Assembly (NCBI GenBank): GCA_964187785.1
Contig: OZ076409.1
Location: forward strand, 4,342,001-4,406,000
Source: Amphiscolops sp. MND2022
Lineage: Eukaryota
Reading direction: 5' to 3'
Length of the DNA stretch: 64,000 nt
Below are positions 1 through 64,000 of the stretch, piece by piece (positions within the stretch are counted from its first letter, which is position 1; every line of letters starts with the position of its first letter). The position numbers were made by a program, and so were the translations under genes. The notes under the pieces were generated by a model. The model made no database searches and was not told the origin of the DNA. It worked only from the letters and a program-made list of their open reading frames with translations.

Positions 1-551
1 TCAATCTGCCAACACTAAAGGAATGCTCAGAGGAGATGCCGGAGCAAAACGAAGAGGACAACTAGTAAAACGCCAAAAAGACCCACCCAACCCACAAACG
101 GAAAAACAAAAAGCCTCTCACGGAACACCGGAGAAAACACTACCAGACAATGGACGGATAACCGGACACAACGACATAATGGACAGCAACGGACAAGCAT
201 ACCCATTGGATGATTCTCATCCAATCAAAGAAGGAGGAATGAAGTAGACTGTTGACAAACAACTTTATATCAATTACCGTTGCTATTTTTAGTTTGCACT
301 TATTATCATTATTGTTTACTAACAACTACAGAGCCCTTAATCAAGAGCTGATATCATTACAGTAAACTTTCAGCTAGAGTAAACGTTGATCTTAATTTCT
401 TTTCTCAAGCCTATCTTAGAATTACTTCAGAAGACTAAAATTGATACTTTTAGTACACAAAAGGAAATAAGCATCTGACAGAGTCTTCTAAGACGACCAG
501 TTGTAAAGAAAAACAGCTGCTTTTATCATCGGAATCATCTGACTTACTTCG
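1..551 (+). mobile_element. Probable 3' end of an LTR retrotransposon (ORF tail, polypurine tract, start of 3' LTR)
   Basis: ORF 23-247 ends ...KEGGMK*. Purine tract AAAGAAGGAGGAA (227-239) is immediately followed by TGAAGTA (240). Candidate inverted LTR ends TACTTCA at 423-429 or TACTTC at 545-550. Right boundary uncertain. Confidence 0.4.
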
Positions 552-1891
552 AAGACATGATAGAAGTATGCTAGAGTTCCCACAATCATGACCATCGCAC
601 ATGAAGCTAGTAACAGAACGAAAGCACGTTGAATGGAGTCCCGCATCACCGAAAGTGAACTCTGAGTGATTGGTAAGTGAAGGGTTCGTTTAACGTCCTA
701 GTTAAGAATAATTTAGAATTTTTAAACAGTAAAAAAGATTGATTGTGGTGAATATTACCTACTGGAAAGTATTCCGAGCTTTTGTCGAGTCTCGAATCTA
801 TCCAACTGCAGATGAAAATTTCCACATTGTTTCATTGAATCGTCTTCGATAGAGCTGTTTTCTACACTTTCAAGTCTGTCAGTGTATCATTCGTAACAGG
901 GGACCCTATCGATTTGACCCTGTACCCAGACAAAACATAAAATCTTGAGAGGTGATATGAAATTATTCGTGTATCTTTCTAAGTGTTATGCAGCATTGAC
1001 GTAATCACATAGTTGTTGTATTGAAAGCCTACTCAACTATGAAGCTTGTGAAACGTGAAGCAAGTGCCTTAGTTGAGCTTTTTAGCAAAAAAAAAACAAA
1101 AAGGTTGCCAGCTTTACAGGGAATGAACTTGTTAACCATAGAAATCACATATTTACTATGCAATTTTCAAAAGACTATTGCATTCGATATTTGTAACATA
1201 TCATTCACGCAGAACCACGGTTAAACAACAATTTGAGTCAAAATACTTCAGGGCTGAAAAACGTTGAACAACCTTGAGGCACACAAGAAATAGTATCTTT
1301 GGAGACTTTTCGGAGACTTGTATTCTACGGTCTGTAAGTGCTGATAGTAACCCGGAAAAAGCTAACAATTCCAACTTTGTTTAAGTAACCTGATTGTTTC
1401 GTTCCTGGTACTTGCTCGTTTTCAAAACCAATCTGCGAAAAATACATGGAAATAAATTAGGTCATAACATCAAAAACGCATAAATCCATGGGGCATAGAT
1501 GAACACATACCAAAACCAGTTAAAAAACATTTCTTGGAGAACCTAAATTTGTTTTGGCAGCAAAAAAATTACGCGGAAAGCACCATTTTGAACTATATCG
1601 ACGACTATAGACAAATCGAAAATGCACAATTTGGGAACATTCCGAGAATTTAAGAACAAATTTCTGGAAACTTTTCAATTAAAACATAAAACGCATTTCT
1701 CTTTTTTCTAGCTTCTTCCAAACTTTTCCATAGTCGGTCACGCCTTCTGCTCTCGATTCGCGAACTTGCTCATCTTTTGAACCAGGGTTTCCAATGTCAG
1801 GAGAAACTCGATAACGGTTGCGTATTCACATGTGCGTCAGGTTCTGTTCCCACTAGATGAAAGGACTCAAAACAAGCGATATCTGTAGCAT

Positions 1892-2811
1892 CCCGGGTCG
1901 ACCCTCCATGGATATCTTAGTAAGATCTTGGCAAGATCTTGGAAAAATTTTAGCTAAGATCTTGCCAAGATATTGGCAAGAATTGCAAGATGTCATGGTA
2001 AGATCTTATCAAGAGAGCCATGTTTCCAAGAAAACTTTTATTGCAAAATCCTATTTGGAAAGAAAAAAATCTGAAAGGAAGTCAACAAAAATCAACATTT
2101 CTGCAGATTCATATTGTTAGACAATGTATAAAATTTGGTTGAAAAACTATCGCCAACAACGGCGTCAGAAAAGCCTTGAGCTGAATCATTACCCAAATTA
2201 GTGCAATGACCGCCATTTCTAGCAGTAATAAGGCTGCTGAATTAGGCTCAAAGAAAGCTGGAAAGATGATTTTTATCAAAAATTTCCGGATTTTAAGGTC
2301 TTTCCTTTGTAACTTTCCGATAGTGGGTCTGGACGTTTGAGAGCATATTTGGAATCGACAGGAGTGATAAATTACAAGTTTTGGAAAGCCCTTGAAACGA
2401 CCTTTCATTTGGTACATTCGCATTTCTCAGTCTTAAACAGGTGAGGACTTATTAGGATTCTCGTCAAAATTTCGGAAGCCAGAATACGTTATCGTAATTT
2501 TTCACGCATTTTTGCATGCAAAATTTTTTCAGCAGGTTTAAAGATTTTGATTATGAAAACGAGTAGAAATAGTCGTTGTTGGGTGAAATGAGCCTTTAGA
2601 TTGAGTCTCGGCTGCTTGTACCGAAAGTATAGTGTTTTTTATAATCCTAAAATTTTGTCCATCGTGATAAGATACGATCTTGGAATAAGTATTATCTTAG
2701 TGAGATCTTAATAAGAATCTTGCCATGGGATCCATGGCTGCCAAGATGTAGTAAGAATTTGGCAAGATCTTGTCAAGACAGCCAAAATGCTAGTAAGAGG
2801 GTCAACCCGGG
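1892..2811. mobile_element. Non-autonomous DNA transposon (MITE) with CCC termini, CMC/EnSpm-like
   Basis: 15-bp TIR CCCGGGTCGACCCTC / GAGGGTCAACCCGGG (1 mismatch); AT on both sides (1890-1891, 2812-2813); clusters of palindromic AAGATCTT subterminal repeats at both ends. Confidence 0.8.
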
Positions 2812-5800
2812 ATATTAATATTTTGAATATTAGTTTGTGATAACTTCCGTTGTGCAGTTTGGGCTATTGCGCTACTATTTTAGACTACATTGAGTAGTTA
2901 GGTATATGCATGTAGATTAGAGAACTATTCAGCCTGTAAAATAGTTGTAATTTAAACTCAACGACTTGAAAGTTTGAAAATACATATTATTGTGGTTATA
3001 TATGGTCGGTGAGGTGTTCCGTTTTTGAAATTTTCTACTGCTCCAGCATCAGCGAAATTGTTGGAATTTCTTACCTGAAGTGTAAGATCCCTTCTTTTCT
3101 TTCGAATCGGTTTTTCAATAACTCAGGCTAAATGAGGCTGTCATTGGAAAAAAAATTTCTATGCCTTCATTAGCTACGTTGCTACGTTCCCGTGGGTGCA
3201 TCATGACGTTGCGCTTCTTTCAAAACTCGTTACTTCAGCTATAATCAATTTGCTGTTTTTCAATTTTTGAAGATATACATGAATTATGAACTACATAAAA
3301 AATTTTCATTCATCCGCGTTGCAAAATAAACTCGCCACAGTATCTTTTTGAGCACAGAGAAAAATACACAAAGAAAATTTAATTTGAGGTAGTGAATTGT
3401 TTTCATGTTTTCATAGTCTTATGACACCTACAAAACGTCGAGAAAAGACGACGTAGCAAGAAATTTTTTTTTAAAAAAATACGTGTATACCTAAGCTTTG
3501 AAAAATCATCATAGCAGTCAAAAGAGTTTCAAGCCTTACTATTTTCAATGCTGAGACTTTTTTATGTCGCCAAAAGGTCACATCTTTGGTTCGCATTTGT
3601 TTTGCACAAGGTCCGCAAATGTGACTCTGTTGGAATTAATGTCATTTACTTTGTGTAAACATACTTTCTAACCCACCTAACAACCATGCCAAAACCACCA
3701 CATAGTTTGTTTACATAGCTAATAACTTCATTTTATGCTTTAAATGTCAGATATTTATACTTCTTATTTTGACTCATGTTTACTGTAGAATTGTAAACGA
3801 GATTTATACTATTTCTAGATAGGCACAAATTGATCGGAAAGCTGTACGAAGGTTGGGTCATAGGACCATTTCAATACTCAAATCATTTCTTCACCTCTTT
3901 TCCACTTTTCGCCAAAGATTTACGGCGACTGAGTTAGTTACTCTCAACTTGTGGATAGTTGGACGCGTCAAGAGACAAGGAAGAAGTGCAAGTCGGGAAC
4001 ATAGGGTCCTACTAAGTAAAGATACAGCCCTTTCAATCTAAGAAGCAAGTAGTGTTCGGTAACGATCCGCAGTGCCGAGCACCGAATTCAGGGCGGCGTA
4101 AAGTTTGGTCAATTGAAGGGATCAAGCAGCCGTTACAATCTGTCACTTCGTTGGTCTTAAAAACAGCCAGTGCTATAGTCTGCGTTTTCCTCAAAAAGCG
4201 CCGTCTAAAAATCTTAGGAGCGAACTCGAACTTCGGCCAAATTTGGTTTCGAAAAAAAAGGAAATTTCTATAAGTTATACCGTTCAGCATCATTATAAAC
4301 TTTGGCATTTCTGAATTACATCATGAAAAACCGCTAGTCAAATTCCGAACAACATCCTTAAACTGCTTCATATTTTCATTCTGTTCTCTAACTTTTGAAC
4401 CTAACTTTTTTATGCAAACACTCCGGTCGAAACCCTATAACGCAAAGAGGTCACAAAACGCGAAAACTTTGTTCCGACGGAATGCCAACTGGTTTTGATT
4501 TCTTTTCTTCCATTACAATCAAAGTTCTGAAAAAGATGCACTGGTTTGAATTATGCCTGAGAGGGTGTGCTAGCTCGACTAAGACAACTTCTTGGAAGAT
4601 AGGTTGTTTCAGCTGGTCTTTTTCCTCGGGTTCGATCAATTGTGGTGTTTCCTGGCGATTAACAAATCTGTTTTGTAGCGCATTTGACCATTGATTTAGT
4701 TGTGTCAACTCAAGTCGCTCATTGTAAGGAGTCCCTATCCTCTTTCGAGTACTAAGAATGCCAAATCTTGGGCCGATCAAGGGAATAAAAAGATTTAACA
4801 AGACGATTGTGAGCTGTAAGAGCTGGGAAGGGCCCCAACCCTAGCCCGCGTTTCTCGGCTCTATATAGGTGAGGCTCAATCCTCATTTGATGAAGGCTTG
4901 TCGCGGGTTTTGTTGTGCTCGATTCTTATTAGCTGACGGTCTGTTGAAGAATTTCATGATTTGGATTTTTAAAAGCTCAGAAAATTGTCAAGGTCATAAA
5001 ATGGGCGATAGTTTCGGCGATGCGTTTTGTGAAGAATGCTTTTGGGACTCTGAGTTTTGGTGCTGTCAAGTTTTTTCGACGGGTTATCATCATCGGAATA
5101 ACTTAACCACTTCCGGTTTGTTATTCCTCTCCGGAAAAACCTTTTTGGGGGTTCCGTGTTGAACAATTTAAAAACTTTAAACGATTTCGTTTAACAAATT
5201 CAGTCACGAATTAATGAAAGGGATTATATTTATTGCTACGAAAACAATTTTGTTTGCACAAAAAAAACTATGAAAGAAAACTTTTTTTATTGTTTTTGAC
5301 AAATCATTATTGTTTTTGCTGGACGGTAAACTGGAAATACGAAGCTGCGAAGAATTTTTTGTTTAAATTGGTACAGTCAAATTTGTGAAGGTTTAGGTTG
5401 AAAAACCCCAGAATCCAAACTCAATCTTTAGCAGGGACTCCAAAAAAACGGTTTTTATGAAAATAATGATCATAATGTATTTATTTTTCATCACGGAAAG
5501 GAAAATTATTTTTTCTCAAATAGAGTTCAGAAAAATAATTTATTTCACACATTTAAAATAATTTAAGATATTGTTGGCGCCAACAGAAGTGGAAAGCGAA
5601 CAAAACAATCAAAATTTTTCATTTGTCAAGCAAATAACAGACTTCACTTCGGTTGTTTACTCCAGCACCTGGAAGATGAACTGTTCCTATCAATCAATGA
5701 AAAATTCTGGGATGCCCAATTGATTTCCTGCATAATCTAATTTGAGTTATGCTATTCAAATTGTTTTGGAAATATACCATTATTTCCATTATTTATTTTC

Positions 5801-6139
5801 CTTCAAAGTTAGGGAAATAATTTTTTTTTGCGAAGTAATAGGGAAGTTATTTATGGCTTTACGTCCAAAAAATGCTATTATATTTACGGAGTCCCTAGTG
5901 ACAACGTTTGGTAGCGGAACAAAATTCATTTACTGAAATTGTTTAATTTTTTCAGCAATTATGCCTTTCTTATTGGCTCGTCTTACTGGCTCGTGAAGGT
6001 CAATAGAATTGTGCACCACGAGAGATGTCGCTTAGACGAAAAACCTGTTGAGATGTTGCTATTTTGGTATTTTAACGCAGGAAAACTGTGATTTTCTAAT
6101 TGAATACAATTGAAAAAATTAATTTTCCCTGAATAAGTT

Positions 6140-6272
6140 ATTTGTTTTCCGTGAATTTAGCGTGAATTGGAGTAAATTCTCGTGGAATTGAGCGTGAATT
6201 TTGACTTTCTACCGTGAATTACACGCCGTGAAAAACGCAAGAAAAATCCGTGAAAAACCGCCATGTCTGGTG
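6140..6272. repeat. Cluster of CGTGAA repeats ending in CATGTCTGGTG; probable single end of a CAC-terminus DNA transposon
   Basis: About seven CGTG(A/G)A copies in 130 bp, ending in GTG. Partner end not found. Confidence 0.3.
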
Positions 6273-6884
6273 ATAAGACAATTGATTTTCTAGCCAATAG
6301 CTGCTGGAGTTGGCAGACCAAATATAGAGGCCGCCCGACATTAGCTAAGGATTTCATCGACGGACTCAAGACATACCAAAATATCAAAATATCGGACTCA
6401 AAATATCAAAACATACCAAAGGTACTCGGAAAAATCCCCTGAAAGAATGGAAAAATACCAAAATATAACATCATAATATCTAAAAAGTGTGGAAAAACTC
6501 TGGGTAAACGTCTCCTTCCAGAGTCCAATCGTTCTTGGCGTCAAACACCAGAGGGCGCATTGAGTCCGGCATTGAGTCCGCATTGAATAATAATTTATAA
6601 CAGCGATTGAATCAGAAAATTTAATAAATATTCCAATTTGATTTGATCAAAAGAATAAGTCTTTGTTTCGTTTTCCTAACTTCTGCACTCGGAGGTTTTC
6701 ATGAATTTGGAATGGTCATAATAATCACAAAGGGTTCTTCAGAGTCTGAAAAAATGTTTTTTTTTTCACTGAAATCATTGTGGAAAACCTATTTATGAAC
6801 ACGTTTCGTTCGGAAAAAAATGTTGTAATGACAAATTTTGTACATGGGGTCTTTTGCGCTCAAAAAGTTGAACACGAAATAAAT

Positions 6885-7788
6885 CGATGGCGATGAACCT
6901 TATGGTGAAAATAAAAACTTTCCGAAAACATACCACATTGTCGAAAAAAAACACGAAGACATGATTTGTGAAAAAAAATTATTGCTCGACAAGCTACAAC
7001 CCAGAACCCACCCAAGGCTTCGTAAACACGCATACATGCCATTATTGCGCATGGTTCCGTGAACAAACAGTGGTCGAAACCAACTGGACGACTGATTGTG
7101 AAAGTCTGACAAAAATGATTGACACTGTAAGAGTTAGGCACGTTTTGGGCTCTTTTCTCTTAACCGCCCCCCACCACCAATTTTTTGGAAGTAAATTCCT
7201 TAAAAACTTTACACTAGCCTAATTAAAAGTAAAACCTTCTTTCATAACGAGAAGTTAACGTCTATTGGAATAGTTTTTTGCTTGAACAAAACATTGTTCA
7301 CACATTTTGACTATACTTATGCTCGTATTAAATGTTTATTGATGACTCAAAACAGGAAGCTGTTGATTTCTTCTTCAAAAATGCGTGACTACATATGGAA
7401 AAAGTGTGAACAAAGTTTGTATCTGAATTCTAAATTGTCACACTGAGAATAAATGTAAAATTGAAGCTTTCTGGTTTCTATTCGAAACATTTTGTTAGAA
7501 GATTTTCACTAATTTTTCAAAAAAAATTGGTGGTGGGGGAAAACAGAAGAGAGCCACGTTTTGTTTCGAAACATACAAAATGACAACAGAAATAAAACTC
7601 TCTCTGAAGAAGTGATCACATTGAACCTGGCTTTTTTACCGTCGAGCGTGTGTACAACATGTCAATGGCCTAGCTTTAGCCCATACGTGAAAATAGTTGA
7701 GCATATGTTTAACAGCAAACCCATGTTGAACACTCCCTGCGAATCTGTACAGATCCTGACAGACATTCCAGGATTTGTCGAAAATTAA
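6885..7788 (+). pseudogene. Unknown ORF split by the MITE at 7148-7555
   Basis: Removing the MITE and one TSD copy joins ORF 6968-7147 (...TVRVRHVL) in frame to 7564-7788 (FRNIQND...PGFVEN*). An upstream frame (DGDEPYGENKNFPKTYHIVEKKHEDMICEKK) joins through a poly-A frameshift. Confidence 0.45.
7148..7555. mobile_element. MITE with GG..CC termini and 8-bp TSD (Merlin-like)
   Basis: Imperfect ~40-bp TIR (GGCTCTTTTCT...CCCCCACCACCAATTTTTT vs AAAAAATTGGTGGTGGGGG...AGAAGAGAGCC); perfect TSD ACGTTTTG at 7140-7147 and 7556-7563. Confidence 0.9.
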
Positions 7789-8885
7789 CAATTCCAATAT
7801 TATTGAATGCAGTTTTGAAATTGAAAATAATTTAATAAAAAGTGCTATATAAGATGAAAAAACCTCCCAATTGAAATTTTGAAGAAATTTGTGTGCGAAT
7901 TTGAACAGATCTTTACGGAAAAAAATGACCAATAAAATTACTGCAACGTATTTTAAGTTACCAGCAATTACTGAAACTACTCCAGCAAACCATGTTCTCG
8001 AAATATTACTTTTCGCTCCTGAGAGTAAAAGCGATGAAGCTTAAAGTTTTAGTACCACAGATTGAATTTTCCACCTGAGTTTCACTATTGATTTTTTTGG
8101 CCGTACAACTGAGACGAGATGTCGCTCCAAATTGTATTGTCGGTGTTTTTTTTAATTTTTAATTTCATGGAAGGGTTCTTGCTTTTTTCGCGTTGACAGT
8201 AACTTGTTCACGTGGTTTATAGTAAGTCTTGTATACTTCATTTGATAAAAGATGCTTTCACCTCCAATGTGTTGGCAGAACACAATCATCGCAAATTTTG
8301 GCTTCAACGTTCCGATCGTTTCAACTAACTGCTTCAAACGCAACTGTTCTATAAGTGTTTGGAACAAAGAATTCAAACTCAAGTCAAACTACTTGGGTCA
8401 AACTCAAACTATTGTGATTCAAACCCAATTTCAAACGTTCTGAGCCCAAATCCAGGGCTTAAAAACCCAAACTTAAACCCGACCAACAATCCTGCCTCCA
8501 ATCCTGACGTTTTCGTCTTCAAACTCTACCGTTTTGAAGAAGCGACCCATCGATCACTTTCAAATGAAATACGCTACATCTTCAAAAGTGCAGGGAATTT
8601 CAATCATTTTGAGGAATTTCCTGTGTTTTCCTTAATTCTTTTATGTATTCGTCAAGTTTCGGAGAAAAGTTGGACCCATTTCCGAAAAGTTTGAAAGTTA
8701 GACCGAGCTCTTTAGATCCATTTGAGACATTTGTCGAACCTTTACGTGTTCTGTCAATCTAAACCTCAAACTATACAACGGGGTTAGGGGTCAAGTAGAA
8801 ATCCAAGTTCAAACTGTGATCTAAAACTCAATCTCAAAAAAAGTCAAGTACTTCAATTACCCGGTTTGGAAATATTTTTGCTAAT

Positions 8886-9170
8886 GGTAATGGTCACTTG
8901 GCGTGAAATCACTTTGCTTAAAGCCATTTGGTTTGATACACCTGGTCACTTGACTGAATTGTTTCCGGTAAAGGGTCAATTGGGTTAATACAGTTTGACT
9001 AAGAATCACAGCTGAAAACGCTGGGCAGATAATGTCGAAATTATCATAACGCGGTCAGCTATGTTCACGGTACCCTAAATGCAGGAGCGAAGCGTAACGA
9101 CGTGTCATTTGACCATGCCTCAATGTTGCAAGCTGGCGAAGGGATCGAAGCGACCGAGCCTCACATCAAA
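8886..9170 (+). mobile_element. Truncated end of a MITE related to the 34790-36104 family (also at 11188 and 13486)
   Basis: GGTAATGGTCACTTGGC...AAAGCCATTTGG...GGTCACTTGAC resembles the terminus at 34790. Confidence 0.6.
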
Positions 9171-9254
9171 TATGCTGAACTTTTCGTTATATATTTAATT
9201 CAGTTTTGTCCTTCAAAAGGTTGTTTTCAGCTAGTTTGTTCAATTCGAAAGTAA

Positions 9255-10308
9255 ATTTAGATGTGAAGACCAACGAGTTAAAGGCTGTCCTCTTCGATAA
9301 AGGAGCCGTGTTTTGCCTGATGTCCAACCATGATTAACAGTCAAAGTTATCCGATATCCTCGAAGGAGTGCAGTTCCAGAAGCGCACGGACCTACATGGT
9401 GACTTTGTAGTCAAATTTGATGCCAAGTTCAACCAGAACCTAAACGCTCTCTACGATGCTGGCAAGCTACCGCTTGATGTCTATGAGAAGGTTAGATGAT
9501 GTGGCGGGTCACCGGCCCGGCTTTACGTCCTTGCCAAAGTCCACAAGAAACATTTTCCTGTCATAATGATTCTTTCACTCCCCGCGAGTTGCTATGAACA
9601 GCTCATCCGGTACTTGAGTCAGTGGTTTAAAAATATTTCTGAAGTCCACTTAGAAGCATCTACAATTGACATTAGAAATTGTCTTATCGGGGCTTTCCTT
9701 GATGATGATGAAGTGTTAGTATCAATTGACGATGCTAGTTTGTTCACCATTGTGCCAATAGCTGAGTCAACCGGATATTCCATTGATTTAGTGTACAGCA
9801 GAAGTGAAAAGACACCGGTCTCTACTGAAGTGTTTGCTGAACTCATGGAAATCTCAGTGATCGATATTTTTTCATGTAAAATTGTAATTGATACCAACAA
9901 AAAGATGGGGTTGCTATGGGTTCAGCCTTAGCTGTTATAATCGCCAATATATGGATGGAACAGTTTGAGCAGCAGGTCAGTCTGAAAAAGAAGATAACTC
10001 GGCCATTCTGTATCCATGTGGCGAATGCAGACTTGATGTACAATCAGATGCAATAATGTGTTTGTTTTTTGTGACGTTTGATTCATTTGGGCTGTAAAAA
10101 TTTTGACGTTCGGGACATTGCTTTACTATCGGACCCGGCCTGTGAATGTGGTTGTCAAGGTGCCAGCCCTAGTCGGGCGAAGGTTAATGCCAAATACGTC
10201 GATGACATCATAAGGTCGGTCAAAAGATCTGGAATTGACAATTTCTACCTTTTGTCAATTCCTTGCACTCCTACCTCAGTTTCACGATGGAATGGAGAAT
10301 GAAAACGG
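9255..10308 (+). pseudogene. Penelope-like element RT, copy 1 (frameshifted, 3'-truncated)
   Basis: KAVLFDKG, PARLYVLAKVHK, VLVSIDDASLFTIVP (motif A), YQQKDGVAMGSALAVIIANIWME (motif B'), KYVDDII (motif C). Confidence 0.85.
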
Positions 10309-11554
10309 GTTCAGTTTGAAATGAAAACGGTATTCAGCTTAATGTTCAATTACCACAGATTGAATTTTCCACCTGAGTTTCACTACTATTGATTTTTTTG
10401 GCCTTACAACTGAGATGAGATGTCGCTCCAAATTGTATCGTGGGTGTTTTTTCTGTTTTTAATTTCATGGAAGGGTTCTTGCTTTTTTCGCGTTGACAGT
10501 AACTTGTTCACGTGGTTTATAGTAGGTCTTGTATACTTCATTTCATAAAAGATGCTTTCACCTCCATTGTGTTGGCAGAACACAATCACCGCAAATTTTG
10601 GCTTCAACGTTCCGATCGTTTCGACTAACTGCTTCAAACTCAACTGTTCTATATGTGTTTGGAACAAAGAATTCAAACTCAAGTCAAACTACTTGGGTCA
10701 AACTCAAACTATTGTGATTTAAACCCAATTTCAAACATTCTGAGACCAAATCCAGGGCTTAAAAACCCAAACTTAAAACCGACCAACAATCCTGCTTGCA
10801 ATCCTGACGTTTTCGTATTCAAACTCTTCTGTTTTGAAGAAGCGACCCATCGATCACTTTCAAATGAAATACGCTACATCTTCAAAAGTGCAGGGATTTT
10901 CAATCATTTTGAGGAATTTCCTGTGTTTTCCGAAATTCTTTTATGTATTCGTCATGTTTCGGAGAAAAGTTGGACCCATTTCCGAAATTTTTGAAAGTTA
11001 GACCGAAGTCTTTAGATCCATTTGAGACATTTTTTGTCGAACCTTTACGTGTTCTGTCAATCTAAACCTCAAACTATACAACGGGGTTAGGGGTCAAGTA
11101 GAAATTCAAGAACAAACTGTGATCTAAAACTCAATCTCAAAAAAGTCAAGTACTTGAATTCCCCGGTTTGGAAATAATATTGCTAATGGTAATGGTCACT
11201 TGGCTTGAAATCACTTTGCTTAAAGCCATTTGGTTTGATACACCTGGTCACTTGACTGAATTGTTTCCGGTAAAGGGTCAATTGGGTTGATACAGTTTGA
11301 CTGAGAAACACAGCTGAAAACGCGTGGCAGATAATGTCGAAGTTATCATAACGCGGTCAGTTATGTTCACGGTACCCTAAATGCAGGAGCGAAGCGTAAC
11401 GACGTGTCATTTGACCATGCCTCAATGTTGCAAGCTGGCGAAGGGATCGAAGCGACCGAGCCTCACATCAAATATGCTGAACTTTTCGTTTTATATTTAA
11501 TTCAGTTTTATCCTTCAAAAGGTTGTTTTCAATTAGTTTGTTCAATTCGAAAGT

Positions 11555-12606
11555 AAAATTAGATGTGAAGACCAACGAGTTAAAGGCTGTCCCCTTCGAT
11601 AAAGGAGCCGTGTTTTGCCTGATGTCCAACCATGATTACCAGTCAAAGTTATCCGATATCCTCGAAGGAGTGCAGTTCCAGAAGCGCACGGACCTTCAGG
11701 GTGGCTTTGTAGTCAAATTTGATGCCAAGTTCAACCAGAACCTAAAAGCTCTCTACGATGCTGGCAAGCTACCGCTTGATGTCTATGAGAAGGTTAGATG
11801 ATGTGGCGGGACAACGGCCCTGCTTTACGTCCTTGCCAAAGTCCACAAGAAACATTTTCCTGTCATAATGATTTTCTCACTCCCCGCGAGTTGCAATGAA
11901 CTGCTCATCCGCTACTTGAGTCAGTGGTTTGAAAATATTTCTGAAGTCCACTTAGAAGCATCTACAATTGACATGAGAAATTGTGTTATCGGGGCTTTCT
12001 TTGATGATGATGAAGTGTTAGTATCAATTGACGATGCTAGTTTGTTCACCATTGTGCCAGTTGCTGAGTCAACCGGATATTCCGTTGATTTAGTGTACAG
12101 CAGAAGTGAAAAGACACCGGTTTTACGGAAGTGTTTGCTGAACTCATGGAAATCTCAGTGATCGATATTTTTTCATGTAAACTGGTATTTGATACCAACA
12201 AAAAGATGGGGTTGCTACGGGTCCAGCCTTAGCTGTTATAATCGCCAATATATGGATGGAACACTTTGAGCAGCAGGTCAGTCTGAAAAAGATAATTCGG
12301 CCATTCTGTATCCATGTGGCGAATGCAGACTTGATGTACAATCAGATGCAATAATGTGTTTGAATTTTGTGACGTTTGATTCATTTGGGCTGTAAAAATT
12401 TTGACGTTCGGGACATTGCTTTACTATCGGACCCGGCCTGTGAATGTGGTTGTCAAGGTGCCAGCCCTAGTCGGGCGAAGGTTAATGCCAAATACGTCGA
12501 TGACATCATAAGGTCGGTCAAAAGATCTGGAATTGACAATTTCTACCTTTTGTCAATTCCTTGCACTCCTACCTCAGTTTCACGATGGAATGGAGAATGA
12601 AAACGG
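11555..12606 (+). pseudogene. Penelope-like element RT, copy 2
   Basis: Same motifs as copy 1 (ORFs 11523, 11868, 12376). Confidence 0.85.
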
Positions 12607-13852
12607 GTTCAGTTTGAAATGAAAACGGTATTCAGCTTAATGTTCAATTACCACAGATTGAATTTTCCACCTGAGTTTCACTACTATTGATTTTTTTGGC
12701 CTTACAACTGAGATGAGATGTCGCTCCAAATTGTATCGTGGGTGTTTTTTCTGTTTTTAATTTCATGGAAGGGTTCTTGCTTTTTTCGCGTTGACAGTAA
12801 CTTGTTCACGTGGTTTATAGTAGGTCTTGTATACTTCATTTCATAAAAGATGCTTTCACCTCCATTGTGTTGGCAGAACACAATCACCGCAAATTTTGGC
12901 TTCAACGTTCCGATCGTTTCGACTAACTGCTTCAAACTCAACTGTTCTATATGTGTTTGGAACAAAGAATTCAAACTCAAGTCAAACTACTTGGGTCAAA
13001 CTCAAACTATTGTGATTTAAACCCAATTTCAAACATTCTGAGACCAAATCCAGGGCTTAAAAACCCAAACTTAAAACCGACCAACAATCCTGCTTGCAAT
13101 CCTGACGTTTTCGTATTCAAACTCTTCTGTTTTGAAGAAGCGACCCATCGATCACTTTCAAATGAAATACGCTACATCTTCAAAAGTGCAGGGATTTTCA
13201 ATCATTTTGAGGAATTTCCTGTGTTTTCCGAAATTCTTTTATGTATTCGTCATGTTTCGGAGAAAAGTTGGACCCATTTCCGAAATTTTTGAAAGTTAGA
13301 CCGAAGTCTTTAGATCCATTTGAGACATTTTTTGTCGAACCTTTACGTGTTCTGTCAATCTAAACCTCAAACTATACAACGGGGTTAGGGGTCAAGTAGA
13401 AATTCAAGAACAAACTGTGATCTAAAACTCAATCTCAAAAAAGTCAAGTACTTGAATTCCCCGGTTTGGAAATAATATTGCTAATGGTAATGGTCACTTG
13501 GCTTGAAATCACTTTGCTTAAAGCCATTTGGTTTGATACACCTGGTCACTTGACTGAATTGTTTCCGGTAAAGGGTCAATTGGGTTGATACAGTTTGACT
13601 GAGAAACACAGCTGAAAACGCGTGGCAGATAATGTCGAAGTTATCATAACGCGGTCAGTTATGTTCACGGTACCCTAAATGCAGGAGCGAAGCGTAACGA
13701 CGTGTCATTTGACCATGCCTCAATGTTGCAAGCTGGCGAAGGGATCGAAGCGACCGAGCCTCACATCAAATATGCTGAACTTTTCGTTTTATATTTAATT
13801 CAGTTTTATCCTTCAAAAGGTTGTTTTCAATTAGTTTGTTCAATTCGAAAGT

Positions 13853-16330
13853 AAAATTAGATGTGAAGACCAACGAGTTAAAGGCTGTCCCCTTCGATAA
13901 AGGAGCCGTGTTTTGCCTGATGTCCAACCATGATTACCAGTCAAAGTTATCCGATATCCTCGAAGGAGTGCAGTTCCAGAAGCGCACGGACCTTCAGGGT
14001 GGCTTTGTAGTCAAATTTGATGCCAAGTTCAACCAGAACCTAAAAGCTCTCTACGATGCTGGCAAGCTACCGCTTGATGTCTATGAGAAGGTTAGATGAT
14101 GTGGCGGGACAACGGCCCTGCTTTACGTCCTTGCCAAAGTCCACAAGAAACATTTTCCTGTCATAATGATTTTCTCACTCCCCGCGAGTTGCAATGAACT
14201 GCTCATCCGCTACTTGAGTCAGTGGTTTGAAAATATTTCTGAAGTCCACTTAGAAGCATCTACAATTGACATGAGAAATTGTGTTATCGGGGCTTTCTTT
14301 GATGATGATGAAGTGTTAGTATCAATTGACGATGCTAGTTTGTTCACCATTGTGCCAGTTGCTGAGTCAACCGGATATTCCGTTGATTTAGTGTACAGCA
14401 GAAGTGAAAAGACACCGGTTTTACGGAAGTGTTTGCTGAACTCATGGAAATCTCAGTGATCGATATTTTTTCATGTAAACTGGTATTTGATACCAACAAA
14501 AAGATGGGGTTGCTACGGGTCCAGCCTTAGCTGTTATAATCGCCAATATATGGATGGAACACTTTGAGCAGCAGGTCAGTCTGAAAAAGATAATTCGGCC
14601 ATTCTGTATCCATGTGGCGAATGCAGACTTGATGTACAATCAGATGCAATAATGTGTTTGAATTTTGTGACGTTTAATTCATTTGGGCTGTGAAAATTAT
14701 GACGTTCGGGACATTGCTTTACTATCGTACCAGGCCTGTGAATGTGGTTGTCAAGGTGCCAGCTCTAGTCGGGCGAAGGTTATTGCCAGATACGTCGATG
14801 ACATCATAAGGTCGGTCAAAAGATCTGGAATTGACAATTTCTACCTTTTGTCACTTCCTTGCACTCCAACCTCAGTTTCACGATGGAATGCAGAATGAAA
14901 ACGGAAGTATTCCCTTTGTAGATATGTTGATCTGCGGACGGGATATAAAACTAGAGACATCGTGGTTTTCAAATCCAACGGACATGGGCCTCAAAATGTT
15001 GTTCCATTCATGTGGTACTAGAAAATACAAGAAAAAATAATGTGGGAGGAACTAATCATCGTATTAGCAACGCCACATCCACCAGGCACATTTTTGATGA
15101 TTGCCTCGAGAAATCAAAAAGTGTGTGGGAATCGAACCAGTACTCACCTGACTTTACAATCCAGTGGCCAGAAAAACGGCGATGGCCTGTTGGATTGAAT
15201 GAATTTGTGCGAATATGCAATCTGTCACTGAGATCGAAATAAAATGGTCAAAAAAAATTTTGATCAAATCTATGTTGTTTTCAATTACCTTGCGTTTTCA
15301 AATAACAATGTTTTTGGCGGTTGGATATGCCCCTGTTTCTTCTAGTGACCCGCTTATTTTAATCTTGCTAAGCGAGGTCGAACAAGAACAAAAACCTAGC
15401 GGCGGGAAGGGATATCGCGAAGCCATCGTAGTGGGAGCTGGTCTTTGCGACGGTGAGGGCGAGCGTGCATACACCATATATGACCCACATTTCAGTTTTT
15501 AGATCTTATTCCTTTAGATCTTGTGCAGTCGAGCTCTCAGGATCTTGTGTAAAGGATGTCAAGTTTGTAGAATTTAATGATCCAATTTGTAGAACTGAAT
15601 GATCCAGTTTGTAGAAAAACATTCTACAAACTGGTGCAGCTAGGACCAATTTGTAGAAATCTACAAACTGGTATTCTACAAACTGGACGTAATTCCGTAA
15701 ATGACCCCATTTTAGGTGGGAAATGTTCCTAAACATTTTAAACGCTTTTAAACGCTTTGCAGGAGCAAAGACCCAGCAAAAACAGAACAATTCGAACTGA
15801 AAACTTTGGATTCACTTTCGATCTCGTTTTTCGCTCACAGAATAAATCGATCCAAAAATACCAGAAAAACAATGTTGAAGATCATGGAATCTGACAACAC
15901 GAACGATTTGAATGTCCCATCAAGACCCGTGGTTAATGGGAGACAAACTCACGAGAGTGCTGTGTTTTCTTTGCAGTACCGTGGAAACCAACCAGATCAT
16001 TTTGCGAGAAATTGTGCGAGAACCGTGACAACATAACAAATGTAATTTCAACCAGATAATTGAGAAGTGTTCTGTCATCACTCAAATCACCTGTTCTCAA
16101 AATGCTTGCTAGTCGAGTGGTCTCTCATATTGAGTGTCCAGGCTGTAACTCGGGCTATGTCGCACAAAATGTGAGACATTTGACCACACAGCTTGCTGAG
16201 CATGCCAGAACATCATCACCCATTCGTCAACACCTTAGAAATTTTTCGTCGGTATCCGGAAAAATATCCATCGAAGCTCGCGTGGTTGACAAGTGCCGAG
16301 ATGTCTAAAAAATGCTCACACTCGAGGCCC
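13853..16330 (+). pseudogene. Penelope-like element ORF, copy 3, continuing through RT thumb to GIY-YIG endonuclease; interrupted by a MITE
   Basis: RYVDDII, NENGSIPFVDMLI, WFSNPTDMG, KSVWESNQYS, LQYRG, and SRVVSHIECPGCNSGYVAQNVRHLTTQLAEH (degenerate PLE GIY-YIG) at 16060-16308. Confidence 0.85.
15178..15862. mobile_element. MITE inserted in the Penelope-like ORF (same family as 36524-36924), with an internal palindromic insert at ~15550-15700
   Basis: GG..CC ends, AGAAAAAC duplicated at 15170-15177 and 15863-15870. Excision restores NPVARKTMLKIMES. Both ends are homologous to 36524-36924 in opposite orientation. Confidence 0.75.
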
Positions 16331-16808
16331 GTGAGCCCTTTTTCTCGATCAAGTTGTAGTCGGGTAATTTTGTTACAGGGCCAACACTCTCTTGAACATT
16401 CCATCGCGCACATATAATTTTGGTAATTTTCCTCTTTCTCACTGGTATCTTTAAAAAGGTAATTTTCCATTTCTTTTTGAAAATTTTTCAGTCGCCGATG
16501 ATCAGTTTATTCTCAAAAGGCGTTCAATAGAGTTTTAAATTTGATCTTGTCAATTTCATGTTGTTTTTAGCCATTGCTTGAGCAAGAGTGAACTTGGTTT
16601 AATTTTTTGGTCTTTTTTGCTTGACAAAGTTCAATTGATTTCAATGAAAAAATTAAACCAAATGACTTAAATCCTGGTGACTTGTAACCTTGCGATTTTT
16701 GTGCAAAATTTTGAGTTTGATATATATTTTATATTTGATATATTATATAATTCTAAGTGCTCCTTTTTGCGAGCAGACAACAATCTTAGTTGTTCAAATT
16801 CAATGAAT

Positions 16809-16863
16809 TCAAATAAACTGTTCTGTTTCTTTGATAAAGTCAGTCAAGTTTTTGATTTGGAGA
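16809..16863 (-). pseudogene. Extreme C-terminus of the LINE ORF2 split by the LTR element
   Basis: Joining 28405 to 16863 across one GCTTC gives LSEALQIKNLTDFIKETEQFI*, directly after the CCHC knuckle. Confidence 0.6.
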
Positions 16864-16868
16864 GCTTC

Positions 16869-18631
16869 TGTCAAGAACATTACGGTTCGTTTTGTCACCA
16901 TGTTCACTATTAAAGGTAGTTTTAGCTTTCGCGTTGTGCTGAACTTCGGAATAACCTTCCGGTCTCTCATCAGATCTCTCCCATCCCCTTCTAGTCTCCT
17001 GTCCTGAACCGGCCATTATAACGTTTTGAATCAGGGGCAAAACCTGGTTATTGATGGCGTCACTTATGGCTCTCTGGATCTGAGAACTAACACTGTTCAT
17101 CATCTCATCCATCTCTCTAGATATTCTGGAGTTTATTTCACACGATAACTTATTGATCTCAGCTTGGGAATCTATGCTTGCTGAATTTTGGTCGTAACCG
17201 GCACTAGTCCCAACTCCGAGATTTCTATGATCAGACTAGAGATTCATTTCCTCATTTTCCAAGTTATTACTTGTAATACTTTCTTGCCTCCTAATGGAAG
17301 TCCTATCGAGACTTTCGTCTCTTCTCGTATCATTGAAGTGATTTTCACCCAACATTATGTCAAGGTTTTCAATGTCGGAGAGAATTTCTAATCCTCTAGA
17401 TTTCCTTGCTTTCTTTTGCTTTCTTGTAGTAGGCATTAAGACTGGACCGGGTTGAAAACTTGAATTATCAATTCCGGAAATTAACAGTGAAACCGTTTGT
17501 ATTATGAACGTCTTTATCAAAAGGAGAGAAGTACAAAGTATGAGACTTCCTGCAGGGGTATGGGTATTTATACCCCTGAAAGGATGACACACACATTTTT
17601 TACATACTTTGATCAAGACAAATCATAGGATTTTACAATCATCATAGGGAAATCCCCGACAACTACATATTTCCGGGGGACATTTAAGGAATGGTATTCA
17701 GAGTCATCATTTTAAGTAGCAACTTCAAACAATTTATCGGTTAGACCTACTTCAGGTGTGATGTAAACAAATATCACAACTTGCATATTTTATAGTAATG
17801 TAAAATGAAGGCACGTGCCGGCACAAGTTTACTGCAAATTAAGCTGAAAACGGAATGTATTACTATGTGTGGAATTCTAATACTGCATTGATATTCGCGA
17901 AAATACACTCGCATATTAGAGCCGGAATAGGCCCAAATCCATAACATGTACTGCGCATATGAAGGACATGGTAAAAAGGCCTCAACTGTCCCTTTATCCA
18001 AGTTGGGAGTATACAAACATCAAAACATCACAAACGTATTTATTTAGACTAAAAACATGATTCTAATAGCTCCGCGTAAGTATTGATCCAATTAGGCAAC
18101 AAAGGTATTATTATGCTTGAATTGGCCGAAACCGTCCATTTGACTGAGGGATTGGAATAAATTAGCACCGCTTAGCCAATTGACCATATCCGGCCATCAT
18201 AAATAAAGCACTCATTATTAGCAAAAGGAAAGCTCTGATTGGCTAATAATCGTACTGAAAGTTACATCGCCGAGACGGGAGGTTTTCTTACTTGAACACG
18301 TTTCCTTCTCGCGATTAACCTGCTTATTGTACGTTACCGCTTTGATCAATTTCAACACTCTATTTGTAATACAACAAACTTCCTTTTAGTCTTCCTTTTA
18401 GACTTTCGCAAAACAACCTGATTTGGATAGTTCCAAATCGTAACTTTAACAGACTAATATCACGAACAATTATATAAAATGCACTTGAATAACAAAAATG
18501 AATGTGATTAACAAATAAATATAAGTTTCAGCAAGGGAAAGTTTAAAACGTGGGTAGGGTACCTGGGACAATTTCTTGATTCTCCGCCGACGTCGTTATT
18601 AATGTGCCGTCACAGGCGGCAGCCTGCGACA
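16869..18631 (-). repeat. 3' LTR
   Basis: Direct repeat of 26648-28399; minus strand begins TGTCGCAGGCTGCCGCC and ends TTGACA. Confidence 0.92.
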
Positions 18632-18833
18632 ATTATAGAAAATCAACCAAACTTCCGGCGCAATTCGAATTTTTCAGACATATCAGTTTTTCTCCCCCAT
18701 CGATGGGCCAACAATGGCCCATCGATGGGCGGTCCATGGAAAAGCTTTTTTTGGATCCAAACTTTACTCATGGGTGGCCCATGGGTGGACCATGAATGGC
18801 CATGCATGCGAGTCCATGGGATCTCAGTACGGG
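18632..18833. mobile_element. One end of a CCC-terminus MITE with CCATGG/CCATCGATGG palindromic subterminal repeats
   Basis: Many CCATGG-type palindromes at 18697-18820, ending ...TCTCAGTACGGG; same architecture as 1892-2811; second end absent. Confidence 0.45.
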
Positions 18834-19362
18834 TTGGTGCTTAGCGGCTGTCTTGTATTTGTATTCAATAATGAACAAATCAGCCTAATACAGTAGACTG
18901 AATTAAACATAGTGCTCTCTGTTGCTAGCCTGCAAAAGTAAACGTAAATCCACACTATGGAACCATCAGCCTGAGATTGTATTGTGTTGAGTGAAAAAAG
19001 TGTCAGTGATAAGAGATCCTAATTTAAGGATCGATTTTTTCTAGATTGAATTGAAACATATTTGTTGATTTTCAATTTTATAATGCTGCTCCGTTCCGCT
19101 GTTTAAGCCAGTTTGACTCTATTTTAACGCAGTTTTTATTGCCATTCAGTTTCTATGGGATTGAAAAACCATATCTCCATTTTCTTTTGGCATATATCGG
19201 GCGTTGATTGTTTTGCGAAAGACTTTTCAAAACATTGTTTCTGAAGATACTTTCTCTTGTCAAAATTGTTTTGAAAATTGTTTTTAATAATGTAAAGAAA
19301 CGAAAGTCTTAGTTAGTCTTAAGTCTTAGCACAACTTTTGTTTGACCACTTTTTGCCTATAG

Positions 19363-20070
19363 CTAAAACGACACTGCGGGTGTTATGAAGAGGAATGCCC
19401 CGGCGTTGAGACCGTTCTCATATGCTTCTCTTCTGATTTTCGTGATGTGCTCAGGCTCTCCTCGTGGCTTGGACCTTGCAACATACCATTCTACCTTCTC
19501 TTTCTTTATTGCTTCTGAGGATCTGCCACATACCATACAGCCGGAATACTGTTTATTGCTCACGTCCTCGTACGGCCTTGTGTTCTGTACATAGAACGAC
19601 GCGTGAAAACCACTCATGGTAGCCTGCATCAGGGGGGTGTCCAAACTCGGCCCTCTCTCATGGTCAGGCGGTGACATGGGTGACTCTGGCACTGGTAATA
19701 GAGTCTTGCAAACCTCTATCCTTGACTTTCCCAACTTCTTTGGGGGAGCATAACACATCTCCTGGTCAAAGTACCTGTGGTCAAATTTCGGAGTCACATC
19801 TGTTCGCATCTGGGAAGAACTGGGGCCAGCTTCTGGTTCGTCTCCTGAAGGTTCCTCCATAGTCATTATGCGGCCCCCAATTAGCATGGGGCTGGAGGTG
19901 ACTTCCCTTTCGATTCTTGCAACAAGCTGCTCCGTGTCTGTGGAGCAGTCGGTTTCCCAGTCTGATGACTCTTCCTCACTGCTGGAAAGGTATATTACTG
20001 ATCTTTCAGAATCATCTGAGTCGTATTCCTCCAGATCGAACAATCTTCTAGCTAAGTTGTATTTGCTCAT
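19363..20070 (-). CDS. Accessory ORF of the LTR element, 235 aa, acidic/disordered N-terminus and C-terminal CxxC
   Basis: Uninterrupted ATG-to-TAG ORF with GC content above the flanks; RRLF, VIYLSSSEEE, AGPSSS and CMVC motifs. No family recognised. Confidence 0.7.
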   Translation of the reverse strand: MSKYNLARRLFDLEEYDSDDSERSVIYLSSSEEESSDWETDCSTDTEQLVARIEREVTSSPMLIGGRIMTMEEPSGDEPEAGPSSSQMRTDVTPKFDHRYFDQEMCYAPPKKLGKSRIEVCKTLLPVPESPMSPPDHERGPSLDTPLMQATMSGFHASFYVQNTRPYEDVSNKQYSGCMVCGRSSEAIKKEKVEWYVARSKPRGEPEHITKIRREAYENGLNAGAFLFITPAVSF

Positions 20071-20139
20071 GATTATCTTTTTTGCTGTTTTTGAAGCTAT
20101 TCGTAGTGACTGTATTGAAGAGAAGTTTGTAGTAGAATG

Positions 20140-20880
20140 AATTTGTCATTTTTAAGAAAATAGCCGAATCAGGCCTTTTCCCGAACTTTCCGGTTCGGCG
20201 GGAGAACCTTAGGTTAATCGTCCCGATCCTTCGTAAACTTTTCTAAATGGAATTCCTTGATTAGTCGGCTCCCTTTGATAACCTGATGTTTACCCCTCAT
20301 CAGTGTCATCACTAGAAGAGGTGTGAATGACGCTCGACTTATGAATATCAACTACACCCGTCTCAAGTGGGTAATTAACGGGTCGCTTGTAAGCAATTAG
20401 CGGCACGCGTCACCAAAATTTCTCGTAATGGCTTCAGCCAATCAGCGTTAAGCTTCGATAAGTTGTAAAATTAAATAATAAAAACGGCGAAAGTAATAAA
20501 TCTAAATAATCCAAGATGGCGAAAATTCTAGCTAAGGGCAACTAGGGTAACTGGACGAGACGGTAAAACCAAACAGGGCAAACGGCCATAATCGGCCATT
20601 AACTAAATAGGCTGCAAATAATGAAGATCTTTGTACATTTCGCTGGCAGACTCCATGTACAGAATAAATATGTAAATAACCAAATAATATTAGTCTGGTA
20701 AACTTTCTTCAGCCACGAACTCCAACTTCTAGTTCTATTACCCCATTTTAATTCCAGTTCAATTCTGATTATTTTACTTCTGCATTCTTTATCTGAAATC
20801 CTTCACCAGACTGCTTTCGCTACTCATCTTTAACCTCTCCAACAGCCTTCCTCTCTGAAATATCCCCGGGACCCGTCCCT
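20140..20880. promoter_or_regulatory. Putative bidirectional promoter between the two accessory genes
   Basis: Non-coding gap between divergent ORFs; AGCCAATCAG CCAAT box (~20436) and AAGATGGCG YY1-like site (~20513). Confidence 0.35.
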
Positions 20881-21115
20881 AATCCGGATTCGGCCAGATT
20901 CTACATCTCTGGAGCCTGATTGGTTCGACATTGATAGGCGAAGCAGAGCAGAATGTCTTCAGTTGAAGGCTGGTTTGCTTTGGTTTTGAACCTAATTTAA
21001 CCTGATCAGGGCTAAATTTGTTCACAAAATGCTTCCTGTTTCCATCAGCAAACACGTGATAACACGTTTTATTCAAATTTTCAAAGTACTTCCGGAAGTT
21101 TTCTAATGCGGTAGA

Positions 21116-24100
21116 TTGGATTTCTTTCAAGGAAGCTCACCGCCAAATTTCATCTCCTTCTGTTTAGAACATCAGAATGTTGATGAACCACAAGTCCAAA
21201 GCAACACTACAACTGGCAGTCCCACTGGGCCTCCTCAACGTCCAGTTCCCATTTCAATGCCCAGCAGTGCACCTTCTCCTCCTCCATTTCCCCCAGTCAG
21301 AGCTGTTCTCAGTCAAACAATGCAGATGGCTGTTGATTCTCCTTTCAGTAATGAGAGCAACGTTGATGTCACCACTTATGCGGATGAGATGGTTCAGCGG
21401 ATGGAAATTTCCCAAAACCTCATCGGTGTTGATCCTGCTCGCCACGATGACGAAGGTCCATTTACGGCCCAAATCCCAACTGCACAGGCCACGATTTGGG
21501 ATCCTGAATTTGTACGCTCAAGCACTCCAAATCCATCCAACCAGCCTGGGGCTACAGTAGTCAGTCTTTCCCAGCTTGAATCGTCCCTCTCCAATGTGCC
21601 AAAGACACAAGCTGACCTCCCTGAATTACAAGTAAACCAGGACTAGACTCAAGAGGTGTCTGAAGCTTCATTCCTCCAGTCTGAAGAGAATGCTTCATCC
21701 TCAGTCATTGAACCACCGCCACTTCCTGGGAGAAATGAGCGGGCCAAAGCCTCGGGTGAACATAGCGACACCAATCAAACACTGGAAAGTGCAAGTCAGT
21801 CCGAAATCCCTGCTCTGTATGGGACAAACCCCTTTGACTCTGTTCCACTATCTGAGGGAGGTGGCGAATCTGGGTCTGAGATTCATGACCCGGGCCAACC
21901 GGGCACGTCAAGGGCAGGCCTACCGGTACAAGGTGAAGTTCTGCGAGATCTGTCAGGGCGAAGTAGAGCAACCCTGAAACAAAATTTTGAGACTGAGGAC
22001 CCATACACCTTCCCTGTCGGACAAAGGGTCGTTGCCTTCACTGAGCCACAAGTCTACCATTTACTCCGAGTTTTGACTGATGAGGCCATAAATATGACTT
22101 GCTCCACTATGGAGAAGATGGTAATTGGAGCTGTCAGTGGGACACCTGCAACAGCCCCTTCACGGACTGAACGATTTCGGTCAGTAGCTCGTTCCTCTAC
22201 TTCAGGTCCCAATCAACGTGTTGGGTCCAGCTCCGAAGAAATTCTGACTGAATATGGTTCAGGGTCAGAATCCCAAGCTGACACGAGTATGCTTCAGAAT
22301 GTCAGCGACTTCTTCAATCCTGATGAGAGTGATGGTGTCACGGAGATGGCCCTAATTAACCAAGCCTTTGGGATAACCGCTTCTGGGAGTTCTCCTCCTG
22401 TAGCACAACCGGGACAGTCACGAGGCCTTTCTGAGGAAGGAACTGAGTCAGCCGAGAAGAGTAGCTTCGATGCCACATTGTCCGAGGTCCGTAACCGGTC
22501 TTCTGCCCAGAAGTCCCGTCAGGGAGTTGTGACAGCCAAATCTGCTAAAGTCAAAAGGGGACCAAAGCGCGGAGTACCCATGAGGGAGGAGTTTTTCTCC
22601 AAAATAAGGTGGACGAGGTCTTTCATCTCTGGGCCAACTGACCCTCTCCACAATCCACACATGGTATGGTGCCACATGTGTAAAAAAAACTTCAGCATTG
22701 AAACCAAGGGCACCGTTGAGATCTTGCGCCACCATAGAACAGAAAAGCACCTACGTCGCGATCAAAGGTGGAGATATGAACACCTCAGAACAAGTGATTC
22801 GGTGACCGGAAAGATTCAACATCGGGTTCGTGGGAGGAATGGCAAAATCCTCAATAAGAGTGATCTAGCCCATGAACTGCCTAAATTCATCCACACTGAG
22901 CTCATCGATGTAGGAGAGAGACACCCCTTTTATAAGGATTATCTGAAGGGTCTTACTTCCGCACCTGTTACGCCTCAGTCGCGGTTGCGGACTCAGATTT
23001 GCCTTGTTGGAGACTTTGTCCAAAGTTCGGGAGACCTGGCTCTGCTTCGTAAACTGTGGGCGAGGGCTGGCAACTATACAGGGTACCAAGCGGCCTTCCA
23101 AGACTTCGATTGGAGCGAAGATCATATAATGGTAAGTTTATTCAACTGCTTCTCATAGAGTCATGGTTAGCATAACAGAGGGTTAGAAGAGCAGCAGCAC
23201 ATAATCTTCCAATTTTGTTCCATTTCAGGCCATCTTCCAACACATCTTCAATTGCATGATGGAAGACGTGTCCAATCAGGTTGCCGCATCCCAACATTTT
23301 GGGATCGAATTTGAGAAGAGGGGGACTAATCGCTACATGTCCCTCCGATTCTGGAATGGTGCCCAGCTTTGTCGGGTCTTCATCTGCCGGAGTGGTCTTA
23401 CCGGCGCTGGGCTTAGTGAAGAACTGGGCTCTCTGTCACGGCTGTTGTCCGTCATTTCTACAACCCCCGATGTAGTCGCCATCTCAGGATGTGCTGTCGA
23501 CCTGATCAGGACAGTGGACAAACAACCCTCTTACCCTCCGGGCGTGCAGAGCTGTTTCCGCTTCGAGTGCCTCAACCTCCAAACGCTGATGCACAAGATG
23601 AATTACAGTGTGTTTGGCCACGTTGACATGTTCTCGGTGCTTCAATGCCTGTTAGTTTCACTTGGAGGATGCCTCTCAGAAGACTGGATCATTGAATCAG
23701 CTGAACTCATTCGAGTAAGTTCACTTTGTGAATTCAGTCTGTAAGGTACTAGTGTGAAGAGATAAACTACATCAATTGGCCTCTTGATCCTAAGAGCTGT
23801 AATGTTCTAGGCGATTACAACTTGTACACTCGAAGTGAAAAATGTACCAGATTTGTGCCGGGACCTGCTGAAGAAATGGAAGTCAATTCTGCGATACCTC
23901 TCAGTCCATTCTCGCAGACAGGAAAACCAAGGAGTCCACAATAAGGTTATACCTCTTTAATGGTACTTATTTCCTTTAGGAAGAGTTCATGCTAATTGCC
24001 ACCCTTTTGGTAATGTGGGTAGGGTTATTTGTCTCGTATTCCCCCGTGTTTTTCGCAGGTCCAGAGTTTTGAGTGGTCCCTCATCATGGACAATTTCTTC

Positions 24101-25376
24101 ACCGCCAAATTAGAGCTGTTCCAGCGCCTGGTCAGCGATTGTGAGTATTTCCTATTTCGTGATAGTCACTTTGGTCTGTCGTCCTTTTAAGGACCTTTAG
24201 ATTTTGTATTTCAGACGTCACCAGTTTCGCTATCAATCTAGCTCAAAGACGGGACGCTTCCTTCTTCCTGTGCGGAGAGATATGCAGGTACATCAACCGT
24301 CTCTGTTTTCGTGTTTTCCGACCCGACACCGTGCCATTAGAGAATGCCTGGTTTCTGTTAATGGACTTCCAGCTTGGCCAAGGCACACTCATGGATGATG
24401 AAGACTTCCTGGTGCGTCTTAAGATAGCCAGCAGAGTTGCCACTGCCTGTAACCTGAAAGCAGCAGGACTCCACTTTAACAAAAAGTCCAGTAAGGCAGC
24501 CATTGCCAAAACATCTGAAGTTGCGAAGTCAGATTTTGTGTCCAGTGCCAAGGACTTTATCAAATTTCTGTTGTCAGGGGTCCTCCAACACACAGAGCTC
24601 GCTTTTGACCTTATCAAGGGACTAGCCGCGTTCGATCCCTTTATTTTGTTCCAAAGGCCTGTGGAAGTCGCCTTACGCCATTTCGACTATTTGTATTCGA
24701 CATTCCAGTTGCGTTCCTGGGTCTCTGCATCGAATGAGTCAGTTTGCCGGGATGAATATGTGGCCTTTTTGGACTATCTCCGTGCCAATCATTCCACCGA
24801 ATTCAGTTCCACCAGTCATCCTCCTGACCTCCTTGACTTTTTTATGGGCTTAGATTTCCTTCAAACCCACGACCACATTTGTTACTTGTTCAAGTTGAGC
24901 TGTTTGTGTATAACATCTGTTAGCCCCGAGTATCCCCAGTGTCTTTTGGAAAGATTGACACGAGAGGACTTCGGTCCCGTTTGGCAGACGTTATCTTTCC
25001 CTGCCAGAGTTACATGACATCAGTGCCTGATTCCCTGCTTGCCTGTTGCACTGAGTCCCGACTTGAGATGTTCTGTCATTTGTCCACTTCGTTTGGACAA
25101 TCAAGTTTCGCCGCCGATTATGACCCTTGGACCTTCGTAGACGGTTTCGGCCGTTCTGCTATTTACAAGACTCTTGTGACATCTTATCGTTCTGTTCCCG
25201 CTGGGTCAGACTTCCATTTTAGGAGTCCCACTCTTCCTGATGTTTCTTCTGTGCAAGACGCACCTGCTGTCAAGCTGCCTAGTGAAGGCAAACGTAGACG
25301 GATGGAAAGGAGTTGTTCCCGTAGTAGATCCTCATCTGTCATTGAAGAATCCCCTGCTGGTAGCTCTAAAAACTAA
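21116..25376 (+). pseudogene. Multi-exon gene (~1250-1300 aa) antisense to the LTR element; zinc finger plus hAT-transposase-like body; one nonsense codon and one frameshift
   Basis: Exons <=21167-23131, 23229-23714, 23811-23945, 24059-24140, 24215-25376 joined by four GT-AG introns (97, 96, 113, 74 nt) that all keep the frame. Zinc finger WCHMCKKNFSIETKGTVEILRHHRTEKH. TAG at 21644-21646; frameshift near 24939. True start not determined. Confidence 0.85.
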
Positions 25377-25618
25377 CTGTACATATGTATTTATGTACTT
25401 ACAGACTGTAAACTTTGCTGATTTTCTGTTTGTATTATTTGTTTCATTTTGTTGTTCTTGGTTTCCTGATCCCGTATTTATTTTCTATGCAAGGGATCGT
25501 CCAAATTTTCCATTATTTATTCAGAAAATACTGCTGTATGGGACTGATAAAAAGAAAAATAAAAGAGAAAAAAGCAGAACAGTTCAGGGCTAATTTCCTG
25601 AACCGAATTTAACTTTCT

Positions 25619-26267
25619 CTAGTATCTGTAGTCTTCTGAGTAGTTTGGGTTGGGGTTAGGCCTGAGATTATATTTCCCTCCTCGAGGGCTCAGACTTTCA
25701 TTTCTAGCATCGTTTTCAGATATTTCGGGCACGATAATTTCATCCCCCCTTTTTGGAGAATTTTGTGCGTCGTTTTCATTCGTCAAATTTCTTTCTGAGA
25801 GAATTTCATCATTTTTTGGTCTTTCATCCGTATTCGGCAAAGTTTTTTCTTGATTTTTCGGGTGAACGGCCGGATTCGGCCAATCAGATTTGTCATTGCT
25901 AGCCGCTTCACTAGCTTCATTCCTTTTTGTGACGTCATGATTTAATCTTTCATTCCGGCTCCGCGCCGCGTGGTCAGCGTAACTTGTTTCGTCACTCGTA
26001 ATTATGTAATCCGCTTCGTTCTCGGCTACGTCATTTGTATTCGCTTCTGGCGCATTCGGCTGTTCGCCATTCGGCTTGCTGGTCGGAATAGTCTCGTTGC
26101 CTCGTGTAACTAGCTGCTCGCCAAAGTCGGTTTCCCACGTTATGACGTATAATTCAACTTGCCCGAATGGGACCTTGGACCTGAAGACGCCATGCAAATC
26201 GACCTATTGCCGAACCTTCCCCCAAGCGGAGGATATGAAAATGTCCCAACGGCAATTGATGTATTCT
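25619..26267 (-). pseudogene. C-terminal tail of pol (post-integrase)
   Basis: Low-complexity tail ending RGGKYNLRPNPNPNYSEDYRY* (YNLR motif common at gypsy pol ends), fused by deletion directly to gag; no PR, RT, RH or IN core. Confidence 0.65.
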
Positions 26268-27214
26268 CTAGATATTTGTTCTCAATAAATAGTGGAAGTG
26301 ATTGATCTTCATTTGCTCAGTCACTTCTGGCTGCATCTTGATTATAGTGTGAAATAGGTCTTCGAACAGCTCGAATTTCTCACTTTTGCCATCGAATGTC
26401 ATGGTATTTGAGTTGACTGGGCGTATGGTGAGATGTTGGGCTGTCGGTCTATTCTGCATTGTAGTCAAGACGTCTGCCAGTCGAGTGACAGGGTCGGAGT
26501 CAGGAGCCGTAGCGATTCTCTCTTGTGCTGGGATCGTCGTGTCGAGGTTGATGTCCTCAAAGGACCTTTCGAGATGATTTCTGGATGCGATTCGTCCTGT
26601 GAGAATCTCAGGAACTTGATTTGGAGATTCGTTGTCTCCTGTCACCATGTCATGAACATTACGGTTCGTTTTGTCACCATGTTCACTATTAAAGGTAGTT
26701 TTAGCTTTCGCGTTGTGCTGAACTTCGGAAAACCCTTCCGGTCTCTCATCAGATCTCTCCCATCCCCTTCTAGTCTCCTGTCCTGAACCGGCCATTATAA
26801 CGTTTTGAATCAGGGGCAAAACCTGGTTATTGATGGCGTCACTTATGGCTCTCTGGATCTGAGAACTAACACTGTTCATCATCTCATCCATCTCTCTAGA
26901 TATTCTGGAGTTTAATTCACACGATAACTTATTGATCTCAGCTTGGGAATCTATGCTTGCTGAATTTTGGTCGTAACCGGCACTTGTCCCAACTCCGAGA
27001 TTTCTATGATCAGAATAGCGATTCATTTCCTCATTTTCAAGTTTTTACTTGTAATACTTTCTTGCCTCCTAATGGAAGTCCTATCGAGACTTTCGTCTCT
27101 TCTCGTATCATTGAAGTGATTGTCACCCAAAATTATGTCAAGGTTTTCAATGTCGGAGAGAATTTCTAATCCTCTAGATTTCCTTGCTTTCTTTTGTTTT
27201 CTTGTAGTAGGCAC
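26268..27214 (-). pseudogene. gag-like ORF, N-terminal part (frameshift ~27040, truncated by deletion)
   Basis: PTTRKQKKARK..., coiled-coil segment, then TFDGKSEKFELFEDLFHTIIKMQPEVTEQMKINHFH (gag capsid N-terminal FxG pattern). Confidence 0.75.
26630..26647 (-). promoter_or_regulatory. Primer-binding site
   Basis: TGGTGACAGGAGACAACG immediately after the LTR terminal CA; homology between the two LTRs ends exactly here. Cognate tRNA not determined. Confidence 0.7.
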
Positions 27215-28399
27215 TAAGACTGGACCGGGTTGAATACTTGAATTATCCTTTCCGGAAATTAACAGTGAAACCGTTTGTATTATGAACGTTTTCATCAAAA
27301 GGAGAGAAGTACAAAGTATGAGACTTCCTGCAGGGGTATGGGTATTTATACCCCTGAAAGGATGACACACACATTTTTTACATACTTTGATCAAGACAAA
27401 TCATAGGATTTTACAATCATCATAGGGAAATCCCCGACAACTACATATTTCCGGGGGACATTTAAGGAATGGTATTCAGAGTCATCATTTTAAGTAGCAA
27501 CTTCAAACAATTTATCGGTTAGACCTACTTCAAGTGTGATGTAAACAAATATCACAACTTGCATATTTTATAGTAATGTAAAATGAAGGCACGTGCCGGC
27601 ACAAGTTTACTGCAAATTAAGCTGAAAACGGAATGTATTACTATGTGTGGAATTCTAATACTGCATTGATATTCGCGAAAATACACTCGCATATTAGAGC
27701 CGGAATAGGCCCAAATCCATAACATGTACTGCGCATATGAAGGACATGGTAAAAAGGCCTCAACTGTCCCTTTATCCAAGTTGGGAGTATACAAACATCA
27801 AAACATCACAAACGTATTTATTTAGACTAAAAACATGATTCTAATAGCTCCGCGTAAGTATTGATCCAATTAGGCAACAAAGGTATTATTATGCTTGAAT
27901 TGGCCGAAACCGTCCATTTGACTGAGGAATTGATATAAATTAGCACCGCTTAGCCAATTGACCATATCCGGCCATCAAAAATAAAGCACTCATAATTAGC
28001 AAAAGGAAAGCTCTGATTGGCTAATAATCGTACTGAAAGTTACATCGCCGAGACGGGACGTTTTTTTACTTGAACACGTTTCCTTCTCGCGATTAACCTG
28101 CTTATTGTACGTTACAGCTTTGATCAATTTCAACACTCTATTTGTAATACAACAAACTTCCTTTTACACATCTCAAATCACAACCTGATTTGGATAGTTC
28201 CAAATCGTAATTTTAACAGACTAATATCACGAACATTTATATAAAAAGCACTTGAATAAACAAAAACGAATGTGATTAACAAATAAATATAAGTTTCAGC
28301 AAGGGAAAGTTTAAAACGTGGGTAGGGTACCTGGGACGATTTCTTGATTCTCCGCCGACGTCGTTATTAATGTGCCATCACAGGCGGCAGCCTGCGACA
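26648..28399 (-). repeat. 5' LTR
   Basis: Direct repeat of 16869-18631, TGTC...GACA termini, followed by the PBS. Confidence 0.92.
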
Positions 28400-28404
28400 G
28401 CTTC

Positions 28405-29132
28405 TGACAGGGAGCCTCGAATTTGCCATTTTCTCTAGGCTCATTGAACATGTTGCAGAAAAGTAAGAAATGTTCCACTGTTTATTCATTAAAACCACAG
28501 GAGCATCTTGAAGAGGGTGGTCACCAAATTTTGTAGAGAAAACCGTTTAACTTGCAGTGGCCTGATATTAGTCTGAAGGTGTCTACTTCGTCTTTCGGAG
28601 AAACTCTGAACTGCATCTGAAATTTGTGGTTGAGTGGAATTAGCGGGGTCTCACATTGATGGGACCAGTGTCTCTGCCAAAGTCCTAATTCAAAAATTTC
28701 GATTTTAGTTTGGTTGTATGTAATTGTGAAGGCTGTCAACGCATTTATGTCAATGTTTCTGTTTGTTCTTGAGTTGAATTTCTATGCGAAAAATCATTTA
28801 AGGATCTTAATGTCGCGTCTAATTTTCGGGTTTGTGTCAGCATTTTCAAGAATGTGTTTTTTCATGTATTTTTTTGTGCTGAGAACTTTCGATAAGAATT
28901 TGATTATCAGTATTTGAATTTGGATGTCTACAGGTTTGACCCCTTTCATAAGTTCCAGATTCCTGACTGATATAGGTAATATATTCTTCGAATGCATGTC
29001 ACTCACTGTTCTCAGAACACATGTCGCAATACCTATTTGTAGACCCCTTGAAATACGTTGGTTTGAGAAAGTTCCCGCTCGCTGAACACTGTGTGAACGA
29101 AAGGTGTCGTATGACCCTCGCAATCGTTTCAA
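28405..29132 (-). pseudogene. Non-LTR retrotransposon ORF2 C-terminal fragment (CCHC zinc knuckle)
   Basis: LWQRHW, RLISGHCKLNGFLYKI, SRCSCG...TVEHFLLFC pattern typical of I/R1/Tad-type LINE C-termini. Confidence 0.7.
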
Positions 29133-29214
29133 TATCGAGCATAAAATTTTTATGTTTATAAGATTTCAATTGTATTCCTGTGCCTTAATGTTATCAAGTA
29201 TAAATAAATCTTAG

Positions 29215-30215
29215 GGGCAATGCGATTTACGACTATATATTTAACGACTTCCTCAGTAACGACTTCCTCAGTAATCAAGCACAAAAATTCAAGTTTTCAG
29301 ACGATAGTTTTCTCATTGTCACTGGCAAAGATCCGCCAGAATTATCTGCCATCTTTCTAAAAACTTCTGGCATCGACAAGTGGTGTGCAGATTGGAGGAT
29401 GTTAGTGAGCGGAGGAAAAACTGAATTAATCCTTTTCAATTGCGAAGAGAAGGACTTCGGACTCCCGTCCCTCAATGGTGATATAATTCAAGTTTTTTAA
29501 AAAAACAAAGTCTCTCGGAGTAATTATCGATAGCAAACTCAACTACAGGGATCAATCTACTAAAACATCAGAGAGAGAGAGAGCAAAGCGAAATTGGAAA
29601 ACCATCAAGTCGTTATGCAATCGAAAATGGAGCCTTGCAGTTTCAACGCTAGTTCTGTTGTACAAAACCACCATCTTACCGTCACTTTTTTATGCAGCAC
29701 CATTTTGACTTGAGAAAAACTTCAAATACGTCACAGCAGTGCAGAACAATGTCATAAGGACAGTTTTTATACACGGATTTTTGCCGAATATCGACTCATG
29801 TCAGGTACTGTTAGGAACGCTGCCTCTAGATCTTCTGAGTACAGCCATCAACGTCAAATTTCTTTTGAAGCTCAAACTAAGTGACGATTTACCACATTGG
29901 ACCCATGATACATCTTCATCTTTCCCGGACAGTGTTGCTAATATCCTCGAGAGCCATGTTACTCGATTCGGAAAGTTTTTGAGAAATCAAAACTTTACGA
30001 GATATAAGCAAGATGTCAGCCTTTTCATTAACCATCATTGGAACCTCAGGTGGAAAAATACTGATAAGTCTTTTCTGAAATGTTGCACCAAAACCCCACT
30101 AACTGGTAGCACTATATCGCCCATTTCCAACCTCCGAAGGTATGAAGCCATCAAAATATGTGAAATGCTGATCAGCAAATCTTTCGTTTTAACCGATTAC
30201 GCTTGGAAAAACTAG
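29215..30215 (+). pseudogene. Non-LTR retrotransposon RT fragment (degenerate)
   Basis: KFKFSDDSFLI (YADD-like), IDKWCADWRMLVSGGKTELILF, KSLGVIIDSKLNY, LLYKTTILPSLFYAAP, QNNVIRTVF. Confidence 0.75.
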
Positions 30216-30247
30216 AGGAAGAGAAGAGAGAGAAAGACGCTTAATTA

Positions 30248-33200
30248 CTATACCTTATAAAAAAGAAACAACTTATTTGGTACAGTAGGCGTAGTAATTA
30301 AAATGAAGTTAAAATAAAGTAGCACTTTTGAACTATTGGAGAAGTTGGAAGCCGTGCCAAATATGGTTCTTATCTTATAAAAAGTTGGACAATCTTTGTA
30401 AAGTTGTAGCATGTGTTCTTTGATAAGTTTCTTCCATTTTTCTCTCTTGTATTTGATTGTTCTCAGTTCAGTGGGTAAGGAATTCCAACTTCTCACACAG
30501 GTATAAAAGAAGGATCCATGAAGAAACTTACTGGAACCAGGCTCTTTCAATATGAATTTTTTGTTTCTTTCATTAATTCGAAAACTCATTGTTGGGAGTT
30601 TAAGATGATTCTGAAAAGCTGACCTTTCGTTTTTGAGAATCGGATATAATAAGTCAAATGATTTCAAGTCAATTCTTTGTTTCATACTTAAAATTTCTTC
30701 AAATATTCTCAAAGAGGTTGAGCATTTGTTTCTAGATCTGTAGAACACTGTTCTAAGAGCCCAATTCAGTTGTTTCTCTAAAGAAAGTAAAAGAGCACTA
30801 CTGATGTCCGTTAAAAGAAGGTTACAATATTCAAAATGACTTAGGACAAGAGCATGAAGCAGCACTTTCAAACATTTTTTGGGTAGGTTGTTGCGTATTG
30901 TTTGAATTGCTTTTATGCCAAGGGCCATTTTTTTAAGCACACTTTTAACTTGATATTCGAAAGTTAGTTTATTGTCGATGATAATGCCTAAATACTTTAC
31001 TTCATTCTTAAGTTTTATATTGGAACCAGCAACTATAAGTTGACTATTGGATACAGTTATTTTTGGTGTTGAGAAACGTATGAATTCTGTTTTAGAAGCA
31101 TTCAGGGTTAACTGATTTGACCGAAAATAATTTTCTAGTTTTTCAAGACAGATTTGTAAATTCTCAAATGCAATGTCAGGTTTTGGATTCGCTGAGTATA
31201 TCAAACAGTCATCGGCGTATTGGATAATTCTGCACTCTTCCGAGATGTATTTTGTAATATCGTTCATGTAGATGTTAAAAAGTATTGGTCCAAGTACTGT
31301 TCCTTGCGGTACACCTTGATATGTTTCGGTGATATCGGATACCGTATTATTGATGACAACTTGTTGGCTTCTGTGTGATAAAAAGCTAAAAATTAGTTCC
31401 AAAGCATCATCATTGAAGCCTATTAAGTTCAATTTTTCCAACAAAATTTGATGGAATTCCAACAACAACGGAATCGAATGCTTTTGAAAGATCTATACAT
31501 ACTGAATAAATGGTATCGTTTTCGTCAACATGTTTACGGATCGATTCGGTGAAATAAATGAGAGCATCTTGTGTTGATATTTTCTCACGGAAGCCAAATT
31601 GAAGAAGAGACAGAAGTTTATTAGATAATAGGTATTGATCAATTTGTTTATGCAAAAGTTTTTCAAATATTTTTGACAAACTGCTCGTTATTGTAATGGG
31701 TCTGTAGTTCAAAGGGTTTAGTGGTTCATCTTTTTTATATAAAGGTGTAATGAGACCTTTCTTCAAAATTGAGGGAAACTTTTGTTCTTTAATGTATTCA
31801 TTTATATCCATTGGGAGATGTGGTTCAATTTCAGTCATTCCGTCTTTAATAGCCCATGCTGGTATCGAGCATGGTCCTAGGGGTTTATTGATTTTCAACG
31901 ATTTTACTGCATCGAAGACTTCTTTGATGGTGGTTGGTCGGAAACTAAACAATTTAGGTGTAGTTTGGCTTTCGATGTTATTTGGTAATTTTCTTCCGTA
32001 GTAATCACCTAGGTGTAAAAATGTATAGTTCAGTAGGTTCGCAATCTTTTTGTCTTCGGTACTTAAATCTCCGAAAGAATTCATTAGTACCGATATTCGC
32101 GAGTTTTCACTTTTTGTATTGCGTAGGTTGTTGATAAAATTCCATGTTTTTCTGGACGATTTGAAGGTTTCCAATAAGTTCAAGCTGTAATCAGATTGGT
32201 TTTAGCTATTAGTTCCGAAAACTCTGCTCTCAATGTTTTGTTTTTCTCCCAATTTATAGCAGAAGTTTGGCGTTGGTAACGTTTAAGAGTTATTGTTCTT
32301 TTTTGTAGCAGGCATTTACATTCATCGTCGAACCATTCTGATTTAAGGTGTTTTTCTGGTTTTTGAGTACGGATAAAAACTTTCTTTAAAGGAGCGTGCT
32401 GCTTCAAAGCTCCACTTAATAGAGAAATAAAAGTGTACAAAATAGAATCGGCATTACATTGATTATACATTAGGTCCCAATCCAGAGATCTTAAAGTTGC
32501 GCGAAATTCATCCCTATTGAACCTGGATTTATCAAAAATCAATTTTTCTATTGGTTTTCTATCTCTCATCTTCTCACTACTAAAAAGTATTGAAGCGAAA
32601 TGGTCTGTTTTGAAAGGTATGTCAAACACAAATGAGTTTTGAACATTTTCCATTATTATATAATCGATGTGAGTTTCAGAGGTTTTACCTACTATTGTTG
32701 GAATCGTTGGGCAACAAACATTTAGTGCAAAATGATTTAGGACCGAGTCAAGGTGATTTTGTTCAGGTTGATTCAGGTAATCTATGTTATAATCACCCAT
32801 CAAAACAATGTTGGTTGTCTTAAGCATAGCCACTTCAATACTTTTAGATAAATTTTCAAGAAAAAGGCCAGAAAAGGATTTTTGAGGGTTGTACGAAACA
32901 TTTAATAAAACTTTGTTCACATGAGAGGCGACTTGGGGTCGTTTAAGTTCAACCCATAAAGATTCAAACAGTTCCGTATCGCACAAGTTTAGTTCCGGTA
33001 ATTCTTTTGGTTCTAATTTATAAGGGATATATAGGAGAATACCACCGCCTTTGGTTTTATCTACACACTTTCTTTCGTATCTAAAGCATTTATGAGTTTT
33101 AGGTGAAATATCCCATGTTTTTTATTCATCTTTTTCGGTCAACCATGTTTCAGTTATAGCTAGAACTGTGTTTAGGCCAAGATCATTGCTTAAATTTTTT

Positions 33201-33562
33201 AAGCCATTTTGTTACTTTCGAATATCTTGAAAGTTCAGATGTACATATTTCAGGTAATTTTCCTTATTCTGAATGATTCGCAGAGTTTGTGTGTAAGTCA
33301 TGACAGGGCCCGGGTTACGCTCGATATCTGCAGACAACAAAAGTAGAAGAAGCACAAGTTTTAGGATCTCTGGATTTTCATAAAAGAACCCAAATTTATT
33401 TCTTTCATGAATAGAAGATGACCTCAACAAAGAGTAGGTTTCAGCAATATTCAAGGAATTTATGCTAACAGTATTAGCTCTAAGTAGAGCAAAGAGAAAA
33501 AGCAGCATGGTACAGAGAAACCTAAACTGCATGTATGAATATTCATCAGACATCCTCAACAC
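30248..33562 (-). pseudogene. LINE ORF2 (2A-like peptide, APE endonuclease, RT), several frameshifts/stops
   Basis: DIERNPGP; AITETW, GGGIL, MGDYNID, HIDYI, TDH (APE); NYRPIT, QFGFR, IDLSKAFDSV, GVPQGTVLGPILF, YADD, KYLGIIID (RT). Confidence 0.95.
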
Positions 33563-33580
33563 TGAACAAATGGAAAATTA

Positions 33581-34459
33581 TCAGTTGAAGTTTCTCTGAT
33601 AATTGAATGATCTCGGATAATTCCAATAATTTCTCTTTTGAACCAGTTGTTCACGAGGTACATTGTTTGAGTATTTCAAAATATGTGAGAGTAAGGAAAA
33701 CTTTGTCAAAGGCAACCCATATTTATGATTGAAATGTATATTGTCGAAAAAAGGATTGTTTGAATTATTAACAGCACATATTCGTTCGTGTAAATTGATA
33801 ATTTCAATCGCTGGATTATCATGATATTCGTTATTCAATAGATTATTGAAATTTCGAATTTGCTCATTGACAGTTTCATCATTTTTTACCGGTGGAATTT
33901 CGCAAATGAAAATTTTCTGCGGCCTAAATTTCGAAGATAATTTCTCAACTAACAGTTTCTGTTTTTCGAAATGATTTTTCACATTGATACTTCTCTGCTT
34001 TAGCAGGCTATTTGTTCCATCCTGGAGGGTTATCGTCCGCGGTTGTTTGTTTTCGTATGAGTCCAGTATTCCTGCCTTTTCTTCAGTCGTTGATCCTGGA
34101 TAAGCATGGATAGCCACATCACGAGGAAGGTCGTTCTGATTTATTCTACTGATGATGCTCGATCCAATAATAAGGTTTTCCGTTTCTGGATTCAGCAAGT
34201 GAGGTCGAAATGAACGAATTTGTTTTGGTTGTTGTTGATTGTCTTTGATTTCTGTTACATTGTTGGGATTATTCACTTGGTTGGTTTCTTGATTGCGTAA
34301 TATGTCATTCAATTTTTTCTCATGGGTATCCAGCCTCATCGTAACATTTTCAAGTAAATTGTTGAGTTTGACGTTTTGTTGGTAAACTTTCTCGAATAGG
34401 TTGAATTTTTCTTCCGTGTTTAGTTTCTTGAACGTTTCGAAATTGATCATATTCTCCAT
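33581..34459 (-). CDS. LINE ORF1, coiled coil plus SGNH/GDSL esterase-like domain, 292 aa
   Basis: LIIGSSII (block I), AYPG (II), QDGTN (III), DNIHFN (V); intact ORF upstream of ORF2. Confidence 0.85.
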   Translation of the reverse strand: MENMINFETFKKLNTEEKFNLFEKVYQQNVKLNNLLENVTMRLDTHEKKLNDILRNQETNQVNNPNNVTEIKDNQQQPKQIRSFRPHLLNPETENLIIGSSIISRINQNDLPRDVAIHAYPGSTTEEKAGILDSYENKQPRTITLQDGTNSLLKQRSINVKNHFEKQKLLVEKLSSKFRPQKIFICEIPPVKNDETVNEQIRNFNNLLNNEYHDNPAIEIINLHERICAVNNSNNPFFDNIHFNHKYGLPLTKFSLLSHILKYSNNVPREQLVQKRNYWNYPRSFNYQRNFN

Positions 34460-34789
34460 TGTTTAACAGTGTTGAAGGTGTATAATTTAACAGTACATCA
34501 ATAGTTGTTGACAAACAAAATGAGTGATAAAACTTTTGTTGACAAACAAGAAAATGAAAGATCAATAAAAGTAGATAGATTGACAGCTAAATATGGTAAT
34601 AGAGTGAAATAAGAAAGCAATTTTAACCGTCTGCACCCTACGAATTCTTTGTTTCATACTTAAAATTTCTTCAGATATTCTCAAAGAGGTTGAGCATTTG
34701 TTTCTAGATCTGTAGAACACTGTTCTAAGAGCCCAATTCAGTTGTTTCTCTAAAGAAAGTAAAAGAGCACTACTGATGTCCGTTAAAAG

Positions 34790-36104
34790 GGTAAATGGTC
34801 ACTTGGCTTAATGCCATTTGGCTTAAAGTCATTTGGCTTAATACAATTGGTCACTTGGCTTAATTTTTTTAAGCTAAGTGTCTCGGGTATTGGTCACTTG
34901 GCTTAAAGTCATTTGACTTAAAACCACTTAGTTGAAAATACGTGACAGATTTTGTCGAATTTATCTTTCTAACGGAATCAGCGTATTAATATAACATGTC
35001 ATATCAAGTACCCCTCGGATATGTCCCCATTTCCTCTAGTGCCCTGCGGCCCCTTGGGGCCGCTTGTATTCCCATCTTGCTAAGCGAGGTCGAACAGGAG
35101 CAAAGACCTAGCGGGAACGAAGATCGCGAAGCGATCGTAGTGTGAGCTGGTCTTTGCGACGGTGAGGGCGAGCGTGCATACACCGCATATGCCGCACATT
35201 ATGATATTTCCGGGAGTTGACATATTCCTTGAGTTAGAACGGGAGACAGGAATAAGATCGAAAGAATAAGATCGAATGGAATAAGATCGAATGAAATTGA
35301 CATGCTCAAAATTTTCACTTGAATAAGATCGAATCCTGACTTGAATAAGATCGAATTTTCACTTGAATAAGATCGAATCCTGACTTGAATAAGATCGAAT
35401 GTTGGATTGAATAAGATCGAATTTTGACTATTTTTTTAAGGATATCGATATGAATTTTCAAAAAATTGAAGGTTTGAGAAAGGGCTCAGTAAATTATGTC
35501 TATGAAGGCTATCTCTTTATCAAAAACAAAGCGGATAAAGAAACTACATATCTACGCTGTTATCAAAACAAACGCTTTATCAAAACAAACAAAAAGGTAA
35601 ATTCAATCCATATGGACTTTCTGAAAGCGAAAATATCAATGTGGGGCATATGCGATGTATGCACGCTCGCCCTCACCGTCGCAAAGACCAGCTCCCACTA
35701 CGATCGCTTCGCGATCTCCGTTCCCGCTAGGTCTTTGCTCCTGTTCGACCTCGCTTAGCAAGATGGGAACATAAGCGGCCCCAAGGGGCCGCGGGGCACT
35801 AGACGAAATGGGGACATATCCGAGGCACGATATATGTAATATATTTTTTTTCCGTAATTTTTCGATCTTATTCCATTCGATCTTATTCCATTCGATCTTA
35901 GGCGATGAACGATTTCATTCGATCTTATTCCGTTCGATCTTATTCCATTTTCGTATTTTCGATCTTATTCTTTCGATCTTATTCCGTTCTCCTAGTTAGA
36001 ACGGAGTTGGCTTAATTTTGTGGTCACTTGGCTTAAAAATTTTAAGACAAATGACTCGACGAAAAAATTAAGCCAAATGGTATTAAGCCAAGTGACTGGT
36101 AACC
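34790..36104. mobile_element. MITE with ~37-bp imperfect TIR and 8-bp TSD
   Basis: GGTAAATGGTCACTTGGCTTAATGCCATTTGGCTTAA / TTAAGCCAAATGGTATTAAGCCAAGTGACTGGTAACC; TSD GTTAAAAG at 34782-34789 and 36105-36112. Confidence 0.9.
35241..35993. mobile_element. Non-autonomous Mutator-like element (foldback type) with FLYWCH-like fragment
   Basis: Inverted arrays of GAATAAGATCGAA; 9-bp TSD AGTTAGAAC at 35232-35240 and 35994-36002; ORF 35450 RKGSVNYVYEGYLFIKNK...YLRC resembles a MULE FLYWCH N-terminus. Confidence 0.85.
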
Positions 36105-36523
36105 GTTAAAAGAAGGTTACAATATTCAAAATGACTTAGGACAAGAGCATGAAGCAGCACTTTTAAACATTTTTTGGGTAGGTTGTTGCGTATTGTTTGA
36201 ATTGCTTTTTTGCCAAGGGCCATTTTTTTAAGCACACTTTTAACTTGATATTCGAAAGTTAGTTTATTGTCGATGATAATGCCTAAGGCGGGCGGAATCT
36301 CCGATGTGTAGTTGTGGCAAGAGTGAAGAGACTGCAGAACATTTCTTTCTGGCATGTGGTCTATACCAAGACCTCATATCTGAAGACATTGACTCAATGA
36401 ATCTCCTAGACCCTGAAGAATGCAGTACCATTGTCGACTACATCTCAATCTCTCATCAATAAATCCTAACTTAACTTTATCCAACTCTCAATGCTCTCTT
36501 TGTACTATTTGTACGTTGAACAC

Positions 36524-36924
36524 GGTAGGGTAATTTTGGATCAAATTTTTGTGTGAGCGAAAAGCGAGATCGAATTGTTCCGTTTTTGCAAGGTTTTTGC
36601 TCCTGTAAAGCGGTTGAAATATTTTAGGTACTTTCCCCACCTCATACGGGATCATATACGGTTTATGCACGCTCGTCCTCACCGTTCTCGCTAGGTCTTC
36701 GCTCCTGTTCGACCTCGCTTAGCAAGATGGGAAAATAAGCGGCCCCAAGGGGCCGCGGGGCATTAGAGGAAATGGGGGCACATCCGACGGCCAAAAACAT
36801 TGTTATTTGAAAATTTAAGTGTTTGAAACCTTGATTCGATCTCATTATCGTTGACCTTTTTACTTCGATTTCAGTGACAGTAAGCATATTCGCGCAAATT
36901 CATTCGATTCAAACGCCCACTGCC
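36524..36924. mobile_element. MITE, MULE-like
   Basis: GG..CC ends, imperfect TIR, flanks GTTGAACAC / GTTGAACGC (9 bp, 1 mismatch); homologous to 15178-15862. Confidence 0.75.
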
Positions 36925-37540
36925 GTTGAACGCCCTCCCGCAGTATATATTACCTTTGGTTTACCCTAAAGTTCATTATTGTAACTGCGGCTCTGCTAAA
37001 TTAAAGTGCTGAATTTCTTTCATGCAGACCTCGGTGCCATCTCCCCCTAACTTGGCAATGCACTTGATGGCGATTTTGCACACGCTTGATGACAATGATC
37101 TATGTTATCTGAGAGAGGAAAAGAAACAAAAAATCGCCGAAACTGAAAAGACATTGACATGTTGGATTAGATGAATATTGGGTACATGAAATCTTCAACA
37201 TCGAGCTCCTCATGAGAAGTAAACTCATGACGTGGCTGATCACCAGAAGCCGTGGCCGACAGATCAGAAATGAAACTGTGAATATGTAAATATACTCATT
37301 GTAAAACGATGGAAAATATATATTTCACTGTCATAAGAAAGCATACTCGTTTCAGTGAAGCAAATGGAATGGCTCCAAAATTATCTTCAAGACTTCAATT
37401 GGAAGCGTCGTCACTCAGGCGAATCAAGATTTCGCAGCAAGCCTTATCTCAAATCATTGGGGTTCAAATCATATCCCTTGTTTTTTATTCCCGTGCTCTC
37501 AATAATATGGTAGCTGTGACAAAATGATTTTCGATCAGAT

Positions 37541-37852
37541 ATGAATAATTTGTTGGTGAGATGCTCCGTGAAAGGCATTTCTGATGCAACTGTCAGATGG
37601 GGTATCAAAAGCGCCAACTCTGTCAATTTACTTCCAGTTGCAACAAAACTGGAGAGTTTGCACAAAATGAAATGGGCAGAAGTTCAACAGTTAGCAGAAG
37701 AAGCTGTTAATCCAAATGATATAAAGTTGCATCCTTTGTATGATGACCGTCCTGACAAAGTTCTAGCAGTTGGGCTGAACTATCGAGATCATTGCATGGA
37801 GCAAAATATCGTAGTTGAAAAACTACCGAAAGATCCCCTCATATTCAATAAG
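37541..37852 (+). CDS. FAHD2: Coding exon of a fumarylacetoacetate hydrolase domain-containing protein 2-like gene
   Basis: [19 protein letters not shown]...PKDPLIFNK matches the FAH-family GxNYxxH..P..P..F.K signature; TTTCGATCAG acceptor 2 nt before the ATG; GTTAGT donor at 37853. Downstream exons not found in window. Confidence 0.85.
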
Positions 37853-38019
37853 GTTAGTATTTTGTTAGCTTGAATTTGGCGCTGTCGAGTTTTTCTCATT
37901 TTGTAGATGTTGGGCAATATGGATGTCTTTTCTTACAATTTAAAGGTCCATTAAAAAAATTACGCGTCTTTACGTTATCCCTCTATTTTTCTCTTTATTT
38001 TTTAATTTCTTAAATACAA

Positions 38020-38166
38020 TGGGGACCGTGCGAGGCGAAACTGTGTTGGTCTGCAACGGGAATGTTGGTCCAAAGTTCAGAGGGGCAATTTTATAACTGA
38101 CAGATGAGATAGTGCCGAATCGCTACAAGCCGCAGAGCCTCCTTGCAGTGTCAGTAACGGTCCCCG
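38020..38166. mobile_element. Possible small MITE
   Basis: GGGGACCGT ... ACGGTCCCC inverted ends about 145 bp apart in AT-rich flanks; TSD unclear. Confidence 0.35.
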
Positions 38167-38658
38167 TATATATAAATACTGAAAACCTCATCAAGTTATC
38201 CCTCTTAGTGACAACAATGATACAGCCATTGCTTGTATACGTAGAATCTACTGAAGATGAAGTAACGGTGATGTAACTTTGATAGTCAGTTGGAAAACAA
38301 ACGAAATAGCCAGTCTCAAGTGTGCTAGAGTTTGCTTTTATTCAGCCTAAGGTTCGATCAACAAAAGTTTTTGTTAAGGCGCGAGCTTGTGCAAAAGCTA
38401 TGCGTAGTCGCATTACAAGCATCAGCTATTGGGATAATTTTCTCTGAAGGATTGGAAAATTAAAATCAGAACATATTTGAACTTAATGGGAATTTGAGAC
38501 AAATCTGTTTTAATCTTATACTCACTGAACTCAAATCGTTTGTAAGATTGAACCTATAATTCCATGTGTCATTGACGTGGTAGATTTGCGACTGTGATCA
38601 GTATGCAAATTTTTATTGCAAGATATTATGAGAACCAGTTGACGAGAACATAGTTTAA

Positions 38659-40601
38659 CCCTTTATTGGCCACGCTTCTTCTGATGAAATCTTCGCGAGC
38701 TTTCAACTGAATACGGTGTTGAAATACGCCACTGCAAAAATTTTCAAAATTATATAGAGCAACACCAACCTAGCATAACAATGAACTACTGCCCATCGGA
38801 CAAAACTGGTGAAGTTTCTGTTCAATGGAGTGAACAACTCAAGCAGGATTTTGTTCACTCCGTCGAACTCAAACAAGATAAAATATTAGAAACAAAAATT
38901 TCTCAAAAATCATGGTCTTTTTTGAAGCGATTTCTGAACTTTTGCAAGCATAAATGAACGCTACAAGTTTCATGTTTCCAGAAACTCCTTTCCTTGCAGT
39001 TGACCAATTTGCATCTCTCAATTTTTTCCATACTCAGGCATGTGTTCATTGCTTTTCTATCTTGTTTCGAAGGGCACTAACCGCGGTTGCACCAGCTTTC
39101 TCTTCATTAGTTTGGATTCCTGAAGTATGGATTTCGATAGTCGCTGATCTTGAAGTAATTGATTACACAACATGAGTCGAAAAGATGCAAACGACATACA
39201 GTTGGAACCAAGATGTTGACGGTAGACCAACCAGGCATTCACTGATCGAATAATCTCGGGAAAACTCGTAAATACCATTTCCATCGAGAAGATGTTCGAT
39301 GCAAAGCAATTGCAATTAGCGTGTCGCTGAGGTCAACACCGCCCATGAAGCGGTTATACAACAGCCGGTAGATAAATTTCGGGGACGTTTTTACGTTCCG
39401 ATCCCATCTTTGAACAGTTCCAATAGGATTCATGCCAACAAAATCAGAGCACAGTAGCGCAGTTCGATTATCTAGCCATTGTACTATTGAAAGTTTCGTA
39501 GACTATTTGAAACAATACTCATATGCACCAAGCTCCTTTTCCATGAAGTGTTTTTTCTCTGGAAATTTTTGTGACCGGGTCTTTTATTCTGTTTCGACGA
39601 ATGGTGCAGACCTTTGTGACGTGAGTCCGAACCACGAATTAAAGTCAATGTTGCGAAGAAATTGTCAAAAAATATTTAATTTCTTTCAGGTATATCGCGT
39701 GTTACGCCAATCACTGCGTTTGAAGACTTCAACTCGCAGAAAGTTGCAACACCAGTCTAATCGTAAGAAATTTTTCCTCGAGAAAAGCTGAATTTGTAGG
39801 TATATGCGGATGACCCGCGAATTGCCCAATAATTGAACCCATGATTTACAGGTTTGCTGGGCTTATTTTGTTTCAGTCCGCTCGGTGCTCGTTTTCCTTT
39901 GTAATAGGGCATTTGCTTATCAACTGATACAAACCTGTCCATTGCTACAACAAGCAAAATTGGAGTTCATCTTGTCAAGGAGTGGTCGTATTTTGCACAA
40001 ATTGTCGTATATAGGCGAGGTATCCGAAGGAGCTAATGTACTGTCAGTCAGCAAAATGAAGACTGGCTTTCATTACTTTCACTTCGTTTTCCGTTAAATT
40101 GTCTGCAACGTTTTTTTGTCTGGTATATGATTCCCAATAGCGTCCCTTGTCGCCCAGATCAATGTATCCGGAATATGCTAGAAATCCGAGGAACTTAAAC
40201 AGGCATTTGGCACCCTGAGTTTTGCTGTGTATGATACAGCCTGCTTTGATTGACAATTAGACCGTATATTGACTAGTCAAAATTTTTGAAAAAATAGTCA
40301 CATGGAGTGGTCCTATAAATGTCTGAAAGGTCGGCCGTAATATGAATCGGAGTTCGTTTCTTCGTTGGTAAAAAACTGTCATTAAAGTCTCGCTCGACCC
40401 ATTGTGACCTTGATGGCACGCCCCCTCCAGTTTTGGGTGAACAGGAACTTTCATCATCTGCGTCTGTTTTTCGGCGACAATTTCATCGTTGATTGTCATC
40501 GTTCGATATTGCCTGCAAACTTGACTTTTCCGTCGGTGGTCTTCCAGATGGAGAAGTTTATACTCACTCAGATGGGATTGTAGTCTTTTTTTCTTCGTAG
40601 G
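38659..40601 (-). mobile_element. piggyBac transposon relic (3' end and fragmented transposase)
   Basis: TTAA (38655-38658) then CCCTTTATTGGCC terminus; SVDKQMPYYKGKRAPSGLKQNKPSKPVNHGFNYW, VQRWDR and YNRFMGGVDLSD transposase motifs; 5' part lost at the Helitron junction. Confidence 0.88.
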
Positions 40602-41584
40602 AGCTGTGATCGACCTCATTTTAGTTGAGCTGTATGGTCGTTTTAGGTTTTATGGTGTCACTTTTGGTATACTTTTGCTCTCGACATTTTTTTATTCCGG
40701 GAAAATCAGGGTCAAGAAGATCACTGCTCCGTTTTTTTTCTGCTTTTTTCTCCCGCTGCTTCTCGCGTTCCGATTTCTCCAAAAGCTGCTTCGGTAGACC
40801 TGCACAAACTGAAGTAGCTGTAGTAACTTTCACACAGATGTTAGTCAACTCGAACAACGTATGCCTCGTCAACTGACATGCCACAGGGTAGAAGTGGGTG
40901 ACAGGGCTTTGAACAGTGCCTATAACAATGACTAGGTTCAACTCCCTCAAACGGCACATGCGTTGTTTCTTTCAGTAAGTCCCATTGTTTTTCTTTCTAG
41001 AAAGGAAGAGTTTACGAGGTTGTCAAACAATTCGTTAGACTCGTCACTGGATTCTTCGAGCATAGGATCATTGTTGACTTTCACAACTCCGGTCCATTCT
41101 TGTCGTTTCCATTGCATTTTAACACTCGTACCTCCTTTTATTTCCAAAACGTCGGATAGAACAATAAATTTTTTGTACTGTACTTCTTGTTGTCCCTAAT
41201 ATCTTCAATAGCGTTATTATTCTTAAACGGTTTCCAATAAACTGATTGCCAATCAACTTGCGTAGATGCAGCCATTGCAAAATCTTAAATATATAATAGA
41301 TCAAGCTGAGAAGTAAGTAAAGATGAAGAAATATTTTGTTCATTACTGTGATCAAAAGGTCTTGAAATGGTTCGTCCTGATGAACAAATTCTTCTGTTTC
41401 CTAGCGTGTAATTCGTCTTCACTGTGATGATTCAGTGAAATATTCATTCTCGATGAAGTATTATGTTCATTGATTTTTTCCAAGATGTTTCAATACATTC
41501 TTTTTTAGTTGTTTGTGCAGATTTTTTCTGTAAATTTCAAATGTGCAGAATTTTGAAAGCTAATCCTTTTCTCAGTCGACTTCA
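40602..41584 (-). pseudogene. Second copy of the 5' part of the RepHel gene (truncated)
   Basis: Near-identical to 61307-62290 (ORFs 40621/61396, 40947/61652, 41119/61824). Confidence 0.85.
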
Positions 41585-42413
41585 TTTGTTTGAGTGTGCT
41601 CTTTTGATTGGACAGTGTGATGAGTGACGTCATTTCTGAAAGCTGACCGACCGACAAAGGGAGAGCTAGTTCTCAATACTTTTGGTAGTGCTCTTATTTT
41701 TATGTTACGTCATACATGTATCAAGAAATCATGAGTTAAAGTTTGTTCACTGAGATGAACATGGCCAATAAGAGATTGAAATCATCGATCGTTAAACAGC
41801 CACGCCGTGCAGTCGAAGATAGCTAAAATCATTAACAAAAATCAAAAACATCAAAGGCCCAACTTAAAAAAAAACGAATTGTTCACTGTGCACCAGTCTT
41901 CACAAAACTTCAATTTACTTCAGAGTCTTGAACAGAGCAAGAACAATATTGGGCGAATCTCTTTCGGTGTTTGATTCCACCTTACAATAGTACTAGACGT
42001 GTACGGTTGAACGGAGAGAGTCAAGAGAAAGAAAAGTGTTAAGAAAAGAAAGTTACTTACGTGATTGGAGAAGGATCGTCTTCAGTCGGGTGTTGCTTGA
42101 TAGGTTAATTAGTGGTTGATGATGTTCAAGAATATGGTAGTGTTGTTATTACATAAATGGTCGCACATATTCCAATTGAAATGTAAAATTTTCCTTGGCT
42201 TTTTTCACATTTTCCTAAAATCCTACTTAGATTTCATGTCAACCTCCTAACTGCTCACTCAGTGGCTCATTTAGAAAAACTCTACCAGGTAGAAAAAAAT
42301 GCAATTAGTTATCTACCTTTCCAAAATTCATTCTACCTGCTGATTTTGTTGTCAATAAGAACAGAAATTACCGATAATATGAGATTAATAACAAGAGTAT
42401 TTTGAGTTTAAAT

Positions 42414-42461
42414 TGTGGTGAATATCCGAAGTCTCACAAGGACCACACACTATTCACCACA
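42414..42461 (-). ncRNA. Conserved stem-loop just 3' of the OB-like gene (present in every array unit)
   Basis: 11-bp perfect outer stem TGTGGTGAATA/TATTCACCACA enclosing TGTGT-GGTC-CTTGTGA-GACT-TCGG; same core as 58109-58156 and 58177-58226. Confidence 0.6.
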
Positions 42462-45400
42462 GCAGCGCTGAATGGAAGCTAGTTTTAAAGGATGCCGATC
42501 ATTCTGTAGTGGTACCACTGTGCTAGCTGCTCTGTGGAAAGGCAGTTGCTGGCGCGATGCTGCATATGTGGAACTTTTTGTTCTCAACAGCAACCCTCTT
42601 GTCAATTGCAGGCTTGAACCATCCTTGGATGAAGCCTTGGGACCCGTTCACACTTGCAATCAATTTCTCAACAGCGGCGTCTAACTCAAACCTATCGAGA
42701 TTTTCATTGTCACCCTTAAGGCAACGAGCAGTCGAGGTGACAAAGACATTGGTGAGGGCGTTTGAATTCACTCGGAAAACATCACCGACATTGTTTATTT
42801 CCGTGGTGAGCTCGGGGCACGTGAAGGCAAGGGAGATAGCCCAGGTTCTGTCCTGGTTTGTTTCGAGGCGCGGGCATGGATCGTGGTAAGTCTGCCCGTC
42901 ACAAAGCCTAGATAGACAGACACTTTCGGCAACCAATGCGGAGTCTAGCTTAAGGGCTTCCGTGGTGAAGAGAAAACCGCCGTAGTTGCTGTTCTCCACG
43001 TCGAATGGCGGCGGAACGGAAACATTAGTCGGAGCGGCAATCGGTACAAAGGGCTCATTCGTTGTCACTAACATTGTTTGGCGCCGTGACAAATGGCCAA
43101 TCAGCTCGGGTTTCAGTAGATTTAGCTGTGTCCCGTACCAAAGTACGCAGCATATCTTGAAAGTTTCCTCGATTCCTCCGAATTTTCAGAAAATAGGGCG
43201 TACCAGCATGAAGAACCTACTGCATTGCGGAGCTGTAGTATTACATTCTTTCTTTTTTAGTTGTTTGTGCAGAATTTTTCTGCAAATTTCAAATATGCAG
43301 AATTTTGAAAGCTAATCCTTTTCTCAGTCGACTTCATTTGTTTGAGTGTGCTCTTTTGATTGGACAGTGTGATGAGTGACGTCATTTCTGAAAGCTGAAC
43401 GACCGACAAAGGGAGAGCTAGTTCTCAATAATTTTGGTAGTGCTCTCAATTTTATGTTACGTCATACATGTATTAAGAAATCATGAGTTAAAGTTTGTTC
43501 ACTGAGATGAACATGGCCAATAAGAGATTAAAATCATCGATCGTTAAACAGCCACACCGTGCAGTCGAAGATAGCTAAATTCATTAACAAAAATCAAAAA
43601 CATCAAAGGCCCAACTAAAAAACGAATTGTTCACTGTGCACCAGTCTTCACAAGACTTCAATTTACTTCAGAGTCTTGAACAGAGCTAGAACATTATTGG
43701 GCGAATCTCTTTCGGTGTTTGATTCCACCTTACAATAGTACTAGACGTGTACGGTTGAACGGAGAGAGTAAAGAGAAAGAAAAGTGTTAGGAAAAGAAAG
43801 TTACTTACGTGATTGGAGAAGGATCGTCTTCAGTCGGTTGTTGCTTGATAGGTTAATTAGTGGTTAATGATGTTCAAGAATGTGGTACTGTTGTTATTAC
43901 ATATATGGTCGCACATATTCCAATTGAAATGTAAAATTTACCTTGGCTTTTTTTTACATTTTCCTAAAATCCTACTTAGATTTCATGTCAACCTCCTAAC
44001 TGCTCACTCAGTGGCTCATTTAAAAAAACTGTACCAGGTAGAAAAAAATGCAATTAGTTATCTACCTTTCCAAAATTCATTCTACCTGCTGATTTTGTTG
44101 TCAATAAGAACACAAATTACCCTTAATATGATATTAATAAGAGTATTTTAATTTTAAATTGTGGTGAATATCCGAAGTCTCACAAAGACCACACACTATT
44201 CACCACAACAGCGCTGAATGGATGCTAGTTTTAAAGGATGTCGATCATTCTGTAGTGGTACCACTGTGGTAGCTGCTCTTTGGAAAGGGCAGTTGCTGGC
44301 GCGATGCTGCATATGTGGAACTTTTTGTTCTCAACAGCAACCCTCTTGTCAATTGCAGGGTTGAACCATCCTTGGATGGTGAAGCCTTGGAACCCGTTCA
44401 CACTTGCAATCAATTTCTCAACAGCGGCGTCTAACTCGAACTTCGAGTTTTTCATTGTCGCCCTTAAGGCAACGAGCAGTCGGGGTGACAAAGACATTGG
44501 TGAGGGCGTTTGAATTCACTCGGAAAACATCACCGACATTGTTTGTTTCCGTGGTGAGCTCGGGGCACGTGAAGGCAAGGGAGATAGCCCAGGTTCTGTC
44601 CTGGTTTGTTTCGAGGCGCGGGCATGGATCGTGGTAAGTCTGCCCGTCACAAAGCCTAGATAGACAGACACTTTCGGCAACCAATGCGGAGTCTAGCTTA
44701 AGGGCTTTCGTGGTAAAGAGAAAACCGCCGTAGTTGCTGTTCTCCACGTCGAATGGCGGCGGAACGGAAACATTAGTCGGAGCGGCAATCGGTACAAAGG
44801 GCTCATTCGTTGTCACTAACATTGTTTGGCGCCGTGACAAATGGCCAATCAGCTCGGGCTTCAGTAGATTTAGCTGTGTCCCCGTACCAAAGTACGCTGC
44901 ATATCTTGAAAGTTTCCTCGATTCCTCCGAATTTTCAGAAAACAGGGCGTAACAGCATGAAGAACTTACTGCATTGAGGAGCTGTAGTATTACATTCTTT
45001 CTTTTTTAGTTGTTTGTGCAGAATTTTTCTGCAAATTTCAAATATGCAGAATTTTCAAAGCCAAGCCTTTTCTCAGTCGACTTCATTCGTTTGAGTGTGC
45101 TCTTTTGATTGGACAGTGTGATGAGTGACGTCATTTCTGAAAGCTGAACGACCGACAAAGGGAGAGCTAGTTCTCAATAATTTTGGTAGTGCTCTCAATT
45201 TTATGTTACGTCATACATGTATTAAGAAATCATGAGTTAAAGTTTGTTCACTGAGATGAACATGGCCAATAAGAGATTGAAATCATCGATCGTTAAACAG
45301 CCACGCCGTGCAGTCGAAGATAGCTAAAATCATTAACAAAAATCAAAAACATCAAAGGCCCAACTAAAAAAAAACGAATTGTTCACTGTGCACCAGTCTT

Positions 45401-48400
45401 CACAAAGCTTCAATTTACTTCAGATTCTTGAACAGAGCAAGAACAATATTGGGCGATTCTCTTTCGGTGTTTGATTCCACCTTACAATAGTACTAGACGT
45501 GTATGGTTAAACGGAGAGTCAAGAGAAAGAGAAGTGTTAAGAAAAGAAAGTTACTTACGTGATTGGAGAAGGATCGTCTTCAGTCGGGTTTTGCTTGATA
45601 GGTTAATTAATGGTTAATGATGTTCAAGAATGTGGTAGTGTTGTTAATACATAAATGGTCGCACATATTCCAATTGAAATGTAAAATTTACCTTGGCTTT
45701 TTTTACATTTTCCTAAAATCCTACTTAGATTTCATGTCAACCTCCTAACTGCTCACTCAGTGGCTCATTTAAAAAAACTGTACCAGGTAGAAAAAAATGC
45801 AATTAGTTATCTACCTTTCCAAAATTCATTCTACCTGCTGATTTTGTTGTCAATAAGAACACGAATTACCCATAATATGATATTAATAAGAGTATTTTAA
45901 TTTTAAATTGTGGTGAATATCCGAAGTCTCACAAAGACCACACACTATTCATCACAACAGCGCTGAATGGATGCTAGTTTTAAAGGATGCCGATCATTCT
46001 GTAGTGGTACCACTGTGGTAGCTGCTCTGTGGAAAGGGCAGTTGCTGGCGCGATGCTGCATATGTGGAACTTTTTGTTCTCAACAGCAACCCTCTTGTCA
46101 ATTGCAGGGTTGAACCATCCTTGGATGGTGAAGCCTTGGGATCCGTTCACACTTGCAATCAATTTCTCAACAGCGGCGTCTAACTCGAACTTCGAGTTTT
46201 TCATTGTCGCCCTTAAGGCAACGAGCAGTCGGGGTGACAAAGACATTGGTGAGGGCGTTTGAATTCACTCGGAAAACATCACCGACATTGTTTGTTTCCG
46301 TGGTGAGCTCGGGGCACGTGAAGGCAAGGGAGATAGCCCAGGTTCTGTCCTGGTTTGTTTCGAGGCGCGGGCATGGATCGTGGTAAGTCTGCCCGTCACA
46401 AAGCCTAGACGGACAGACACTTTCGGCAACCAATGCGGAGTCTAGCTTAAGGGCTTTCGTGGTAAAGAGAAAACCGCCGTAGTTGCTGTTCTCCACGTCG
46501 AATGGCGGCGGAACGGAAACATTAGTCGGAGCGGCAATCGGTACAAAGGGCTCATTCGTTGTCACTAACATTGTTTGGCGCCGTGACAAATGGCCAATCA
46601 GCTCGGGCTTCAGTAGATTTAGCTGTGTCCCCGTACCAAAGTACGCTGCATATCTTGAAAGTTTCCTCGATTCCTCCGAATTTTCAGAAAATAGGGCGTA
46701 CCAGCATGAAGAACCTACTGCATTGCGGAGCTGTAGTATTACATTCTTTCTTTTTTAGTTGTTTGTGCAGAATTTTTCTGCAAATTTCAAATATGCAGAA
46801 TTTTCAAAGCTAAGCCTTTTCTCAGTCGACTTCATTCGTTTGAGTGTGCTCTTTTGATTGGACAGTGTGATGAGTGACGTCATTTCTGAAAGCTGAACGA
46901 CCGACAAAGGGAGAGCTAGTTCTCAATAATTTTGGTAGTGCTCTCAATTTTATGTTACGTCATACATGTATCAAGAAATCATGAGTTAAAGTTTGTTCAC
47001 TGAGATGAACATGGCCAATAAGAGATTAAAATCATCGATCGTTAAACAGCCACACCGTACAGTCGAAGATAGCTAAATTCATTAACAAAAATCAAAAACA
47101 TCAAAGGCCCAACTAAAAAAAAACGAATTGTTCACTGTGCACCAGTCTTCACAAAGCTTCAATTTACTTCAGATTCTTGAACAGAGCAAGAACAATATTG
47201 GGCGATTCTCTTTCGGTGTTTGATTCCACCTTACAATAGTACTAGACGTGTATGGTTAAACGGAGAGTCAAGAGAAAGAGAAGTGTTAAGAAAAGAAAGT
47301 AACTTACGTGATTGGAGAAGGATCGTCTTCAGTCGGGTGTTGCTTGATAGGTTAATTAGTGGTTAATGATGTTCAAGAATGTGGTAGTGTTGTTATTACA
47401 TAAATGGTCGCACATATTCCAATTGAAATGTAAAATTTACCTTGGCTTTTTTTACATTTTCCTAAAATCCTACTTAGATTTCATGTCAACCTCCTAACTG
47501 CTCACTCAGTGGCTCATTAAAAAAAACTGTACCAGGTAGAAAAAAAATGCAATTAGTTATCTACCTTTCCAAAATTCATTCTACCTGCTGATTTTGTTGT
47601 CAATAAGAACATAAATTACCGATAATATGAGATTAATAAGAGTATTTTAAGTTTAAATTGTGGTGAATAGCCGAAGTCTCACAAGGACCACACACTATTC
47701 ACCACAACAGCGCTGAATGGAAGCTAGTTTTAAAGGATGGCGATCATTCTGTAGTGGTACCACTGTGCTAGCTGCTCTGTGGAAAGGGCAGTTGCTGGCG
47801 CGATGCTGCATATGTGGAACTTTTTGTTCTCAACAGCAACCCTCTTGTCAATTGCAGGCTTGAACCATCCTTGGATGGTGAAGCCTTAGGACCCGTTCAC
47901 ACTTGCAATCAATTTCTCAACAGCGGCGTCTAACTCGAACCTATCGAGTTCTTAATTGTTGCCCTTAAGGCAACGAGCAGTCGGGGTGACAAAGACATTG
48001 GTGAGGGCGTTTGAATTCACTCGGAAAACATCACCGACATTGTTTGTTTCCGTGGTGAGCTCGGGGCACGTGAAGGCAAGGGAGATAGCCCAGGTTTTGT
48101 CCTGGTTTGTTTCGAGGCGCGGGCATGGATCGTGGTAAGTCTGCCCGTCACAAAGCCTAGACGGACAGACACTTTCGGCAACCAATGCGGAGTATAGCTT
48201 AAGGGCTTTCGTGGTAAAGAGAAAACCGCCGTAGTTGCTGTTCTCCACGTCGAATGGCGGCGGAACGGAAACATTAGTCGGAGCGCCAATCGGTACCAGG
48301 GGCTCATTCGTTGTCACTAACATTGTTTGGCCCCGTGACAAATGGCCAATCAGCTCGGGCTTCAGTAGATTTAGCTGTGTCCCCGTACCAAAGTACGCTG

Positions 48401-51235
48401 CATATCTTGAAAGTTTCCTCGATTCCTCCGAATTTTCAGAAAACAGGGCGTAACAGCATGAAGAACTTACTGCATTGAGGAGCTGTAGTATTACATTCTT
48501 TCTTTTTTAGTTGTTTGTGCAGAATTTTTCTGCAAATTTCAAATATGCAGAATTTTCAAAGCTAAGCCTTTTCTCAGTCGACTTCATTCGTTTGAGTGTG
48601 CTCTTTTGATTGGACAGTGTGATGAGTGACGTCATTTCTGAAAGCTGAACGACCGACAAAGGGAGAGCTAGTTCTCAATAATTTTGGTAGTGCTCTCAAT
48701 TTTATATTACGTCATACATGTATCAAGAAATCATGAGTTAAAGTTTGTTCACTGAGATGAACATGGCCAATAAGAGATTAAAATCATCGATCGTTAAACA
48801 GCCACACCGTACAGTCGAAGATAGCTAAATTCATTAACAAAAATCAAAAACATCAAAGGCCCAACTAAAAAAAACGAATTGTTCACTGTGCACCAGTCTT
48901 CACAAAGCTTCAATTTACTTCAGATTCTTGAACAGAGCAAGAACAATATTGGGCGACTCTCTTTCGGTGTTTGATTCCACCTTACAATAGTACTAGACGT
49001 GTATGGTTAAACGGAGAGTCAAGAGAAAGAGAAGTGTTAAGAAAAGAAAGTTACTTACGTGATTGGAGAAGGCTCGTCTTTAGTCGGGTGTTGCTTGATA
49101 GGTTAATTAGTGGTTAATGATGTTCAAGAATGTGGTAGTGTTGTTATTACATAAATGATCGCACATATTCCAATTGAAAAGTAAAATTTACCTTGGCTTT
49201 TTTTTACATTTTCATAAAATCCTACTTAGATTTCATGTCAACCTCCTAACTGCTCACTCAGTGGCTCATTTAAAAAAACTGTACCAGGTAGAAAAAAATG
49301 CAATTAGTTATCTACCTTTCCAAAATTCATTCTACCTGCTGATTTTGTTGTCAATGAGAACAGAAATTACCGATAATATGAGATCAATAACAAGAGTATT
49401 TTAAGTTTAAATTGTGGTGAATATCCGAAGTCTCACAAAGACCACACACTATTCACCACAACAGCGCTGAATGGATGCTAGTTTTAAAGGATGCCGATCA
49501 TTCTGTAGTGGTACCACTGTGGTAGCTGCTCTGTGGAAAGGGCAGTTGCTGGCGCGATGCTGCATATGTGGAACTTTTTGTTCTCAACAGCAACCCTCTT
49601 GTCAATTGCAGGTTTGAACCATCCTTGGATGGTGAAGCCTTGGGACCCCTTCACACTTGCAATCAATTTCTAAACAGCGGCGTCTAACTCGAACCTATCG
49701 AGTTCTTAATTGTTGCCCTTAAGGCAACGAGCAGTCGGGGTGACAAAGACATTGGTGAGGGCGTTTGAATTCACTCGGAAAACATCACCGACATTGTTTG
49801 TTTCCGTGGTGAGCTCGGGGCACGTGAAGGCAAGGGAGATAGCCCAGGTTCTGTCCTGGTTTGTTTCGAGGCGCGGGCATGGATCGTGGTAAGTCTGCCC
49901 GTCACAAAGCCTAGACGGACAGACACTTTCGGCAACCAATGCGGAGTATAGCTTAAGGGCTTTCGTGGTAAAGAGAAAACCGCCGTAGTTGCTGTTCTCC
50001 ACGTCGAATGGCGGCGGAACGGAAACATTAGTCGGAGCGGCAATCGGTACCAGGGGCTCATTCGTTGTCACTAACATTGTTTGGCCCCGTGACAAATGGC
50101 CAATCAGCTCGGGCTTCAGTAGATTTAGCTGTGTCCCCGTACCAAAGTACGCTGCATATCTTGAAAGTTTCCTCGATTCCTCCGAATTTTCAGAAAACAG
50201 GGCGTAACAGCATGAAGAACTTACTGCATTGAGGAGCTGTAGTATTACATTCTTTCTTTTTTAGTTGTTTGTGCAGAATTTTTCTGCAAATTTCAAATAT
50301 GCAGAATTTTCAAAGCTAAGCCTTTTCTCAGTCGACTTCATTCGTTTGAGTGTGCTCTTTTGATTGGACAGTGTGATGAGTGACGTCATTTCTGAAAGCT
50401 GAACGACCGACAAAGGGAGAGCTAGTTCTCAATAATTTTGGTAGTGCTCTCAATTTTATGTTACGTCATACATGTATCAAGAAATCATGAGTTAAAGTTT
50501 GTTCACTGAGATGAACATGGCCAATAAGAGATTAAAATCATCGATCGTTAAACAGCCACACCGTACAGTCGAAGATAGCTAAATTCATTAACAAAAATCA
50601 AAAACATCAAAGGCCCAACTAAAAAAAAAACGAATTGTTCACTGTGCACCAGTCTTTACAAAGCTTCAATTTACTTCAGATTCTTGAACAGAGCAAGAAC
50701 AAAATTGAGCGATTCTCTTTCGGTGTTTGATTCCACCTTACAATAGTACTAGACGTGTATGGTTAAACGGAGAGTCAAGAGAAAGAGAAGTGTTAAAAGA
50801 AAGTTACTTACGTGATTGGAGAAGGATCGTCTTCAGTCGGGTGTTGCTTGATAGGTTAATTAGTGGTTAATGATGTTCAAGAATGTGGTAGTGTTGTTAT
50901 TACATAAATGGTCGCACATATTCCAATTGAAATGTAAAATTTATCTTGGCTTTTTTTACATTTTCCTAAAATCCTACTTAGATTTCATGTCAACATCCTA
51001 ACTGCTCACTCAGTGGCTCATTAAAAAAAACTGTACCAGGTAGAAAAAAATGCAATTAGTTATCTACCTTTCCAAAATTCATTCTACCTGCTGATTTTGT
51101 TGTCAATGAGAACAGAAATTACCGATAATATGAGATCAATAACAAGAGTATTTTAAGTTTAAATTGTGGTGAATATCCGAAGTCTCACAAGGACCACACA
51201 CTATTCACCACAACAGCGCTGAATGGAAGCTAGTT

Positions 51236-51850
51236 TTAAAGGATGCCGATCATTCTGTAGTGGTACCACTGTGGTAGCTGGTCTGTGGAAAGGGCAGTTG
51301 CTGGCGCGATGCTGCATATGTGGAACTTTTTGTTCTCAACAGCAACCCTCTTCTCGTCAATTGCAGGCTTGAACCATCCTTGGATGGTGAAGCCTTGGGA
51401 CCCGTTCACACTTGCAATCAATTTCTCAACAGCGGCGTCTAAGTCGATCCTATCGAGTTTTTCATTGTCGCCCTTAAGGCAACGAGCAGTCGGGGTGACC
51501 AAGACATTGGTGAGTGCGTTTGAATTCACTCGAAAAACATCACCGACATTGTTCATTTCCGTGGTGAGCTCGGGGCACGTGAAGGCAAGGGAGATAGCCC
51601 AGGTTCTGTCCTGGTTTGTTTCGAGGCGCGGGCATGGATCGTGGTAAGTCTGCCCGTCACAAAGCCTAGACGGACAGACACTGTCGGCAACCAATGCGGA
51701 GTCTAGCTTAAGGGCTTTCGTGGTAAAGAAAAAACTGCCGTAGTTGCTGTTCTCCACGTCGAATGGCGGCGGATCGGAAACATTAGTCGGAGCGGCAATC
51801 GGTACCAGGGGCTCATTCGTTGTCACTAACCTTGTTTGGCCCCGTGACAA
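51236..51850 (-). pseudogene. 5'-truncated copy of the OB-like gene, open for 204 aa (near-identical twin at 52984-53598)
   Basis: ORF track; best-preserved C-terminal half (CPSRLCDGQ..CP..GFTIQGWFKP..HICSI). Confidence 0.7.
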
Positions 51851-54737
51851 ATGGCCAATCAGCTCGGGCTTCAGTAGATTTAGCTGTGTCCCGTACCAAA
51901 GTACGCAGCATATCGTGAAAGTTTCCTCGATTCCTCCGAATTTTCAGAAAACAGGGCGTACCAGCATGAAGAACCTACTGCATTGAGGAGCTGTAGTATT
52001 ACATTCTTTTTTAGTTGTTTGTGCAGAATTTTTCTGAAAATTTCAAATATGCAGAATTTTCAAAGCTAAGCCTTTTCTCAGTCGACTTCATTCGTTTGAG
52101 TGTGCTCTTTTGATTGGACAGTGTGATGAGTGACGTCATTTCTGAAAGCTGAACGACCGACAAAGGGAGAGCTAGTTTTCAATAATTTTGGTAGTGCTCT
52201 CAATTTTATGTTACGTCATACATGTATCAAGAATCATGAGTTAAAGTTTGTTCACTGAGATGAACATGGCCAATAAGAGATTAAAATCATCGATCGTTAA
52301 ACAGCCACACCGTACAGTCGAAGATAGCTAAATTCATTAACAAAAATCAAAAACATCAAAGGCCCAACTAAAAAAAACGAATTGTTCACTGTGCACCAGT
52401 CTTCACAAAACTTCAATTTACTTCAGAGTCTTGAACAGAGCAAGAACAATATTGGGCGAATCTCTTTCGGTGTTTGATTCCACCTTACAATAGTACTAGA
52501 CGTGTACGGTTGAACGGAGAGAGTCAAGAGAAAGAAAAGTGTTAAAAGAAAGTTACTTACGTGATTGGAGAAGGATCGTCTTCAGTCGGGTGTTGCTTGA
52601 TAGGTTAATTAGTGGTTAATGATGTTCAAGAATGTGGTAGTGTTGTTATTACATAAATGGTCGCACATATTCCAATTGAAATGTAAAATTTATCTTGACT
52701 TTTTTTACATTTTCCTAAAATCCTACTTAGATTTCATGTCAACATCCTAACTGCTCACTCAGTGGCTCATTAAAAAAACTGTACCAGGTAGAAAAAAATG
52801 CAATTAGTTATCTACCTTTCCAAAATTCATTCTACCTGCTGATTTTGTTGTCAATGAGAACAGAAATTACCGATAATATGAGATCAATAACAAGAGTATT
52901 TTAAGTTTAAATTGTGGTGAATATCCGAAGTCTCACAAGGACCACACACTATTCACCACAACAGCGCTGAATGGAAGCTAGTTTTAAAGGATGCCGATCA
53001 TTCTGTAGTGGTACCACTGTGGTAGCTGGTCTGTGGAAAGGGCAGTTGCTGGCGCGATGCTGCATATGTGGAACTTTTTGTTCTCAACAGCAACCCTCTT
53101 CTCGTCAATTGCAGGCTTGAACCATCCTTGGATGGTGAAGCCTTGGGACCCGTTCACACTTGCAATCAATTTCTCAACAGCGGCGTCTAAGTCGATCCTA
53201 TCGAGTTTTTCATTGTCGCCCTTAAGGCAACGAGCAGTCGGGGTGACCAAGACATTGGTGAGTGCGTTTGAATTCACTCGAAAAACATCACCGACATTGT
53301 TCATTTCCGTGGTGAGCTCGGGGCACGTGAAGGCAAGGGAGATAGCCCAGGTTCTGTCCTGGTTTGTTTCGAGGCGCGGGCATGGATCGTGGTAAGTCTG
53401 CCCGTCACAAAGCCTAGACGGACAGACACTGTCGGCAACCAATGCGGAGTCTAGCTTAAGGGCTTTCGTGGTAAAGAGAAAACTGCCGTAGTTGCTGTTC
53501 TCCACGTCGAATGGCGGCGGATCGGAAACATTAGTCGGAGCGGCAATCGGTACCAGGGGCTCATTCGTTGTCACTAACCTTGTTTGGCCCCGTGACAAAT
53601 GGCCAATCAGCTCGGGCTTCAGTAGATTTAGCTGTGTCCCGTACCAAAGTACGCAGCATATCGTGAAAGTTTCCTCGATTCCTCCGAATTTTCAGAAAAC
53701 AGGGCGTACCAGCATGAAGAACCTACTGCATTGAGGAGCTGTAGTATTACATTCTTTTTTAGTTGTTTGTGCAGAATTTTTCTGAAAATTTCAAATATGC
53801 AGAATTTTCAAAGCTAAGCCTTTTCTCAGTCGACTTCATTCGTTTGAGTGTGCTCTTTTGATTGGACAGTGTGATGAGTGACGTCATTTCTGAAAGCTGA
53901 ACGACCGACAAAGGGAGAGCTAGTTTTCAATAATTTTGGTAGTGCTCTCAATTTTATGTTACGTCATACATGTATCAAGAATCATGAGTTAAAGTTTGTT
54001 CACTGAGATGAACATGGCCAATAAGAGATTAAAATCATCGATCGTTAAACAGCCACACCGTACAGTCGAAGATAGCTAAATTCATTAACAAAAATCAAAA
54101 ACATCAAAGGCCCAACTAAAAAAAAACGAATTGTTCACTGTGCACCAGTCTTCACAAAACTTCAATTTACTTCAGAGTCTTGAACAGAGCAAGAACAATA
54201 TTGGGCGAATCTCTTTCGGTGTTTGATTCCACCTTACAATAGTACTAGACGTGTACGGTTGAACGGAGAGAGTCAAGAGAAAGAAAAGTGTTAAGAAAAG
54301 AAAGTTACTTACGTGATTGGAGAAGGATCGTCTTCAGTCGGGTGTTGCTTTATAGGTTAATTAGTGGTTAATGATGTTCAAGATAGTGGTAGTGTTGTTA
54401 TTACATAAATGATCGCACATATTCCAATTGAAAAGTAAAATTTACCTTGGCTTTTTTTTACATTTTCATAAAATCCTACTTAGATTTCATGTCAACCTCC
54501 TAACTGCTCACTCAGTGGCTCATTAAAAAAAACTGTACCAGGTAGAAAAAAATGCAATTAGTTATCTACCTTTCCAAAATTCATTCTACCTGCTGATTTT
54601 GTTGTCAATGAGAACAGAAATTACCGATAATATGAGATCAATAACAAGAGTATTTTAAGTTTAAATTGTGGTGAGTATTCGAAGTCTCACAAGGACCACA
54701 CACTATTCACCACAACAGCGCTGAATGGAAGCTAGTT

Positions 54738-55730
54738 TTAAAGGATGCCGATCATTCTGTAGTGGTACCACTGTGGTAGCTGCTCTGTGGAAAGGGCAGT
54801 TGCTGGCGCGATGCTGCATATGTGGAACTTTTTGTTCTCAACAGCAACCCTCTTCTCGTCAATTGCAGGCTTGAACCATCCTTGGATGGTGAAGCCTTGG
54901 GACCCGTTCACACTTGCAATCATTTTCTCAACAGCGGCGTCTAACTCGAACCTATCGAGTTTTTAATTGTCGCCTTTAAGGCAACAAGCAGTCGGGGTGA
55001 CAACGACATTGGTGAGGGCGTTTGAATTCACTCGGAAAACATCACCGACATTGTTTATTTCCGTTGTGAGCTCGGGGCACGTGAAGGCAAGGGAGATAGC
55101 CCAGGTTCTGTCCTGGTTTATTTCGAGGCGCGGTCATGGATCGTTGTAAGTCTGCCCGTCACAAAGCCTAGACGGACAGACACTTTCGGCAACCAATGCG
55201 GAGTCTAGCTTAAGGGCTTTCGTGGTAAAGAGAAAACCGCCGTAGTTGCTCTTCTCCACGTCGAATGGCGGCGGAACGGAAACATTAATCGGAGCTGCAA
55301 TCGGTACCAGGGGCTCATTCGTTGTCACTAACCTTGTTTGGCCCCGTGACAAATGGCCAATCAGCTCGGGCTTCAGTAGATTTAGCTGTGTCCCCGTACC
55401 AAAGTACGCAGCATATCTTGAAAGTTTCCTCGATTCCTCCGAATTTTCAGAAAACAGGGCGTAGCAGCATGAAGAACCTACTGCATTGAGGAGGAAGAAT
55501 CTATATTTCTCAACCTCCAATTTCCTGGACGCCTGCCCATAATTTTTAGTTGTTCTGGAGTAGTTGATCTTCTTGGCGGGCTGTGCTGCGTAGAAAAACG
55601 TGACTGAGAGTTTAGAGAGTCTCGGAAGATTGTCTTGACCTTCGAACGTCGATGGATCTGTGGTGGTGAACTTCGCTGCTTTTGATTGAGCACTTGACAA
55701 ATTCAGTTTAGCTTCTAGGAAGCTCGGCAT
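54738..55730 (-). pseudogene. Full-length accessory gene (~330 aa), putative RPA70-like OB-fold/zinc-ribbon ssDNA-binding protein; in-frame stops
   Basis: ATG at 55730; frame continues through TGA at 55134 (TGC in other copies) to TAA at 54738; beta-rich pattern with a Cys cluster. The OB-fold call is inference from context, since Helitrons are known to carry RPA-like genes. Confidence 0.55.
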
Positions 55731-56777
55731 TATTTATCAAGGAATTCGAAAACATAAGTCACGTTTTCAGAATGTTATTTTTCACCGAGCAAATGGAAGC
55801 ATTCGTCTAAACCAGGTTACAATTAGTTTTGGTCTCAAAATACTCTTGAATTGTCCGGAAAAAGTCAATTAACAAGGGAAAAGTGAATATATATGTACAG
55901 TTTGATACCATAAACAAGTTACTATTATACAGTTACGGATTTAATCGATATCTGTTTCAATGGAAACCGGGAAGTCATTTGAATGTCCATACCACAAATC
56001 CTGGTAAACTGTACGCTAATGACTATAATACAAACATAACACTATTAACAAGTTCGATATATACAGGTTTATATACAATGAATAGCTTAAGATGGACCTG
56101 AAACGTGATAAATTTTCGTGGACTCCCCTTTGTTAATGTATTAAGTTACATTATTGAGATAGTGAAGTTGATGTATTTTATTAGGTGCAAGTTGGAGAAA
56201 AATTGGATAAATTAGAAAAATTCGGTTTAGGTTTTGAAAAGATGGCGAAGTAAAAGAAACTTTCAGAACAAACTAAAAAGATTTTCGAAAAAAAACTAAA
56301 AATTCTAAAAATGTTGATGAAAAAGCTTGAAAAGTAAAAACAATCCACACTTTCCAATATTGAAAGTGTTTGTTTTTTTTTGGTTTATTGGTTTTTTTTG
56401 GGTTTTTTAAATATTTTTTTGGCGGGCGGGGGGGGGGGGGGTTACAGGATTATACATTTTTTTGGGTTTTGTATACTGGTAAACAGCCTTTTTTTGTTTT
56501 TTTTGGAGTTTCTGGTTTTTTCTTTCAACCCAGAAAACTTGGCAAACTGGGCGCAAATTTTGAGACAGCTGCTTCGGGTCCAGGTTGAAGCAAGGACGTA
56601 GACAAGCATAACTTTTTCCGCGAAGACAGCTGGCAATCGTGTGAGCAGGCCAGGTTTCCTCTCCATCTCTTCTACGTCGCCAGAACCCTAATAAAAAGAA
56701 AAAGTCGGAAAAGAAGAAAAGAGAGGAAAAAAGTCAGTTTAAGCGCTTAAAGGGCCTAAACTGAAAAAGCGCATGTT

Positions 56778-57438
56778 TTAAGAATCTTGTTCACGGAAGG
56801 AACGAATAATTCTACCAGGCGATAAATTTCGCGAAGTTTGAGTTTGATGAACCATATCATTAACTTTGAACGCAGAATTAGTTAATTTCAAATCGAAGTA
56901 ATGGAAAAAGTTATCCTTTAAGAGGCGATTCATTTTATTGTCAAGTAAAGTATCATATTCATTTGGGGGCATTTGACTCTGCTGACTTACTGCTCCGGGC
57001 TCATTTTTTTCATCAGTCTTCCTCCTTCTACACAAAACAACAACGTAACGAATATCTCTTGCCTTGGCTTTTCGTTCTAAACCCCTCAAAATGTGAATAA
57101 TGCTTTCTGGGGACTCAGGCTTATGATGCAATGGATTCAGTCATGGGGCAACTGTAAGGCTATTCATAATAACATCCATATTTAACACAATCGTGGAGGA
57201 ATTCGAATTCAGAGCCTGCTGAAACAAATTTTTAGCCTCTTTTTCCCAATTAATGTGATTAAACTTAGCTCCTTGTTTCGCAAAAATTTTGAAATCGATA
57301 TGAGGGGGTGTTCCAGTCCAGTGAGATGATCCAGGGGTTGCGAACAGTTGGGAGTGTCGCAGTTGCAAGCAACCAGGGGCAGCTTCTGAATAGAAACGAG
57401 GTTGCTGGCTCCGACGACGACAATTTTTGGAGCTTCCA
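56778..57438 (-). pseudogene. SGNH/GDSL hydrolase-like accessory gene (frameshift and in-frame TGA)
   Basis: KIVVVGASNL (block I), KQGAK (II), DVIMNSL (III), NDMVHQ (V) across ORFs 57209, 57141 and 56778. Confidence 0.6.
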
Positions 57439-57614
57439 TTTGATCTGAAGACAAATACAAAGGTTGATGTTTTTCGCATAAGTGGAAGTAATCATTGTTA
57501 CATGAATGAAAACAGTGCAAGTAACAAGCCCTGAAAGACTATGCTACAACTAGGCTAACGACCTGTGGCTAATAGTCAAAGTATCCCTAGCAGGCAACTC
57601 CATATATTAGATCC

Positions 57615-57848
57615 CTTCTTTCTTCATCGTCGTCCGTTGTCCCTTTTATTACAAATAATACGAATATAAATACTACATATGCTCATCTTCTTTCCTCATC
57701 GTCGTCCGTTGTCCCTTTTATCACAAATATTATGAGTATAAATAGTACATATGCTAATCTTCTTTCATCGTCGTCCGTTGTCCTTTTGATTACAAATATT
57801 ACGAATGAAAATAGTACATATGCTCATCTTTCTTCTTCGTCGTCGGCT
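57615..57848. repeat. Minisatellite, about 3.5 copies of a ~70-bp unit
   Basis: CATCGTCGTCCGTTGTCC...ACAAATA...TACATATGCTCATCTT repeated at 57625, 57697, 57766 and (degenerate) 57835. Confidence 0.9.
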
Positions 57849-58108
57849 GTCTCTTACTGCAAACAATTTAATTCGAAAACTACTGCGGTTGCTGTTACTC
57901 TGAGGTCTGTATTATCTTTCTTCATCTCAACCTTCTAGCTCATCTCAGGGAAAACCAAATGTAAGAGTAGGAAAAGAGTTGAATTCAGTCAGTCATTAAG
58001 TCTAGTTTTAGTTCTTTTCTGTCAAAAAAGTCGAAAAGTCTTGTTGAAAAAAGTCAGAATCGGAGTCAATTGTCCGTGCAGTGATAGTTTTCTTTTAATT
58101 TATGGGTT

Positions 58109-58226
58109 GGTGTATGAACTCCGAAGACTCACAAGGTCTACACAAGCTCAGACACCGTTATTAGATTTTCAGTAGTTTGTGCATGAACTTCGAAGACTCA
58201 CAAGGTCCACACAACATCATACACAA
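58109..58226 (-). ncRNA. Two tandem copies of the conserved stem-loop 3' of the RepHel gene
   Basis: 58109-58156 and 58177-58226 share the core TGTGT-RGAC-CTTGTGA-GTCT-TCGR with different but self-complementary outer stems. Confidence 0.6.
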
Positions 58227-58431
58227 TAGATTCTTCTTCATCATCCACTAAGCTGTCACTTCTGCTGTTCTTGATTTGATGGTAACTACCAGTAATAGAC
58301 GTTAACCTACCTTCCTAGATTTTACGCACCAGTTTTAAGAGGCAAATGGCTCAAAAGGGCAACATACCTCGAAGTTTACATTACATGATTTTTTACTCTA
58401 ACTAGTACGACCGCAAACACAAAAGTAGAGG

Positions 58432-61400
58432 TTAGTTTTTCTCGTTCATTTTTTCCTGAAAAAGAGCTGTCATGTCGTTTAATGTTTTAAGATTGGCGCG
58501 GCGCTGATACATCGCATTATGTAAGTCTCGCTCTAAGTCTACACGGGAACTATCGGAGTCAAAGTTACAAACAAACGCGGCAATGGCCCAAGGTAATCGA
58601 TGCGATACGTTTGTAAAGTCTGATCCATTTCCGCTGTTATGTCCCGAGAGACGTACTAAAAAGGCGCGTTTAGTTTGACCAACGTAAAAGGTTTGGAGCG
58701 AGCACTGGTTGACACTGAATAATAAGTACACAAAACCATTAGGTGTTTCAGGGATTGTTTCATTAAAAGGTACGTAAGACGTTCTTGAAACGTTGATGGG
58801 TTCTACAATAGACCCTGACCTTGAATTTCTTCTTATTTTATCAAGTAAAGAAAACATGTGTTCTTCTTTTCGATCCCGTTGTTGGAAAAGTGTTTTAATG
58901 GCGCTCAACGTAGCTGTTTTATCTCCGACAAAAGTTAGTTTTTTCAATTGCTTAACACGACTAACGATGACGAAATTTTGCGCCGTCATCCACAAGGCAT
59001 AGCTTTTATCCGTTGCCGAGATGGACGTCGCCAGCTTGTCAAACGTATCACCCATTAAATTGTGAGTTGTCAGAGCAACAAAGTTCATTAGGGGAATTTG
59101 GGTTCGTCTCACTGAGTTTTACTTGAAAGCTTGAACAAACCCAGTTTGCCTGGTCAAACTCACAGTCCCCCAGGTAAGGTATTCTCCACGTTGCAACATC
59201 TAAGGAGTGATGCTTACCTCACCACCGCTACTGTCTGGGACGTAAATTGTTACCGAGTCACCTGTAGGAACGTCATGAAGAACCCCGACCTGTCCTTGAG
59301 ACAACTGCTCAGATTTCAAATTGACAGTGACCCTAATCAAAGCTTTTGAGTAAACAATTAGCTGCTTCGGTTCGTTTACCTTGTCGTTCAGATGGTCGGT
59401 GCTCGCAATTATTGTCGAATCAATTAAACCTTGCGTTTTTTGTTATTTAGTTCAGCCAAAATTTTCCTAGTTTTTTATTTTCAATTTTTTGAACCTGCAC
59501 ATTGTGGGCATTCGCGGGATTCATGGAGACATCAGCATGTTCTTCTTTACCAGCTGCGTAAGATGTTAAATACCTTGAAGCGACTGATTTGCAAACTTTA
59601 AGAACATTTAAACTGGACTTGGTAATGCTCCACAAAGCTACATTAAGAGGTGACATGTGCTCTCCTTTTTGGGCAGCGTACATATACTTACCAGCCAACA
59701 AAGTAGACGTTACCTGCAAAACGTTGAAATACCCCGGCATTGCCTCAGCCAAGCCAAGTTCTTGCAATGCTTCCAGGGCTTCTCTGGAATGGGGCTGGTG
59801 GAACTCTTTGTACCACGGAACGTGACTTTGCGGGTAAGCAGGAAAGCGACATTTACGTTCCCCATTTAACCATAACTTTTTAAAGCAATGTCCCTTTTCA
59901 CAGTCATGCGTTTGAACACGAACACAATCATCGTACAACCTACCTGCGTGTTCTTCACTATTCAGTCCCAAAATTGATTTCGAACTATTTTTTGAAATGG
60001 TGCAGGACATGTTGCACATTGAATTTTTTCCAAGATGTCTTCGTCTGAAGGTTTCAACCAAAAAAAAATGTGGTAATGCTGTAAATTAGCGGCAGCACTC
60101 TGGAATTCTGCCCTACCCCACACTTTTAAAATTTCGCCTAAAATGTGTTAGTCAGAGAACCTGAGGTAATCAAGTAAAAGTTCGATGGTTCTGGTCCAAC
60201 ATCGCACAATAATTACCATGTACGCTCGGAGTATTTCTTTTTGCTCTTCTGTTGTTGCGGAACCAAAAAGTTCCTAAATAGCTTGTAAGTAGCAGTACTA
60301 CTTCTGCTACTCCCGGATGTTCTTCTTGATTACAAGTGAATGTTACAAACAAATCAGGTGTTTCAGATGCGCACGCTGTTCCTAACCGGTTTACATGTAC
60401 ATCGCTATCGACACTGTCCATTTTTAAAACACTTTCTGTTGACGTTAGTTGGTGTGGTCTATACTTATCAATAGAACTTGTCTGCAAACCTCTTTTGAAA
60501 AACTGGTTTGCGTGGCATTTTGTCAAAGATAAATTTAAAACGGCATCGATTGCGTGCATGATGTAAGGCAAGCTAGATGATGTCAACAGTGTCCTGTCTT
60601 TAAGTCGTAGCCTTAAGTGTTCATGCAAACCATCATAATCGAATTTGGAATTGGTTTTTTTGTCGTCGTAAACGAAAAATGGCAGAGCTCCGGGAAACGA
60701 GCCGTCTTCTAATTGTTTATAAAAAATGCTGGGAAACAAACAAGCCTCAGGTTGAAGTAAAGGAATTGATCTACCTGGTCAAAACACTACGAAAATTTGA
60801 ATAAATCGTTGGAATTTCTTACCTACATGCTTAGGATATTTCAACCGTTTCATTACCTGACATTCACCATTTAATAAAACGTGCATTGGCACGAATTTCG
60901 AGTCATTGGATAAGTACACAGGTTCGGATTCCTGTGTTCCCGCATCGACAAATAACTCAGGGCAATCGAACTCGTTCATATTTGCTTCTGGGTCTTCTTC
61001 TGGTCTTTTAACAAAGTCCAAGTTAAACACGTTTTCGTGTCCTACAACTGGTTCGTCAACCACAGCTGCTGGGACATCATGTTCTTCGTCGCTGCTGTCG
61101 TTGATGCAGACGGTGTGTTTTTCAGCAGACGGTGTGTTGTCGACCAGAACACGATCGGTGCTATCGCAGAACTCGGTGAAGTGAGTTTTGCAAACAGAGG
61201 CACAGCATTGTTTTTCAGGACAGCGCCACGCAGACTTACGTGTACAAATACCAATGGTGTTTCTGGGAACACTACATTTCTGAAAACTAGTGTTTCTGGG
61301 AACATTAGCTGTGATCGACTTCTTTTTAGTTGAGCTGTATGGTCGTTTTATGTTTTATGGTGTCACTTTTGGTATACTTTTGCTCTCGACATTTTTTATT

Positions 61401-62290
61401 CGGGGAATATCAGGGTCAAGAAGATCACTGCTCCGTTTTTTTCTGCTTTTTTCTCCCGCTGCTTCTCGCGTTCCGATTTCTCCAAAAGCTGCTTCGGTAG
61501 ACCTGCACAAACTGAAGTAGCTGTAGTAACTTTCACACAGATGTTAGTCAACTCGAACAACGTATGCCTCGTCAACTGACATGCCACAGGGTAGAAGTGG
61601 GTGACAGGGCTTTGAACAGTGCCTATAACAATGACTAGGTTCAACTTTCCCTCAAACGGCACATGCGTTGTTTCTTTCAGTAAGTCCCATTGTTTTTCTT
61701 TCTAGAAAGGAAGAGTTTACGAGGTTGTCAAACAATTCGTTAGACTCGTCACTGGATTCTTCGAGCATAGGATCATTGTTGACTTTCACAACTCCGGTCC
61801 ATTCTTGTCGTTTCCATTGCATTTTAACACTCGTACCTCCTTTTATTTCCAAAACGTCGGATAGAACAATAAATTTTTTGTACTGTACTTCTTGTTGTCC
61901 CTAATATCTTCAATAGCTTTATTATTCTTAAACGGTTTCCAATAAACTGATTGCCAAACAACTTGCGTAGATGCAGCCATTGCAAAATCTTAAATATATA
62001 ATAGATCAAGCTGAGAAGTAAGTAAAGATGAAGAAATATTTTGTTCATTACTGTGATCAAAAGGTCTTGAAATGGTTCGTCCTGATGAACAAATTCTTCT
62101 GTTTCCTAGCGTGTAATTCGTCTTCACTGTGATGATTCAGTGAAATATTCATTCTCGATGAAGTATTATGTTCATTGATTTTTTCCAAGATGTTTCAATA
62201 CATTCTTTTTTAGTTGTTTGTGCAGATTTTTTCTGTAAATTTCAAATGTGCAGAATTTTGAAAGCTAATCCTTTTCTCAGTCGACTTCAT
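58432..62290 (-). pseudogene. RepHel: HUH replication initiator, Pif1-family helicase (internally deleted) and C-terminal GIY-YIG nuclease
   Basis: LFVTFTCN (motif 1, ~60340), WGRAEFQSAAANLQHYHI (HUH, ~60070-60120), RYLTSYAAG (Y2, ~59560); helicase EPKQLIVY..TVN..SQGQVG, RRTQIPL..ALTTHNLMGDT, VIVSRV; GFVYLL..FYVGQT..RLSGHNSG..PW. Walker A/B region lost at ~59445. Confidence 0.88.
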
Positions 62291-62299
62291 TTGTTTGAG

Positions 62300-62420
62300 T
62301 GTGCTCTTTTGATTGGACAGTGTGATGAGTGACGTCATTTCTGAAAGCTGACCGACCGACAAAGGGAGAGCTAGTTCTCAATACTTTTGGTAGTGCTCTT
62401 ATTTTTATGTTACGTCATAC
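62300..62420 (-). promoter_or_regulatory. Putative RepHel promoter (copied in each array unit)
   Basis: CCAAT (62312-62316, minus), perfect CRE TGACGTCA (62330-62337) and TTACGTCA (~62410) upstream of the ATG at 62290. Confidence 0.4.
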
Positions 62421-64000
62421 ATGTATCAAGAAATCACGAGTTAAAGTTTGTTCACTGAGATGAACATGGCCAATAAGAGATTGAAATCATCGATCGTTAA
62501 ACAGCCACGCCGTGCAGTCGAAGAGCTAAAATCATTAACAAAAATCAAAAACATCAAAGGCCCAACTAAAAAAAAACGAATTGTTCACTGTGCACCAGTC
62601 TTCACAAAACTTCAATTTACTTCAGAGTCTTGAACAGAGCAAGAACAATATTGGGCGAATCTCTTTCGGTGTTTGATTCCACCTTACAATAGTACTAGAC
62701 GTGTACGGTTGAACGGAGAGAGTCAAGAGAAAGAAAAGTGTTAAGAAAAGAAAGTTACTTACGTGATTGGAGAAGGATCGTCTTCAGTCGGGTGTTGCTT
62801 GATAGGTTAATTAGTGGTTAATGATGTTCAAGAATATGGTAGTGTTGTTATTACATAAATGGTCGCACATATTCCAATTGAAATGTAAAATTTTCCTTGG
62901 CTTTTTTCACATTTTCCTAAAATCCTACTTAGATTTCATGTCAACCTCCTAACTGCTCACTCAGTGGCTCATTTAGAAAAACTCTACCAGGTAGAAAAAA
63001 ATGCAATTAGTTATCTACCTTTCCAAAATTCATTCTACCTGCTGATTTTGTTGTCAATAAGAACAGAAATTACCGATAATATGAGATTAATAACAAGAGT
63101 ATTTTGAGTTTAAATTGTGGTGAATATCCGAAGTCTCACAAGGACCACACACTATTCACCACAACAGCGCTGAATGGAAGCTAGTTTTAAAGGATGCCGA
63201 TCATTCTGTAGTGGTACCACTGTGGTAGCTGCTCTGTGGAAAGGGCAGTTGCTGGCGCGATGCTGCATATGTGGAACTTTTTGTTCTCAACAGCAACCCT
63301 CTTGTCAATTGCAGGGTTGAACCATCCTTGGATGGTGAAGCCTTGGGACCCGTTCACACTTGCAATCAGTTTCTCAACAGCGGCGTCTAACTCGAACTTC
63401 GAGTTTTTCATTGTCGCCCTTAAGGCAACGAGCAGTCGGGGTGACAAAGACATTGGTGAGGGCGTTTGAATTCACTCGGAAAACATCACCGACATTGTTT
63501 GTTTCCGTGGTGAGCTCGGGGCACGTGAAGGCAAGGGAGATAGCCCAGGTTCTGTCCTGGTTTGTTTCGAGGCGCGGGCATGGATCGTGGTAAGTCTGCC
63601 CGTCACAAAGCCTAGATAGACAGACACTTTCGGCAACCAATGCGGAGTATAGCTTAAGGGCTTTCGTGGTAAAGAGAAAACCGCCGTAGTTGCTGTTCTC
63701 CACGTCGAATGGCGGCGGAACGGAAACATTAGTCGGAGCGGCAATCGGTACCAGGGGCTCATTCGTTGTCACTAATGGGGTAGAACTGGTAATTGACATT
63801 TCCGTGGGAAGAAAACATTTTGAATCTGAAAAATGAGGAAATTAGAATCTAAACTGTATAAACAGCAGTATGTGCATAAGTACAATAAATTAGAAGTGAA
63901 ATGTACTCGTGATAATTTGATACTGATAATATACTGGAAGTATTTTGATGAATTTTTACGATTTACTGGCGCTGTTATATTCTAATCTGTGCTTTTTCTG

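Follow-up and report, generated by a model that had tools for sequence, protein, structure and literature searches.

A decayed Helitron-like transposon of a RepHel-SLX1 lineage whose copies probably insert behind the 3' ends of their relatives

We analyzed a 64,000-nucleotide stretch of the Amphiscolops sp. MND2022 genome (contig OZ076409.1), hereafter the window. Its minus strand carries, at 54245-61306, a decayed and deleted copy of a Helitron-like transposon that is multi-copy in the genome. It is probably a dead copy of a RepHel-SLX1 lineage, the members of which would insert behind CT(A/G/T)G with a preference for the 3' ends of resident relatives, building trains. A broader claim can be made with slightly less than even confidence: that this is a further major eukaryotic rolling-circle lineage, next to HLE1, HLE2 and the Paramecium clade, set apart by the fusion of RepHel to SLX1, by an OB protein of its own and by a target rule like that of IS91, for which its own 3' end is a safe landing site, leading to megabase, order-shuffled and possibly centromeric arrays. 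If true, this would be a natural enzyme that adds DNA cassettes one behind the other at a fixed junction. The initial annotation, made from the window alone, missed the main points: how the elements end, which target they appear to follow and how they line up head to tail in mixed trains.

The classification of Helitrons has so far comprised two clades and a recent ciliate clade, and target choice and joining are still debated. The clade described here is widespread. Both its fused nuclease and its ends are different, its target rule can be read, and a single genome contains many open-frame copies along with thousands of substrates. This brings three questions within reach of experiment: whether the target is captured by the termination reaction acting on a resident end, how an accessory nuclease serves a transposase of the rolling-circle type, and whether satellite-like, possibly centromeric, DNA can be created by self-targeting.

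The combination of GIY-YIG with a stand-alone SGNH gene had been noted as lying outside the standard descriptions. The combination was indeed not found in the literature searched, but each feature singly had already been published. In the parts of these papers available to us, a moss (Sphagnum) HLE2, HelenSM92, includes a GIY-YIG (PMC11417382), fish Helitrons bear SGNH genes called texim (PMC4021074), and Terminons have GDSL and GIY-YIG ORFs (PMC6431247). No lineage with such a combination was described in the literature searched, the scope of which excluded Repbase, Dfam and subscription journals, and the accessible portions of 10.64898/2026.09.17.752431 and PMC8788227 held nothing about the clade.

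The window copy and its intact relatives

The element limits first assigned, 54738..62290, were replaced by 54245-61306, and 61307-62694 proved to be duplicated flank. The motifs quoted in the initial annotation were all present on the minus strand (Table 1). Of the intact protein of 2,372 aa, the RepHel pseudogene in the window retained only codons 712-1364 and codons 2040-2367. It carried frameshifts and stops and lacked the Walker A region; ~2 kb of the helicase was deleted at 59395/59397. Each unit of the tandem array in the window consisted of ~1.25 kb of the element 3' part and ~0.5 kb of flank, giving nine CTAG ends in the window, counting the one at 62695. Such an array is explained by simple tandem duplication at the locus.

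Table 1. Features of the element and its surroundings in the window
Feature	Position	Strand	Basis or remark
Decayed RepHel-GIY-YIG gene	58414..61306	-	tblastn with intact protein P0001; blastn to L021 and L023
HVLLN	60883-60869	-	motif from the initial annotation
SIPLLQPEACLFPSIF	60769-60722	-	motif from the initial annotation
Rep motif I (FVTFTCN), FVTFTCNQEEHPG	60311..60349	-
Rep motif II, HUH (EFQxxAxNLQHYH), EFQSAAANLQHYH	60070..60108	-
Rep motif III, two tyrosines (YLTSY)	59558..59572	-	alignment with HLE1 YLYKY; conserved across the clade
Pif1 C-terminal motif, THNLMGDT	59044..59067	-
FVYLL	58734-58720	-	motif from the initial annotation
YVGQT	58686-58672	-	motif from the initial annotation
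SLX1-type GIY-YIG domain	58480..58734 (lower boundary approximate)	-	Pfam PF01541, E=2.7e-6; SLX1 structure profile matches
72-bp minisatellite within the element	57615..57855	.	in sister copies too
SGNH/GDSL-like gene	56784..57439	-	one frameshift and one stop; 220 aa in L022
GASNL	57412-57398	-	motif from the initial annotation
OB-fold gene, predicted single-strand DNA-binding protein	54762..55730	-	two stops; ~330 aa in L022
Element 3' terminus, CTAG last	54245..54263	-	sister-copy homology ends there
Local tandem array, eight ~1.75-kb units	41494..55493	-
Duplicated flanking DNA, outside the element	61307..62694	-	copy of 40602-41992
Further element 3' fragment	62695..63787	-	partial OB gene and CTAG end

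The window copy is a broken pseudogene, and the evidence for a fusion of RepHel with GIY-YIG, as had been proposed from it, comes from intact copies elsewhere in the genome, in which the fusion is in frame. These copies encode a single ~2,370-aa protein comprising a two-tyrosine HUH Rep, a Pif1 helicase and a C-terminal SLX1-type GIY-YIG, with Rep motifs I-III upstream of the helicase, and this gene is followed by an SGNH-like gene and then by a predicted OB-fold gene. Helitron_like_N, PIF1 and GIY-YIG matches lay within one ORF in all four intact copies scanned, with one GIY-YIG slightly below the curated cut-off. Genome matches had open frames of 2,369-2,386 aa in 20 cases (7 of them read) and of 2,350-2,603 aa in 4 (all read). 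The atypical helicase motif THNLMGDT is real in the window copy but not typical of the lineage, as the intact copies have THKLMGDT or VHKLMGDT. In the alignment, Rep motif II exceeded the HLE1 rows by two residues. The helicase core alone aligned to Helraiser (7lcc) with E=1.5e-4, and bacterial Pif1 gave a stronger match (7.6e-12). All domains of the protein and both accessory genes are under purifying selection, with pN far below pS in each of them.

The GIY-YIG domain and the accessory genes

The GIY-YIG domain was matched in the window's own frame 58432-59118 (Pfam PF01541, E=2.7e-6). NCBIfam gave no match for the GIY-YIG. Five of the seven matches of the GIY-YIG profile to the PDB were SLX1, the best with E=2.2e-7. 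We examined 150 representatives, 104 of which had the last helicase motif; 11 of these were too short, and among the remaining 93 distant representatives the domain was found 46-80 aa past that motif in 91. The R-x3-H core was present in 70 of these 91 domains and absent in 21. Judged by these sequence matches, the RepHel-SLX1 fusion is a hallmark of a large clade. Helentrons have an AP endonuclease behind the helicase; this domain (Exo_endo_phos) was found in none of the 43 clade proteins scanned, in which GIY-YIG occupies that position.

SLX1 enzymes are cutters of branched DNA, and the GIY-YIG domain is retained near-universally at a fixed spacing and under purifying selection. These observations would suit a scheme in which the target is chosen and cut by GIY-YIG and not by Rep, as with Penelope or a homing nuclease, for example via a hairpin-bearing junction. 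We consider this unlikely, given that the HUH transposase of IS91 has tetranucleotide specificity and that subfamily L102, with a degenerate GIY-YIG, nevertheless has a train directly downstream.

Both accessory genes of the initial annotation are open in sister copies but broken in the window. For the SGNH gene, the block residues proved to be present, with blocks I, II, III and V (Ser, Gly, Asn and Asp-x-x-His) invariant in 6/6 sequences. However, the gene is a swappable extra outside the core gene set. Two barely related versions alternate among elements, and neither the three distant subfamilies nor the 54 metagenome loci showed the gene. The protein had no match among the Pfam and PDB profiles; its Atlas neighbours lay at 0.93-0.94, and 21-30% of the members of these groups had Lipase_GDSL_2. 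The gene appears to be a passenger under selection. As far as the available text of the texim paper goes, a stand-alone SGNH gene on a transposon is shared, by description, with those Helitrons, and the clade differs in alternating two unlike versions.

The assignment of the second accessory gene as OB-fold was borne out by a predicted model (pLDDT 79), with Foldseek and structure-alignment matches in agreement. The best Foldseek matches were RPA, CST and LEF-3, although with low TM-scores of 0.2-0.3. The N-terminal domain could be aligned to MCM10 (Z 9.5, rmsd 3.2, 113 aligned) and RPA70 (Z 8.4, rmsd 3.0, 105 aligned), and the predicted fold pertains mainly to this domain, as the C-terminal half was barely covered. 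The single-sequence fold reached a pLDDT of only 33, no Atlas neighbour lay above 0.8, and the PDB and Pfam profile searches were blank. The OB gene was kept in subfamilies at ~30% transposase identity and was found in 17 of the 54 metagenome loci, many of which are too short to tell; by this distribution it appears to move together with the clade.

Placement of the clade

The initial annotation had suggested a distinct, poorly described lineage, and this was supported. In the Rep and helicase trees the clade was monophyletic and apart from HLE1 and HLE2, with references drawn from this genome only (HLE2 n=5-6), though AU tests did not reject a sister position. A second helicase tree omitted eight near-redundant rows. 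Relatives of the clade amounted to 359 representatives at E<=1e-30. The patterns used picked out no relative in either viral contigs or the genomes of prokaryotes, so a viral or prokaryotic origin was set aside; phage and plasmid matches were Pif1 helicases with 23-31% identity.

The broad Helitron-like traits observed were multiple copies, defined ends and non-autonomous derivatives. With HLE1 and canonical Helitrons (e.g., Helraiser, PDB 7lcc) the clade shares the two-tyrosine HUH Rep, Pif1, a 3' CTRR and an OB/RPA-like accessory gene. However, the 5' TC of HLE1 and its insertion between A and T were replaced by GTG behind CTRG or CTTG, with insertion probably behind CTWG, and a C-terminal GIY-YIG is present. 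A long RepHel, an OTU domain in some members, an extra nuclease and, in some variants, a 5' hairpin are shared with HLE2/Helitron2/Helentron as described in the portion of PMC11417382 available to us. By the same portion, the clade differs from them in an SLX1-type nuclease in place of an AP endonuclease, in lacking DUF6570 and in its target, as T|T insertion was not observed at the ends read. HelenSM92, compared by description alone, has a GIY-YIG like the clade but HLE2 ends.

It is nevertheless conceivable, though rather unlikely, that the clade is a long-branched HLE2 member, an unclassified HELIANO cluster or a Repbase family and hence already catalogued, with GIY-YIG as one more captured domain. 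In the AU tests, trees that join the clade to HLE2 were not rejected, nor were those that join it to HLE1 (p=0.117 in both cases), and OTU domains were found in several relatives. Furthermore, in the accessible text on HELIANO at least four clusters are left unclassified, one HLE2 family has a GIY-YIG and some HLE2 have a 5' hairpin. In contrast, DUF6570, the HLE2 marker in the part of PMC11417382 we could consult, was found in 0/43 clade proteins, yet it is on this genome's HLE2, with 42 matches elsewhere in the genome. The Rep region gave no blastp alignment to either HLE2 or HLE1. In addition, the ends and target read in the clade differ from the T|T insertion described for HLE2, which goes there with terminal inverted repeats.

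A third Helitron clade from Paramecium, telomere-targeted and outside HLE1 and HLE2, is described in the available part of PMC13085455. It resembles ours in standing apart from HLE1/HLE2 and in its very long ORF, proposed site-specific oriented insertion and many ORF-less derivatives. It was set apart by description: it has telomeric repeat targets and a CCAA end, neither of which was observed in our clade. Hel01 of Paramecium, from the sequence accessible, ends ~85 codons past the last helicase motif (by eye) compared to ~175 in our clade, and thus leaves little room for a GIY-YIG.

Ends, target rule and trains

The elements have a 5' GTG, a 5' hairpin of fixed loop, and a 3' CTAG or CTGG (CTRG). 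A strong palindrome lies 35-60 nt from the 3' end in most unit types, whereas the 3'-end type of the window has no strong hairpin. Non-coding units of ~1-5 kb share the same ends. In this genome, the units form co-oriented, mixed head-to-tail trains of up to megabases with CTAG|GTG junctions, and transposase subfamilies merely ~30% alike occupy the same train type. Host RNA gene arrays were dismissed as the target, since 104 kb gave no Rfam match and 10 loci gave no tRNA. The idea of units as coding cassettes was dismissed too, as none of the listed unit types had an ORF longer than 134 aa.

CTRG preceded one 5' end in 708 of 713 genome-wide copies. Directly after the 3' 19-mer of the window, GTG was found in 159 cases and a base other than G in 19 (5 inside the window), cases of G without TG being left out of the tally. 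In apparently unique DNA, 5' ends were preceded by CTTG three times and by CTAG twice; CAGT, CTGT and CTCG preceded some 5' ends. At 3' ends in other DNA, NT followed in 14/16, with AT in 9. No duplicated flank was found at the solo units L115 and L117. Among metagenome relatives, the hairpin loop had five matches on the gene's strand (two of them near copies) and none on the opposite strand, with 0.8 expected per strand; CTRG|GT or CTAG|TT lay just upstream of the loop in three, two of which were directly behind an element.

We infer from these junctions a target rule of insertion behind CTWG with a preference for resident 3' ends, similar to that of IS91. As given in the accessible part of 10.1101/2025.01.24.634351, IS91 is an HUH rolling-circle element that inserts, with no target duplication, at CTTG or GTTC, which resemble its own terminator site CTCG. 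The likeness is one of logic only, as IS91 has no fused helicase or GIY-YIG in that account. The hexamer target is too common to account for trains, so the resident-end preference is an added assumption.

We sampled 216 units from 14 regions, picked via family matches, a choice that favours trains; they fell into 87 families at 94% identity, and 28 of the 34 multi-copy families occurred in more than one region. Among pairs with a common 3' end, the 5' end of the same unit was also common in 735/1,455 (shuffle 217), and that of the next unit in 301/1,628 (shuffle 216.5). Units retain their own ends while neighbours vary, and their order is shuffled, which fits site-specific insertion behind CTWG. 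Neighbours of the same family numbered 19/193 compared to 12.2 in shuffles (p=0.017); this excess and that of repeated junction pairs indicate that local duplication contributes too.

Local processes might even explain everything, if rolling-circle concatemers, unequal crossing-over or gene conversion scrambled a few founders after insertion, with no resident-end preference. The array in the window is of such a type, the modest excesses above agree with it, and tandem Helitrons are cited for plant centromeres in PMC13404089. However, crossing-over in shared middles predicts that junction pairs are kept and that 5'-3' linkage within units is broken, opposite to the data. Unit families also reappear in distant regions beside new neighbours, and the same train type is found in subfamilies with only ~30% alike transposases. 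We therefore consider post-insertion scrambling quite unlikely as the origin of the trains and retain insertion at resident ends.

For such insertion, we propose a sequence of steps modelled on Helitron and IS91 chemistry. Rep would nick at the 5' GTG and remain bound, the helicase would peel one strand off, and the OB protein would coat it. A second nick, after CTAG, would terminate the copy. A cut behind a resident CTAG would release a 3'-OH that captures the newcomer, the resident CTAG working as a capture site because the target resembles the element's own end. Two usable junctions would remain after each insertion, and the non-coding ~1-5-kb units with matching ends may be mobilised alongside. 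GIY-YIG would most likely trim or nick the branched integration intermediate without choosing the site; this is the weakest step, with about an even chance of being correct.

The host could also be maintaining the trains as a structure such as a centromere or heterochromatin, in which the ends of the element have been put to a new use and the p53-like palindrome is used by a host protein. In the co-oriented block at ~C1:70.5-76.5 Mb, all 139 of the 139 5' signatures in the 200 kb sampled were on the same strand, and a 29-mer had 4,733 exact copies, both in keeping with such a structure. We regard it as decidedly improbable, as smaller trains and solo units are scattered at many other places, although it is compatible with self-targeting and the two are not exclusive.

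Gene set of the window copy and its intact relatives

All motifs reported in the initial annotation were recovered on the minus strand of the window, and the gene set it had proposed (RepHel with GIY-YIG, SGNH-like and OB genes) is real: sister copies fetched from the same genome contained a single open frame of ~2,370 aa in which Helitron_like_N and PIF1 are followed by a GIY-YIG at the C-terminus. A DNA search of the 1.07-Gb assembly with window positions 58400-61000 gave 48 matches. Compared with an intact copy, all that the window copy retained was codons 712-1364 and 2040-2367, interrupted by frameshifts and stops; its SGNH-like and OB genes were likewise broken. Element homology stopped at a CTAG, and a segment previously placed inside the element turned out to be duplicated flank. 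The ~1.75-kb units to the left of the element, each comprising the 3' part of the element plus flank, are a local tandem duplication. The lineage and its anatomy, which extend beyond the initial annotation, are in our judgment nearly certain.

Features of the window, related loci and the intact 2,372-aa reference protein P0001
Sequence	Position	Strand	Feature
Window	54245-61306	minus	Family copy; homology terminates at CTAG, 54245
Window	61307-62694		Duplicated flank without element sequence
Window	38900-40600	minus	Decayed fragments resembling piggyBac-type transposase (candidate, judged by eye)
Window	8038-14904		Three tandem copies, ~2.3 kb each
Window	16869-18631; 26648-28399		Dispersed 1.76-kb duplicate, 97% identity
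L040	10 kb past the window's right end		Further tandem array with a repeat period of ~1,465 bp, sharing 119 bp of flank and window 63775-64000
L022	6486-6546		Example of the 20-bp palindrome near a unit 3' end
P0001	75-420; 695-765		Conserved cysteine-rich N-terminal regions lacking any Pfam match; of 71 long representatives, 70 had the first and 67 the second

Transposase phylogeny and domains

All three Rep motifs, including the HUH of motif II and the two tyrosines of motif III, aligned with those of canonical Helitrons of the same genome, which identifies the family protein as a RepHel; the element falls within the broad Helitron class and probably operates as other Helitrons do. Alignments between family members spanned almost the full length of the protein, at 25-47% identity, and the HLE1 (canonical Helitron) and HLE2 (Helitron2/Helentron) proteins of this genome aligned with the family in the helicase only. 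Judged by sequence, the family transposase is far from both groups. The family also differed from HLE1 in its 5' end and target, and from HLE2 in its target and in the marker DUF6570 (named as such in an excerpt of PMC11417382), which gave no match in the 43 family proteins scanned. The distinct lineage suggested initially was borne out as one side of a single branch, with support of 100/100 in the Rep tree and 100/99 in the helicase tree. However, grouping of HLE1 with HLE2 received just 85/88 in the helicase tree with three prokaryotic Pif1 rows, and AU tests rejected neither family+HLE1 nor family+HLE2 (p=0.117), so any placement of the family relative to these groups is tentative. The Helitron protein of L104 (contig C1762, 19.7 kb) had a letter make-up unlike the remaining alignment and is possibly from another organism.

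With 359 representatives at E<=1e-30, the clade is a large one. It includes 54 loci in metagenome contigs; the search patterns used found no relatives in viral contigs or prokaryote genomes. Of the hits to a profile of eight GIY-YIG domains, five were SLX1 structures and the other two were UPF0213 proteins, in agreement with the SLX1 type first assigned. Among the best 150 of the 359 representatives, 104 had the last helicase motif and 93 had at least 110 aa behind it; a profile built from family members themselves found the domain in 91 of these 93, 46-80 aa downstream of the motif, with the R-x3-H core kept in 70 of the 91. The fusion is a character of the clade and no one-off capture. Between subfamilies, pN was 0.19-0.21 versus a pS of 0.84-0.88, and the domain is under purifying selection. 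Some members of the clade (P0132, P0018, P0038, P0040 and P0049) had an additional domain, either a Ulp1-type protease after the GIY-YIG or an N-terminal OTU domain.

The second accessory gene gave a confident predicted fold from a 23-row alignment (pLDDT 79), and the model matched OB-fold single-strand DNA-binding proteins over the N-terminal domain, supporting the putative OB-fold gene of the initial annotation. It lay behind the transposase in subfamilies just ~30% alike and in 17 of the 54 metagenome loci, on either strand; none was seen behind the loci L096 and L031. The supposed SGNH hydrolase gene kept all four block residues, with weak external support for this identity. Two barely related versions alternated between close subfamilies, none was seen in three distant subfamilies, and a six-sequence profile of low sensitivity found none in the metagenome loci.

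Excerpts of published accounts already describe GIY-YIG in a moss HLE2 (PMC11417382), SGNH in fish Helitrons (PMC4021074), a telomere-targeted Paramecium Helitron clade (PMC13085455) and Helitrons in centromeric arrays (cited in PMC13404089). In the literature searched, we found neither this lineage nor mixed trains built by self-targeting; some members may be present in Repbase or among the unclassified HELIANO clusters.

Ends, trains and proposed mode of insertion

The non-coding units with family ends start with GTG. A 5' hairpin lies 30-60 nt inside each unit; its loop is fixed and its paired arms vary, and 40 types averaged -8.5 kcal/mol with their own arms versus -6.1 +/- 0.3 with swapped arms. 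Across the genome, one 5' end had 713 copies, of which 708 were preceded by CTRG; the 3' end found in the window was followed by GTG 159 times versus a non-G base 19 times. In other DNA, CTTG or CTAG preceded the 5' ends and mostly AT, GT or TT followed the 3' ends, with exceptions at both. A 29-mer near most 3' ends had 4,733 exact copies in the genome. In distant metagenome relatives the hairpin loop was retained together with CTRG|GT, in two cases directly behind an element, and the train and junction habit may therefore be clade-wide.

Most units also contained, 35-60 nt before the 3' end, a 20-bp palindrome forming a perfect hairpin, which we take to be a close match to a p53-family response element. 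It was absent from the window's own 3'-end type; one form had 194 copies, and another, in which the two outer bases had changed jointly, had 24.

Intact copies (L021, L023, L027, L029, L031, L033 and L038) lay among ~1.3-kb non-coding units in co-oriented trains joined CTAG|GTG, and the decayed copies L025 and L035 lay outside such trains, which also occurred behind three distant subfamilies. Unit order is shuffled: 216 units fell into 87 families at 94% identity, with same-family neighbours in 19 of 193 cases versus 12.2 by shuffling. Pairs sharing a 3' end also shared their own unit's 5' end in 735 of 1,455 cases (217 by shuffling), and the next unit's 5' end in 301 of 1,628 (216.5). The two ends of one unit were thus linked far more strongly than the sequences flanking a junction, as expected for insertion of discrete units at junctions combined with a degree of local duplication.

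Insertion is probably self-targeted. Rep and helicase would peel off an element strand, which the OB protein would coat; strand copying would terminate after CTAG, and a 3'-OH freed behind CTWG would capture the newcomer, best behind a resident end. IS91, with a target tetranucleotide, CTTG, resembling its terminator site, CTCG (excerpt of 10.1101/2025.01.24.634351), provides a precedent. For the GIY-YIG, processing of the branched intermediate is the most likely role, with a roughly even chance of being correct; the rival role is choice of the target.

The block at ~70.5-76.5 Mb of contig C1 had all 139 5' signatures on one strand (three samples, 200 kb), with units tiling almost all of the sampled DNA. 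As read from these 200 kb and several loci, it is a multi-megabase co-oriented train with many open-frame copies, and a candidate centromere or heterochromatin.

Follow-up and report, generated by a model that had tools for sequence, protein, structure and literature searches.

A hairpin of about 50 nt that recurs behind two genes of a Helitron-like element is real and under selection. This hairpin, here called motif A, belongs to an uncatalogued, selected family that lies in the gene trailers of a Helitron-like clade with a GIY-YIG domain and that probably acts as RNA. Descriptions of DNA transposons usually centre on the DNA signals at their ends; in the large Helitron-like clade analysed here, at least some families have internal, selected, multi-copy hairpins tied to stop codons and to predicted poly(A) sites. 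At least two motif families absent from Rfam are added and, if they act as RNA, they would provide a small, directly testable handle on the control of Helitron transposase dose.

Structure and conservation of motif A

The initial annotation had described three versions of the hairpin on the minus strand, at 42414-42461, 58109-58156 and 58177-58226 of the window (the whole stretch of 64,000 nucleotides that was analysed). All three are present, and each is one single hairpin with fold z values of -4.3, -3.3 and -2.8 relative to shuffles. A covariance model identifies 12 copies in the window, three in the trailer of the RepHel gene and nine behind the OB-fold gene. A missed fourth version at 58339-58370 has a fold z of -3.4, and the core pattern matches the window 11 times, against no match in 100 shuffles. 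Nine of the 12 copies are near-identical copies of one repeated unit; the version at 42414 is one of these nine, eight of which sit in a tandem array. The copies identified by the covariance model, all on the minus strand, are:

58328..58381, minus: first copy of the RepHel trailer, a C.C version (hairpin 58339-58370; 56.2 bits)
58175..58228, minus: middle copy of the RepHel trailer (hairpin 58177-58226; 63.1 bits)
58106..58159, minus: last copy of the RepHel trailer (hairpin 58109-58156; 67.7 bits)
63113..63166, minus: copy behind the OB remnant of the upstream unit
54664..54717, minus: copy behind the OB gene
52910-52963, 51162-51215 and 49410-49463, minus: copies in the tandem array
47656-47709, 45906-45959 and 44157-44210, minus: further copies in the tandem array
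42411..42464, minus: copy behind an OB remnant, noted initially (hairpin 42414-42461; also supported by folding)

Motif A consists of an outer stem of up to ~14 bp, free in sequence but paired, and a fixed core made up of a bulged U, a G-C pair, a U.U, one covarying pair, a G-C pair, a position that is mostly C.C, a C-G pair and the loop CUUNUGA. In a hand list of ten distinct versions the outer stems differ and mostly pair, while the bulged U, G-C, U.U, G-C and C-G are identical in all ten. In an ungapped alignment of 22 distinct copies both sides have changed in 13 of 19 pairs, and covariation is 0.47; shuffles give 0.18 and slid partners no more than 0.15. An alignment of 57 distinct copies, which was made to the covariance model and leans towards it, has both sides changed in 14 of 19 pairs, with covariation of 0.38 compared with 0.15 in shuffles and 0.05-0.10 in slid controls. 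The copies are related and shuffles ignore kinship, and for this reason the slid controls and the ten hand-listed versions were also used. A covariance model and a larger alignment had been proposed at the outset as the check on this motif, and covariation stands above shuffles and slid controls with both 22 and 57 copies.

Conservation leads to the same conclusion. One 35-nt version is 97-100% identical across three loci (L016, L075 and L189) in which four-fold sites are only 40-44% identical, and the similarity drops within a few bases of the hairpin edges. Covariation, together with conservation measured against saturated silent sites, strongly supports a conserved single-strand structure behind two genes. 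Motif A thus combines a conserved structure with conserved loop bases, as is found in 3'-UTR stem-loops that bind a protein.

Several details of the initial description change with the larger sample. The outer stems had been described as differing yet pairing; the outer stems of the three versions on which this was based are partly homologous, and fully different stems are found in other subfamilies. A compensatory T-A/A-T swap had been read in the inner stem, at a pair that is usually a non-pair: this third inner pair is unpaired in 38 of 50 cells, mostly as C.C. The best-covarying inner pair is instead the first, which is paired in 54 of the 57 copies with five pair types. The loop, described as the same in all versions, is indeed fixed as CUUNUGA and is not invariant, as its fourth base varies (U 33, G 7, C 6 and A 2 over the 57 distinct copies). 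This middle base also removes the suggested likeness to an anticodon loop; a tRNA anticodon-loop mimic would have a fixed triplet and a 5-bp stem, and the inner stem of motif A mostly contains a non-pair. Although their outer stems differ, the copies in OB trailers have a conserved palindromic AGCGCT in front of them and a conserved A-rich motif after them (window ~42466-42473, minus strand; L017, L075, L180, L181 and L182).

The carrier element and its other hairpins

Judged by its predicted domains, the carrier is a Helitron-like element with a RepHel protein that includes Rep and PIF1 helicase domains. The element in the window is broken. Its intact relatives have a frame of 2374-2376 aa, and Helitron_like_N and PIF1 score above the Pfam cut-offs in both intact copies, which also have a C-terminal GIY-YIG domain. 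The RepHel C-terminus has 156 genome matches, down to ~33% identity and many with full-length open frames, and a helicase-GIY-YIG profile recovers 395 protein clusters at E up to 1e-30. In the intact relatives RepHel is followed by an SGNH/GDSL-like gene (atlas score 0.94) and then by the OB-fold gene, whose modelled product (pLDDT 85) has its best matches in RPA, CST and RADX at TM-scores of 0.18-0.28. The parts of the element in the window are:

58398..61306, minus: broken RepHel gene, with frameshifts and with residues ~1364-2038 deleted
~58519-58737, minus: C-terminal GIY-YIG domain of the broken RepHel
57615..57855: 72-bp tandem repeat that separates the RepHel trailer from the SGNH-like gene
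56784..57439, minus: broken SGNH/GDSL-like gene, without a hairpin behind it
54762..55730, minus: OB-fold (RPA/CST-like) gene with an internal stop
41498..55493, minus: tandem array of ~1.75-kb units that all combine the 3' part of the OB gene with motif A and the element 3' junction
41993..42010, minus: conserved element 3' junction ending in CTAG (nine copies in the window)

The window also contains the following features:

8038-14904: 2.3-kb three-copy tandem
30248-34462, minus: broken reverse-transcriptase element
35012-36927: nested inverted repeats with 15/22-bp satellites
37520-37873, plus: exon similar to a fumarylacetoacetate-hydrolase-domain gene (no Pfam match)

HLE1 elements are recognised by a 5'-TC and insertion between A and T, and HLE2 elements by terminal inverted repeats and DUF6570. 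In the elements studied here the 3' CTAG is conserved but is usually followed by G, DUF6570 gave no match, and one left end was read. For Sphagnum the literature mentions an HLE2 family with GIY-YIG (PMC11417382), and a fish Helitron that carries an SGNH gene has been published (PMC4021074). In one SGNH-like frame (L016:8776-9435) the Ser of block I and the DxxH motif appear to be kept, and the product may be an active esterase. The block I Ser and the DxxH motif are defining features of SGNH proteins. In several families RepHel starts with an RG-rich peptide (L016:546-620), a further candidate RNA-binding part.

At the 3' junction, ~400 nt past the hairpin of the OB trailer, a 19-mer that ends in CTAG is conserved. 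CTAG is found both at this junction and at the one left end that was read, and the junction recurs between modules of 1.3-2.6 kb (L018:215-240; L017:1971 and 3264; L073:6342 and 8940; L185). This pattern suggests insertion at CTAG and at each other's ends, a likeness to IS91-like insertion. About 50 nt before the junction a conserved block of ~110 nt ends in a splice-donor-like GTAAGT (window 42055-42060, minus strand, and eight further units; L017, L025, L075 and L182). Acceptors are found upstream of RepHel; were the first exon at the far end, only circular or head-to-tail copies could express RepHel. The genome also has clusters of intact RepHel-GIY-YIG elements, dozens in number and from different families (G000:C1:73.4-76.5 Mb, C2:102-103.9 Mb and C3:2.4-3.9 Mb), those of the C1 block all on one strand.

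In related subfamilies the same trailers are filled by a second, bulged hairpin. The core of this sister motif consists of U.G or U-A, then C-G, a G or U bulge, A-U and C-G, followed by one covarying pair and a loop that varies. A descriptor that allows G.U has 68 sense matches, a few of them due to chance, against one antisense match in 401 kb. There are 72 distinct copies, with up to eight per trailer (L073, L074, L184, L190, L061, L063, L194 and L197), and the U.G wobble is present in 54 of the 72, under a descriptor in which G.U was allowed. The sister core is kept across RepHel families that are only ~35% identical. In metagenome sequence it stands four times behind RepHel at L194, and the descriptor detects one copy each at L197 and L198; the proteins of these loci share 33-38% identity with the query. 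No Rfam family matches it. At L205, L206 and L209 the sister pattern matches repeatedly; these matches fall in the coding frame of a different repeat, have no outer stem and were set aside, and seven further non-element matches without a convincing outer stem look like chance.

A third covarying hairpin, D, with a GCA triloop and a 2-nt purine bulge, lies shortly behind the RepHel stop of distant families (L064:1086, L067:1047, L068:1082 and L069:1094), and some intact families have neither A, the sister motif nor D. One locus has only A (L016) and another only the sister motif (L074), while most others have both; at L189, A stands behind RepHel but only the sister hairpin stands behind OB. 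A one-to-one rule, with the same hairpin behind both genes, is contradicted by this free mixing.

Placement behind stop codons and the strand of action

In the 1.07-Gb genome from which the window comes, the exact core pattern of motif A has 98 matches against one in the control; the genome-wide counts (98 and 111 matches, compared with 1 and 3 in controls) come from exact patterns and miss diverged copies. By a hand count, the surroundings of ~70 of the 98 core matches were read, and all but one lie inside element sequence. Both A and the sister hairpin follow RepHel or OB stops at a short distance and in sense orientation, antisense matches being rare (one for A and four for the sister motif). 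Each of the 28 near-clade regions with the RepHel end in view has one or more A or sister hairpins in its RepHel trailer, and no hairpin was found behind the SGNH-like gene in eight SGNH-OB intervals. The hairpin at 58177 had been placed ~205 nt after the RepHel stop. That stop is premature and belongs to a frameshifted, internally deleted copy; the homologous stop of intact copies maps to ~58398-58400.

AATAAA or ATTAAA lies 2-9 nt behind the last motif A of the RepHel trailer in nine of 12 loci, where the local expectation is 3-13%. The remaining three loci have ATTGAA at the hexamer place, and a U-rich tract follows that place in most of the 12. The 12 loci are related and therefore do not represent nine independent events. 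Directly behind the OB-trailer copy no canonical hexamer was found in the subfamily of the window. The corresponding features in the window, with their predicted functions, are:

58094..58099, minus: ATTAAA hexamer 9 nt past the last hairpin, a predicted polyadenylation signal
58021..58060, minus: U-rich tract that probably serves the poly(A) site as its downstream element

The original reading of a structured 3'-UTR RNA (or ssDNA) element is upheld as far as a conserved single-strand structure behind two genes is concerned. Indirect support for a location in a 3'-UTR comes from the orientation of the copies together with the neighbouring polyadenylation hexamer in RepHel trailers. Most of the OB and SGNH start codons inspected have a pyrimidine-AG acceptor upstream, which fits spliced Pol II transcripts. 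The strand evidence for motif A is moderate. It had been proposed that several mismatches are G-U pairs only on the sense strand, and G-U does exceed A-C by 23:4 over 22 copies; over 11 representative versions the ratio is 10:3, which is not significant (p=0.09), and some C.C versions, two in number, fold better on the antisense strand. The sense strand is favoured in 13 of the 22 copies under RNA parameters and in 6 of the 22 under DNA parameters.

An intact core with its own stem was found at one single-copy locus outside any recognisable element (G000:C2:64013698-64013717, minus strand; L179/L262), with a short exon-like frame ~240 nt upstream. In Pfam, PDB, the genome and the protein collection the short frames ahead of this orphan copy gave no useful match, and no recognisable host gene tied to a copy of motif A was found. 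Viral contigs have 65 core matches, which is estimated to be about chance level, none of them with an outer stem (best 22.9 bits). A protein scan of the viral contigs gave five weak helicase matches, the two of which that were checked with the model had no motif match. Motif A was found in none of 12 metagenome loci, some of them short.

Possible readers of the hairpin and comparison with known systems

A free stem with a fixed, partly unpaired core, repeated after stop codons and next to a hexamer, is the anatomy that we infer for a protein-binding site in a 3'-UTR. The explanation that we put first, though only tentatively, is that motif A is a 3'-UTR docking site on the RepHel and OB mRNAs for one protein specific for its sequence and shape, most likely the OB-fold or SGNH-like product of the element itself. 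The outer stem would only present the core, which the protein would read. Bound beside the poly(A) signal, this protein would set the polyadenylation, export or translation of the RepHel and OB mRNAs. Accumulation of the ssDNA-binding protein would then feed back on both mRNAs, and with 2-4 hairpin copies a cooperative response would be possible.

An element-encoded binder is suggested by the near-absence of motif A outside element sequence, by the confinement of intact multi-copy trailers to one OB clade with SGNH, and by the presence of other hairpins at the same place in distant families. The five fully viewed RepHel trailers with 2-4 intact copies all belong to one OB clade (support 92/94) and have an intact SGNH gene; the RepHel tree does not resolve these five. 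The trees include 18 OB and 16 RepHel sequences; one row is partial and several branches are long. In lineages whose OB belongs to other clades, the copies of A are mostly apically deleted. Physical linkage predicts the same association of A with an OB clade and SGNH. Against an element-encoded binder stand two loci with one intact A and a different OB clade (L190 and L235), the free mixing of A and the sister hairpin within elements, the span of the sister motif across very distant OB proteins and the intact single-copy A outside any element; the best matches of the OB model, moreover, are ssDNA binders (RPA, CST and RADX) and not RNA binders. The evidence on the identity of the binder, element or host, is split. 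We also consider, as a rather speculative idea, a phage-like operator system in which the OB (or SGNH-like) protein would read private hairpin arrays beside the RepHel and OB poly(A) signals, and in which the private hairpins (A, sister and D) would be swapped as modules. The type and number of hairpins in each lineage would then tune the dose of transposase.

It is possible that motif A is instead a 3'-UTR RNA element bound by a host protein and concerned with export, localisation, stability or translation of the long RepHel mRNA and the OB mRNA, in the manner of retroelement export and localisation elements. All the RNA-level evidence fits such a binder equally well. Conservation of the sister core across RepHels of ~35% identity and in the three metagenome loci is what would be expected for a conserved host partner, and the intact single-copy A outside any element points the same way, but no copy is tied to a recognisable host gene, the seven non-element matches to the sister pattern look like chance, several intact families have neither motif, and A is absent from all 12 metagenome loci, some of which are short.

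An ssDNA signal on the displaced strand of rolling-circle transposition, serving loading, priming or cutting for the RepHel, GIY-YIG or OB protein, is unlikely. Strand-specific DNA hairpins that are imperfect and contain bulged bases are recognised by HUH transposases and by the integron integrase. Among the products of the element are a Helitron-type Rep region, a helicase, a GIY-YIG domain and an RPA/CST-like protein, and covariation cannot separate RNA from ssDNA. The placement argues against such a signal, as the copies are at least 400 nt from the 3' junction and follow stop codons, with a poly(A) hexamer adjoining, rather than element ends, and skip the SGNH-OB interval. DNA parameters, moreover, favour the opposite strand in 16 of 22 copies, and the sister hairpin holds its U.G wobble in three quarters of its distinct copies (54 of 72, with G.U allowed in the descriptor).

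That the hairpin itself makes the 3' end of the RNA, as a histone-type stem-loop or a small self-cleaving ribozyme, is very improbable. Rfam 15 at the gathering threshold has no match in the window, and at E up to 10 there are only weak C/D-box and miRNA chance matches, none covering the motif structure and none to Histone3 or a ribozyme. The initial statement that the motif does not match hammerhead, HDV, SECIS or histone patterns was therefore correct and extends to all Rfam 15 families, including twister and IRE; the self-cleavage that was also proposed receives no support. Small self-cleaving ribozymes with a multi-helix or pseudoknotted core are rejected, motif A being a single hairpin in which no pseudoknot or kissing partner for the loop exceeds shuffles in any of ten versions, and several tandem copies would be redundant for cleavage. 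A histone 3' stem-loop has a 6-bp stem, a UUUC-type loop, free flanks and no poly(A) signal. Motif A lies near the predicted 3' end, and its small upper hairpin can be drawn in a histone-like way: the second G is invariant, a U-A pair stands at the top, and the loop is UNUG, with U at loop positions 1 and 3. This likeness fails on arm length, loop base, flanks and hexamer: by the column counts the 3' arm is one base short and loop position 4 is a G, the flanks form pairs where free ones would be expected, and the hairpin sits in a long stem, is repeated and is followed by AWTAAA. Neutral duplicated palindromes kept alike by conversion between neighbouring elements, a reading consistent with the head-to-tail clusters, the swapped trailers and the identical copies in several loci, are largely refuted and barely conceivable, given ten versions with different paired stems around one fixed, partly unpaired core, the drop in identity a few bases beyond the hairpin edges and the low slid controls.

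Known systems resemble motif A in part. The canonical Helitron terminal hairpin is a palindrome of 16-20 nt ~11 bp from the 3' end (PMC4067079), and compensatory changes are reported for the terminal stem-loops of HLE1 and HLE2/Helentron elements (PMC13085455). Motif A shares with these the presence of a hairpin in a rolling-circle transposon. It differs in being ~50 nt long, internal, multi-copy and tied to stop codons, and its identity with the terminal hairpin that precedes a CTRR 3' end is rejected, the nearest junction being ~400 nt away. In the sections of the mostly open-access literature that were covered, outside Repbase and Dfam, no description of internal hairpin arrays in Helitrons was found. 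The retroelement CTE/RTE and the localisation signal of the I factor are stem-loops with conserved loops that steer transposon RNA. Motif A is likewise a stem-loop with a conserved loop, for which steering is proposed here, but it has no sequence or Rfam likeness to these signals, and would act on the mRNAs of a DNA transposon, in which RNA is not a transposition intermediate.

In filamentous phages the gene V protein, an OB-fold ssDNA-binding protein, represses the gene II mRNA of an HUH initiator. The logic proposed for motif A, an OB-fold protein acting on the mRNA of an HUH initiator, would be similar by analogy only, as the gene V operator is a bacterial 5' leader site without the structure of motif A. 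The U1A PIE is described as a structured site that takes more than one protein molecule, at a conserved distance from the poly(A) site, and through which the product feeds back on its own mRNA (PMC6884704). As an earlier case of feedback by way of a structured element close to a poly(A) signal, it supports the docking-site explanation; motif A has a different core, without an Rfam match, and serves two transposon genes. In its working motif A would come closest to the U1A PIE or, by analogy, to the gene V operator, and it belongs to neither.
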